From positions 248,682,001 to 248,746,000 of the forward strand of contig OZ024742.1 in the NCBI GenBank assembly GCA_964016885.1: 64,000 bases of DNA, read 5' to 3'. A program made the translations under genes and the position numbers. Positions within the stretch are counted from its first letter, which is position 1. Every line of letters begins with the position of its first letter. Of the stretch, positions 1-64,000 are shown piece by piece. The DNA comes from Eledone cirrhosa. Its lineage: Eukaryota. The notes beneath the pieces are model-generated. The model had not been told where the DNA came from, did no database searches, and was given only the letters and a program-made list of their open reading frames with translations.

Positions 1-299
1 TCGTGTAAAAAAATAGATAGATAGATAGATAGCTATACACATACATAATATATACATGCATACACACATATATACATACACACACATACATACATATATA
101 TATATACATATACATGTGTGTGTGTGTATATATATATAATATATATATATATTCACACGTGTTGCACATTCTCATGTGCACAAGAATAACGATCTTTTAT
201 TTATACCAATGAATGATTTTTAACCATTCAACAAGATGCCATTCTTACTGCAAGAAACAGTACTGCAGAGTTTTTTCCAGCAATACAATCAAACCTTGA

Positions 300-354
<55 letters not shown>

Positions 355-356
<2 letters not shown>

Positions 357-558
357 ACGAAGGAAATGTGGTAAGGAACCAGATGGACCATAACGCACCA
401 AAGTACTCAATACTTAGGGTAGTAGAGTGGGTAATAGGAACGAGTAGGAACCCGACGGCTGAGCTCAAGCCGTCTGGACGGCTAATACCGGACTAGAATT
501 AGTCCAGAATTAACCGTCGAAACGGCTTGAGCTCAGCCGTCGGGATCCTACTCGTTCC

Positions 559-560
<2 letters not shown>
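355..560. repeat. Fold-back copy of a PLE 3'-end repeat family (near-perfect palindrome 435-560)
   Basis: TAGGAACGAGTAGGAACCCGACGGCTGAGCTCAAGCCG...CGGCTTGAGCTCAGCCGTCGGGATCCTACTCGTTCCTA, flanked by (TA)n. Related copies at about 5078-5120, 9150-9349, 22880-22947, 23961-24159 and 63950-64000. Confidence 0.8.
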
Positions 561-597
<37 letters not shown>

Positions 598-635
598 GAA
601 TTATAAGAATCAAAGAACTGTTCAAAACATTTTTA

Positions 636-682
636 TACTTACAACTGTTTCCTCCAAACCGAGGTTTGGATTCTTTGGAGCA
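636..682 (-). ncRNA. Degenerate hammerhead-like motif (core mutated)
   Basis: Minus strand reads TGCT CCAAAGA A TCCAAAC CTCG GTTTGGA G GAAA CA GT TG TA AGTA. Stem II, GAAA and the GUA site are intact, but CUGANGA reads CCAAAGA. Confidence 0.35.
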
Positions 683-710
683 ATTTATTATTGAATCAAC
701 ACTTATATGA

Positions 711-759
711 AAACCATTGCTAAATAAACCAATTCAAAAGTTTGAGAATATCTAAGAAT

Positions 760-799
<40 letters not shown>

Positions 800-849
800 A
801 TTCTTAGATATTCTCAAACTTTTGATTGGTTTATTTAGCAATTATTTTC
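711..849. repeat. Inverted repeat centred on a (TA)n tract
   Basis: TTGCTAAATAAACCAATTCAAAAGTTTGAGAATATCTAAGAATCAA-(TA)n-TTGATTCTTAGATATTCTCAAACTTTTGATTGGTTTATTTAGCAA. Confidence 0.9.
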
Positions 850-1219
850 ACACTAAACAGTGAAAAGCATTAGAATTACAGGGAGTTGAAACAGTTCAAC
901 ATATTAATTCCTTACAGACGAAATTTAATAATGAAGGCAAACTGAGGTTTGTCTGAAACGTATGTGGTAACACATGGTCTACGACAAGGTATAGCGTTGA
1001 GTCCACAGTTATTTTTAGGAATGAACCGATCGTATGCAAATTCGTTCATTGCCGATTACTGATAAAATGGCCACTGTCGTTTAGTCTACCAAAATATTTC
1101 TCCGAATTAATTATGTTTTTTAATATAAATAATTGTATTACATTTCATTGTTTGTAATATATATCTTCATAATTAGTTACCATTATATAACTGTTATATA
1201 ATGGATTGGGCGGTGGATT

Positions 1220-1412
1220 GGCGGTGGATTGGCCGTAGCGGTAGAGGGTCGTACGCCATGTTTGCAGCAAAGAGATACGGCCATTTATGGTCTCAGTTCA
1301 AATCCCGCCGAGGTTAACTTTGCCTTTCATCCTTACGGTGTCGATAAAATAAAGTACCAGTAATGCACTGCGATAATTGCTGGCCTTGTGCCAAAAGTAG
1401 AAAGAATTATTT
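1220..1412 (+). mobile_element. tRNA-derived Meta-domain SINE
   Basis: B-box GTTCAAATCCC, then CTTTGCCTTTCATCCTTACGGTGTCGATAAAATAAAGTACCAG and the tail GCTGGCCTTGTGCCAAAAGTAGAAA. Many copies in the window. Confidence 0.8.
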
Positions 1413-1914
1413 ATAATTTCTTTTGTTTGATCATTAAATTGAATCATTCTTTTGTAATTTAAGATAACAGGAATCAGTATTCCTGGGAAATGTTCTATAC
1501 ATTTACATAAATATGTAATCGGAATATGTATAAATATAAAATTATTTCATTAAAACAATAATTAAACACATATAGATATAGTCTAAGAAGATCTCTCTCC
1601 TATTAGTGGACGGTCACAAATAATTCCCACTTGTGTAGATTCGTGTGTTTGAACACTAGGGACATTGGTTGGAAAGAATATGAGTATGTTTCTAATGTAT
1701 TCCCATATATTGCAAAGTATTTCCGATAGTTATCAACTTGGCTTAGTTGTTCTTATATTTATTATTTAAGTCGATTGATTGACAAGAAAAGCCGATAGCT
1801 AATAATCGGCAAAATGCCCGATATCGCTAATATGACCGATACTAAGGTGCTACATTAGATATTTTACATGAATTCTGAAAGAAAGATCAATATTGACATT
1901 CAGAAATTTTGCAG

Positions 1915-2084
1915 ATTATAACATATATCAAAACAAATTAGGATATTTGCATATATCCACCATGTATGGAAACCTATCTATATTGACGTTTTGGATATTC
2001 GTGTGCGTAGTGATGGCAGGTATTGTCACCTGTCTGTCCATTCATTTACACAGGAAACAAAAGGGAAAATCGTATTCAATATAA
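1915..2084 (+). CDS. Candidate terminal exon of a single-pass membrane protein
   Basis: Acceptor TTTTGCAG ends at 1914 with TTGAC upstream. The reading (D)YNIYQNKLGYLHISTMYGNLSILTFWIFVCVVMAGIVTCLSIHLHRKQKGKSYSI* has a hydrophobic helix followed by a basic stop-transfer. Non-repetitive sequence; no upstream exon identified. Confidence 0.35.
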
Positions 2085-2259
2085 AATATCTACCGTAGCT
2101 CTAAGTTATTATTTTGTAATAGCAACGAATGCTACAATGATATAAGACACTCACACAACCACACGTACATATGTATATAAATATATATACATATGTTTGT
2201 ATGTATATATGTATGTATATGTATGTTCTTCTGGGTTCATAATTTTATGAAGTTTTAAC

Positions 2260-2880
2260 GATAGAGATAGAGGCAGATTGTAATATAGACACAAGACTAA
2301 TTGAAATTTAGACATCAACTAAATAGATTTGTATCCATGTCTACATGCATGCGTGTGTGCAGGTATGGAGGATATTGTATGTGTAGATGTGGATGTTTTG
2401 AATTGTATGTCTGCATGTGCATATGTTTTGTATCTGTACATATGTACATGCATTTATTACTTGCAGAATATCTGGAATGTTTTACATACGTTTACTAACT
2501 AGTCGTGTTCTTTCTGGTTCTGTGAAGCAAGGTTTTTCAAGATGTGTACTATGGCTGTTACTAACATTTCCAATGCCTCAATAATCACAGGTATAAATCA
2601 AGGCAGAGTATCTGCAGATTCCTCATTAGTTCTGCATAGATATTCTCCTTTTCGCTAATCTTTCATATTATATTGGCATCTGCTGGGTAGCTGACTTCCA
2701 CTACTATCCATGTCTTCTTTTTCCTGACCCATTTCATTATATTTGGTCCGTGATGCTTGCAATTTATTTCAGTTTTGACTGTAACATTCTACAGTATTTT
2801 TTCATATTATGTATGTGTATGGCTTCCACATTGCCGTATTCTTTTTTAGTATGTTTATTATCGGAGCTATCTTTTCCAAG
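2260..2880 (-). mobile_element. Decayed R4/Dong-like non-LTR retrotransposon 3' part (restriction-like endonuclease plus 3' UTR)
   Basis: Minus strand translates CKHHGPNIMKWVRKKKTWIVVEVSYPADANII*KISEKENIYAELMRNLQILCLD/FIPVIIEAL. This matches the HNRPDI..VEV.CP.D..K..EK..Y..L..IPVIIGALG RLE pattern. Confidence 0.7.
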
Positions 2881-3192
2881 ACTTTAGCAAGGACAAACCA
2901 ATGTAATTGAAAGCCAGCATGCAAGAGTTTCAACGAAAAAACAATTTCACTTAATAAAAAATGTATGACGATCCAAATGATCCAAACTTGAAAAAGCTGA
3001 CTTTGCTAACATCAGTTTTTATATACACACTAGATACACCCGCGTTAGTGTGTACGCTTTAAATGACGGATAATTTGGTGCAAAATTACCATTTCACAGG
3101 GCTCGGTGATAGTGTATTGATTAAGTTGTGAAATGTCACCTTTTTTGTTGAGTTATTGTATATGTACAGACACACACACACACACACGGACA

Positions 3193-3282
<90 letters not shown>

Positions 3283-3363
3283 ATATATATATATATGAGT
3301 GTCAGAAGATCCATCCCGTTAAGGGTGAAAGCAGCGATTCTTTGCTTAAACTTTAATCTATTA

Positions 3364-3483
<120 letters not shown>

Positions 3484-3885
3484 AGGAGAGAGAAAGAGAG
3501 ATATATGAGAGGGATATTCTGATTAAAATTACATATCGTATACTATTGCTATGGAAAAAATATACATAATATATAATATATTTTTATAATGTCATGTATG
3601 GGCATATATACATATATAGTTCTTTGTGTAGGTACTATATACACACAAATAGTTTTGTGTTTGGTTTTGGGAGTATGTATACACTCATCCGTTTCTGGTT
3701 TACATGCTAAATTAAATTACATATATGCACGAAAATTACATTTACGCACTGATATCTGTATGTATGTTTATATATATGAATATGTGCGCATGTGTATGTA
3801 TTTATTTGTTTCTGCAGCTATAAATCCATATTTATACAGATGTAACTTCATCACACACACACATAGTCATGTTGAGGTAGAGAGT

Positions 3886-3981
<96 letters not shown>

Positions 3982-4210
3982 TATTTATATATACATACAT
4001 TATATATATATATATAAATATAATGTATGTATATATAAATATATATGTATATATATATATATATATACATATATTTGTTTAATATTTTATATATATATAT
4101 ATATAAATATATATATATACATATATATCTTCCACTGTCTATCTCAACATGACTATATATATATATTTGTATATATATATAAAGAGAGAGAGTGAGAGAG
4201 TGATAGAGAA

Positions 4211-4301
<91 letters not shown>

Positions 4302-4981
4302 GAGAGAGAGAGATGGATAGATAGATAGAGGTTTAATCTGAGAGAAACATATAATTGTAAAGTTTACACAGATGATTGGCTTCAATTAATTCCTGGGATA
4401 TTGCCAAATTGTAATGTCTCCCTCTCCTAGAGTATGTTATCACTCTCCGTGGTTTTATCTAGTGTGGAATAGAGTGATTGATAAGTTAACACTCTTCATA
4501 TTGTACTGATGTACACAAAGTGAATATAGTGTCATTGGGAGAGGGGTGGATACAGAGACATGTAAAGAAATGTGTTAATATAAGAGCGTAATAGCGATTG
4601 ATAGGGAGGGGTAGAAAGAAAGAAAGAGATGTAATGCGATACAAGACAGGGGGAAGTAGAGAGCAATATGAATAAGGGGTTGAGAAGGAAGTTAGTGGAG
4701 ATTGATACTTCATTTGAATTATATATATACTAGCATAATACTCATGAAAATAACGAGGTTTTTCATAAAATATATTTTTTACAATAATTTCTACCATTCA
4801 ATCCTCGATTTTACTGGGACCTCTGCATTCAGTGCCTCTTCATTCGTCTTAAATCGTTTTACATTAATTAAAATCAATTACAGCAATTTTCGTTCGACAT
4901 TTCTTAAACCATTACCGAGCATCTATACTCTAAATTTCGATGACTTTGTTATATCTATATATCTATGTATCACTCTCTCAC

Positions 4982-5080
<99 letters not shown>

Positions 5081-5118
5081 CAAAGAAATTGTGGTAAGGA
5101 ACCAGGTGGACCATAACG

Positions 5119-5178
<60 letters not shown>

Positions 5179-5444
5179 AATATATATATATACATATATA
5201 TTCATTTTATTAAGATTAAATAGTGAGTCTGTCATACAAACATACAGACAAATGTGAGGTGCATGTCCTAGATACAGTTATTCACGTTTACCCCATTATG
5301 TGATCATATACCCAATTTTGCCTCAGCTATTGTAGTGATAATTTGTGCTACGTAATTTGTGTCTTAGTAAAACTTTCCACGCTTAATATATATGTCTCTT
5401 TATATATATATATATGAATACATACATACGAACATACACAACTA

Positions 5445-5700
5445 GTTAGGAAATTACAATTAAAGGAACAGTAAAAATATGTAAAACATTCAAAACATTC
5501 TGCATCTACACATGTACAGATACAAATCATATGCATATGCACACCTACAAGTCAAAACATACACATCCCCACATTCAATAATATCCGTACCTGTACACAC
5601 ATACATGCATGCAGACATGCAGACATATCTACCTAGCTGATGTTGTGTAAATTCCAATGACAGAGTCTTGTATCTATGTTAGAAACCGACTCTCTCTCTT
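5445..5700 (+). mobile_element. 3' end of the same R4/Dong-like family
   Basis: RKLQLKGTVKICKTFKTF-like C-terminus (with a frameshift), and a 3' UTR that is an inverted, diverged match to 2260-2500. Confidence 0.55.
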
Positions 5701-5717
5701 TTGGCAAACATTTGTGA

Positions 5718-5832
<115 letters not shown>

Positions 5833-6127
5833 TCCCTCCACCCCCCCACACACACATATATATATATATATACAAGCAAATTATAAACGTAAAGATGTAA
5901 GTATGTTTTTGAAACGGTGCGCCAGTTTGAAATTAGAAATTAGAAATTATAAGCTTTCACCGTATTTTAGACTAAAGAAATTTCTACCCTCATAGTGGGG
6001 TTTATAACCCTCGGAGAAATGGAAAAAGATGAGTGTTGCCGTACATGTATATATATACATATTCAAAAAGAACTCAAAACGTTAAGTTTTAGTTTTGAAT
6101 ATGTCACTATCTGTAAAACAAGTTTTG

Positions 6128-6189
6128 TATTGTATCTGATGAGGGCGTACCAAAAATGTTGGTACCCTTGAAATATATATAATAAAATA
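6128..6189 (+). ncRNA. Minimal type I hammerhead ribozyme
   Basis: TATTGTAT CTGATGA GGGCGTACCA aaaatgt TGGTACCCTT GAAA TATATA TA ATAAAATA, with palindromic stem III. A degenerate paralog (CTTATGA) lies at about 24889-24952. Confidence 0.65.
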
Positions 6190-6227
6190 AATATGGTTTT
6201 ATAAAGATAGTTTATTTATTAATATTA

Positions 6228-6293
<66 letters not shown>

Positions 6294-6608
6294 GAAGGTT
6301 TAGCAAATAAGAAAAAGTTTTAAAATAAATTAAAAAAAATTCACTGTACCTGTTAAAAAATAAATGGATAGTCTTTACGAGCCTCCATTGAAAAGAAAGA
6401 CTCTCGTCAGAAGATTCTTTTCACTCGGAGAATATAAAATTCCCAAGTTAGAATTACGAACTGGCGCTATTCAAAATTGTTCCCGAGATGAGGATGAATG
6501 AAGTAGAAGCAACTCTGTCCAGTGCCGTGTGCAAAGATAGAAGGCAGAGGCTGAAAGGTCAAACACAACCACTAGAAATAGTAGCAGTCAAAACGACCAA
6601 ATGTTATC

Positions 6609-6690
<82 letters not shown>

Positions 6691-7380
6691 CACTATAAAG
6701 TATGTCCATAGAATCATTTGATAATATATATACACCATTTCCTCTCCCAATTAGCATAATCAACCACACAAAAAATCAATTAAACCAGGCTATAAGATTA
6801 AAAGGTACCTATGAAGAAATAGTAGATAAATAAACGACACCCATCTATTCGCGATAAACCGCTATAGAATATTTACCCAACATTTCAATAGCACGTGGAA
6901 ATCGATTAAATATACCGTCAACCATACACAAATAGGTATAAAATTAAAGTTAGAAGAAAAAATGCATATACACATACACTATAGGGTTTCGTTCGCTTTC
7001 GGAAATATCATATCAAGGATAAATTCTCGAGCTTCGAACTCATCAGGAAACAAACTCACTTGGACAAAGATTTTTCTTAAATGATCCCCGCCAGAAACGA
7101 ATTCAAAATGGCTAAGAACTGTGACGTGGCAGTAGTCAAGTCAGAAAGAATGTGATTGGTGCCTTACGGCGAGTGTGTTGGTTGCTAGAAAGCGCAGCCC
7201 AATATTGCCTAAATTGCATCTCAACCTTATGGGAGATTATTATATACATGGATATATATATATATATATATTAATATAGATGAGATTCTACAGAATCTCA
7301 TCTATATTAAGACTTTTATACTCTGCAATGTATTGAGTACCTTACTTACTGTGGTTACCTCCGATTCAACCCGGAATAAC

Positions 7381-7496
<116 letters not shown>

Positions 7497-7500
7497 ATAT

Positions 7501-7600
<100 letters not shown>

Positions 7601-8173
7601 TATATACAGAGAGAGAGAGTGAGAGACAGAGATAGGAGGGTAGATTTAACTCAACAAAAGAGAGGAAATGTAGGAGCGTGAGTCACTGGTGATATTGTAA
7701 TATTTGCAATAAGTAAAACTCTGAAATTTGCCTTCATTTTCTAAACATGCTTGATTCAGCTCCTTCGTGTAGACGGTAACATGTTCTCAGACATCCCTGA
7801 GCTCAGTGGTGAGAACACATAGCTAGTATCGGAGAGTTAAGAATTTTGAAATCATGTGGTGGCCGCTGTCAAAATAGATTCCGTCTCTAACGGTAGTCAG
7901 TCGATTTTTATAACCTATATTTTAAGTAACTCACTGTGATTACAGTTATTTTCTGGACTTGAGCAACACGCATCTTCTATGACTGTATTATCTCAGCATT
8001 TATTAAGTTCGACAATTCACACACAATGACTTACACACAGGCACAAACACAAACACACACACACACACACAAATATATATATATATATTCCGTCGGAAAG
8101 GTCCTGGAAAAAAGAGTGCTCTATGTAGGTTACAGAGCTTATTAGTTATGTAATAAACAACATAAGGTAATTA

Positions 8174-8233
8174 TTTCATTTACCATTGGTTTCTTGAAAG
8201 CAAACAAATTTGCTTTCAGTCATCAGAATGAAA
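8174..8233 (-). ncRNA. Type I hammerhead ribozyme
   Basis: TTTCATT CTGATGA C TGAAAGCAAA tttg TTTGCTTTCA A GAAA CCA a TGG TA AATGAAA: 7-bp stem I, 10-bp stem II, GUA cleavage triplet. Confidence 0.8.
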
Positions 8234-8281
8234 AAATCCTGGTGTACACCAGGATTTTTTCATTCTGATCACTTAAAGCAA

Positions 8282-8427
<146 letters not shown>

Positions 8428-8635
8428 CATTTCTGAATTTGTTTAGCAAGATTCTTTATCTGAAAACGTGTGTTGAAACCGTTATTGTTATACTTTGGGA
8501 GGGTCATGTTGCAAATAAGAAACACATGCACCAGCTGCTTTCACTTCAATTTATTATAATAAATTTATAAATTTAGGAATTAATAAATTTCCGCTTGGTT
8601 GGTTGGTTCCACAACCAGGTGGTTGTATATATATT

Positions 8636-8678
8636 GTCAAAGTTCTTTCGTCACACATTCTGTGACCTCTTCAGTGAC
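8636..8678 (-). ncRNA. Minimal hammerhead-like motif
   Basis: GTCA CTGAAGA G GTCACA gaatg TGTGAC GAAA GAAC TT TGAC. A related copy lies at about 9842-9883 (-). Confidence 0.55.
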
Positions 8679-8799
8679 TGGGGATTCTTTTCTTTGTTTT
8701 TGTGCCTCTCCTTTGTTCTGTCCTACGCCATCTTGTGTCAGAAACAAGATGGCGTAGGACAGTACAAAGTGAGGCATAAAACAATGAAAAGAAGCCCCA

Positions 8800-8842
8800 G
8801 TCACTGAAGAGGTCACATAATGTGTGACGAAAGAACTTTGAA
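8800..8842 (+). ncRNA. Minimal hammerhead-like motif (mirror copy)
   Basis: GTCA CTGAAGA G GTCACA taatg TGTGAC GAAA GAAC TT TGAA. Confidence 0.5.
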
Positions 8843-8989
8843 AATATATAAACAACCATCTGGTTGTGGAACCAACCAACCAACCGGAAATTTATAAATT
8901 CCTAAATTTATAAATTTATTATAATAAATTGAAAGGAAAAGCAACTGGTGCGTGTGTTTCTTATTTGCAACATTACCCTCCCAAAGTAT

Positions 8990-9136
<147 letters not shown>

Positions 9137-9343
9137 CAATATATAATCAAAATGGATGCAGTAAAAAACAGATGGACCATTGCTCAGCAATTTACTCGAT
9201 ACTTGGTGTAGTAGAGTGAAATAATATTATGAAAGAGTCGGGATCCCGACGGCTGAGCTATTGCCGTTTCAACAGCTACCTCCAGACTGAGTTTGGAACT
9301 AACTGTTTAAACGGCAACAGCTCAGCCGTTGTGGTCCAGACTC

Positions 9344-9416
<73 letters not shown>

Positions 9417-9620
9417 GGTGTGTGTCTGTGTGTGTGTGTCTGTATACACCAGTAGCTAACACTCAGAGAGAAGCGTAGCCTCTGTAGCGAAATATCAGTT
9501 ATAGTCACTCACACATATATACTAGAGGAAATTCTCATAACAAAACAAACGAGCAGACAGAAATTGCCGAATACGTATAATATCGTAACACATTGTATGT
9601 AGTGTTTTTATATACATGCA

Positions 9621-9730
<110 letters not shown>

Positions 9731-10007
9731 ATACTTTGGGAGGATCATGTTGCCAATAAGAAACACACGCAGCAGATGCTTTCAATTTATAAATTTCCGG
9801 TTTGTTGGTTGGTTCCACAACCAGATGATTGTTTATATATTGTCAAAGTTTTTCATCACACATTCTGTGACCTCTTCAGTGACTGGGGATTCTTTTCTTT
9901 GTTTTGGGGCCTCTCCTTTGTTCTGTCCTACGACCCTCCCAAAGTATAACAATATCGGTTTCAACACACGTTTTCAGATAAAGAATCTTGCTAAACAAAT
10001 TCAGAAA

Positions 10008-10057
<50 letters not shown>

Positions 10058-10596
10058 CACCCACACACATATATATATATATATATATTATATGCATACA
10101 TATGTGTGTATGTGTCTGTGGGTGTAAGTATATATTCTGTCCCTAATGTGAATTTCTGTCATCTACCTTACACAAATGAATCTAGTTATAGCTTCTAGCC
10201 AGCCAACACAAGAAGGCTGAAACCGCGCTAGTTTCCTCTCAATGTTATTAAAATATATATTCAACGCATCAGTTACGTTGATATTAATGTCGGTTACGTC
10301 AGCAGCCATTTTAGCCGATTATGATAGAATTTCCAACGGAAGGTCTCACTGAAATTTTCCCATTTGTTTCTTCCTTTCGAGATTTCTATCCGCCTTATAT
10401 GACTTCGAGGAAATCTATTTTGTCGGAATTCTATCAATCCAATAATTCGTTCATACGTTAACAGCACCAAGAATGGTCACAACACCAACAGCAAGTGGAT
10501 CGAAAATAACCAAAATATAATGAAATAAACAAGAATTTGAATCCAACACATAACTGAAAATATTCCCTTAAATGAAGAGCACACACAAGAACTCAT

Positions 10597-10665
<69 letters not shown>

Positions 10666-10829
10666 ACACACCACATACACACACATACACATATATATAT
10701 ATATATGTATAGGATTTCGCTTCAACCATAGCTTTATACAATATCTCAAAGGAAATACGGTTTTAGGAACCCGTATCTATACAAACACTGGGGGGCTAAC
10801 GCCTTCTGGTGATGTCCAGCAGAAGCAAG

Positions 10830-10876
<47 letters not shown>

Positions 10877-11543
10877 TGATCGAGTATCGAAAAATCGGCG
10901 CACGAGTTCACGATAAACAAAATTCGAAATGAGCGGCAGAGGGCTCAATAATTCAGATGAATCAGAGCTATAACTATCGTTAAAATACCGTCACACATAG
11001 AACAAGTCTAAAATCAACCATACGATAAAAAAATCGATAATAGAAGATTCGGGACAATCAGATAAAAAATATCAATAAATCAATAAATCAATAATTTAAA
11101 TGAATGTAAAATCATACCCGGACCCGCTAGAAAGGTGTTAAATCTAGCTTCTTGGGTTTCTGTAAATCCTTAGACTGTACTCTATCAGCTCACATATAAA
11201 TATATAAGACTTCTAGAATAAGCGGACTGGAAATTTACTTTTTCAACGAGCTTCGTCCTAGCGGATAAGAGGCTAACTACAAGCAAAATACGCACATGGA
11301 ATCCGGCAAGGGAGATAACCTCTACATCCGCGAAAACTATTCGAGGAAATGTGGAAATACACATATCGAATAAAAGTGCTCAATAGACATGTTAAAATAA
11401 AACAGGAGCTATTCATCACTCAATAGAATCGACAAAAAATGAGCAATAAAATATATATATATAAATAATGAACTTTTTTTGTTTAATACAGGGAACTGTT
11501 TCATTGTTTTATTCATTATTTTTTTAACATTTTATATATATAT

Positions 11544-11618
<75 letters not shown>

Positions 11619-11677
11619 GATATATATGTGTATATATATACGCACGCACACATATATATATACATATATATATATAT

Positions 11678-12080
11678 GGTGGCTGCCAACTCGTTTTCAA
11701 GTACAGCCACTACTTTATATCCATGTAGGAGAACCCCTACCAATGCGCTGAACGAGTGTGACTTTTTAGTCCAGCCAGCGACTTGAAAACTCTGGTACAA
11801 ACACTACACTTGTGACAATTATTGACACATAGTGCTGGGCCCTTGGTACCATGTGACGACAAGTGCAGAGAGATCTCCAGATATAAAGTAATGCCTGTGC
11901 CGTGAAGCTTTTATAGTGAGCAAAGGCACTGCACAAAGCCAGTCCCACACTCTTAACCAAGATGATATTTACCAAAAAGAAGAACAAATCAACATCATTG
12001 GATAGCATCAGGGTTGCAGGTGTTATATCAGGGTTTTCCTTCTCCTAGAATTCTGCCTTGACAAAGGCTAAGGTGTCATC
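11678..12080 (-). mobile_element. 5'-truncated copy of the bipartite RTE-derived non-autonomous element
   Basis: Near-identical to the reverse complement of about 45647-46048; inserted in (TA)n. Confidence 0.85.
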
Positions 12081-12119
12081 ATGTATATATACATACACAC
12101 ATACATATACATGATATAC

Positions 12120-13810
12120 AAGAGATGCATCTTGGAGCGATGACTACTCTTTCAACAAAAGCAGTGAAAGCAGTGAAAGAGCTCAAATGAGGCAAGGCCA
12201 CGGAGAGGGGGGGGGGGGGATTCGCCCCGACATGTTAGAAGCCTTAAATAGAGGAGATATTCTCTCGCTGACTCGCGTGTTATGGATAGACTGGATCACC
12301 CAAGCAATGGCTATCGGGACTGATATTCCTAGTATTAAAAAGGGGAGATAAGAAAGACTGTTAAAGTGAAAGAGCGATCTCCTTGTTAAGCCTCCTAGGT
12401 AAAGTCTATGCTAAGTGTTTGGCAAAGAGATGCAGGGTGATTGACAAATCCAAGGTAGCTGATGAACAATAAGGACTTCTCCCCAGACGCAACACAGCCA
12501 ACCAAATAGTCCCACTGTCGCAGGTATTCAAGAAATCGCCGGACTTTCCAAACATTAAACAGGCATATGACCGTGTTCTTCGGTACCTGAGATGGAAGAT
12601 TCTGCATGCGCATGGGTTCGGTGGTCTGCTTTTTGCTATCCTGATGTCTCTATACGAATGCCCAAGTATTCATGGAAACCATTCAATATGGGACCGGACT
12701 GCGCCTAGGGTGAGTACTATCATGTCTGTTCATTATTTACATGAACAAGACGGGTGATTGGTAGTATCGGTAGAACGCTGGACATATTGCTTTATAGCAG
12801 AGTGTTACAGCCCTTAACTTCCTGAATTCAAATCCTGCCGACGTTAGTTTTGACTAAATTGCCTGCTGGGTCGATAAAATAAAGCAGCAGTTACGCAATG
12901 GGGTCGATTTAATCGATTTTCCCTTCACTTCAAATTTCTGGCCTTGTGCCAAATGTAGAAACAATTATTCACTTGAACAAGATTTACATGTGCAGCCAGG
13001 TTGGAAGTAGTATCATGACTGGCGGGTGTAAAATCAGTTGGCTAGAATTTGCAGACGACATAGTGTTATTTAACTCGACGGAAGGTTTGTTGCCGAAGGC
13101 TGCATGGGTAGAATGAAGATCAGTGTTACGAAAACAAAGACGTTCGTCCTCTCAAGGAATCCTGCACAGTACACTCTACAGGTAAATGGAGTTCCACTGA
13201 AGCAGGTACAATATTTCAAGTATATAGTGACGTTTTCAGGAATGATAGATGGCAGGAGGCTTCATTAAGTGCCAGAATTGCAGGAGCTCTTGCAGCAATG
13301 CGCTAGCTTCAGCATTCAAATGTCAGAAGAATGGAGGTAGGCGTAAAAGCCAAACTCACTCTCTTTAATTTGGTATGTGTGCCAACCCTTACCTATGGTC
13401 ATGAATCTTGGGTAATGACTGAAAGAATGTGATCGCTAATCAAGGGGTCTAAATGGGATTCCTCCTAAGGGTCTATAGAGTAGGATTACTTGAGTGGGGG
13501 TGTAGCTTGGAAATCAGAAATGCATTCCAGGTGACCCCTACTTCTCTGAATTGAGAGGCCACGGCACCGATACTATGGACATGTCGTTAAAATGTCTCAG
13601 GAAAAAATCGTTATACAGATTTTACGGGCAAAGCCAAGCAGGAAGAAACCCAAAGGTAGATGTCAAGCAAAAAGGTTGCATAATATCCATGAGCTTGGTG
13701 GGTCTCGCTTGGCATGCAACCGGACCATTTAGAAACAGTTGCTTCTGACAGGACTCGCTGGAAGGAGTGTTTGAGAATTATGCCCATACGACCTTCTATA
13801 AGCAGTGAAT
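12120..13810 (+). mobile_element. Decayed RTE-clade LINE (RT domain to C-terminus), interrupted by a SINE
   Basis: Fragmentary motifs GKA.G..IRPDML.AL, K.GDKKDC..RAISLLSLLGKVYA, LEFADDIV (about 13042-13065) and PTLTYGHESW (about 13382-13411). Many stops and frameshifts. Confidence 0.8.
12752..12970 (+). mobile_element. Diverged Meta-domain SINE nested in the RTE
   Basis: GAATTCAAATCCTGCCG...GGGTCGATAAAATAAAGCAGCAG...CTGGCCTTGTGCCAAATGTAGAAACAATTATT. Confidence 0.7.
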
Positions 13811-13874
13811 ATGTCTACATTCACAAGGCATTATGCATTGCTCGATGTGTTACTCATAAATTATTTTATTCATG

Positions 13875-13935
<61 letters not shown>

Positions 13936-14677
13936 AAGTGTGGCCGTATATGTGTGTATGCGCATGTGTCCTTGGGTAATTTTTTTATATGCCTAGGCAT
14001 ATGTGTGAATAAATTTAAATAGAAAGACACACAATCGCTTATATATATGAAAAGTGTCTTAAAAAGTCGGATAGTATTGCTTCATCGAAAGATAGAATGA
14101 GATATAAAAAAAGACAGCAGCAGAAGGGGGAGAATGGAAAAAAAAATGTTCGTAGAAAAATCACTCCTGTTCTCTCATCCATTGTTCTATATGCTACAAT
14201 ACTCCGCGTATCGGAATAGGTTACGGTGAACTTACAGTGTATAACAGTGCCCTGTTGCAATTAGAAGGTTGTGAATAGAAGGGAGTCTGAAGTATAAACA
14301 GCACTCACATATTCCTCCGTATAGAGAACAACATAAGACATTATTTTTATATATTTTAGACGTCATTGTGTTCACATCACTGAATACATAGTCCTATGAA
14401 TCTGTGTAGGTGTGAATATTGTTATAGCAAATCGTCCAATTATTACAATATAATGTTCATTCCACAAAGATATTCGATTATGGCTTTCAGAGAATTTACG
14501 CTATGTAGTCTGCACTGTTCACACTTACATACATACATGCACAAACCCACATGACAGACACATGCAGAGAGAGAAACAGATAGACAGAGTAAGAGAGAGA
14601 GAGAGAGAAAGTGAGAGAGAGAAACAGAAACAGGCGGACATAAATATATATATATATATTATCTATATATACAAACG

Positions 14678-14866
14678 GGGGGTGGATTGGCAGTATCGGT
14701 AGAGGGTCGGACGCCATGCTTTCCAGCATAGTTACGTCCCTTTACGATCTGAGTTCAAATCCCGCCGAGGTTGACTTTGCCTTTCATCCTTACGGGGTCG
14801 ATAAAATAAAGTACCAGTAATGAACTGGGTATTTGCTGGCCTTGTGCCTAAAGTAGAAACAATTAT
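14678..14866 (+). mobile_element. Meta-domain SINE
   Basis: GGTGGATTGGCAGTATCGGTAGAG...GAGTTCAAATCCCGCCGAGGTTGACTTTGCCTTTCATCCTTACGGGGTCGATAAAATAAAGTACCAG. Confidence 0.85.
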
Positions 14867-14926
14867 CTATATATACAAAATGTCTGTGTATAATATTTTA
14901 TATAAATATATACATATATATATATG

Positions 14927-14975
<49 letters not shown>

Positions 14976-15134
14976 AGGTGTGTGTGGGGGTGATATGTGA
15001 GTATGTGTGTGTGTGTGTATGTGAACATACATGTATATATAGGAGAGGATGGGAAGTAGGGAGTAATTGTGAGTGGGCTTAATAACGCTACTCATGCTGT
15101 GCTATACCTTTTCCCTTTCGGGTGGCTACGGTGC

Positions 15135-15197
<63 letters not shown>

Positions 15198-15452
15198 CAG
15201 TATATATATAAATATATATTTCCATCACTTGCCTCAATAGAGTCTTTTACATCTCATATCTTCGAATTGCTAACTCTACAGTGAATTCTACAACATATCT
15301 AATTATTCCATTATTATTATTTTGGTTTACAGACATTTGTGATTTTTTAATGTATTTATGTAGTTATAATTGTTTTTTTTATATTTTTATGAATTTAATA
15401 TTACTGGCGTATGTATTTGAATGTTTCTTTCGCATACATATGTATGAGTATA

Positions 15453-15491
<39 letters not shown>

Positions 15492-15686
15492 TGTTATACT
15501 TTGGGAGGGTCATGTTGCCAATAAGAAACACACGCACCAGTTGCTGTCACTTCAATTTATTATATATTTATAAATTTATAAATTTACAAATCTACAAACT
15601 TATAAATTTCTGGTTGGTTGGTTGGTTCCACAACCAGATAGTTGTTTATATTTCAGATAAAGAATCTTGCTAAACAAATTCAGAAA

Positions 15687-15768
<82 letters not shown>

Positions 15769-15808
15769 TTCAAAATATTAACAAAATAGATATTCTTGTG
15801 ATCAATTA

Positions 15809-15875
15809 TATTTTATTATACATATTTCAGAGGTACTGAGTTAAGTTCAACAGTACGTCCTCATCAGATAAAATA
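15809..15875 (-). ncRNA. Minimal type I hammerhead ribozyme 3' of a decayed PLE
   Basis: TATTTTAT CTGATGA GGACGTACTG ttgaacttaact CAGTACCTCT GAAA TATGTA TA ATAAAATA, with a perfect 8-bp stem I. Confidence 0.75.
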
Positions 15876-16199
15876 AGATGATGCATGACATACCCTGACA
15901 CAGTAGATGGTTAAGATGCAGTCATGGTAGTGATTAATTTATGACAAAACTCAATATTTATACCCTAATATTGAGAACATGTGATAACATAATATAAACA
16001 ATAGAGAGGGTGCGTGTAATAGAGCTTAAGAAATACATGGCATCAATATAACAGTTATACATTATATTTTTTAAACTACTGGAGAAAGAGGAGGGAAAGG
16101 AAAGCATAGAGGAAGAAACAGCTGATGTGATAATATATTTAGTAGGTGGCTTGAAAAAACAAATGAAAGATGATTAAAGAGAGAGACAAAGGGGAGTAA

Positions 16200-17475
16200 T
16201 TTATGTTCAAGTTTATATACAGATTTCCATATATGCAACACATGTCCAAATTAATATAGTTGGCGGTTAATTTTCAAAATATTTAATTTAAGTTAGTTCA
16301 GAGTAATGAATAATATTTACGTTTTAAAAGTTAATAGGTATTTGTATTAATATTATAATTATGTTTAATTTCTAAAATTCAAATTTTATGTAAACAAATT
16401 TAAAGGATTTACGAAACACGAGAAAGAAAATATATATATAATGCTTTTATATCTTCACGAAGGTAATATTTACCAAAAATATTTATAATATTGAAAACAG
16501 TTTATATGATATAATTTATAAAATAATTATAGTTATAATTATTAAAGAATTTATTGTTAAATAGTTTGAGTGCCTAAAGTATTAACCGGCCTTATAACTA
16601 AACTTAAAGAGGTCCGAATTTTTAATTATATATATGTGTTGATCAAAAAATACAAAGATTATAATTTATTATTTGTTTATAATTGAGGTGATACCTTTCA
16701 AATATATATAATATAATACAATAATGCAATAATACAATATAGTAAATAAGTTACTGAAAATATTGTTCAAAAATATATAGAGTTAAAAAATGTTGTTAAA
16801 TATATTGCTAAAGAATTAATGTTTTATAACAATTATTTTTATTAGTTTATATATACTATAAAGATATTACTCAAAACTATATGAGTCCTAATGATAGGGG
16901 CTAGATATAAAATAAATATACAAATAAAAGAAAATGAATTGTTTGCGAAACTTAAAGATGCCCAATATTAAAAAATATATTATAAATGCAATAGGGTTTT
17001 AATATAGTATACAAAAGATACATCTAAAGTATTTTAGCAAATGTGATTAAAATAAAATAAAATAAAATAAGTTAAATTAAATTATATTATATTAAGTAAT
17101 CCATTATATAAGTTCGACCTTCCAGGGAATATCAAACACTTATAACAATATATAATCATTTGAGTGTCTAAATTATTTATAAATGTAACTACGATTATGT
17201 TATTACACTAGATAAAGATATTTGTACAACTATATAGAGATATTATTATAGGTATTAATGAAACGGTATACATTTAATAAAAAATAATAATTATAATCAT
17301 TATTAGTAATGCTATAATTGTAGTTTTACCACCAGTGGAGAGATAGACCAATATTTGTCGGCTATTATGGTTTGTTATATTTATACCTAGATATATATAA
17401 AAAAATAAATGCAAATCTAACTTTCTGAGTCCCCTGACTGTTGAGTGCTTCCAATCTATTGTAAAACTCATTCTT
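16200..17475 (-). mobile_element. Highly decayed, AT-rich Penelope-like element (RT C-terminus to GIY-YIG region)
   Basis: Minus-strand remnants MSFTIDW..YLGINIT, FKFSYK and YHINC.. occur in PLE order, followed downstream by an HHR at 15809-15875. Confidence 0.4.
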
Positions 17476-17505
17476 TGATGTATTCATTGAACCTTGTTTA
17501 ACTTT

Positions 17506-17560
<55 letters not shown>

Positions 17561-18260
17561 TATATATAAACTGTATATATATATATATATACAGTTTATA
17601 TATATATATGTACGTCAATACTCATCTTTTTCCATTTCTCCGAGGGTTCTTAACCCCACTATCAAGCTAAATAATTTCTTTTGCGCAACCGGTAACAATT
17701 TGAAACTAAAACTGAATACTAACTAATAATTATTACTAATTTATATTTATTCCTAATTAAACTATTTTTCACTGTCAAAAATTTGTCAGCATTTTCTTTT
17801 ACTTTTTACTAATATATCACAACTCGTGTTGTACACCTCTATTTTTTTAAATATATATATATATGCATGCATTTACAAATGCATATATATATATACCAGC
17901 ATACATTTTTTATGTATATATATATATATAGGGTATAATATATACACCGAGACGTGTATATAAAATAAGAATCTATATCTATACTACTAAAGAGAACCCG
18001 GAACTTAATGAAACCAATTTCTATATTTTCTCTCTTCTCTTTCCTTCAGTTCCTTATTTAGTACTTTTTCTTTGATTAATAAATTATTTTTATATTTTTT
18101 ATGTATAACATTTTATTATAATTTAATTTATCAGTATTGGTTGTTTTTTTATATATTTTTTATATGTACATTTATTCAATTTTTATTTTTTTTTATTTTT
18201 CTTATTATTTGATATTATTATTTTTTAAAATGTTTCTTACATTTAAATATATATATATAC

Positions 18261-18343
<83 letters not shown>

Positions 18344-18801
18344 AATTATATTTCTATTATATTTTATTTCATTAATTATATTTATATTCCATTTTAATAT
18401 ATATGTTTTAATTTTTTATCATGCATTTATTTTATTATATTTATATTCAATTTTTTTAAATTTTGTGTTATAATTTCGTTTTACTCCATTTTTATTTACA
18501 ATATTTTTTTATATCCTTATATTATTGCTTTATATTAATTTTATTTAAATTTTATTATATTTAGTTGCTTATATTTTTATTTATTTAATTATTGGTTTGT
18601 GATATTAATTTAACGATAAATGTAAATAACGTCCAATGTTTGTTTCTGATAAAACTTCTAGAGTAATAATATCTGCAAACTGATGCATCCATTTAAATGT
18701 TTCTTTCATCATAATGTACTTCCGTTATCCATGTACACATTCACATATACATACATCCATTATTACACACCCACACCAACACACACACACACACAAGCAT
18801 G

Positions 18802-18873
<72 letters not shown>

Positions 18874-20519
18874 TAATGTTGACTGTGCAAACAGGAAAAA
18901 CAAACTCAATATATCGAGAGAATCATGTCTAATTCATTTCATTAAGCTCTTAAGCAATACCAGTGATTCGAGTGCCAGGTGCTTTGTGTATAATTCACCT
19001 TTTTAATTCCATATATATATATACACACCCACACATAATAGCAAATGGAATGCACACATACCTTTTTCTCGAAAGAAAATTGTCCATTCTTTCCTCATCT
19101 CGAATTCTCAAATTATATCTTTTGTTTAATCTTTTATTTCCCATTCTATCTTCGAATGAATGACAAGTATATCGAAAATAAACACGCTTTGCTCACTATA
19201 TCGAGCGTTAAACTAATGTATTTCTTCATTGTACCATTTTGTTTGTTTTATTTTTGTTGCTTCCGTTTACTTTTTGCATATATATATATCAAACCCATGG
19301 CCTACATGTACCTATTCCACCAGAACTCAGCTATGTCAAACGGTGCTACTTTCAATATCTTCATAGCGTCCACGTAAGGATGATGAGAAATGTGTCCCGC
19401 ATGTGCGATCGTGTAGGGTTAAAGTGACAATATACAACACTTTATCCACCGCAGGCGTTTCTCCGATTATAACCAAAGAGACATGGTCAGGGTGTATAAA
19501 GGAGCCATGGCTAAATTCAAACCATTTTGGAGAATCTGAATGGGATATGCCCACTATACAGGTGTAAATCATGTAATAGCATAGAAAGGAATAAGTAAAA
19601 GGTAGGGAGGCAACTCATTGTATGACAGTTAAAACTACCACATTGTCATATGCGTCGATGCAACCTTTTAAAAGAGCTTTAGAGAAAATAGGAGCAAAGT
19701 AGTAGAAAAACTAGCAGCTACCATAATATCCCGGATTAGTGGGACGTGTCCCTTTAAGAAAGCCCCGGTACTGATAGACACTGTATTGTCTGTAAGGTAA
19801 GCCCCCAAATAAACTGTAAATCGTGAAATGTAGTCGATAGGATAGGATGTACAGAGGAAAGTTGCAGAAAGAAGAAAACAGCACACATAGGAGAGACAGC
19901 ATGTAGTAGAGGAGAGATATTACTGGCGTAAACTTAAGGAGGAATAAAGCTCAACAATTCTCTACCACCATGTCAAACTAAAGCACAATGGCTCACTAGA
20001 TAACATAAAAATAAAGATCCTACCCACAAATTACGGAAGCCAGTCACATAATAGAAGATAGTTTTAGCATGAAGGGAAAACAGGAGTTGAAGAGTAACAG
20101 CCCGCAACTTATTGACTGAAGACAGAATACCGACACAAGCAAAAAAGAAGACACAAACAACAAAACAGCAACGGATAGAAACCCACACACACACACATAA
20201 TACACACGTACATATGACAAACACAAACACACATACACACACATACACAGAGAGACGCAGGAGCAAATCTATTTACAGACACGATTCGCAAAAAATGCAC
20301 CACAATAAAAGAAAAGACGGAGATGTTTGGAACAGGAAAAAGAAGAGGCAGAAAACAAATAAACATTGAGGAGGTCTCACAATGTGTGACGAAAGGACTT
20401 TCATAAACAGATGAATAACGAACAATAAATATGAAGTGAAAATTAGATGGTGTGTGTATTTCTTTCTATTGGAAATACTGGCAACCTGACTAACACCAAA
20501 TATAACAATATAACAATAT

Positions 20520-20702
<183 letters not shown>

Positions 20703-21136
20703 AATATGTTTTATTTCTGAATTTGTTTAGCAAGATTCTGTATCTGAAAGCGTGTGATGAAACCGATATTGTTATACTTTGGGAGGGTCACGTTGCAAAT
20801 AAGAAACACACGCACCAGTAACTTTCACTCCAATTTATTATAAATTAAATTATAAATTTAAAAAAAAATTTCTGTTTGGTTGGTTGGTTCCACAACCGGA
20901 TGGTTGTTCATATATTGTCAAATTTCTTTCGTCGCACATTCAGTGACCTAATCAGTGACCGGGGATTCTTTTCTTTGTTTTGTGCCTCTCCTTTGTTCTG
21001 TCCACGCAGAATGTGTGACGAAAGAACTTTGACAATATATGAACAACCATCCGGTTGTGGAACCAACCAACCAACCGGAAATTTATAAAAAAAATGTTCA
21101 TTTATAATTTAATTTATAATAAATTGGAGTGAAATC

Positions 21137-22943
21137 ACCCTACAAACGTACCTAACCCGAGTCAATTTCCTGGACGTTACCCTTAACCTCGATAATTATC
21201 TGTACTACCCATACAGGAAACCAAAGAAGCTGCACTAAATCCACCGCCACTCTAACCATCCTAGAAACATCACCAATACCTGGTTGAAAACATCTCCCTC
21301 CGCAAATCTCTTTTGTCCGCTAATGAGCAGATGTTCGACGAACACGCGCCTCATTACAACCAGGCCCTCAAGCGGAGTGGCTTCCGGGAGGAAATATCCT
21401 TTTATCCAGCTTCCCTTAGCGGATCCAGCAGGCGACACCGCCGCTCACGCAACGTAACGTGGTTCAATCCCTCCCCATAATGCCGAGGTGGCAACAGCTA
21501 TCGAGAAAATCTTCTTTAGACTCCTCGAAAAACACTTTCCACTACAACACCGCTACCACAACATAATCAACAAAAACACCATCAAACTCTCCTACAGCAC
21601 CACACCTAACTCCGCACAAAACATCGTCTCCTTAAACAACAAAAAACTCAACCCCTATGGAAGAAATAACCTAGACATCAGTGGAGAGCCGACCAGGAGG
21701 TGTAACTGCCCTGATAGATCTACGTGCCCCCTCTACAACAAATGCCGAGAACGTAACGTGATCTACCAGTGCAACGTGAGGACGGACACCTCCAACAAAG
21801 CTTATATAGGATTAACCGCGTGTGACTTCAAGACCCGGCTCTACCAACACCGACATACTTTCCGAAACCCGGTCCGGTGACATACCACTACACTTTAGGG
21901 CCACATCTGGGACCTCCAAGATAATAATATAACCTACAATCTCACTTGGAGCTTACTGCCACAAACTAACTCTTACACGGGAGGACGCCGTCCGTGTAAC
22001 TTATGCTCGGAGGAAACATTACAAATGCTGTTTTCGAAGGACCAACTCCTAAACAAGAAAGAGGAACTGGTAACCGCATGCAAACACAGATTGCGTAGGT
22101 CTTACCTCGACCTCAAACCCCATAACGACCCGGGTGGGTAGACAAGGGCTGATACCCCCTACTTGCCGAATAAGTTATGGGAAACCCAGTTTACTTAGGT
22201 AGATGTATCTCTTTTCCTTTCTTTTCCTCTATGTCTTCTTCTTCCCCCTGTCTCATCCTATCACTTCTTTCCACCCACTATTTTCTTCCTCGTCTGCTTT
22301 TCCCCTTAGCTTACCCCGATGCATCCCATCGGGCCTATGTAGCATCAGTTCCCCCACCCCTGTAATCTTAAGATAGAATTGGCCGAATACGTTATACTAA
22401 CTACTTATAGCAGACGAGTTAAACCCCTTTAATTCTGTATCAGTTCTGGTACTACTCAATTTCTACAAGTTCTTTCTATTCTCAACTTATTAATCTGTAA
22501 CTGTAAGATAGCATTGTGATTTTTTTTATTAATTTCTCACTATCTAATTTTATATATTTTTTTTTTTTATTATTTCTTTCTATTATATTTTATTGTCTCC
22601 TACTCTCATTCGATTTACCTATTCTATAACCTCCCTCCTCCACTTCATACTCTATCTTCAGAGTCTGCTGTATACATATCACTTTCAACGCTTGACCGCT
22701 CCTGTCACTCCCCTATTGTTCTACAGGCAAGTTCAGCCACCCCTACCTTCCACCAAATGCCATGATAGAATTATTTGTGTTTACAACAAATTTTAACCAA
22801 TACTCTTGACAACTACAATCTTCCCATATGAGGAAGTACCCCCTTGAAAAGTTCGGCAATTTATTCACCAGGCTAAAAATTCTAATTTAGTCCAGAAATA
22901 GCCGTCAAAACGGCTTGAGCTCTGCCGTTGGTGTCATACTTTT

Positions 22944-22947
<4 letters not shown>
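21137..22947 (+). mobile_element. 5'-truncated Penelope-like element (RT thumb, GIY-YIG endonuclease, 3' UTR)
   Basis: VNFLDVTLNL..YPYRKP..IHRHSNHP, WFNP, KHFP..NTIKLSYS, CNC..CPL..NVIYQC..KAYIGLT..FKTRLYQH, CNLCSEE..LLNKKEELVTACKH. Several stops and frameshifts; coding ends at about 22140. Confidence 0.9.
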
Positions 22948-22985
<38 letters not shown>

Positions 22986-23329
22986 GGATAAATTGAGTTA
23001 GGAACTCAAAATAGTCTCTTACAACAAAATAGCTCTAAGAAAGAAATATTTCGGAGCCGTATATTATAATAGAATATAAAAGAATCAGGTCCCTTTACGA
23101 TTTGAACACATATATCTATATATCTGTGTTCGCTTTTCTTTTATATTCTATTATAATATATATATATATATATAGGAGTAATAAGTATCGAGAGAGAGAA
23201 GAAGAAGAAATAGGCGATACATGTAGTTATTTGCCAATGGCATATGCAAAGGGTGCTCAATGCGTGTGCCTGTAGTGTTAAATATTAAAAGTGTTAATAT
23301 CTAGTGGGCGAGAAAGTCACAGAGTGGAT

Positions 23330-23838
23330 ACACGTGGAGAAATATGTATAAAGGAGAACAAACCGTAAAAACATGTTTATTTAAAATAGCATCCACGTAC
23401 GTTTCCCCCGAAAGGGCTTCTCAAAGGAATAACACTAAAAAGCGTTCCTTACATGTTTTTAGAAATAAGTTCACGTCACAGTTCATTCTTCGTAACAAAA
23501 CATGTATTGATTTTGCAGTAGGTCAAGGGAGATAACTCTAACCGGTTAACCGGTGTTAGAGCAGCAATTCTCCATGTGACTTTTTATCCGTCATTACTTT
23601 GTAGTTGCAAATGTTTGTTTGCTGCGCTTGCCCGCCTGGGTCCATTTGTGCCGGGTCAGTGACGTATGGTTAGTTTCCGGATTGTTTTTGCAGCACCTGC
23701 CCGCCGGGGGTGTTAAAATTTGGTGCTGGGCGACCCATTTTACGGCTTTTACACCCCATTCGGGCGAAACATACGTAAGTGTTATTTTAAATAAAAATGT
23801 TTTAACGGTTTGCTCTCCTTTATATATATTTCTCCACG

Positions 23839-23842
<4 letters not shown>
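23330..23842. repeat. Element with diverged ~85-bp inverted ends carrying degenerate HHR halves
   Basis: ACGTGGAGAAATATGTATAAAGGAGAACAAACCGT...ACGGTTTGCTCTCCTTTATATATATTTCTCCACGT. The arms contain GGGCGAAACATACGTA and GGGGGAAACGTACGTG (palindromic stem III type). Confidence 0.65.
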
Positions 23843-23877
<35 letters not shown>

Positions 23878-23910
23878 ATATTTATATATATATATACGAG
23901 ATATAATACA

Positions 23911-23941
<31 letters not shown>

Positions 23942-24155
23942 GATGATGATATATATATATAACAACGGAAGTGAGGCAAGGAACCAGGTGGACAAGAACG
24001 CACCAGAGTACTCGATACTTTGGGTAGTAGAGTGGGTAATAGGAAACATTTCAGGACCCTCACGGCAGAGCTCAAGCGGTTTCGACGGTTATTTCTGGAC
24101 CCAGAAATAGCCGTTGAAACGGCTTGATCTCTGCCGTCGGGTTCCCGAACTCGTT

Positions 24156-24212
<57 letters not shown>

Positions 24213-24714
24213 TAGAGTGAATGGGGAAAAAACGTATTTCTTCTTTGTTATGTTGCACTGGATACAAGTCATTAGAAACCAGTTCTTGAATAAGGAAGAA
24301 AGTTACATTCAAAGAAGGAAAATAAAAAACATCTTTGAAGAATAAAAACAAAGTGAAAGAGAAATAACTGCCGAGAAAACTATTGCTGTTCTGTTGTCAC
24401 TACTATTGTAGTTGCTATTGTTGTTGTTGCTATTATTGTTGATGTTGTCTCAAGATGGCTGACGGCCATTCCTTTTTGGTTAAGATACTTCCATCTTCAC
24501 TGATCAACTTTGTCACTACCAATATTATCTAGTGTTCCATTCTGCATTTTGATTGATTATGACAATCCTTGCAGTCGCTTTTTAAATTTATTTTATTTGT
24601 TTTTTGAAGTTCTCACCCCTCCTGACAATTCTTCAATATTTCCTGCTACCAAGCAGGTGTTGGCATTATTTGTCGTCTAGTTTCCTACAGTTAGTATATA
24701 TTTCTATAGTATAA

Positions 24715-24822
<108 letters not shown>

Positions 24823-25733
24823 CCAAACGGAACCTGAACTCTTAAGGTCTGATTCCTGGGTATGTCACTATTTATAAAACAAATTTTTTATTTTATCTTA
24901 TGAGGAGAGCGTACCAAATTTTTGGTACCCTTGAAATATATATAATAGAATAAATATGGTTTTATAAATATAGTTTCCATATATTAATATCATTGATACT
25001 ATACTCCTGAAAACTTGTCGAGTGCTTCGAATCTTTTATAAATATATTCGCGGAATTACCAACAAATTAAACATCTCTTTGCTTATATATATATATATAT
25101 ATTAGTTTTGCGAGGTTTTTGATATGAAATCGTGTGTCGAAAGAAATATTGGTATACTTGGGGAGGGTCATATTTGTGTAATAATATTGCCAGAATTAAT
25201 AACAGAACACACTCACTGTTTGGTTGGTTTTCGCTTCTGTGTCCTTTATATCGCTTAATTTAATTTATTCGGTCCTCAAAGTTACCACATCGTCAGTGGT
25301 GCTATTATGTTTCCTCCCATTGCATTGTATGCCTACGCCATCTTTATTTAGTCTGTTTATTTATTTATTTGTTGTTTTTTTCTCTTCTCTGCGCATGCGT
25401 TTGCGTGTGTGTATAGTGTTTTGTTTGATGTGTGTTCGTATTTGGGTGACGATGTTGCAGATGTGGAACGAAAGAACTTTGTTAGACTATATATATGTGT
25501 TTGTGTCTATATTCTATCTGTATTTTTGACCGTTAGTAAGTCAATGGTAACATTGAGGACCGAATAAATTACATTAACCGATATAAAGGACACAGAAGCG
25601 TAAACCAACCAATTTTGTTTAGTAAATGTTGTACCACATCACTCTGATACGTATCACTACGCGTATGACAAAAATTATTTTAATACACGCATTTCCCTAC
25701 ATGTATTCAAAATATATGATACTCATAATGCAG

Positions 25734-25766
<33 letters not shown>

Positions 25767-26233
25767 CTACACACACACATATTCAATCTACACAGAAAAT
25801 ATCTCCGCATTGCAACCACCATAATATAATTAACACACTTGATTTAAGTGCTTGTATTTTTTATACAACACTCAGCATTCGTAAATGCTTGATACTTTTG
25901 CTTGTTCAATTTCTTTATATATGACTAACGCACGTACTGTTTCTTTAATTTTATTTATTTACTAGACACTTTTGTATTATCTGTTACATGTGCTCCACCA
26001 AAAGCTTTTAATTGTAATTTTGAATCTTATTGTACAATTATAGTATAACATAATATATGTCGCATTCATCCCACACTGTTGTCCACACTATGTAACTGTA
26101 TGACTCTTCAGCAGAATAAAAGGTTGATTATATGTACAAACAATATTAATAATGCTCCGAAGACTCCAAGCCTACGCTTGGAAGAAACAATTGTCAGCAA
26201 TTAAATGTTCTAACGTAGCTTTGATTCTTGTGT

Positions 26234-26271
<38 letters not shown>

Positions 26272-26836
26272 CAATGAAGTAAACCAAGATTATAAAATTA
26301 AATCCATTTTTCAATATCTTCGATCATTTCTATACGAGTGATGATCGTACATGCATATGTAAACACCAAGTCTCTCAGAAACAATTAATTAACAATTATT
26401 TACACAAAATACAATACATAAACACCTGCATATCATCAGGAATTATCAACAGGGGTAGAATTAACCTAGATACTTATAACACAAGCTGTACCGAATGTTG
26501 AATATAGGCGATCACTTGAAGAAAAAAATTACTTGCTACTTAAATTGAGCTCAATTGTTAGTTTTATAGTTAAAATACTTATCAATATAAACCATCTAAT
26601 CCACCAAATCATGCACCGGCCCACACACACACCTCAAATCATATATATATATATATATGATTTGAGGTGTGTGTGTATATGGGTGTGTGTTGAAAGGTAA
26701 CACACTAGAGAGAGATACAGTGCGCCATCAATAAAACAGGGAAAACCAATTTGTATTCTAAAGTGCGCAGGATATCCATTCCTTTGAACACATTATTTAC
26801 AGGGAACGCCGAGAGCCTATGGTTCCGTTAAAGTAT

Positions 26837-26929
<93 letters not shown>

Positions 26930-27672
26930 GCCCAGAATCATTCGGTTTCCTAAAGAGAATATTAGTTTAATGACTCCATTTATACCATAAACGTGGTTTT
27001 GCCTTTGCGTGTATTTGTTCTCATCCCACCACATAACAACGTATTATCTTCGCATTTTTCCGTTCATTGCCAGAGAACGTCTTCACGAACCAAAGTATCG
27101 TCTTCCTGTTTTCCTTCGGTTGCAACGTTTTTCGAAATATTTACTTCTGCGTTAACAGATTGATTTTTTTAGTTTCAGCAGATCCCGTTAAGGGTGAAAG
27201 CAGCGATTCTTTGCTTAAATAATAACAATAAACACATATAAACACACACTAATAAACTAAGATAGAATACAATAACCAAAACATATACACGCAAACGCGA
27301 ACACACACGCCAAACACTATACACACACGCAAACGCATGCGCAGAAGCGAAGACAAAAATAAATAATAAATAAATAGATAAAATAAAAAAGGCGAACACA
27401 TTTCAATACATACAATACAGCAGGGGAAACATGATAATAGTACCACTGATGATGCTGCAGATGTGAAACGAAAGAACTTTGTTAGACTATATATATACAT
27501 ATATATCTGTATTGTTAACCGTTGGTCAGTCAGTGATAAACATTGATGGCCAAATGAATTAACTATGGAGATATAAAAGATGCAGAAGCGAAAACCAACC
27601 AAACAGTGAGTGTGTTCTGTTATTATTTCTGGCAATAATATTACAACAATATGACCCTCCACAAGTATAACA

Positions 27673-27703
<31 letters not shown>

Positions 27704-30700
27704 GCCATTGAAAAGAAATATGGAGAATCGATCTAACAGCACTAGGGTTAGAGCCCCTAATTACACTGTCAAGGAGCAGCCTGGTCGTTATGACTCTGCT
27801 GGCTTAGAGCCACAGAGAGGGCCAGTGGATGATGGATCAGCTGTCTCTGAGACAAATATAAAGAATGCAGTTTTGTCCTGCAGAAGAGCCATCAAAATGG
27901 GCACTTTGAATGTGAGGACTATTCGAACGCTGGAGAAGAGAGAGGAGTTGGTACATCTGTTCGAGGAGAGTGGTATACAGATACTTGCGATCCAAGAACA
28001 CAGGATTCTACACGATGAGCCTGTGAGGAGTGTGATGATCGGGAGGAAGAGCTAGCTCATCACTACATCGGCAGTGAAGAACACAACAAATGCTGCAGTA
28101 GGAGGAGTGGATTTTGTGTTCAGTGGAAAAACCAATCTGTTGGTGAGGGAAATAATGCCTATCTCCCCGCGAGTGTTGAGGGTGACCTTCAATGGAAACC
28201 CAAGACTGACAGTCATCTCAGCCTATAGTCCAACCGAGGGGGACAGTGATGTGAATTTTGAGGAGTTCCATGAGGAGGTGTGTAGAGCTGTCAACACCAC
28301 TCAGGCACACAATATCCTGCTTGTTTTGGGGGACTTCAATGCACATCTGAGTAAGGAGGGCAGTGAAGATCCTTGCTGGTACTTCCATAACAACACCAAC
28401 CGAAATGGAAGACTACTGAGAGACACCCTGCTGGAGGCGAACTTGATGGCGACCAACCTAAGGTTTAGGAAGAATCTGGGGAAGATGTGGACCTACATCT
28501 CAGATATGCACCTGTCCAAGTCCCAGATTGATTTCATTCTGGTGAGGAAAAAGTGGCGGAATAGTGTTCTGAACACGGAACCATACAGCTATTTCAGTAC
28601 ACTGGGTAGTGACCACCGGCTTGTTATGAGTGAGGTCCGCGTGAGCTTAAGAAAGAGCAAAGCTCAGCCCCGGAGAACAATCTATGACTGGGGAGCTTTC
28701 AAGGAAGATGATAAGCTACAGGAGAGGTTCACAGTGGAAGTGAGAAACAGGTTTAGTGCTCTGTGTGGAGAGTCAGAGGAGAGAGAGATTGGATGGACTG
28801 AGGAGAGTGTGACGAGGAGGTACGGGCACTTCACCAATGCAGTGGCGAAAGCAAGTGAAACCCTGGTGCCGAGGAAAAAGAACAAAGGGAAGCACGTCAG
28901 CTCTGCAAACCCAAAAGTGTGTGCAGCCAGAGAACACCTGAAAGCTGCCAGGGACCAATTCTATGCTGATCCTACGGAGGAGAGGATGGAGACTGTGGAG
29001 GTGATGAGGGAAGGGCTCTGTACCGGTTACACTGCGGTCAGAGAGGAGGCACTGATAGAGAAGATCAGAAGTGTGGAGAGAGCGGTTGACAGATCTGGAT
29101 GTAAGGAGAGCTGGATGATCATCAACGAGATCACAGGGAGGAAGAAAAGGTGTTCGAGTCAGATCCAGGGAACGGGGCCCGAGGATAGGAAGAGGAAATG
29201 GCTAGACCATTTTAGGACCCTACTAGGAGAGCCACCCTCCACAGCCCAGAGCTCTGGGGAGATCAGGCGGCTGTTTGAGGAACTGGATGTTGAGACAGAG
29301 CCCTTCATCAGAGAGGAGCTTCAGAGAGCCAAGAGGAAGATCAAGGAGGGCAAGGCTCATGGAGAAGATGGAGTGGCATCAGAGGTGATGAAGAGGTGTG
29401 ATTTTGATGATATCATCCTGGGGTTCTGTAACGGGGCACTGGAGAAAGGAGTTGCCCCGAATCAGTGGAGGATCAGTAACATCGTCCCAGTGCCAAAGAA
29501 GGGAGATCTCTCTAACACCAACAACTACCGGGGGATCTCACTGACGTCACTTGTGGCAAAGACCCTCAACGGGATGATTCTTAACAGGATCCAGCCTGAG
29601 ATGGAGAAGAAGCTCAGGGACAACCAGAACGGCTTCAGAGAGGGTAGATCAACCACCTGTCACATCCTGATGCTGAGGAGGATATTAGAGGGAGCTAGAG
29701 AAAAGTGCCTACCTGCGGTCATGGTTTTCATTGACTTTAGGAAGGCCTTTGATTCTGTGGACCGTTACTGCCTGATGAAGATCTTACAGGCTTATGGAAT
29801 CCCCAAGAGGATAGTGGACCTGATATCACTGCTCTACACCAACACCAAAGCCCAAGTCATTACACCTGATGGGATGACAGAGTTCTTTGAGATACTGGCT
29901 GGAGTGCTCCAGGGAGATACATTGGCTCCCTACCTTTTTATCATCGCAGTGGACTATTGTATGCGCCTTGCACTGGAGAAACACCAGGACTCTGGCTTTA
30001 CTGTAGCACCGGCTCAGAGCAGGAGAGTTGGGGCGAAAAAGGTATCAGATGCTGAATTTGCCGACGACATAGTTTTGGTGACAAATACAGTGAAGGAGGC
30101 AGAGGATTTGATGCGGGAGGTTGAGACTGTGTCGATGAGTGTGAGGCTGAGAATGAATGAGACTAAAACAAAATATCTGGTAGAGAATGTTGAGAAGCCA
30201 GAGAGGATCACTAATGTAGGCGGGAAGCCGTGGAATTGGTTGAGGACTTCCTGTATTTGGGAGCAAAGATTGGGAATACGGAAGATGATGTGGTTGAGAG
30301 GAAGAGCAAGGCCTGGGCGGCGTGTCACAGCTTGAGATCGGTGTGGAAGTCGGACCTTCTTAGAGACCTGAAAATCCGCCTCTTCATTGCTGTAGTGGAG
30401 TCTGTGCTGCTGTATGGGTCTGAGACTTGGACACTGACCAAGAGACTCACTCAGATGGTGGATGGGTGCTACACGAGAATGCTGAGGATGGCTCTGAACA
30501 TTAATCAGTATACACTGAGGATGAAAAACTCAGAGCTGTATGGGAGCATCCCAAAAGTCAGCTCAAAAATGACACAGAGGAGACTGAGGTTGGCTGGACA
30601 TGCTCACCGACATCCAGAGTTGACATTGCACTCAGTGCTCCTTTGGGAGCCCCTACATGGACACACTAGAAGAGGAAGACCAAGGTTAACATATGTTGAT

Positions 30701-30818
30701 GCCCTAAGGACAGACACTGGTCTGTTGGAGATGCAGGATATGGCAGCGATAATGAGGGACAGAGACCACTGGAGAGAACTCGTCCATGGATCTCGGGAAT
30801 TTTACCCGCCTTAGATAG
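27704..30818 (+). mobile_element. Near full-length RTE-group (RTE/RTEX) LINE inserted in (TA)n
   Basis: Purine-rich block, much more GC-rich than its surroundings, bounded by (TA)n on both sides. The stop codon runs directly into TAGATAGATATATA. Confidence 0.95.
27720..30814 (+). pseudogene. APE endonuclease / reverse transcriptase ORF (about 1030 aa) with two lesions
   Basis: APE motifs GTLNVRT, IQEHR, SAYSPT, GDFNAH, IDFIL, SDH. RT motifs PKKGD, YRGISL, QNGFR, DFRKAFDSV, GVLQGD, FADD, YLG. C-terminal YGSETW, RRLRLAGH, RGRP. In-frame TAG at 28053-28055 and a 1-nt frameshift near 30230. Confidence 0.95.
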
Positions 30819-30924
<106 letters not shown>

Positions 30925-30959
30925 ACATGTGCATGTCCATATATGTAGATGCACCACAT

Positions 30960-32380
30960 TGTATTCGTAGCTTATATTGTAAGAATGGAGGAGCAGATGG
31001 ATATATGCTACGTTAATGGGTTGATAAAATAATTTAAATTTAAGTGGCCTTTAAGATTGGGTTATTAAGGTATTACTAATTTACTATCGTTAAGAAGTGT
31101 TCTTTAGATTAATTAAAATTCATTGGAACAGAAAGACATCTATTTTTATAATAATTATTATTTTAGAAATTTTGCGTGAGAAACTGTTAAAGATGCGAGG
31201 AGATCTATGAATTAAATCTAGTCAATGTTTTAGTTAAATTTTTTAAGTAACATTTTCCGTTATTAAACTTTAGTTAGCAACGTTTCAATTAGTTACAATT
31301 TAGTGGGAATTGGGGAGTTTTTATCATTCTAGTAATTAGTGTATTAGAGTTTTGAAGTTATAAACTGTTTAAGAGGTGGGGAGATGTATAGATTAGAACT
31401 ACGAAAGTTTCAGTTAAATTGTATTATTAATATGTTGCAATATATGGTTAAAGTTTTGTGAGCCACATAAATTTAATATTTAGTATAATAGAAAGATTGG
31501 GCACTTTTATGTGAGCAGGCAAAAAGAATCTCAGATATTCTGTTTAGGATATGGAAGTTAGACTTTAAAATAGAGAGGTATTCCAATGGCACAAATTACC
31601 CCTTCGTGTTCCAAGTTGGTATGCTTGGGCAAATTTAAGAATTTTCCAATTTATGGAAAATTCTATATTGGCCTATTATACGTCCCATATATACCGATCT
31701 AATGAGGTTGAACTACTTCGCTTTTTCTCCCTAAAAGAGTGACGATGCACACAATCTCTAGATTTAAAGCTATATGTTCCTTGTCATTATTATAAGTTGA
31801 TAGATTGCATTGGTTAACCTAAATTTTCAGTTAGACAATTAACGTTAAATGGGCAGGTAGAAGTTAGTTTCAGTTCCTGTTAAATATTAGATTGCTATTA
31901 AGGTTAGAACTTTAAGATGTATCATTGAGTGGAAGGTACGATTATTGTTGTTTGGACGATCTCTTACTTCTATATTACATTGGTTTGTATTATCATAAAA
32001 CATAATATCTTATTTTCTTATTTTCATGTTAGGCCTAGACATAGAACAGTTGGCTAGATTAAGAGTAGTAACGTAAGATTTTTTTCGGTATTCTTATTTT
32101 TTATTATATAGCAACGGTGGGTTGGAGAGAAGTTTTTCGCTAGGATCTTAAAACAATAGATCTGGTATATTAGAAATTGTGAGCATACTAAATGGAAGGT
32201 TAAACCACGTAATGGGAGTAGATTAAATGTTATCTAGCACACTCTAACCTGGCTTAATTCCAAGCTGGTTATCGTTAAAAATGTTAAGCTTCAATCTACT
32301 TTTCCTTGTATAAACATTTAACTGAGAATTTAGTTAATTTAGTTCAGGCCGATTCAGGGTGTGTACGTTGTGACGGCCAT
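30960..32380 (+). mobile_element. Decayed Penelope-like RT remnant (GIPMGTN type)
   Basis: AGAGGTATTCCAATGGCACAAATTAC at about 31574-31599 reads RGIPM(G)TNY; a degenerate YIDD-like segment lies near 31685 and LDLK near 31758. Confidence 0.5.
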
Positions 32381-32444
32381 TACAGTTATTACTGTTACAG
32401 TTATTATTCACATAATTTGTTTGCTCTGTTACTGTTATTATTTC

Positions 32445-32632
32445 TGGATTGGCAGTATCGGTAGAGGGTCGGACGCCATGCTTTCCAGCATAGTTACGTC
32501 CCTTTACGATCTGAGTTCAAATCCCGCCGAGATTGAATTTGCCTTTCATCCTTACGGGGTCGATAAAAATAAAGTACCAGTAATGCACTGGTTAATTGCT
32601 GGCCTTGTGCCTAAAGTAAAAACAATTATTTA
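32445..32632 (+). mobile_element. Meta-domain SINE
   Basis: Near-identical to 14678-14866. Confidence 0.85.
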
Positions 32633-32646
32633 TTTTACACTTTGAA

Positions 32647-32840
32647 GGCGGTGGATTGGAAGTATCGGCAGAAGGTATGACCGCATGCTTTGCAGCATAG
32701 AGATACGGCTCTTTACGATCTGAATTCAAATCCAGCCGAAGTTAACTTTGCCTTTCATCCTTACGGGGTCGATGAAATAAAGTACCAATAATTCAATGGA
32801 ATAATTGCTAGCCTAGTGCCAAAAGGCGAAACAATTATTT
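32647..32840 (+). mobile_element. Meta-domain SINE (second of a tandem pair)
   Basis: GGCGGTGGATTGGAAGTATCGGCAG...GAATTCAAATCC...CTTTGCCTTTCATCCTTACGGGGTCGATGAAATAAAGTACC. Confidence 0.8.
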
Positions 32841-32849
32841 CTTTTACAC

Positions 32850-33350
32850 TTGCTGTTCCCATAGTTTGTGTACTCTGCTTTGCCGCTATTTTGTATGGGT
32901 TTCTGGTTAGCTTGAGCTGTCCTGTATAATAGCGAATATTTGTTTGATTTAAGTGTATTTTTTTTGTTCAACCTTGGTCTATGTAGTGTCATATTATGCG
33001 AGATAATGTTGTTATAGTTTATGCAGACTACTTGGTGGCTTATCCTTATACACAACTGTATCATTATAAGCAGATCTGTGTAGTGCTTCATTGTAATATT
33101 GAGAGCTCTGATCAAAGCCGTCTTGGTTAAAGAAGAGTCTAGAAATGCGATTAGATACTGTGTAAAAAATAGATTGTTCTTCTATGGATGGATTGATAAT
33201 GAACGTAGAATAGGAGTACGGCAGCGTTTTGTAAAGGTTTGTATAGACCACACTCTAGGTTTAAGTTTACTTCTAGAAAGTTCACTACACTATTATTAGT
33301 GTCGAAATATATTATAATTTTATACTCCTTAAACAATCTCTGCAAAAGTG
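32850..33350 (-). mobile_element. Penelope-like element fragment (RT thumb/linker)
   Basis: DTNNSVVNFLEVNLNL..YKP..YVHYQSIH and SNRISRL..YYNEALHRSAY in adjacent frames. Confidence 0.7.
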
Positions 33351-33496
33351 TTTATTCAGCTCAAGGTTTCTAAATTGCTCTTCTAATAGTGAAGCTATTT
33401 GCAGTATAGCAATATAAGGTTGCACTTACCAATGAAACGGTCGTAAATACCAGGATAAAATCCTTCTCTTAATGCTTACCGGTGTTTTCTCTTTTA

Positions 33497-33541
<45 letters not shown>

Positions 33542-34037
33542 CATATATATATATATATGTGTGTGTGTATATATATGTTGCTTAAACCATTTTGTTTGTT
33601 TACCCTAGCGTCCCCTTTATTTACGTGTCCCAACGACTTTTTTTAGCCGTTGCTCGCACCAACCTGAGGTATATGGTCTTTAAAGTGATGAAATGCCTAT
33701 GACGGTTGGAAGACCACTGATGAAGGACAACCTTTTTCATATGTAACCCATTTGCAACGCCGCAGCTCCATTATTATCATATATGTATATATATATACAC
33801 AGATATGTAATCGGTGCTTTCGAGAAAGCAACATCAAATATCCAGCCAGGAGCATATAAATGAATCAAAACAACTGAAGTCATTTTTAATTATTTTACAT
33901 GATTTTGTGTTTATTCAGTTCAACTTGTAGCTGTATGCCAAGGTATATAACCTTTGCATAAGGGCTAACAATGAAATATGTATGACAGCAATTACGATTA
34001 AATTAAGAGAATTCTAAATTGTTGATTGTACTTCATG

Positions 34038-34142
<105 letters not shown>

Positions 34143-34252
34143 TCTGTTGTAAATTGGAGTACTAAATGCGCGAGCAGATGCATAATGTGTTCAGTGGTAT
34201 AGGTATAATAGCGACTGCGGTAGGATAAAACCAATCTCTATAGGTGTTTATA

Positions 34253-34360
34253 TAATTGTTTCTACTTTAGGCACAAGGCCAGCAATTACCCAGTACATTA
34301 CTGGTACTTTATTTTATCGACCCCGTAAGGATGAAAGGCAAAGTTAACCTCGGCGGGATT
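34253..34360 (-). mobile_element. Partial Meta-domain SINE
   Basis: Reverse complement of the SINE core and tail (ATCCCGCCGAGGTTAACTTTGCCTTTCATCC...). Confidence 0.8.
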
Positions 34361-34678
34361 AAATACCATTTAATATATACGTTTCTCTATGTGAGTACAT
34401 TAATTTTCCACTTGAGTACAGTAAACGGATATGCAACAGATAATAAACTTGCACTGAATAACGAACTCTAAACAGTCATAATAAAAGAACACATCATATA
34501 TATATTCGTATATATATATATAAACATATATATAAATATATAAGTAGAAGGGGGATTTAATTTGTTGGAAGTCCGACAAATAAAAATGTTTATAACTGAT
34601 TTAGAGCACTCAACTGTATACTAGAGTAAATATTTAATGATATTAAATAAAAGGAAACTATATTTATAAAAGCATATT

Positions 34679-34749
<71 letters not shown>

Positions 34750-34967
34750 AAGTATGTATGTATACGTACATATATATATGTATACAGACGTACAGTAGTA
34801 TGTATATATATACATACATGCACACATATATATATATGCACGTATCGGTTTACCGAACATTTATTATAATGCTCGGTTTGTTTGTTTGTAAACAAACAAA
34901 CAGCCCGAATTACGCCGTACAGTGTTTAGGAAACCACGTCACCTTTTTGTTCAGCATTGACACAGGA

Positions 34968-35010
34968 ACGATGTACTAGTTTCAAGCTTATTTGATATCG
35001 TCAGCATCGT
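34968..35010 (-). ncRNA. Minimal type I hammerhead ribozyme
   Basis: ACGATG CTGACGA TATCAAATAAGCTT GAAA CTAG TA CATCGT: 6-bp stem I, palindromic stem III, stem II mutated. Confidence 0.7.
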
Positions 35011-35329
35011 ATACCTTCCTGCCAAATGGTTGAACGTCTGAAAGTATATACTTTCCTTATGCATATTAACGGCTGAGCAGCCTAATTTGCATATCGAGTA
35101 AGTTCAGTCGGCCGGGCGCACCGAAAACGATAAATGGAATAGAATGAAACGAAATTTCATTTCTCACTCTTAGTACGGCACTTACTTAAATGTAAGTATG
35201 TATGTATACGTACATACGGTGCGCCCGGCCGACTGAATTCACTCGATATGTAAATTAGGCCACTCAGCCGTTAATATGCTTAAGGAAAGTATATACTTTC
35301 AGACGTTCAACCATTTGGCAGGAAGGTAT

Positions 35330-35372
35330 ACGATGCTGACGATAGCTAATAATCTTGAAACTAGTACATCGT
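35330..35372 (+). ncRNA. Minimal type I hammerhead ribozyme (mirror copy)
   Basis: ACGATG CTGACGA TAGCTAATAATCTT GAAA CTAG TA CATCGT. The consensus of both copies gives stem II AGCU-aaua-AGCU. Confidence 0.7.
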
Positions 35373-35654
35373 TCCTGTGTCAGTGTTGAACAAAAAGGTG
35401 ACGTGGTTGCCTAAACACTGTACGGCGTAATTAGGGCTGTTTGTTTCTTTACAAACAAACAAACCGAGCATTTTAATAAATGTTCGGTAAACCGATACGT
35501 GCATATATATATGTGTGCATGTATGTATATATATACATACTATTGTACGTCAGTATACATATGTGCGTATACATACATACATATTTACATTTAAGTAAGT
35601 GCCGTACTAAGAGTGAGAAATGAAATTTCGTTTCATTCTATTCTATTTATATAT

Positions 35655-36277
35655 ATATATATGAAAATATGGGTGAGAAGAATACTGCTGATTGCACATG
35701 GATAAAATGTTATAAAATGAGTCCCTCATCAGTGATTTACCAAACGATCATGGGTATTTCATCGCATTAAAAATCATATACCTCACGTTGGAGCGATAAT
35801 AACTAAAATAAGTTATTAGGACAATAGAAACGCGTAAAGCGAGTGAGACAAGTAAACAGCACAGGGGGAAGCTAACCGAAGATGGAAATAAACATAAGCA
35901 ACATAGTTATTCTTTCAGCATAAGCTGTGTGAATATATGAGCGAGTCAGAAAACAGACCTTTCGCTAGTGAATCCGGTGTTAGAAAGAATGAAAACCGTT
36001 TTCCCAGCGAACGGGAGGAAGAAAGAAGGGGAGAAACAGGGACTGAGTGAGTGGGAGTGCGAGGAAGAGGTCAGTAAAGAGAAAGAGTTAACTGACATGG
36101 TAGAGGGGACGAAAGAAAGTAAGCGAAACAGAGAGAACGAGGGAGCAGTAAGAGAGAAAGAGAGAAACACAGAATTGCAGTTTGGGTAAATATATGAAAA
36201 TATGGGTGAGAAGAATACTGCTGGTTGCACATGGATAACATGTTATAAAATGAGTCCCTCATCAGTGATTTACCAAA
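35655..36277 (-). repeat. 533-bp unit with an ~85-bp terminal direct repeat containing CTGATGA
   Basis: 35661-35745 is repeated at 36194-36277. Another copy in opposite orientation lies at about 55900-56340, and a diverged relative at about 33590-33780. Confidence 0.7.
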
Positions 36278-36367
36278 AACAGATTAAAGTTCAAGTAAAA
36301 AATCACCCTCTTTGGATTTTAGTCTTCACATTTGTTATAATTACAATATATATATATAAACAGTATA

Positions 36368-36675
36368 GACCACTTTCGGTCTCGAATGACCATGGGATTA
36401 GCACATGGAAAGTTCCCCTCCGAGGCACACGTCCGGTCAAGATTGTTTGTGGTAAACCAGCAGTCGCCCATGCCACCGATGTTTTCTAAGGGAAAAACAA
36501 TGGCTGGTACAGCTTGACACTAGTGACGGCGTAACTCATTTCTGCAGCTGAGTAAATTGGAGCAATTTGAAAATAATGTGTCTTGCCCAAGCACACAACG
36601 CATCAACCGCTACGAGAATCAAACTCACAACCTCCTGATTTCAGGCTCAATGCTTTATCTACTAAGCCGCGTGCC

Positions 36676-36680
<5 letters not shown>
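36368..36680 (-). mobile_element. tRNA-derived SINE, second family
   Basis: Minus-strand head GTGAAGGCACGCGGCTTAGT..GAGTTTGATTCTC and TTGGGCAAGACAC. Paralog at 56695-57022; head fragment (+) at about 46231-46365. Confidence 0.7.
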
Positions 36681-36722
<42 letters not shown>

Positions 36723-37006
36723 GCGCGCACATATATATATATACATATATATGTGTGTGTGGAGTTAGTTAGTTCCACAACAAATTAGTAAACCATACTT
36801 GAGGACTCGTGTCCTCATGTATGGTTTGTTATTTTGTTGTGGAACTAACTACATAACGAACTCGTCCTCTGGACTGTGTATTCTACATGCTAAGGATATA
36901 ACCCCCCCCCCGTTTTTTTTTACCTATCTCTCTCTCTGTCTGTCTCTCTCTCTCTCTCACTCTCTCTCCCTCTCTCTCTCTCTCTCTATCTCTATCTATC
37001 TCTCTT

Positions 37007-37041
<35 letters not shown>

Positions 37042-37043
37042 CC

Positions 37044-37135
<92 letters not shown>

Positions 37136-37158
37136 GTGTGTGTGTATGTATATATACA

Positions 37159-37220
<62 letters not shown>

Positions 37221-37264
37221 AATAACAGAAGGCAGGACTGGTGTAAATCCTTGAAAGGTATATT

Positions 37265-37322
37265 ATGCTATGATCATTTCAATGACCGGGTTCCATATGA
37301 ATCCGGTGATATCATCAGGTAT
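37265..37322 (-). ncRNA. Minimal type I hammerhead ribozyme
   Basis: ATAC CTGATGA TATCACCGGATTC atat GGAACCCGGTCATT GAAA TGATCA TA GCAT, with palindromic stem III and an ACCGG/CCGGT stem II. Confidence 0.65.
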
Positions 37323-38019
37323 TCGAAATATAACAAAGGAATATGTAAAAACCAAGAGTCCGAAAAAAACAGCGACAGAGAGGACGACTGACCAACTAGC
37401 TGGCTTCACCTCGGCCAGTCGCCCTCAAAGTGATGAATACTCGATCTGCTAATGACCATCTGGTGAGGGGGCGAAGGCTAATAATGTACTACCACCTCTC
37501 CGTCAAAGAATAAAAAAGGGGAAGGAAGAAAGAAAGAAAGAAGAAAAAAGAAAGAAGTCAGCGTAAGGGTCACACTACAGTCAAGCTAGAAAACGCCCCG
37601 AAAAATGTTATTCCAAAAATCTATATTTTAACAAAGGCATATATAATGGGTGTCTGTATGGTCAAATATGTGAACAGAAAATTGGAAGGTTAAACTTATG
37701 TTACGAGTTATAGGATGAAATTAAATTAAAAGATAATAAATTGAAAATTGGAAAATAAATAAAAAATTATTTAATGAACTTACAATAAAAATAAAATAAG
37801 ATAAACCAAGCACCACTAAAAATTCCAGCTTGAGGGAGAATCAAATTAGATTCTTGCAATACTTAAGGGACAATTTTCTTAGAAGTACCTTTTGATTCTT
37901 TCTCCCTCACATCAGTTCCCGTAGCACTGCACACCTCTGTCCTGCATTATTTAACATGTTTACTAGCTTTCCTTAATTTTGTATATACTTTTTTTACATT
38001 ATTTCTTATGTTCCATTTT

Positions 38020-38390
38020 TTGTTGTTGCAGTCTTAGTGGTGGTGTTGTTTGTATCAACGTCCATATTGTTGTTGTTGTTGTTTTTGTTGTAGTGGTGCT
38101 GTTCTTGGTGATGGTGGAGGCGGTGGTGGTGGTTGTTGTTGTTGTTGTTGTTCTTCTTCTTCTTCTTCTTCTTCTTCTTCTTCTTCTTCTTCTTCTTCTT
38201 CTTCTTCTTCTCCACCTTGTTCTTATTTCCCTCCTCCACCTCCTCCTCCTTCTTCTTCTACTTCTTCTTCTTCTTCCCCGCCCCCTCCTCATCCTCCGCC
38301 TCCTCATTCTCCTCATCCTCCTTATCCTCATCCTCCTCATCCTCCTTATCCTCATCCTCATCCTTCTCCGCCTCCTTCTTCGCCTTGTTC
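38020..38390. repeat. Compound trinucleotide microsatellite (GTT/GGT/CTT/CCT)
   Basis: Directly visible tandem triplets. Confidence 0.95.
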
Positions 38391-39176
38391 GTTGTAGGTC
38401 GATTGAGACATAAATAAATAAATAGCTATCTCTGTACATTTGGTTGTGAGTACGTGAGCGTGTGTGCTTAGGTACGACTGCATTTGTATATATTTAGTCA
38501 GCCCGATGAAGTTGATCATAGTCGAAACATTAAAATTACTGTCACCGGGTGATTTACGTAAATTCTATCCTCTAATTATATGACAAATATTTATCATGTG
38601 TATTTTTTGCTTCTCTTAATGTTTGCACGATTATATATAAAACCCTACACACACAAACGCCACAACCACACAATCGTTACTCCACCATTACACCACCACT
38701 TTATTCCAGCAATACATCACTACAAAAAAACTATATCCCCATACCAGTTCAGTAAAGCATCACTACGCGCCCATTCCACCACCAGCCCAACACCACCACC
38801 ATTACACCACCAACATCACTATATTGCCAACCACCAACACTACATTACCACCACCACCACCACGCCACTTCAACAATGTATGACTACAGCAATGCACCAC
38901 ATCAACTAGAGAACACCACCAACCCATTACCAGGAATGTCAGACTGGTACAAACCGATCAACGAATGACGATGCATGCAGAGTATACTTCGCTCCGTTGA
39001 ATTCCATGGCTTACAAACAGCATATTGTAAAAAAGCAGACATTACCCATGTTTCTTTCATGTGTTGCCAGCTATTCTTGTAAGCAGATCTTGTGGCACCT
39101 TCCTATAAACCAAACTAAAATCATATTTTGCATATTTTGTATATAAACATGTATACATGTTTATATGTATGTATGT

Positions 39177-39213
<37 letters not shown>

Positions 39214-39330
39214 TGTATGTATGTATGTATGTATGTATGTATGTATGTATGTATGCATGCATGTATGAATGTATGAATGTATGTATGCATGTATGAATGT
39301 ATGTATGCATGTATATACATATACATACAT

Positions 39331-39935
39331 GGTGGCTGCCAACTCGTTTCGAGTACAGTCACTACTTTATATCCATGTAGGAGAACCCCTACCGATGCGC
39401 TGAACGTGTGTGACTTTTTAATCCAGCCAGCGACTTGAAAGCTCTGGTACAAACACTACACTTGTGACAATTATTGACACAATGCTGGGCTCATGGTACC
39501 ATGTGACGACAAGTGCAGAGAGATCTGCAGATATAAAGCAATGCCTGTGCCGTGAAGCTTTTATAGTGAGCAAAGGCACTGCACAAAGCCAGTCCCACTC
39601 TCTTAACCAAGATGGTATTTACCAAAAAGAAGAACAAGTCAACATCATTGGATACCATCAGGTTTGCAGGTGTTATATCAGAGTTTTCCTTCTCCTACAA
39701 TTCTGCCTTGACAAAGGCTAAGGGGTCATCTCTCCCGCTGATTTTGGATGGCCATTGACTCTTAAACGCTCCTTTGCCCTATTACAGGTTTTGATTTTAG
39801 TACTGCAGGATGTCCAAAGTCACCCTCCTCACCAAGAAACCTTGGTGTGGTTGCCAGTTTAGTCGCCAACGACCCGACCAGGAGACAGGTTGTACTGGGA
39901 TACATGTTACCAGTAGCACCAACTGGTGACCTGAC
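39331..39935 (-). mobile_element. Bipartite RTE-derived non-autonomous element, full length
   Basis: Reverse-complement match to 45442-46048; flanked by (ATGT)n and (TACA)n. Confidence 0.85.
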
Positions 39936-40135
39936 ATACATACATACATACATACATGCATATAAGTATATATATATATATATATATATTGTTTCTCATA
40001 TGTCTGGGGACAGTTGCAATGAATATAGTAAAAGACAGAAGTATTAAATGATGAGATATATTTGAGGAAAAATTCGGAATGTATAATCTTGAGACTATGT
40101 TTTACGCAATTCAGAGATGTTATAGTGTTATGGGG

Positions 40136-40390
40136 TCATTGATTGACTTCCCTCTCGAATATGCTCCATACGTAGTAGTCCAACAGATTCAGGTCTGAGT
40201 TGATAGGCAACCATATGTTTTGGATGAAGGGATCCTGGAAATAAATTGTAACATCTATTCTTAGGGTCGTCTCCGCCTTATGAGATGATGCAGTGTTTCG
40301 GTGGTAGGAGTAAGGTCTTCTTATCCTCACGTTCTATATTCCAGGTCTGACAACTCTTTCCAACATATTCTTATAGTCAGGACCATTGAG
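40136..40390 (-). mobile_element. Tc1/mariner transposase fragment
   Basis: RRPYSYHRNTASSHKAETT...WLPINSDLNLLDYYVWSIFEREVN resembles the FQQDSAPSHKA...WPPNSPDLNPLDYYVW motif. Confidence 0.7.
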
Positions 40391-41349
40391 CCTTAAGCAC
40401 TGAGAAAAGAAAAGAGGAGGCATGTCTTCAGCTCACGATTCTCACAATTAAAACATTGCAAGACACTTTGTGTACGTGATGTTTGGGTGGTCTTTAGAGT
40501 CTCAGTATAACTATTATTAAAAGGTTTCTCCCCCTTTGTTACGACTTTGGGTGTTCTGGTGTTATTAGGAACCTTAGCAGGTGTTTTACGTTTGGCTACT
40601 GTTGTAGAATCCCACCACTTTGCAGACCTTGATAACAATCGACCGTGCAAATTTCAGGAATAGAAAAGTGACTAAACCACTATGTACTGCCGTTAACGTA
40701 ACGATCACAGCGTGTCTCTCCATTTCCTGGTTTAGCATGATATTTATGATCATTTATATAGTATTATTTATATAAATATATGCACATCTATCTATGTATA
40801 TATGTATATAACATATAGCAATACTGACCGAAGGGAAATATGTATGTAATATACAATACACGGTTCATAATTAATATATAATGAACCATTTGGCTTATAG
40901 TTTAGCCGCTTTTTAAATATCAGACATATATCCCTACCGTTTGAAAACTAGCGCCTTATTTCAGTGTTGCTTGGTGTCTTGTATATTACTTTGTCATTGA
41001 TAGCTTACACACTAACTCGCGCATCACATGTCATTAATATAACTCTCTGTGTTTTTCGGGATGATACAGCTTTTGAAAATCCCTGTCCTTTAAATCATAG
41101 ATACAGTTCATACGATGGCTTCCAAACAGTTTCTGTTTACTTATCTTTACTCATAAATCCTGGGCCTACCCACCTACTAAATGCTATTAGCCCAAGATGC
41201 CAGGTAGAGGAATCAGATTTTAGATATTTTTAATTGCGAATCAAGCCTTCTAACCAATATCCCACACTGCATCCCCACACCCTACGCCCACACAGACATA
41301 AATACCTAAGCAATCGTCACTACTTAGAAATTGAAACGTTACAATAAGT

Positions 41350-41565
41350 CGGTAAATTAACAGTATCGGGAAAGTGTCGGACAACATGTTTGCGGCATAA
41401 AGGTACGGCCATTTACGTTCTGTGTTCAAGCCCAGCTGAAGTAGGCTTTGCTTTTCATCCCTATGGGTGTTGATAAAATAAAGTACTGGTGGCGCACTGG
41501 GGTCGATTTATTAAACTTTCCATCTCCCCAAAATTGTTGGCATTGTACCTAAATCAGAAATCATT
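41350..41565 (+). mobile_element. Diverged Meta-domain SINE
   Basis: GTTCAAGCCC..CTTTGCTTTTCATCCCTATGGGTGTTGATAAAATAAAGTACTGG. Confidence 0.65.
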
Positions 41566-42844
41566 CTGTGATACAAAGTAGCGTGCATTAAAATATTCCG
41601 TGTTTAAGGAGACTTTGAATTTACTGCTCTACGCGGTTGTTATTTTAGCACACTCGGGGAGAATTTTGTCATTTATTTTACCGTCTTCAAGAAAATAGAA
41701 TGCTAATTCTAAATTATAAATTGAAGGAATTATTTGATCCAGAGTTTACGATTTAAGTTTGCCACCTTTGCTGGCACTGGTGCTGAAATGTGACGAGTCT
41801 TGAAACATACAGGTGAAATGGAGATAGGTGAATTGCTGGATAGGCAATTGCTGATCTTTAAAACAAACATTAACAAGTAAATTTGCTCTAGCTTGATAGG
41901 CAGGGATTTGTCATGGTTCAAACTGAAATATAAAATTCCTGGATTAATGAATGTCCCAAAGTGAGATATTACTTCTGGATCATTGGATCCGTAAAGAAGA
42001 AATTATTCCGGCTTATTGTAATTGAAAATAAGATTCTCAATACATACTACTTAATTTAATTTGCCGATCTGAGAGTGGGGTGCGGCCTAATTTGAAATCT
42101 GCTTGCTAGAGATGAATAACTGAGAGCTAAGAGTTATTTTAATCAGCTGTAGTAGAACAATTCCAATCATCCACCACCCACAGAACCTGAAATAAATCAA
42201 TTATTGTTATTCATGTTATTATTATTGTTATTATTAAGAAATCATTATTATTGTTATTATTGCCATTGATATTATTATTATTACTATTGAGAGATTTACT
42301 CGAGCACTTGACGGGCATAAACAGTGTTTTAGAAGTTGAATATGTTCCAAGCCCGGGGCTAATTACACACAATTGAAATGCATTCCATGAAAGTGAATTG
42401 TACATGAGCCAGTTTCTCTTTCTCTCTTTCTCTCTCCCTCTTTCTTACCCCCTCTCTCTTTCTCTCTCTCTCTGTATATATATGTATATATGTGTGTGTG
42501 TCTGTACGGGTATATATGTATATGCCAATATATCTATAAATGTCCACAGACACACATATATAAATAGACATATATGTGAGGGCGTGAATGTTTGTTTGTG
42601 TGTGTGTTTGTGTGTGTGGTATTTATGAGTGTGAGTGTGAGTGTGTGTGTGTGGAGCATTGTGACCGTATTGGCTGTCACCGCACGCCGTGGTATTTCTA
42701 CAACCTGGTTAAACCCTAAGTCACCACGCCATGCTGCAAAAGTGGCAACTATATATACATGAAACCATCAAATGCAACACATATAGCAAGATGAGGTAGC
42801 CCTATAAACCCTCTGAGATCGTGTTATTTGTGTATATATATGTA

Positions 42845-42900
<56 letters not shown>

Positions 42901-42903
<3 letters not shown>

Positions 42904-43749
42904 TAGCTGAGGTACCCGGTAATACCCGGTAGCGGGGTTATTTCCAATTCCCATTAAAATGCCCAATGCCTCTCAGACCAAAAATGATAACAAAATATAG
43001 GACAGATAATTATAGATAGATAGATTGATATACACAAATAACATTATAATCAAAAGCAAAGACAAATTCATTTGCGAAACAATAATACAAAAAAATATTG
43101 TTGATTGCATTGGGCAGGCTAAAAAATGTTTGTCAGAGAAGTTGAGTGTTGCTATAAGGGAAAAATAGAACCCCCATTATGGTGTCTTAATATTATTGAA
43201 ATTTGCTGAAATTTTGTGAATAGGCATCATATCTTGCAATTTAGCTATTTAAATTTCATATAAATCGAAGAGAAAAAATTTCAGCGGGGTTTCGTGCCCC
43301 CGGGGTCCTTTTATAAAGATGAAATACACTTATCCAAGTACCCTGGGCTATGTAGTTTCAGAATATATATGGTTATGGAGGTCTATCTCCAAAACTATAG
43401 GAGGAGTTCGTGAAATCTTATTCATTTTATTGACCAACATTTTGTCTATAGGGGGTTTAACCGCCATTAGGGTATCTTATTATTTTGGGAATTTGCTGAA
43501 ATTTTGCGAATAGGCATCATATCTTGTCATTTACCTATGGTTTAAATTTCATATAAATCGAAGGGAAAAAAATTAAGCGGGGCTTTTCAGCAGGGGTTTG
43601 AACCTCTGGGGAACCCTTTGATTAAAATGAAATATACGTATGAAATCAAATGGGCATGATCCCCACACACGTGTCAAGTTTCATCAAGATCGGTTTGGTA
43701 GTATTTGAGTTTTATGTTCACAAAAAAAAAACAGATAAAAATTGACATT

Positions 43750-43755
<6 letters not shown>
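42901..43755 (+). mobile_element. Non-autonomous Helitron/Helentron-like (Lep1/DINE-1-type) element with internal duplication
   Basis: Starts TACTAGCTGAGGTACCCGG; 3' part GTGTCAAGTTTCATCAAGATCGGTTTGGTAGT...CATTTATGTATAT. About 43181-43330 is repeated at about 43470-43640. Inserted in (TA)n. Confidence 0.55.
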
Positions 43756-43814
<59 letters not shown>

Positions 43815-44171
43815 ATGTGTGTGTGCGTGCGCGCGTGTGTGTGTGTGTGTATGAGTGTGTGTGTGTGTGTTAGTGTGTGTGTGTACATATATATATATAG
43901 ATATATTTAATCAATAACAGAGATAGTTTAAAGCTAAACTCTGACTGGTATCCATCTCACTCATATATATATATACCAATAATTTTTCTGCATATGCTGA
44001 TACACTAACTTCGATTCTACTTACGCTATTTAAACTCAGCTGCCTTATTTCTGGAATGCAACACAATACGAAAGAGACATCGTAAGAGCATCGAGTGTTC
44101 CGTCCGGCGCGCCGCCTGCAGCTAGTTATACGCACCTACATAGCATATACGTATAATATATATATGCATAT

Positions 44172-44277
44172 ATGTTACTGATGAATGAAGACGGACATAA
44201 GTATCAAGCTCTTCAAGAAACCACTGGTAAATGAATTAATTATTTTATGTTGTTTATTACATAATTATATAAATATA

Positions 44278-44321
<44 letters not shown>

Positions 44322-44420
44322 TAGTTATGTAATAAATAACATAAGATAATTAATTCATTTACCAGTGGTTTCTTGCAGCGCTTGATACTTATGGCCGTCT
44401 TCATTCATCAGTAAAAAATG
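44172..44420. repeat. Convergent inverted pair of HHR-bearing fragments around (TA)n
   Basis: CTGATGA..GAAACCACTGGTAAATG at 44178-44233 (+) and its reverse complement at 44356-44411 (-). Same family as 8174 and 52401. Confidence 0.75.
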
Positions 44421-44433
44421 TTATTATTGAATG

Positions 44434-44462
<29 letters not shown>

Positions 44463-44471
<9 letters not shown>

Positions 44472-45213
44472 GTAAGAAACACAGTAAACCGTGTGTCTAA
44501 AATTACAAGGGTTGAAAAACCACATTTGTTTGAAATATTTAACCAAGAAGCAGACAGAATGATAACATATACAAACCGCCTCAATAACCATTATATCTCT
44601 CGGACAGATTATCCCTAATCTGTTTCGCCCTGAGTGTGTTTGTAACAGATAATCCTGGGCTTCATCAGCGAGAGATTCTGATTAAATGCCACAAACACTA
44701 TTTGCCAACGTTCACACAGAAAGATGAATTTGTCACCTCGTGCTCCGCTAGTCAAACGTGGTAAGCGTGTATTAAATAGAAATAGAAATAACAGTCCAAC
44801 ACACGCAACTTAATAAGCTCAACTTGTGAGGGAGCAGAAATATATGAAAATTAGAGTTAACACTCAATTGGAACCCTGCAACTATTAAGCTCCAAGTATA
44901 AATACTGAGCTGATAAATAATATATAGTAAGAAACAGTAAACCGTGTGTCTAAAATTACAAGGGTTGAAAAACCACATTTGTTTGAAATATTTAACCAAG
45001 AAGCAGACAGAATGATAAAATATACAAACTGCCTCAATAACCATCTGTCTGCTTCTTGGTTAAATATTTCAAACAAATGTGGTTTTTCAACCCTTGTAAT
45101 TTTAGACACACGGTTTACTGTGTTTCTTACTATATATTACTTATCAGCTCAGTATTTATACTTGGAGCTTAATAGTTGCAGGATTCCAATTGAGTGTTAA
45201 CTCTAATTTTCAT
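44463..45213. mobile_element. Retrozyme-like 453-bp unit: about 1.28 tandem copies (-) plus an inverted partial copy (+)
   Basis: 44463-44591 is repeated at 44918-45044. About 45044-45213 is the reverse complement of about 44842-45011. (TA)n on both sides; canonical HHR inside. Confidence 0.8.
44595..44676 (-). ncRNA. Canonical type I hammerhead ribozyme with GUC site
   Basis: ATCTCTCG CTGATGA A GCCC..GGGC GAAA CAGATTA ggga TAATCTG TC CGAGAGAT: 8-bp stem I, 7-bp stem III, predicted cleavage between 44603 and 44602. Confidence 0.9.
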
Positions 45214-45441
45214 ATATATATATAGTTTTTGGTAGTTAAAACGTACGACGAGCGCTGCTAATTGTATTCAATTGTAAAATTCTAATCGCAAGCATCTTTT
45301 TAACTACACTTGATTTGTTTACATATATATGGCTTTTAATATGAAAGCATTTAATTTAACGGAGTAATACGTTGCTACAAACGTTTAGCTAACTTACCTC
45401 GAAATTAAGAGGTGTATGTATGTATGTATATATATATATAT

Positions 45442-46048
45442 GTCAGGTCACCAGTTGGTGCTACTGGTAACATGTATCCCAGTACAACCTGTATCATGGT
45501 CGGGTCGTTGGCGACTAAACTGGCAACCCCACCAAAGTTTCTTGGCGAGGAGGGTGACTTTGGACATCCCGCAGGACTAAAAACAAAACCTGTCAAAGGG
45601 CAAAGAGCTCTTAAGCGTCAATGACCATCCAAAATTACCGGGAGAGATGACCCCTTAGCCTTTGTCAAGGCAGAATTCTAGGAGAAGGAAAACTCTGATA
45701 TAACACCTGCAACCCTGATGGTATCCAATGATGTTGACTTGTTCTTCTTTTTGGTAAATACCATCTTGGTTAAGAGAGTGGGACTGGATTTGTGCAGTGC
45801 CTTTGCTCACTATAAAAGCTTCACGGCACAGGCATTGCTTTATATCTGGAGATCTCTCTGCACTTGTCGTCACATCGTACCATGGGTCTAGCACTATGTG
45901 TCAATAATTGTCACAGGTGTAGTGTTTGTACCAGAGTTTTCAAGTCGCTGGCTGGACTAAAAAGTCACACTTGTTTAGCGCATCGGTAGGGGTTCTCCTA
46001 CATGGATATAAAGTAGTGGCCGTACTCGAAAACGAGTTGGCAGCCACC
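45442..46048 (+). mobile_element. Bipartite RTE-derived non-autonomous element (about 607 bp)
   Basis: Contains the RTE 5'UTR-type motif CTAGGAGAAGGAAAACTCTGA. The 3' part encodes [20 protein letters not shown] (C2H2 finger like an RTE ORF C-terminus) and ends in the hairpin ACTCGAAAACGAGT. Confidence 0.8.
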
Positions 46049-46479
46049 ATATATATATATATATGTGTGCATGTATGTATGTATGTATCTGTGTATGTAT
46101 ATATTTATGTATGTTTCTCTTTCTCTTAATTTCTATGTATGTATGTATATAGGTATGTGTGATTGTATGTATGTAAGCATGTATACATATATGAATGTTT
46201 GTTTGTAGGTATGTAGGTATGTATGCATAAGTGTGCGCATGGGATTCAGCCCTGAGGGTTATGATCTCATGTTTGCATGGTTATAAGTTCGATTCCCGTA
46301 CAAGGCACGGCATTCATTCCTTGAGCGAGACACTTTATTTCAGATTGCTCAAGTCCATTCAGATCCTTAATACTGGGGGAGTTCTTTATTAATTTGATGT
46401 TGAACTCCTCGGTCGAAGAGTATGGCTTTCCATGTCAATCTACGTTCTCTAATTTCCAATTTTTCATGAAGCCTTTAGA

Positions 46480-48430
46480 GAAGCAGATGTTGATTTGTTT
46501 CGGTATATTCCGTAAGAATTTAATGGATGCCATTCACACAATAGCACTTAAGGTAACAATAGACACGAACTTCTATAATGCCAATTCCCTCGATATTAGC
46601 TTAGACTCAATCACATGATGAAAAAACCATATGAGAAAACTAATGAAAAATTAAAATATATTAACATAGTATCTTGACCCCCACAATGTTGTTAAAATCA
46701 TCATAATGTATAATAGCAGTTATAGGATCTGAAACCTCCCAGCCTCTAAGGAGCTATTGAATAAGCTTGCGCCATTCTACAATAATACACTCATAGATTG
46801 TAGCTTCAAAGACAAAAAATTAAGTACGAACCCAATCAACTCCATCGCAAAAAATACTAATAATTGAAACTGAATATTTACCTGGCTCCATCCTATTCTT
46901 CTAACGTAAAAACAAATTAAGGTAAGAAATTCCAAGATCTAATTCATAAACATTTACCAGTACAATGTGTTCCTCTATTTACCTTTATAAAGTACTGTTA
47001 TTTGTACACTTTTATTTTTTTTACGTGTTCTAATTCCCTATAGTTGTCTAAGCACAGCTTGATGGAAGATAATATTAGAGAAAACCAATGAAGAATGACA
47101 TGATGCTGAATCAAAACAAAAGCAATATATACAAACACACACACACCGACCACAAGTAAATATGGAATGATACGCGACGCCATCACTCCCTACCCCACCA
47201 CAGCCCCGGCGGTCAGAATGGAGAAATGGAGAAGGCGTTTCCCCGAGGACAGCAAGGGAGACGCGCTGGAAAAGCCACTGCAACCCGCGGGGCCCACACC
47301 TGCGGCTGGCCAGCTCAGCGCCTATGGTGATGAGTAGGGAGGTAGCCCTAGGGCCAAAGACACCAGAAGTCTCCACTGCCAGGGGCACAACCACAAACCT
47401 ATCGGAGAGCGACCGGTATTTGAGGAGTTTAGCCCCCTCAGCCCGACGTGCAGCAGAACCTGGGTTAATAGCAGACTGCACCAGGTTGCGGCTGCAGAAA
47501 GTGTCTGTGCAAGTAGCATCCCAGACGAGGGGTTTGCCATCGCAGAACGGGAAGATGGTCATGTCATCTGGCCTTTTGCCGTTCCCTTGGTCCAGCCCCA
47601 CCGGCACGAGCTGGGAAGGGAAGCCTGCAGCGTCCAAGCCATGCTTTATGCCCTCGTTGAGGGCAGATATGGTGTGGAAGGCAGCCGGCACTGTGGAGAT
47701 AGGAAAGTGGGTGGAGGCCGAAAGTGTCTACGGTGGATCCGCAGCGACACTGGTGTGGCTCGCAGATCCGGAGGCCGAGCCTCAAGGAAACGCCAATGCG
47801 CAGGCTATTATTGTCTAGCTGCGTACCAGTGGAGAGGGAGGGCAGGCCATAGAGCCAGACACCACTGTGGCGTTTGGAGGTCACACGAAAACAGGCAAGG
47901 CGGTGCTGGTCGAGTTGGCGCGTGAGCCTGTCTGAGGCCAGGCTTCTCTGGATGGCATCCCAGTACAATATAGGTAAAGTAAAATATTCAATCGAAGTTT
48001 TCTGACGATATCCTAATCCTGCAGCCCTTCTATGTGCTCGAAAATTACCAACTTAATATAAATCCAGACTGCTCTTGCAGGATTAATGAGAAAGGCCATC
48101 TACAACACCTGTGTAATATACAATTTATCTTTTGAAAGGCAGATATCATACATGCTGCTATAGATAATACAGGTTTCAGTTAAAGATGTATGGTGCATGA
48201 TCGTTTTAAAGAACGAGTTTACTTGCATTCTACACTCCTTTAGATATCCTGAAATTTGAACCAACACAACCCTGGCGAAAATAATCTGACAGTTAAAGGA
48301 TAAAAGAATCCCACATGAAATAACATGGTAAATACTTGAGAATTCCCAAACTTAGAAGATCAATATAACAGATGCTACTTCAACCTCATTGATAAATTTA
48401 AGATTTTACAAATTCTGTCTTCTGCAAAGA
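46480..48430 (+). mobile_element. Decayed Penelope-like element split by a CRE-like insertion
   Basis: LKVTIDTNFYNANSLDISLD..PYEK.NEKLKYIN. Removing the insert restores IHKHLPVQ|YR*SKIFNRSFLTIS*SC, the KHFP..KIFN..ISYSC motif. Confidence 0.7.
46967..47959 (-). mobile_element. 5'-truncated CRE-like non-LTR retrotransposon (zinc knuckle plus RLE) with 10-bp TSD
   Basis: SGVWL..LRLG..CRCG..FGLHPLS / ALN..GKRPDDMT..LVWDATCTDT..AE..K..KY..VPLAVETSG..LFQRVSLAV, with a frameshift between the two ORF pieces. TSD CCAGTACAAT at 46957-46966 and 47960-47969. Confidence 0.85.
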
Positions 48431-48670
48431 AAATAAAAGTTAACTCTAAATTTGAGCTATTTGAAGGATGTTTACATAAAAAAAGACATTTGTATTGATA
48501 CATATTCTTAATATACAAATATATATATGTCTTCTACATTCATATGGCACCACGCACTTCCTATTCTACTTCATTCCCACTATGCAAAATGCAATCTGTA
48601 TGTAAAATATATACATGAGTGTGCGTCCATGTGTTTGTGTGTTTGTATGCATGTATATATATATATATAC

Positions 48671-49264
48671 TGGTGCTACTGGTAACATGTATCCCAGTAC
48701 AACCTGTCCCATGGTCGGGTCGTTGGCGACTAAACTGGCAACCCCACCAAGGTTTCTTGGTGAGGAGGGTGACTTTGGACATGCTGCAGGACTAAAAACA
48801 AAACCTGTCAAAGGGCAAAGGAGCTCTTAAGAGTCAATGGCCATCCAAAATCACCGGGAGAGATGACCCCTTAGCCTTTGTCAAGGCAGAATTCTAGGAG
48901 AAGGAAAACTCTGATATCACACCTGCAACCCTGATGATATCCAATGATGTTGACTTGTTCTTCTTTTTGGTAAATATCATCTTGGTTAAGAGAGTGGGAC
49001 TGGCTTTGTGCAGTGCCTTTGCTCACTATAAAAACTTCACGGCACAGGCATTGCTTTATATCTGGAGATCTCTCTGCACTTGTCGTCACATGGTACCATG
49101 GGCCCAGCACTATGTGTCAATAATTGTCACATGTGTAGTGTTTGTACCAAAGTTTTCAAGTCGCTGGCCGGACTCAAAAGTCACACTCGTTCAGCGCATC
49201 GGTAGGGGTCCTCCTACATGGATATAAAGTAGTGGCCGTACTCGAAAACGAGTTGGCAGCCACC
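48671..49264 (+). mobile_element. Bipartite RTE-derived non-autonomous element
   Basis: Near-identical to about 45455-46048; flanked by (TA)n. Confidence 0.85.
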
Positions 49265-49671
49265 ATATATATATATATATATTTCGATAATGAATACCAC
49301 GAACTTGCCAGTCACGTAGGTCTGATATTTCATTTCGTATTCAAAGAAACACTTTAAACGATTAATCGTTTGATTTGTCCAGGTGTATTTTTCTCAACTT
49401 GTTAGTTCTATCGTTGTATTGTGTGTTAGATTTGCCTACCACAATGTTCGATTTGTCAAGCTATTTAAACATATGTTATTACTCTAAGGCCCTAACGTAT
49501 CGGGTGCTTTGTTAATTCATCATTTCATATAAGTAGGCTGAATTTACTTGCAAACCGCCAGAGATTCGATTTTACTAAATTTCCAATTATATATATATAT
49601 ATACATTCGTGCTATTAAGGTAGACATGGCCTGGACCAATACTGGCCGAAACCTATCAAAGTTATCAAAGT

Positions 49672-49745
<74 letters not shown>

Positions 49746-49879
49746 ACTATATATATATATATATATATATCATAAAACATGTCTATAGAATCACCAGATA
49801 AAATATATACCATTTCCTCTCCCAACTAGCATAATTAACCTTTATATATATATATATGTGTGTGGGGGGGGGGTATGTG

Positions 49880-50046
<167 letters not shown>

Positions 50047-50733
50047 GCGTGTGTGTGAGCGCGCGTGTTTGTGAGTGTGTGTATATATTTGTTTGCAAGA
50101 TAAGTCCTTACAAATAACCTTGTTGTTAAATTTCTAATTCACATATAGTCCAGTCTTTCTTTCACATAATTAAACCTCGTCATCTTTCGTACATAATCCA
50201 GCGATTGTCGACCACATACAGTAAGCAATGTGAGTACCCAATCTTCACATTCCGTACGATTAATTTATAGTGTTTATATTATCGTTACACTTGTCAGAGC
50301 TGGATGACGCATTGGGTAAGGCATATATTGTTATTCAAATAAATATTACCACAACTGATTAATACATTGAACCTTTAGCCCAGCTCAATGCTATAAAATC
50401 TTTGTAGCGATGACATATATTCTAAACGATAACATTATTTGATGCTCGATTTCACAGCTAGCTTATCACTGACCCAATGTTGTTCGCCATATATTCTGAT
50501 AACATAGAAAATCCGGTCTTTCTTTACACTTAAAATGACAAACGTGGAATATTTATGACAGTGCTCGGTAATATCCAATGAGGGTTAAGCATGCATGGTT
50601 AATTAAATTTGGTTTCTAATTAAGATTTCCATCTTTTGAAAGAACTTTAAAATCTTCCCCTTAACTCGTTAATTATTTATACATTTATTAATTTATTTAT
50701 TATTTTTATTGTTATCTTCAACATTATCATTAA

Positions 50734-50778
<45 letters not shown>

Positions 50779-50896
50779 TATCATCATCATCGTCATCATC
50801 AATCATCACCGGCGTCATTACGATCAGCTTACACAGTACCACTGGAATAATTGCTGGCCTTGTGCCAAAAGTAGAAGCAATTATTATTATTATTAT

Positions 50897-50989
<93 letters not shown>

Positions 50990-51022
50990 AGCAGCAGAAG
51001 TTGTAGTAGTAACAGTAGCACC

Positions 51023-51065
<43 letters not shown>

Positions 51066-51066
51066 T
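50734..51066. repeat. (CAT)n and (AGT)n microsatellites flanking a SINE tail fragment
   Basis: Visible triplet arrays, with TTGCTGGCCTTGTGCCAAAAGTAGAAGCAATT between them. Confidence 0.9.
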
Positions 51067-51528
51067 CATTGCTGCTATTATTGTTTGTATTATTGTTGTT
51101 GTTTCCCTTCGTGTTGTAATTTACTAATTAGTAGATAAGATCCTCTCACTCAGCATTTAGGGTTACCAAGTCCCTGGTTTACTAAACAAAATATATGTGA
51201 AAGTATATAAATAAAAATGTGAAACAAAAAATAATAAAGTGTAAGACTAAACACTGCGATACCAATCATTGGAAAAGATTGACATTAAAGTGCAGCATAA
51301 TATATTCCTATAGATGACAGCAATTGCAACGATTTCTTCTTTAGATATCACACCTTAACCCACAAACTGATCCATCCTTTCCCTCCACCCGTTCTCTGAC
51401 TATTTTATCTTTCTCCCTGTTTCACTATCTGTCTGTCGTATCCAACCGAGAGATATCTTCCTTATCTTTCTCTATCTCCCTCTCTCTATCCTTTAATCTG
51501 CTCTGCTTTTACGATAAAATTGTTCGAA

Positions 51529-52357
<829 letters not shown>

Positions 52358-52400
52358 TATATATATATATAGTTATGTAATAAACAACATAAGGCAATTA

Positions 52401-52460
52401 TTCCATTTATCAGTGGTTTCTTAAAAGCAAAAATGTTTGCTTTCAATCATCAGAATGAAA
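52401..52460 (-). ncRNA. Hammerhead ribozyme (same family as 8174; stem III mismatch)
   Basis: TTTCATT CTGATGA TTGAAAGCAAA catt TTTGCTTTTAA GAAA CCA c TGA TA AATGGAA. Confidence 0.65.
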
Positions 52461-52471
52461 AAATCCTGGTC

Positions 52472-53060
52472 TCTTCTCTTTTAAATCTACACTTATTTTT
52501 ACCTTTTATATTATTAAACCAAGAAATAACAGAGGAAGTATTTAACCACTGTGATAGGTCAGTGTTAGTTCTAATTTGGAGAATTATTTTTCTTAAGATT
52601 TTTTTACTTGCAAGGCCAACTTCGGATTTAGCCGGGTTAATCAGTCTACAACTAGGTCGATTAGTAAAGTCCAATTTATGGTCTTTAAGGGTAATATATT
52701 CTTTACTCTTAGCTAGGCTTTCAATCCGGTTGTCTATTTTTAAAGAACTAGCTAGTTCTTTAGCTTCTTTATTAATAGTATTGTAGGTATTATTATTAGT
52801 TAATTGATATTTGTTGGTGATACTATTAGTTAAAAGTTGGTTATACAAAGTACTATTAACTTCAAAGAGATTTTTAGTTTTATCAGAAAGAACAAAGGTG
52901 TTTGTAGAATTTCTAAAATTAGAAATATCGTTAGACAGTTTAGTTTGAAAGTTATTATTGTACTTACGAAATTTGATATCACTAATTAAATTAACAAGGT
53001 CTAATTCCAAGTTGGCCATGTCTTTAATTCTAGGTGGATATTTACGGGATTTTATGTCAA
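52472..53060 (-). mobile_element. Penelope-like element, N-terminal RT region (open frame of about 185 aa)
   Basis: IKFRK.NNNFQ.KL..DI, SDKTKNLF, ITLKDHK.DF.NRPSCRLINPAKSEVG.ASK.IL and QW.NTS.VI.WF, typical of PLE RT N-terminal motifs. Confidence 0.85.
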
Positions 53061-55419
53061 AACAATCATTAGTATCAGTAAAATCAACAGGTGTAAGTCA
53101 ACAGGTTGAAATTAACATCGTTTATTCATATTCGCCGTTAAATATATTTCGGTGATAACCATTATTCCCATTATTCAACAGCCAGAACCTGAACAGAAAT
53201 AACAGAAAAAACATAATGATGGAACAATGTTTACCACTGTTATTTCGATCTTTTGATATGCCCAATCTCGAAATATGGTGTTATTTTCTCACCAGATCTT
53301 TGAGAAAACACCACCATGCTGGGCGTACCAAAAGATCGAAATAAGCAAGGTAAACGTTTTTCCATCATTATATTTTTCTGTTGTTTTTTCTAGCTGTCTG
53401 ATGAGGCCATAGCTGTTGAATAATGGTTATCGCTGATATATCAATAAGTTAATATTAACCTGTAGACTTACACTTGTTGTTTTTAGATTACTCCAAAGTA
53501 GACAGTCCCACCTGCGCACCTCGTTGAGTGCTCTACTCAGCATACTGAAGTGTCTGTAACTAACCATATAGTGTGTGTGTGTGTGAGAGAGAGAGAGAGA
53601 TATGTGTGTGTATATATATATATACAAAGAGAGAGAAATTCTCCGTCTTGTTCTATTTTTCTATTGAATTATGTACTATATGATCGTGCACGAATGTTAA
53701 ATGCCAACATATAGACCGCCTTTATTTGCATATATATACATCCTTAAATGTGGTCATAGTCACACTGAGAAATTAATTCATGCGGCCTATCTTCTAGTAT
53801 TTCTCCGTTGACAGAAAAAGAACGATGAGTCATTGAGAATATATCAAAATCTATTTCCAAATAGAATCAGATCGTTTACCGTTTATCATTCTGCAGATAA
53901 ATACGTAAAAAAACACACGTTAGCATGTACATACTTTAGCATAGATCAGTTAATTTGTTTGTATACGTGTGCATTTAGATATGTGTATTGTTTCTGTCCT
54001 ACATTTTATCCATTTCCAATGCAAGGTCCACCAATGGATGCGACCGAGTTATAGTTCTAGTCGACATATAATTCTAACTGATATTGGAGATTTATCGCTG
54101 TTTTTCCAGCCATAACTTCATTTTATCCTGTTATAGAAAACCCAGAGCTAGTAGGTCGAGGTCAGAATATAAATGAACCGGTTACGGAAATTCATTCCAC
54201 TTGAGGTTCATATAATTCAACCAAACAATCGCTGTGGTCAGGTATATTATTTATCGAACCAATTAGGATGGAGGCAACGTCAATTTCAAAAATAAGCGAG
54301 CCGCATCAAATGCAAAAATTCATTCTGTCTTACGCTCTACCGATGTATTTTTATTTATTTAGCATATGAAATCAGTAAATCATTTTCCAAACGATAGGAG
54401 TAATATTTTAGAGAATAAATACATACGTGTATATGCCCACATAATATATATGAACGTCTTTATTAACATATATGTAAGGGTATATATGTATGGATATATC
54501 TGCTTGTGGATATGTATGAGTTAATAATGAGTTACCAATTCAAATCAAGACAAATGATAAATACACTAGATATACAATTCTAATGAAGTTACTGTATAAA
54601 CTAATAATATTCATGCCTAAAAGGTTCGTTATTTCCCTCATCTAGTCGACATTTTCCTCCTAGAGTGTATATCTCCTCTTAACTATCATTCATAATACCA
54701 GAAAGGAGAAAGGTGTATTTAATTTCGTTACTGAAATGTAGAACATTAAATAGTGACAAATTTTCTTAGTCTCTTTTATAAATGTTATTCTACACAAAGA
54801 AAAACCCACACTGTACGTCCTGTATCATCTTTAATGTTTCCTGAATGTGAGCCTTGTGTTGCTAATAAAGAAATCAATATTACACACCACAGGTTGCTGA
54901 ACATAATTTGTTGATGAACGAATTTAGAAGAGGTTCTTACACATAAATACCGTGTTTTTGGAGAACATTTTGAAGAAAAATGATTGTCTTATGCAGCTCT
55001 ACTCATATATAAATTGTTTGTGTAGTGTACATATTTCATATTATAAATACTATTATATCAATATATTTGGGGTAAAAGTATATTTGTCTTATCCCACAGA
55101 AAATGAGGTAGCTTCAGACGAAAAAAAAAATCTATTGGATTCTTCAATCTAAAGTATGCATTAGAATAGTAAATTCGGGGTGCCTAATTTATTGAAATGT
55201 GATAGCTGTATACGTAAGGTTTTCAATGGCCGAAGACATAATGGGCGAATCAAATTGAATAACGTAATGCATATACATTAAATTCCAGATGAATTAGTAA
55301 GGAAGACGTCATGAAATACATACGATATTTAAACCTGACATAGACTGTCCCTCTCCACGTCCGAACGTAGCCAACTTATTTTAGAGAATCAAGGATTGGA
55401 AGCGAGAAAACGAGAGAGC

Positions 55420-55501
<82 letters not shown>

Positions 55502-55857
55502 GGGGGGGTTGACTGTCGAAGGAATGTTGGTTAAGAATCATTCGAAGTACTTAACTAGTCTTATATTTATCAACCTTCAAAGTTAAAATTGGCCATGTCA
55601 TGATTCGCCACCTACTTCCAAAGAAGGAGCACAGCCGGAAACATCGAACACTTGCATTCTGCTTCCTTATTAACGTGTGAAAGTAAACACTCTATAATGT
55701 GCACGTTTCAACATTTAATATATATTTCGTGTGTTGAGACTCATTCCTCCTACTGTTAAACTGGATTAGCAACGATGTTGGTATAGACAATTACGGATGT
55801 AATATATAACGTTTAGGTGACAAATACATTGTATATGCATATATACACCCACCAACA

Positions 55858-55901
<44 letters not shown>

Positions 55902-56694
55902 CATTCTCTCTGTTTCTCCCCCTCTGTCATGTCAGTTAACTCTTCCTCACACTTTCACTCACTCACTGTTTCTCTTCTCTTCATTTCATCCTGTACACCA
56001 TGAAGGCTATTTTTCTCTCTTCTCACATGGCCATCGCTCGTGTCGGGTCTTTTCTAAAAGCGCTCATATATTCACCTAGCTTATGCTAAACAGAATAATT
56101 TTTGAAGCTTGTTTCTTTCCCCTACGGTTAGCTATACTCTTTGTTGTTCTCCTGTCTCACTCGCTTTACGCGTTTCAATTGTCCTAATAACTTATTTTGG
56201 TTATTATTGCACCGACGTGAGGTATATGATTTTTAATGCAATGAAATATCTATGATCGTCGGCAAATCACTGATGAGGGACTCATTTTATTACATGTTAT
56301 CCATGTGCTACCTGCAGTATTTTTCTCTATATTTTATTATAAATATATATATATATATATATATGTCTGTATGTAAAAGGTAAACAGATATAACAACACA
56401 ATCGATACAGTACATGGTAGGAATATATTAGGTTAACGCTTGAATTAGCAGGAAAACGGTCATAACGTATCGAACGCTAGTCCTTCATCAGAAGAAAGAA
56501 TGAGAAATTAGAAATATTGAAGAGACGGGAGGAGCGGAATCGGACAAAATGTTTTTAGAGAAAAGTAACATGTCCATTCATGTTGCCATCTCTTGGGAAT
56601 TGTTGATGCCTTTGTTTGGTGCATGATATACATTTTTTAGAAAAGTGGATGATGGAGCACGTCAACTATATATATATATAGTTATGGGTAAAGA

Positions 56695-57022
56695 ACCCTT
56701 TCGGTCGCAAATGAGCATGGGATTACACCTAGATCCCCTCCGAGGCACACTTCCGGGCAAGGATGTTTGTGGAAGACCAGCAATCGCCCATGCGTACCAG
56801 TCTCCCCTCTCCACGCCACTGATGTTGTCCAAGGGAAAGGCAAATGTCAAAACATCTTGGCACCAATGACGTCGAAACTCAATTCTACAGCTGAGTGAAC
56901 AGAAGCAACGTGAAATAAAGTGTCTTGCTCAAGAACACAACGCAAAGCCCGGTCTGAGAATCGAACTCACATCCTCACGATTATAACCCCGGTGCTCTAA
57001 ACACTAAGCTCTGCGACTTCAC
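56695..57022 (-). mobile_element. tRNA-derived SINE, second family
   Basis: Minus-strand GAGTTCGATTCTC B-box and TCTTGAGCAAGACACTTT; paralog of 36368-36680. Confidence 0.75.
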
Positions 57023-57217
57023 TTATATATAGCTACATAATCGTATATACACGTAAATGTGAGTATACGCTATGAGGATCTTTATTTATAGCATAGCGCT
57101 TTTAATATATATGATGCATATATGTATGCATATATATATAAATGTATATATATATATAGATCTATATCTATATATATAATAAAGATGAAATAAAGATGGT
57201 TATAAGAGTTCCATATA

Positions 57218-57283
57218 TTTTATTATATATATTTCGAATACAAAATCATCGTGGGACAGATGTTGTGTTCTCTTCAGATAAAA
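57218..57283 (-). ncRNA. Minimal type I hammerhead ribozyme
   Basis: TTTTAT CTGAAGA GAACACAACATC tgtcccac GATGATTTTGTATTC GAAA TATATA TA ATAAAA. Confidence 0.7.
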
Positions 57284-57435
57284 AATAAGGTACAATGATA
57301 TGAGGCATAATAGCACTTTTTTATAGGAAAGTGCTAAGTCTACATATGACAGAAAATTATGTGTTAATATATATATATATATATATATATGAAAAAGAAC
57401 ACAAGAGCGTCTACAACATCAAAAGATTTTTATTG

Positions 57436-57480
57436 GCTTACAATGTTTCTTCCTTACGTAACTGTAGGATTCGTCAGAGC
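57436..57480 (-). ncRNA. Minimal type I hammerhead ribozyme
   Basis: GCT CTGACGA A TCCTAC agttac GTAAGGA A GAAA CA t TG TA AGC. Confidence 0.6.
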
Positions 57481-58149
57481 TATAAAAGGGGTTTGATTGG
57501 TGTTATGGACTCTACCAACCAAACATTCAAGAACAAAGAGTAAAGAGAGTAAAGAGCAAAAGTAGGGGACGATAAGTCTAATTTTGGTGCGGGAGAGTGG
57601 GGTGTGGGTCCTTGTTTACTAGCTGCGGTCATATTCATTCCCGGGAGTCGGGTGGTTAGCTGAACCATAGATGGGGTGGCGTCGATAGTATGGTGCAGAG
57701 GGTGCGCAGAGGCTACACAAACACAAAGGGCATACAATATATATATATATATAGCGGAGGAGAAAGTACATGAGGTAATTAGAAATGGAAAAAGAGTAAT
57801 AATAATAATCTATAATTAATAGTGTATAATAAGGCATGGGGAAGATTACACTATAATAAGGTATAAAAGTAAGAATAAGGTAAAATATAAAGGAGGATAA
57901 AATTGGAAATAATAAAGATAAAAAAATATATAGAGAATATATAAAGAAATATAAGCGAATATTTGGAGGGGAAAACACAACGTAAAAAAAAAAAAAACGA
58001 TTTTTTTTTTCAAATAATAATAAAAATATAAATATAATAATTATGGGGGGAGAAAACGGGATAGAGAAATATGATCAAGTGTGATTAGTTGAGAGAATAT
58101 AAGATGATAATAGTTATGTCAAGTTTATACATCTTAATAATTAATAATC

Positions 58150-59050
58150 TGTGTATCAGAGTTGCAGAACCTTCAATTCACTTACGGGTTCAAGCCACGT
58201 GGCATGGTTCATTGTTTACCTGTGCGGTCATGTGCGTTTGTTTTTGACACCACAGCAGATGCACAAGTTCGTAAATTCCTATACAGATAGAAATCTATTT
58301 TTGCTCACCCGGACATTGACGGAGGATCCAATATTCCTAGTTCAATATGTGTGTGGTGTTATTTTGGTCGCACAAATCAATCACTTGGTTCAATATTATG
58401 GAGTAGGGTTTTCTGGTCTTCGTAACAGTGTCAGTGGTTGTATATCTGGAAATCACAAGGATCACAGTACTCCGGTTTGGTGTGATTATCGGTCATCCAG
58501 CTATGTTGTTGGTGGTTGGATTCAATTCTATTCGCCCGAACGTTGAACTTTGGTGTCGATAGGACATTAACGATATAGTTATATTAATATATATTAATAT
58601 AACTATATTCCCCTGCCTCAAGTATCATGTATTCTTTTGAGTAATGGTCAAACCAGTTTCAAACTGAATACGTCCTGATATATATATTCTCCATGTGTGT
58701 TTATTTTCATAATTCCGCACGAGGTGCACTCGCCTGCTTTTAAATTCCCTTTCCGGCATATTTTAGCAATGGATGGGTATCATGTTTTGAGCTCTACTGA
58801 TGAACGACTCCAACCGTGACTATTCCCACTGAAATGTTTCGTGAAATAGTCTTGTTTAAGACTATATAGAGCATTTGTAGTTTTTCCAATTTGAAGGATG
58901 AGTATTTGAACTTTATTTTATTCTGATTTAAGACTCTATTGGTTTTTTCCCGGATTTCACAAAATCTGTGGATAAAATGTCTGTCTTGACTTTTTTTTTT
59001 AAATTGAGTTTGAATTATTTTCCCATATCTTACGTTAGATATTTTCCATC
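58150..59050 (-). mobile_element. Possible highly decayed PLE coding remnant upstream of the 57.4-kb HHR
   Basis: Only short motifs (HFIHRF, HP.H.., RRPEN) and its position 5' of an HHR; weak support. Confidence 0.3.
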
Positions 59051-59120
59051 TTGACGTTATAGTCACTTATATATTATGAAATACTGTTGGCTTCTACCTC
59101 ACATTAATTTCTCTATTTTC

Positions 59121-59184
<64 letters not shown>

Positions 59185-59456
59185 ATATATGTGTGTGTGT
59201 GTGTACATACATGTGTTTGTGTGTGTCGGGGAGAGGTAGGGGTATTTGTGTTTTCCTTCTCGTTGTTTCCCGATTGTAATTCCGTGAGTAATTACTTGTT
59301 GGATGAGAAGCTTGTTAGTCAATTAACTATGTAACACTATCATAATTAGTTACTGATGATATAGCAACAGCAGCAGCAACAGTAGTGTCGTTAGTGACAG
59401 TAGAAACAGTAGCTAGTTAATCAGAACAGAAGCCGAAGAGTAGTGGGTATATACAC

Positions 59457-59573
59457 ACACACACACAACACACACATATATATATATATATAATCACATA
59501 TACATATATATAAACATATCTCTCTCTCTATATATATATATGATTATATATATATATATGATTATATACATAT

Positions 59574-59604
<31 letters not shown>

Positions 59605-59668
59605 CATACATATTTATATATATACGTATATATATATTTATATATATACGTATATATATATATATATA

Positions 59669-59734
<66 letters not shown>

Positions 59735-59810
59735 CATGTATATAGAGAGAGAGATATGTTTATATATATGTATGTGTGATTATATATATATATGTGTGTG
59801 TGTTGTGTGT
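59457..59810. repeat. Inverted repeat around a degenerate (TA)n core
   Basis: ACACACAACACACACATATA..TAATCACATATACATATATATAAACATATCTCTCTCTCTATA is mirrored at about 59731-59810. Confidence 0.8.
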
Positions 59811-60115
59811 GCATGTATGTATATATAAATATATATACATTCGTATTTATGCATGCGTATATATATATATCGAGGAATCTAGGAGTAGTTTAGGTATGAT
59901 ACATTTTATTACTAATTATATCTAAATGTTTCTTCTCTCTTCATAATATATATATATATATATATATATATACGCATGCATACATACGAATGTATATATA
60001 TTTATATATACATACATGCACAAACATGAGTATGTACATGCATACACCCATCCGTCTATCGCCATATACACATGTCCGTGTGTGTGTGTATATATACACA
60101 TGTATATATATATAT

Positions 60116-60651
60116 GACAAACATAGAATATTCGAAAATATTCTGTATGTTTATAATAAACATTTTGAAGACCCAATCGCTATAGAATAGAATACGTCAC
60201 GTATTACAATTTGAGATTCTCGATAAAAGCAAGGGAAGTAACCTACGCGTTTCATTCTTATTAGAAATCATCAGGATTACATATCCAATGCTTTTATCGA
60301 GAACGACACAGCTAGAGACTTATAGAATACTTAGCTGTGTACAGGAACTGGTTTGAAAGAGCGGTACCCGGTCCGGCAGAAATTAGAATTTGGATTTAAT
60401 GCTCTGAAATAGCGATATATATGTGAAGACAAACATAGAATATTCGAAAATATTCTGTATGTTTATAATAAACATAATGAAACGCGTAGGTTACTTCCCT
60501 TCCTTTTATCGAGAATCTCAAATTGTAATACGTGACGTATTCTATTCTATAGCGATTGGGTCTTCAAAATGTTTATTATAAACATACAGAATATTTTCGA
60601 ATATTCTATGTTTGTCTTCACATATATATCGCTATTTCAGAGCATTAAATC

Positions 60652-60656
<5 letters not shown>
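60116..60656. mobile_element. Retrozyme-like 312-bp unit: about 1.15 tandem copies (-) plus an inverted partial copy (+)
   Basis: 48-bp direct repeat 60116-60163 = 60428-60475. 60476-60656 is the reverse complement of the unit, starting inside the HHR. (TA)n on both sides. Confidence 0.8.
60238..60280 (-). ncRNA. Minimal type I hammerhead ribozyme
   Basis: GTAATC CTGATGA T TTCT aata AGAA T GAAA CGCG TA GGTTAC, with palindromic stem III and GUA site. Confidence 0.8.
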
Positions 60657-60733
<77 letters not shown>

Positions 60734-60797
60734 TACATATGCATGCATATATATATATATATATGCATATATATATATTCATATATATATATATGCT

Positions 60798-60835
<38 letters not shown>

Positions 60836-60856
60836 TACATATATATATACATATAT

Positions 60857-60935
<79 letters not shown>

Positions 60936-60945
60936 ATATATATAA

Positions 60946-61114
60946 TATTTCTCCAACAAACCCCCTCCTCAATGCTTACACTATGTCGAATCACACCACT
61001 ACGCGACACCCCCACCTTTCTATATTTTTCTGCATAGGCTTCAGTCTATATAATTTCCCACCTCTCTCTCTCTCTCTCTCTTTATCTCTCTCTCTCTCTC
61101 TCTCTCTCTCTTTA

Positions 61115-61159
<45 letters not shown>

Positions 61160-61234
61160 CAATCTATCTATCTATATATATATATATATATAGAGAGAGA
61201 GGTAGAGAGAGAGAGAGTGAGAGAGAGAGAGAGC

Positions 61235-61305
<71 letters not shown>

Positions 61306-61412
61306 TATATAGACTGAAGCCTATGCAGGAAAATATAGAAAGGTGCGGGTGTCGCGTAGTGGTGTGATTCGACATAGTGTAAGCATTGAGGATGGGGTTT
61401 GTTGGAGAAATA
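60946..61412. repeat. ~470-bp palindrome: unique arm-(CT)n-(TA)n-(GA)n-inverted arm
   Basis: About 60946-61057 is the reverse complement of about 61301-61412, with a few substitutions. Confidence 0.9.
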
Positions 61413-61828
61413 TCGGAATAGGAACACGTAGTATTATAAAGATAGAAGGGAGCCCTGTGAGAGGGTGGGAATGAGGGAAAGATAGAGAGGTGAGAGTAGG
61501 TTATTATAAAGGTTTTAAGGGCAGTAAGCATGAGGGTTACAGAATGAGGCGGGTGAAGGATCAAAGTTAGTTGGAATGATGCGGAAAAGAAATGGGCTGG
61601 CGGGGGTTAGGATATAAAGAGTAGAAGATGAAAGCATGGTGGACTCTTGGTGGAAGTAATGGTGAAGGTGGTTATCGTGTTGGTGGTGATGTCGTTGATG
61701 ATGGTATTAGTGTTGGATGGGAAAGAGAACAACTGAGAAGAGATATGAAGAGGTTGTGGTATGTGAGGTACATATATATATGTGTGAGGGTATGTATTTT
61801 TATGTGTGTTTCTGTGTGTGTGTGTACG

Positions 61829-61876
<48 letters not shown>

Positions 61877-62215
61877 TGTGTGTGTGTGCGTTTGTGTGGG
61901 TTGGTGTATGTGTGGGTTGGTGTATGTGTGGGTTGGTGTGTGTGCATACCTGTGAATAAGGAAGAGAAAATATGGTACTGGGAACTGAATGATATAGTTT
62001 TGTATGTTTTCTGATTATATATATATATATACTTCTACGTTCACAGATTGATTTTTTAGTTTCAGAAGATCCCGGTAGGGGTGAAAGCAGACATTCTTTA
62101 CTTACACTTTAATCTGTTATTTTAATAAATATTTGCTCTACTGTTCTTATATATTTGATATATATTTATCGTTATCGAGCCCTCTTTGGATTTTAATCTT
62201 CAAATTTATTATTAT

Positions 62216-62262
<47 letters not shown>

Positions 62263-62424
62263 ATATAAAACGAAAAATCAGTGATGCATCTGGACTCAGT
62301 TTATTGTGTGTTACAATTGCTTCGCCGGCAGATAGCTCGAGACACGATCATTGCATGGATCTGTCTGATTCTAGATCTGCGACTTCTTCGGACACATGCA
62401 ATACTTCTCGGGAGCTACCATTAA

Positions 62425-62459
<35 letters not shown>

Positions 62460-63177
62460 CATTCGGATTACATACCATATATATAGAGTGAGAGAAAGAG
62501 AGAGAGAAATATTCTTATTTTCTGACTTGATCATGGTGTTCTGGGCTCCTTGTGGCTCTGGTTCACCTACTCCATCTTGCTATCGGTGTCCTTTGGGCCA
62601 TGGACGTAATAGTGGGTGCTCAGTCTCTCCCTGGTCTGGTAGGACAGAAGCTTCTGAGGTCATTTCTATCTAAGTATTCATTACTCACATGAGTCACATC
62701 AGAATTTCCAGCTCACTGGTGTTAATCTCTCGTATTTCTGCCATTCCCTCACTGACCATCTCCATGCATTTTGTACAGCAAAATCTACGTCAATGGATGT
62801 GTATAGAGCCAGTCAGATCCTCAGATAGGTTGCATCGTTGATTCTGCTGAGGATTCTACTATGCTGTCATACAGCTAGAGATATTGTAAATATGCGGCCT
62901 ATGATCATCGAGAGGAGGTAGGAGTTTCTGTAGTTCGGAGTGTATTCAAAACTACATCATTCAGTTCTTAGAACCATATTTCTTCTTCCCCAACACCAGC
63001 AACACCAACACATGTGATCTGTGGAGCTAATATTGCTACTGGAATATAGCGATGGGGAAGGGAGAGAGAAATAAACTGATAGTTAACTCTAGACTTATGA
63101 AACAGTTTGTAATGAATGTAGTTGTGACAGAAAACGTATGTAATAATCGCTGGTTGTGAGAGTCCGAGAGAATAGTA

Positions 63178-63345
63178 ATAACTGTTTCTACTTTTGGCAC
63201 AAGGCCAGCAATGAGCACAGTGTATTACTGGTACTTTATTTTATCGACTCCGTAAGAATGAAAGGCAAAGTTAATCTCGGCGGGATTTGAACTCAGACTA
63301 TAAAGGGCCGTAACTCTTTGCTGCAAAGCATGGCGTCCGACCTTA
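63178..63345 (-). mobile_element. Meta-domain SINE
   Basis: Reverse complement of GAGTTCAAATCCCGCCGAGATTAACTTTGCCTTTCATTCTTACGGAGTCGATAAAATAAAGTACCAG. Confidence 0.8.
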
Positions 63346-63758
63346 ACAATGAGTAATGAGATGATAAACCGCCTAACGAAAAAGAGCCCATAATGTAATG
63401 TGTTTTATGGAGTAAATATTAAACTACATAGGTGGGGGGGGGGGGGGGGGGGCGAAGTAAAATACAGCCAGTGGGATGGCGTTATCTTATGGCTAAAACA
63501 GCACGACGTGCTGTGACCAGCGGCTCCGAATGGACGCCCGACAGACTGTACTTATATATATATTTATATTTATATATGAATTTTATTATTATCCTTTTCT
63601 CGCCTTTAAACATCAATTTGAAACGAAGGACGAGAAAACCTTGTGAGTATATATATATATATATATATTGTATATTTACTCCAATAATTTGTTGAGTGTT
63701 TATATCAGTTATAAAAATATTTTGCTTGTTGTATCCCAACAAATTAAATATAACCTCT

Positions 63759-63800
<42 letters not shown>

Positions 63801-64000
63801 ATTAAAAAAACGGTGAAGTTTCGTTCATATGAAGTTGGTTTTTTATCGTGAATCGACCCGTATGGAGTGCTCATTTTGGTACCACCACCCGTAATTCCCT
63901 GAACCTCATACAGTATATATGTATGTATATATATATATAGATATATATAGGAAAATGTATGACCCCGACGGCAGAGCTCAAGCCGTTTCGACGGATATAT

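Follow-up and report, generated by a model that had tools for sequence, protein, structure and literature searches.

Metazoan non-LTR retrozymes, known from coral, mussel and axolotl, are presented in the parts of two papers used here (Cervera and de la Pena 2020, PMC7229834; Li, Clavereau and Pollet 2026, bioRxiv 10.64898/2026.07.22.740005) as non-coding tandem units of a few hundred nucleotides, each with one type I hammerhead. They are of low GC content (<50%), occur both as dispersed monomers and as arrays, and have been proposed to depend on Penelope-like elements. The element described here, from Eledone cirrhosa, resembles them in all of these respects. However, its unit lies at the top of their 150-450-nt range, and its hammerhead has a 7-bp stem III, a 26-nt loop II and a predicted long helix between loop II and the 5' flank in place of the loop 1-loop 2 contacts. 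The usual loop contacts are likewise missing from the mussel hammerheads (PMC7229834). Expression and circles have been shown for the published retrozymes and are putative for the Eledone element.

Another close system is the group of pseudoknotted hammerheads (Perreault et al. 2011, PMC3088659), which includes the human C10orf118 ribozyme with its 5-bp pseudoknot. As far as the part of that study used here describes them, Watson-Crick pairs join the stem I and stem II regions, stem II is short, and the position of the pairing is tied to the lengths of the stems, as in Eledone. The published pairings span ~4-6 bp, whereas those in Eledone span ~14-22 nt with internal loops, use the 5' flank of a type I motif, and belong to an animal retroelement in which activation is putative. 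A third system comprises the hammerheads of Penelope pseudo-LTRs (Cervera and de la Pena 2014, PMC4209133; Craig et al. 2021, PMC8557442; Frangieh et al. 2024, PMC11167929). In the portions of these papers drawn on here, the metazoan versions are minimal forms without stem III that act as dimers, unlike the Eledone motif with its full stem III. The Eledone unit also differs from Penelope-like elements in having no ORF, and in a gap between its two ends of 73 or 47 nt, against the 30-40 nt published.

The repeat unit and its hammerhead motif

The window, a stretch of 64,000 nucleotides of the E. cirrhosa assembly (contig OZ024742.1), holds a copy of the element with a single hammerhead (Table 1). 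The motif is placed at the end of a 453-nt unit, with a 132-nt partial unit after it and an inverted arm before it. No ORF of at least 120 aa is found at 44460-45217, and the GC content of 44001-46000 is 0.35.

Table 1. Features of the Eledone element and of related sites, in window coordinates.
Feature	Position	Strand	Basis and remarks
Type I hammerhead motif	44595..44676	minus (44676-44595)	sequence, folding; stems I and III covary across families
Stem I, 8 bp	44676-44669 with 44602-44595	minus	sequence
Core CUGAUGA	44668-44662	minus	sequence
Extra A between A9 and G10.1	44661	minus	sequence; U, A, C or 2-3 nt in sister subfamilies
Stem II, 4 bp	44660-44657 with 44630-44627	minus	sequence
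Loop II, 26 nt	44631..44656	minus	sequence; kept in older subfamilies
Parts of loop II	2-nt spacer; GAUUA (44654-44650); UC; 12-nt strand (44647-44636); 5-nt linker (44635-44631)		
GAAA	44626-44623	minus	sequence
Stem III, 7 bp plus A15.1-U16.1, GGGA cap	44622-44605	minus	sequence
Loop III GGGA	44612..44615	minus	reverse complement of the TCCC loop of a sister subfamily; supplies 2 of the 7 pairs of the originally predicted match
GUC, predicted cut	44603/44602	minus	sequence
5' flank strand complementary to loop II	44680..44698	minus	12 nt (44698-44687), 2 nt unpaired, UAAUC (44684-44680); 3 nt from stem I
Full non-coding repeat unit, 453 nt	44592..45044	minus	self-comparison; 457 nt in a 7-hammerhead array elsewhere
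Partial second unit (unit positions 1-132)	44460..44591	minus	ends in (TA)n at 44436-44471
Inverted arm (unit positions 34-205)	45044..45217	plus	ends in a short (TA)n run
CUGANGA...GAAA matches, several folding as minimal Penelope-type hammerheads	6136-6173, 8646-8674, 8804-8843, 9851-9879, 15825-15867, 34980-35004, 35336-35360, 57232-57277, 60250-60274		

The core CUGAUGA, GAAA and GUC, the 8-bp stem I and the 7-bp stem III with its GGGA cap, all named in the original prediction, are confirmed both in the letters and in the fold. When a 102-nt piece is folded, the three stems have pair probabilities of 0.90-1.0 (z -2.6; 3/200 shuffles fold equally well). The features of a type I hammerhead are found together, with CUGANGA, GAAA and NUH at a three-way junction and stem I open, plus one extra A after A9. 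In an alignment of 26 rows, stem I is paired in 96% of cells with two-sided changes at 5/7 pairs, and stem III in 91% with such changes at 4/7. For stem II, the same cross-family alignment gives 76% paired and a two-sided change at 1/4 pairs. In copies selected by stem III alone, the shared core changes are located at the free position 7.

This is a real hammerhead motif, predicted to be self-cutting, but the label of textbook hammerhead does not fit it, because of the extra A (44661) and the 26-nt loop II. Rfam does not recognize it either: the window has no match at the gathering score, the best score for the motif is 14 bits with HH9 against a gathering score of 52, and no other hammerhead family, HH10 included, is listed. 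The search with Hammerhead_1, suggested as a check, gave no match to the motif at E up to 10. Matches to Rfam miRNA families were discarded, as they correspond to the hairpin formed with the inverted arm and score below gathering. An extra nucleotide at the place of A44661 is a mark of Penelope-element hammerheads (part of PMC4209133), and a viroid hammerhead tolerates one there, with A mildly or moderately slowing the reaction and U making it faster (part of PMC3705267). The motif has a full stem III, and hammerheads built in this way are expected to cleave as monomers, so that this part of the original prediction stands at the level of the predicted fold. So does its contrast with the minimal hammerheads of Penelope-like elements, in which stem III is absent or has 1-2 bp with a palindromic loop, against 7 bp here.

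The element is abundant. In the 3.0-Gb assembly there are 229 exact matches to the stretch from core to stem II, 391 to stem III with GGGA, and 463 copies of the same stem III with another loop (pattern search), with 0 in the control in each case; these and the family counts are lower bounds. The window copy has one hammerhead, and at least two consecutive complete units exist elsewhere in the genome, in an array of 7 hammerheads at 457-nt spacing whose first 6 units are identical. Four sequencing runs (contigs, one study) added only variants.

The insertion sites carry the Penelope-like signature of an inverted arm, two fixed 3' ends (the tail) and a microsatellite target. Among 60 loci, 41 of 42 insertion sites have ends abutting (TA)n near unit position 132, 179 or 205. 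Each of the 18 two-armed sites has arms with unlike ends (16 at 132 and 205, 2 at 132 and 179); 4 of these sites are found within 250 kb and might have arisen from a single site by duplication. The ends of the element merge into (TA)n, hiding any target-site duplications. Inverted arms and a (TA)n bias are known from Penelope-like elements (part of PMC8557442), and for a purified Penelope protein two internal start sites plus a tail are described, together with cutting of AT-rich DNA and extension of both strands (part of PMC11167929).

Because of its insertion into (TA)n with Penelope-type inverted arms and fixed ends, the element, a young non-coding tandem repeat, likely belongs to a known class, the non-LTR retrozymes, and is likely mobilized by Penelope. 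A tandem transcript would be cut once per unit into monomers of ~455 nt, which might be circularized by a host ligase. Reverse transcription by a Penelope-type protein would then begin on each strand of the nicked (TA)n target, with start points 143, 190 or 216 nt downstream of the cut site, and could cross several units. An internal Pol III promoter was considered and rejected: the sister subfamilies do not keep the A-box-like match at 44750-44739, no good B box is visible by eye, and the unit contains T5 runs. Close to the element, 45456-46050 and 48671-49265 are 95% identical copies of a ~600-nt non-coding repeat, each between (TA)n runs.

A comparison covering one intact family yielded no autonomous element sharing the retrozyme unit, and 170 loci showed no consistent adjacent ORF. 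A very abundant family has intact 784-aa ORFs in tandem at 3531-nt spacing (locus L201, 1756-4107 and 5287-7638, plus strand), which by their motifs look like a Penelope-type reverse transcriptase plus a GIY-YIG-type domain. These ORFs have no Pfam match, and the 8-kb locus has no CUGANGA...GAAA match at 8-50 nt spacing. The family was rejected as the partner, as it has neither sequence in common with the unit nor a hammerhead of the present class. Pieces of Penelope ORFs near 7 other loci look like separate insertions. Other retroelement pieces in the window, at 21458-21880 (+), 52450-53097 (-), 28056-30814 (+) and 47038-48052 (-), comprise fragments of Penelope-type ORFs, a LINE whose endonuclease and RT domains are recognized by Pfam, and one more fragment resembling a retroelement.

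Complementarity between loop II and the 5' flank

Folding of the whole unit assigns loop II a partner outside the motif. UAAUC of the 5' flank pairs with GAUUA of loop II, followed by a 2x2 internal loop and 12 bp between the remaining parts of both strands (Table 1). The duplex has an energy of -21.7 kcal/mol, and 0/200 shuffles are as good. Of the original prediction, the involvement of loop II in a second fold survives, with the 5' flank and not stem III as the conserved partner.

The pairing is also seen across families. In 8 diverged families, which share ancestry and are related along the unit, the assignment of each flank to its own loop ranks first among 40,320 permutations. This test used 33 rows chosen by eye after the flank-pairing results were known, with family F represented by one copy and one family D copy with a damaged flank (L159) omitted. 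The proximal part alone gives 2/40,320 for the own assignment, and with the full helix in the 5 most distinct families it is the best of 120. In a sequence-only alignment of 26 rows, the proximal pairs show two-sided changes at 7/7 positions and are 67% paired, a value due to the window's own family standing one column out of register. When the cross-family alignment was folded with RNAalifold, stems I and III were recovered, and neither stem II nor the flank helix.

Further hammerheads of the lineage were examined with a shuffle test on 24 pattern matches, drawn from 20 regions chosen among the 100 listed and from 3 loci. Here 10 of 13 were matched or beaten by at most 6/300 shuffles, with one damaged copy at 255/300, and 1/10 pattern matches without this architecture passed the same test. 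In the families examined, stem II has 2-4 bp, loop II 26-33 nt, and the complementarity spans ~14-22 nt with internal loops. Inspection by hand places the start of the helix 0-3 nt outside stems I and II. The core is largely free of its pairs, a short segment of loop II stays unpaired at the 3' end, and the distal pairs of the helix are kept in all families examined. Pairing of at least 4 bp that joins the stem I and stem II regions, the defining feature of a pseudoknotted hammerhead, is thus present as conserved complementarity, that is, as a predicted interaction. Another candidate partner of loop II, an AUAA(U) bulge 3' of stem I, was rejected, being lost in the AATCTC subfamily and displaced by the flank helix. 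A near-invariant U-purine-GUUA lies 3' of stem I (44586-44590, minus strand), with an equivalent in all families. It could be a pairing partner of the proximal flank strand, or else make a docking contact with the helix.

Two other families of the window have the same kind of hammerhead. The second hammerhead, of family B2, lies at 51922-51970 within 51872-52018 (minus strand), has a GUA site and many copies, and shows a flank-loop II pairing arranged as in the first motif, in different letters. The third family of the window, the ninth overall, lies at 58749-58896 (plus strand) and was found with a model holding only stems I-III. It has a 3-bp stem II starting with A-U, a 33-nt loop II and an AUA site, and is repeated in tandem every ~627 nt. 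In 18 distinct copies, the flank pairs with its own loop at a median of -19.4 kcal/mol, against -5.6 to -11.8 kcal/mol for cross-family pairs, one of which reaches -18.0. For 9 of the 18, at most 10/200 shuffles match the pairing, and the strongest pairs are distal.

The window has 22 CUGANGA...GAAA matches against 2.5 expected, several of which fold as minimal Penelope-type hammerheads (Table 1). Directly beside the element, at 44170-44419, there is a 125-nt inverted repeat around (TA)n, each arm of which contains CUGAUGA...GAAA followed by a conserved stretch. It represents another hammerhead-like family, one that does not fold as type I and is also present at 8190-8226 and 52417-52453 (both minus strand).

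Possible roles of the flank helix

The reading favored here, with moderate confidence, is that flank and loop II form a pseudoknot that braces the cutting fold of a retrozyme hammerhead. The proximal 5-8 bp of the helix would replace the usual contact between loops I and II and hold stems I and II side by side, with the unpaired 3' end of loop II acting as a return linker. A stem II of 2-4 bp would be too weak to close a loop of 26-33 nt unaided. The start of the helix just outside stems I and II fits such a pseudoknot. In other hammerheads, fast cleavage depends on 4-6-bp pseudoknots located at this place, as reported from mutations in part of PMC3088659. The distal pairs probably cannot all coexist with stem II and compete with it, because by geometric estimate a helix of 19 steps looks too long for the 5-nt return linker. 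Against a brace, the flank hairpin is ~9 kcal/mol better than the hammerhead in nested folding, the strongest pairs of the ninth family are distal, and the proximal flank strand is also able to pair with the conserved GUUA 3' of stem I.

A serious rival, given this folding preference and the probable competition of the distal pairs with stem II, takes the helix for an off state, or for one of the two states of a switch, a proposal that can be entertained only tentatively. The helix would form first during transcription, as both of its strands are made before stem II can close, and its full length (17 bp here) would keep the short stem II open. The slow or silent ribozyme would protect the circular RNA, and cleavage would need partial unzipping or a protein. 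Nested folding, which treats the flank helix as a competitor and is unable to display pseudoknots, is consistent with this. For the window motif plus flank, it gives the flank hairpin, without stems I and II, at -35.4 kcal/mol against -26.0, and stems I and II have probabilities of 0.00-0.05 in longer and circular contexts. The hairpin also appears in the fold of the 453-nt circle and in 5 of 9 family representatives. Compared with the 4-6-bp pseudoknots described in the part of PMC3088659 used here, the helix is much longer, and the conservation of its distal pairs also points to an off state. In the available portions of the literature, how animal retrozyme circles escape cutting is a stated open point (PMC7229834), and one Penelope hammerhead needed its protein for cleavage (PMC11167929).

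Against an off state, the pairing mostly avoids the core and stems, beginning at the outer ends of stems I and II, and the own-partner signal is carried by the proximal part alone. Moreover, an off state would leave the families with a 2-3-bp stem II without other support for the active fold, and viroids and plant retrozymes instead block the ribozyme with a complementary sequence (part of PMC7229834). A combination of both ideas, somewhat unlikely in our estimation, is a conserved two-state switch in which the proximal pairs would brace the active fold in transcription, and full zipping would open stem II and silence the monomer or circle.

It is improbable that the helix has a role apart from catalysis, being kept for compaction, for holding the cut ends for ligation, or as a site for the Penelope protein, with the hammerhead cleaving independently. 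Covariation demonstrates pairing and not purpose, and the part of PMC11167929 used here reports that hammerhead mutants had no effect on insertion by purified Penelope protein, which binds to structured RNA further downstream. However, its constant place next to the ends of stems I and II links the helix to the geometry of the ribozyme. Even less probable is that the hammerhead of this subfamily or copy is inactive, an inherited motif in an element that spreads without cutting. The extra A in the core, an addition that moderately slowed the viroid hammerhead (part of PMC3705267), and the lack of an Rfam match would agree with inactivity; the intact core, the covarying stems and the place of the window copy within the youngest clade, with a tip branch of 0.004, argue against it.

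The weakest reading, with very little left in its favor, is the off-switch of the original prediction, by which GAUUAUC of loop II (44654-44648) would pair with GAUAAUC (44613-44607), open stem III and stabilize a circle. The exact 7-nt complementarity between loop II and the stem III loop and 3' strand is indeed present. It extends to 9 pairs with two G-U (duplex -8.3 kcal/mol), and all 7 pairs are found in 25 of 27 distinct GGGA copies, with one more retaining them via G-U. A match of this length is mildly above chance, since 199/5000 shuffles of loop II (4%) give a match of 7 or more elsewhere in the motif. The forced fold lies 6.4 kcal/mol above the hammerhead (-20.9 vs -27.3), with a pair probability of 0.0001 that is ~0 in longer and circular contexts, and in the 27 distinct GGGA copies it is 6.4-15.4 kcal/mol worse. 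These energies are for nested folds. The interaction would also compete for the same bases with a local 8-bp hairpin and the 17-bp flank helix.

The switch had been tied to conservation of the loop II complementarity, and here it fails. In the sister subfamilies, loop II is almost unchanged, and loops III are TCCC, ATCCC, AATCTC or similar. Five Watson-Crick pairs persist in most of 29 scored sister copies, one more having no motif and the stem III side being required by the search pattern; the older subfamilies (463 copies) thus mostly have 5 pairs. The own-partner signal is absent, with 9357/40,320 permutations of the 8 families equally good. In a 40-row tree built without stem-loop III and rooted at the midpoint, the 12 GGGA rows form a clade with 100/100 support inside the TCCC/ATCCC clade, making GGGA a derived state. 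As GGGA is the reverse complement of TCCC, inversion of the loop is the simplest source of the two extra pairs. From these letters, GGGA probably arose by inversion of the loop III tetraloop in the youngest subfamily, and the 7-nt match would be a by-product of that inversion. Of the circular RNA invoked originally, what stands is that the element class is known to make such RNAs; the loop II-stem III fold meant to stabilize it does not.

Implications for animal retrozymes

In the literature searched (titles and abstract openings), no long helix between loop II and the 5' flank is described for retrozyme or Penelope hammerheads, and the word 'pseudoknot' does not occur in the available parts of PMC4209133 and bioRxiv 10.64898/2026.07.22.740005. 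What appears to be new is the predicted build of the ribozyme, with a loop II of 26-33 nt that is complementary to the 5' flank over ~14-22 nt. This complementarity has been maintained by compensatory changes in 8 or more diverged families of a single lineage, and Rfam misses the motif. A construct limited to 44595..44676 omits the flank and could give a misleading cleavage rate.

If the helix is a brace, animal retrozymes join the pseudoknotted hammerheads with an unusually long version, and such hammerheads are undercounted by standard searches. If the helix is instead a switch, the manner in which retrozyme circles avoid self-cutting, raised in the part of PMC7229834 used here, becomes directly testable, and a true two-state switch would provide an RNA-only answer to how the circles of animal retrozymes escape from being cut again.

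Follow-up and report, generated by a model that had tools for sequence, protein, structure and literature searches.

A young 312-nt hammerhead ribozyme unit in Eledone cirrhosa, probably inserted by a Penelope-like element

Within 64,000 nt of Eledone cirrhosa DNA (contig OZ024742.1, positions 248,682,001 to 248,746,000; hereafter the window), an insertion at 60116-60656 is probably a recent copy of a 312-nt non-autonomous hammerhead ribozyme (HHR) retroelement, or non-LTR retrozyme. It was probably made in trans by the RT/GIY-YIG enzyme of a Penelope-like element (PLE), plausibly of the (TA)n-targeting Hydra clade. The architecture of this insertion, here called X, matches the published PLE scar point for point, and hence indicates a PLE-type insertion. 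The PLE partner itself we infer, because no sequence tie was found between the unit and any PLE ORF, including those of the window. X is therefore probably a retrozyme-like, non-autonomous PLE passenger: a real and young copy, although probably an inactive one.

Anatomy of the insertion

Read on the minus strand, the insertion consists of one monomer (60116-60427) followed by an exact 48-nt repeat, with 60116-60163 recurring as 60428-60475 at a period of 312. This is joined, with neither exact microhomology (0 nt) nor filler (0 nt), to an inverted arm identical to a circularly permuted unit at 180 of 181 nt (Table 1). The inverted arm comprises 141 nt corresponding to 60116-60256 and 40 nt corresponding to 60388-60427, leaving the inverted end 40 nt longer than the direct end, as a one-sided tail. 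Its first 13 nt are AATGAAACGCGTA (60476-60488), H17 included. The locus extends over about 1.15 direct units plus the inverted tailed arm, is flanked by (TA)n on either side, and contains only one complete HHR. An earlier note on this DNA had described a 312-bp unit at these coordinates, with the junction inside the ribozyme and the inverted arm starting about 13 nt 5' of the cut, and the repeat analysis (period 312; arm from 60476) agrees on each point. The note missed the 40-nt tail, and named neither the PLE nor the retrozyme context, though this explains the whole structure.

Table 1. Features of the insertion at 60116-60656 and PLE relics of the window
Feature	Coordinates	Strand	Basis or detail
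312-nt non-coding retrozyme-like monomer	60116..60427	-	repeat analysis, ORF scan
Flush 3' end of unit; putative RT start site 1, 128 nt 3' of cut	60116	-	position
Partial tandem (pseudo-LTR-like)	60428..60475	-	exact 48-nt repeat of unit 3' end; 5' limit of first cDNA
Inverted 5'-truncated second copy, 181 nt	60476..60656	+	single mismatch, in distal helix I extension
40-nt tail (= 60388-60427), absent from the other end; putative RT start site 2, 168 nt 3' of cut	60617..60656	+	
17-nt hairpin palindrome ending exactly at junction	60459..60475	+	with preceding bases resembles HHR core + helix II
16-bp terminal hairpin just 5' of flush end	60117..60154	-	
Left (TA)n flank, target	60103..60115	.	
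Right (AT)n flank, target	60657..60730	.	TSD not resolvable in repeat
Type I hammerhead	60238..60280	-	helix I 6 bp; CUGAUGA core; GAAA
Extended helix I around ribozyme	60216..60304	-	UAU/U internal loop, 3 bp, then 16-bp distal stem
3' half-ribozyme	60476..60494	+	last 3 nt of helix II, GAAA, palindrome, cut site, helix I 3' strand
PLE RT/GIY-YIG relic, broken	21137-22132	+	Hydra-clade motifs
PLE RT/GIY-YIG relic, broken	52483-53061	-	Hydra-clade motifs
PLE RT/GIY-YIG relics, broken	31589-31861, 33184-33312	-	
PLE RT/GIY-YIG relics, broken	46508-46894, 48206-48352	+	

Only 1 of 229 positions differs between the duplicated parts (0.44%, 95% CI 0.01-2.4%), supporting the earlier view that the arms are nearly identical and the insertion young, although conversion between the inverted arms could also keep them alike. 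The unit has 35% GC and lacks an ORF, the longest stop-free stretch in a dimer being 43 aa in sense and 56 aa in antisense. Folding models predict strong self-pairing both as linear RNA (z = -4.2) and as a circle (z = -4.8, 61% paired). Of the features of non-LTR retrozymes, a non-coding unit of 150-450 nt, GC below 50% and a type I HHR are present, as are those of PLE insertions: a partial tandem with an inverted 5'-truncated copy, a 40-nt tail at one end, and a microsatellite target. The unit has no ORF combining RT and GIY-YIG, as an autonomous PLE would, relics of these being found only elsewhere in the window.

No further copy or tandem array of this family was found in the 64-kb window, where blastn returned the locus itself only, and nhmmer gave three weak matches, the top two being the arms of a second family, B (E 0.048 and 0.49). 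The HHR pattern found nothing (0) in a prokaryote genome collection, which is unsuited to a eukaryotic element. A TGACGT, which we take to be CRE-like, occurs on the minus strand of both X (60194-60199) and B (34936-34941), 44 and 32 nt 3' of the cut, respectively, and is absent from family D; it is a possible promoter element.

A canonical type I ribozyme predicted to act as a dimer

The ribozyme of X has CUGANGA, GAAA and UH joined by helices I-III, and its ends lie in helix I. On the minus strand C3 is at 60274 and H17 at 60244, and the cut is predicted between 60244 and 60243. Helix II has a U.U at its base and 3 bp, closed by the loop UAAUAA, while helix III is a single base pair capped by CGCG, forming the palindrome A15.1-CGCG-U16.1. 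The G10.1-C11.1 pair at the base of helix II is absent, being replaced by U.U in X and both arms of B. A strict HHR descriptor matched 5 motifs in the window, and none in any of 30 block shuffles; with a looser pattern, there were 24 candidates. At the gathering score, Rfam had 0 matches in the whole window, and an E-value scan of 60050-60700 placed Hammerhead_HH9 at 60224-60289 (minus; 20.6 bits, E 0.019, gathering score 52) among 19 mostly spurious hairpin matches. The miRNA matches in the same interval were rejected as products of the inverted repeat and the (TA)n.

Family B (34747-35650) is a 444-nt, ORF-poor unit that is a remote relative of X, with the same type of HHR. The ribozymes align without gaps over 76 columns, and across three sequences from these two families 43 of 45 cells pair, with both sides changed in 9 of the 15 pairs, whereas slid controls are only 31-47% paired. 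Common to both are the U.U at the base of helix II, an AAUAA-type loop 2 and the UAU/U loop 1; the helix I extension of UAU/U loop and 3-bp helix is likewise common, two of its three pairs being compensatory, and the loop-3 palindrome is CGCG in X and CUAG in B. Full-unit similarity is borderline, with an alignment score of 44 against shuffles with a mean of 28 (sd 4.6, maximum 44 of 200). The covariance model recovered its three training sequences in the window, plus a chimaera at the junction (60432-60507, 23.5 bits). Judged from sequence, the ribozyme of X is structurally real, and conforms to the classical animal type I form rather than the minimal type lacking helix III.

The earlier note's 'minimal HHR' was therefore a mislabel, given the 4-nt loop 3, 6-bp helix I and short helix II. 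In the available text of Cervera and de la Pena (2014, PMC4209133), minimal HHRs of PLEs have no helix III or loop 3, a long helix II and a short helix I. X resembles these in being type I, in its palindromic positions 15.2-16.2 and in its predicted dimer action, but differs in its canonical 6-bp helix I, 4-position helix II and arrangement of loops 1 and 2.

The note's reading of the self-complementary helix III as a dimer type fared better. In folding models of a tandem dimer of X, the swapped-dimer fold has -153.0 kcal/mol and two monomers -145.3 kcal/mol, an advantage of 7.7 kcal/mol, and the core alone gives -13.7 kcal/mol as a dimer versus +5.8 for two monomers; the axolotl analogue needs dimers, as described in PMC7229834. 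By analogy, X would cut efficiently only as a swapped dimer. Against an active ribozyme, the predicted MFE is not the active fold: the unconstrained tandem dimer folds at -162.9 kcal/mol, and the active fold lies above the predicted MFE by 8.8 kcal/mol (monomer) or about 10 (dimer), in models that ignore tertiary contacts. In a modelled read-through transcript, GAAA, loop 3, the cut site and the 3' strand of helix I pair with the inverted arm. Because the inverted arm would thus occupy the 3' half of the ribozyme, this copy is probably catalytically dead. The half-ribozyme of the inverted arm is itself predicted to be unable to act alone, because it is without the 5' core.

Other insertions and PLE relics in the window

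The ORF-poor HHR units B and D carry the same scar as X, and its pattern of one flush and one tailed end is repeated in families B, D and A. Family B has a 26-nt overshoot, a 61-64-nt tail, arms 93.6% identical, 1.06 units and a complete second HHR in its inverted arm, and appears from its sequence to be the older insertion. Family D (44465-45217) has a 455-nt unit, a 125-nt overshoot, a tail of about 80 nt, arms 98.9% identical and 1.27 units; helix III of its HHR (C3 at 44668, minus) is long, at about 8 bp, and the ribozyme is expected to be functional as a monomer. The four family A insertions (8430-8996, 9724-10010, 15489-15689 and 20709-21137) lie in (TA)n, with HHRs, inverted arms and a tail of about 56 nt. 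Between A2 and A4, the ends of the direct arms differ by no more than 1 nt and adjoin a CGCCATCTT motif that is presumably YY1-like; this CGCCATCTT-side end may be the transcript 5' end. The direct arm of A3 stops 7-8 nt before the predicted cut, as expected of a cleaved template. Family E (25146-25612 and 27255-27676) comprises old copies with terminal sequence common to family A; in E1 the direct arm is without most of the HHR, and the inverted arm begins at the core.

Other HHR sequences were also observed. The HHR ends of family C form a tail-to-tail pair around a single (TA)n tract at 44175-44414, and a fold-back palindrome at 8139-8283 whose second arm halts inside helix II. A diverged core similar to that of D lies at 51970 (minus), and further cores at 6136 (+), 15867 (-), 57277 (-), 7046 (-) and 37318 (-), three of them with a TATATA-type palindromic loop 3.

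The PLE relics of the window are all broken (Table 1). The piece at 52.5 kb continues without a break into a 3' end that carries an HHR and terminates in (TA)n; it belongs to a family other than X. Its fragment 52501-53097 had 233 homologues among 1139 candidates (best 59% identity), and tblastn of those longer than 640 aa against the window marked six regions (seven position bins), including 21137-22132. The window fragments carry DKT, CxCX5C, CxxC and CxH, and a full-length homologue of 52501-53097 also RWK, which are motifs of the Hydra clade in the available text of PMC8557442; this assignment was read by eye against that paper rather than from a tree. Naiad and Nematis were first guesses for the clade, and were dropped. 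No family was assigned by Pfam to the two window fragments, nor any relevant one to five homologues; of three sequences queried in NCBIfam, one had a single weak retron RT match, and a PDB search found nothing. The Atlas linked a PLE homologue to RVT_1 and GIY-YIG clusters at 0.96-0.97. Of 169 pattern matches of the RT fragment in the prokaryote genome collection, none was confirmed.

The window is AT-rich, eukaryote-type and microsatellite-laden, with about 11% simple repeats and 22-50% GC. It also contains a LINE-type element (28056-30814, plus) with an AP-endonuclease and RT ORF of 759 aa (28056-30335) that apparently continues in another frame; a 400-600-nt repeat in four copies of 94-96% identity (11678-12080, 39331-39933, 45444-46048, 48671-49264); and a dispersed repeat of roughly 190 nt (1220, 14678, 32445, 32647, 63177 and elsewhere). 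HHR-free palindromes or inverted duplications occur at 60945-61413, 59490-60030, 708-850, 437-558, 9231-9347, 52164-52358 and 53079-53485, several being centred on microsatellites.

The RNA template and a model of insertion

From a monomer released by two cleavages, RT could copy no more than 128 nt if it began at the flush start, or 168 nt if it began at the tail start. The arms of X, at 360 and 181 nt, exceed these limits, and hence the template was intact at the cut site, if sense RNA was copied. It would then have been an uncut multimer, a read-through transcript with a single HHR, or a circle, with uncut and religated RNA indistinguishable. The earlier note had reached an uncleaved or religated template from the inverted arm. 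Both arms do cross the cut, but the direct arm is the stronger evidence, because it passes the cut by about 230 nt and is longer than one unit; the inference fails for the inverted arm if this was made on DNA or antisense RNA. Neither religation nor a circle is required, as a read-through RNA with one HHR would also stay uncut.

The following sequence of events would account for X. A tandem master copy elsewhere would supply an RNA longer than one unit, or a circle. As helix III has only 1 bp, and efficient cutting would need the swapped dimer (the activity being judged from analogues), an RNA with a single HHR should stay intact. By analogy with PAc, the Poseidon element of Anolis, a PLE enzyme would then cut both strands of a (TA)n tract and extend both ends on the sense RNA, internal RT starts at two sites 40 nt apart leaving one flush and one tailed end. 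If RNA-templated, one cDNA ran for 360 nt and the other for at least 181 nt, each of them passing a cleavage site that was still uncut. The two cDNA 3' ends would finally join head to head, perhaps by imperfect annealing of the end of the first cDNA to the HHR helix II region of the second, which might place the junction in the ribozyme by an accident of sequence. The last 15-25 nt of the first cDNA do have their best match on the sense unit (own hairpin aside) ending 3 nt from the real junction, a post hoc resemblance equalled by 2.5% of positions, or 6% with the hairpin counted. Junction homology as a general rule is unsupported across the window loci: B, D, A3 and A4 show none, the case of A1 is trivial, and A2 has it in part. 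Exact microhomology is 0 nt in X, 0 in B and 1 in D.

Position of the junction and alternative explanations

By chance, a junction would fall inside the ribozyme in 10-14% of cases per end, and 19-26% for either of two ends. The mapping of 5' junctions against the cut that the earlier note had called for covered eight head-to-head HHR loci of the window (X, A1-A4, B, D and E1), leaving aside the tail-to-tail pair at 44.2-44.4 kb, the 8.2 kb fold-back, single-arm copies and HHR-free palindromes. Relative to the cut, the inverted arm begins at -13 in X, -99 in A1, +135 in A2, +175 in A3, -22 in A4, -149 in B, +45 in D and about -33 in E1, these offsets having been entered by hand. The 5' end thus lies between C3 and H17 at three of eight loci with X (P = 0.015-0.09) and at two of seven without it (P 0.08-0.26 for an assumed target of 7-14%). 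The enrichment is not significant, and the position of the X junction within the ribozyme is probably incidental, adding little.

That the ribozyme fold itself sets the junction, either through RT stalling in the HHR core or through co-copying of two RNAs held by a dimeric helix III, consequently seems improbable. The three 5' ends inside the core (X, A4, E1) would suit it, but X was selected for this very trait, the E1 copy is old (74-77% identity) and its junction ambiguous, no two of the three stops coincide and none is at the cut, and in B, the closest relative, the stop lies 149 nt upstream. A 2'-phosphate religation scar as the RT stop was likewise rejected by reasoning, because the stops lie away from the cut. 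An origin of the inverted arm at the DNA level, by a template switch during replication or repair within a tandem copy that already existed, or by self-priming on an antisense template, is unlikely; were it true, the cut site would say nothing about the template of this arm. A 17-nt palindrome does end exactly at the junction, the available text of PMC3846280 reads junction palindromes of head-to-head PLE copies as antisense-template self-priming, and the window has several HHR-free fold-back duplications near microsatellites (such as 708-850 and 60945-61413). However, a fold-back on the first cDNA needs a second switch to supply the 40-nt tail, the pairing of flush and tailed ends recurs in B, D and A, and two-strand extension on sense RNA has been demonstrated in vitro (PMC11167929).

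It is also unlikely that X is a pseudo-LTR (pLTR) remnant or one-off internal deletion of an autonomous PLE, with no retrozyme family of its own. In favour of this, pLTRs are known to contain HHRs (PMC4209133), canonical HHRs and insertion in (TA)n are features of Hydra PLEs (PMC8557442), retrozymes are related to pLTRs (bioRxiv 2026.07.22.740005), and at 52.4-53.1 kb an HHR end is joined to an RT fragment, albeit of a different family. However, the 3' end of X leads directly into the tail, and 312 nt later the same 3' end is reached again; hence the repeat unit is closed, without an ORF. Near-identical arms beside long (TA)n tracts, in a window with many palindromes, could hint at an assembly or amplification chimaera, or a fold-back artefact. 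This is very unlikely, as the same architecture is found with arms at 93.6% (B) and 98.9% (D) identity, meaning that it arose repeatedly and aged, and the permutation of the X arm needs two separate switches. Copying of a retrozyme-like RNA by a PLE enzyme is therefore the preferred explanation, although the tails of B, D and A, at 56-80 nt, are longer than the 30-40 nt published for PLEs, which counts against it.

Relation to known elements

Metazoan non-LTR retrozymes have units of 170-400 nt (Cervera and de la Pena 2020, PMC7229834, available text). Of the axolotl ribozymes described there, HHR_Amex1 has a 1-bp helix III with a palindromic tetraloop and HHR_Amex2 a U.U at the base of helix II, and both cleave much better as dimers. 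X is like axolotl and other metazoan retrozymes in its non-coding unit, GC below 50%, type I HHR and self-paired fold, sharing helix III with Amex1 and the U.U with Amex2. Unlike in the axolotl, both weakening features are found in one ribozyme, and the locus, known from sequence alone, is 1.15 units with an inverted tailed arm rather than an array of at least two HHRs. Dimer cleavage by HHRs has been described (PMC6765202), although among retrozyme dimers tested one of nine cleaved (bioRxiv 2026.07.22.740005).

PLE insertions, as described by Craig et al. (2021, PMC8557442), have a partial tandem, an adjacent inverted 5'-truncated copy, a 30-40-bp tail that is often one-ended, and a bias towards microsatellites; available parts of PMC3846280 and PMC8969392 give the same pattern. 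The Hydra clade adds canonical HHRs and (TA)n targets (PMC8557442). X shares all of these with EN+ Hydra-clade insertions, but has no RT-EN ORF, a unit that closes on itself at 312 nt, and no sequence tie to an autonomous family. In vitro, the PAc protein cuts and extends both strands, two internal RT starts bound the tail, unprocessed RNA serves as substrate, and RNA with a dead HHR inserts equally well (Frangieh et al. 2024, PMC11167929, available text). X would be alike in that its tail is bounded by two internal RT starts, both 3' of the HHR, and in its AT-rich target and use of uncut RNA. However, the HHR and tail of PAc overlap the start of its ORF, whereas the starts proposed for X, at 128 and 168 nt from the cut, fall within non-coding RNA.

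The element class, the ribozyme type, dimer cleavage and the scar have therefore all been described already, and trans-mobilisation of pLTR-flanked DNA and of non-autonomous PLEs has been reported (PMC8557442, PMC3846280). The link between retrozymes and PLEs has been called likely (PMC7761336), and argued from co-occurrence and pLTR similarity (bioRxiv 10.64898/2026.07.22.740005). In open-access text, no paper was found that uses insertion scars as evidence for it, the available text of bioRxiv 10.64898/2026.07.22.740005 containing 'tail' 0 times and 'inverted' once. The remaining interest of X hence lies in its insertion footprint, and in the pattern of a unit plus overshoot, which is seen in all three full units (X 1.15, B 1.06, D 1.27), each inserted in a microsatellite with a flush end, a tailed end and an inverted arm.

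PLEs are proposed, yet unproven, mobilisers of animal retrozymes (PMC7229834, PMC7761336, bioRxiv 10.64898/2026.07.22.740005). As a nearly unmutated, ORF-less HHR unit with a full PLE scar, X is a clean example, from which two exact RT start sites are predicted and which offers a ready template for an in vitro test. It is a tentative possibility that the scars of X, B and D are footprint evidence of Hydra-clade PLE enzymes copying animal retrozymes in trans, and that the small overshoot could mark an RT that has gone once round a circular RNA, before stalling where it would have to displace its own cDNA.
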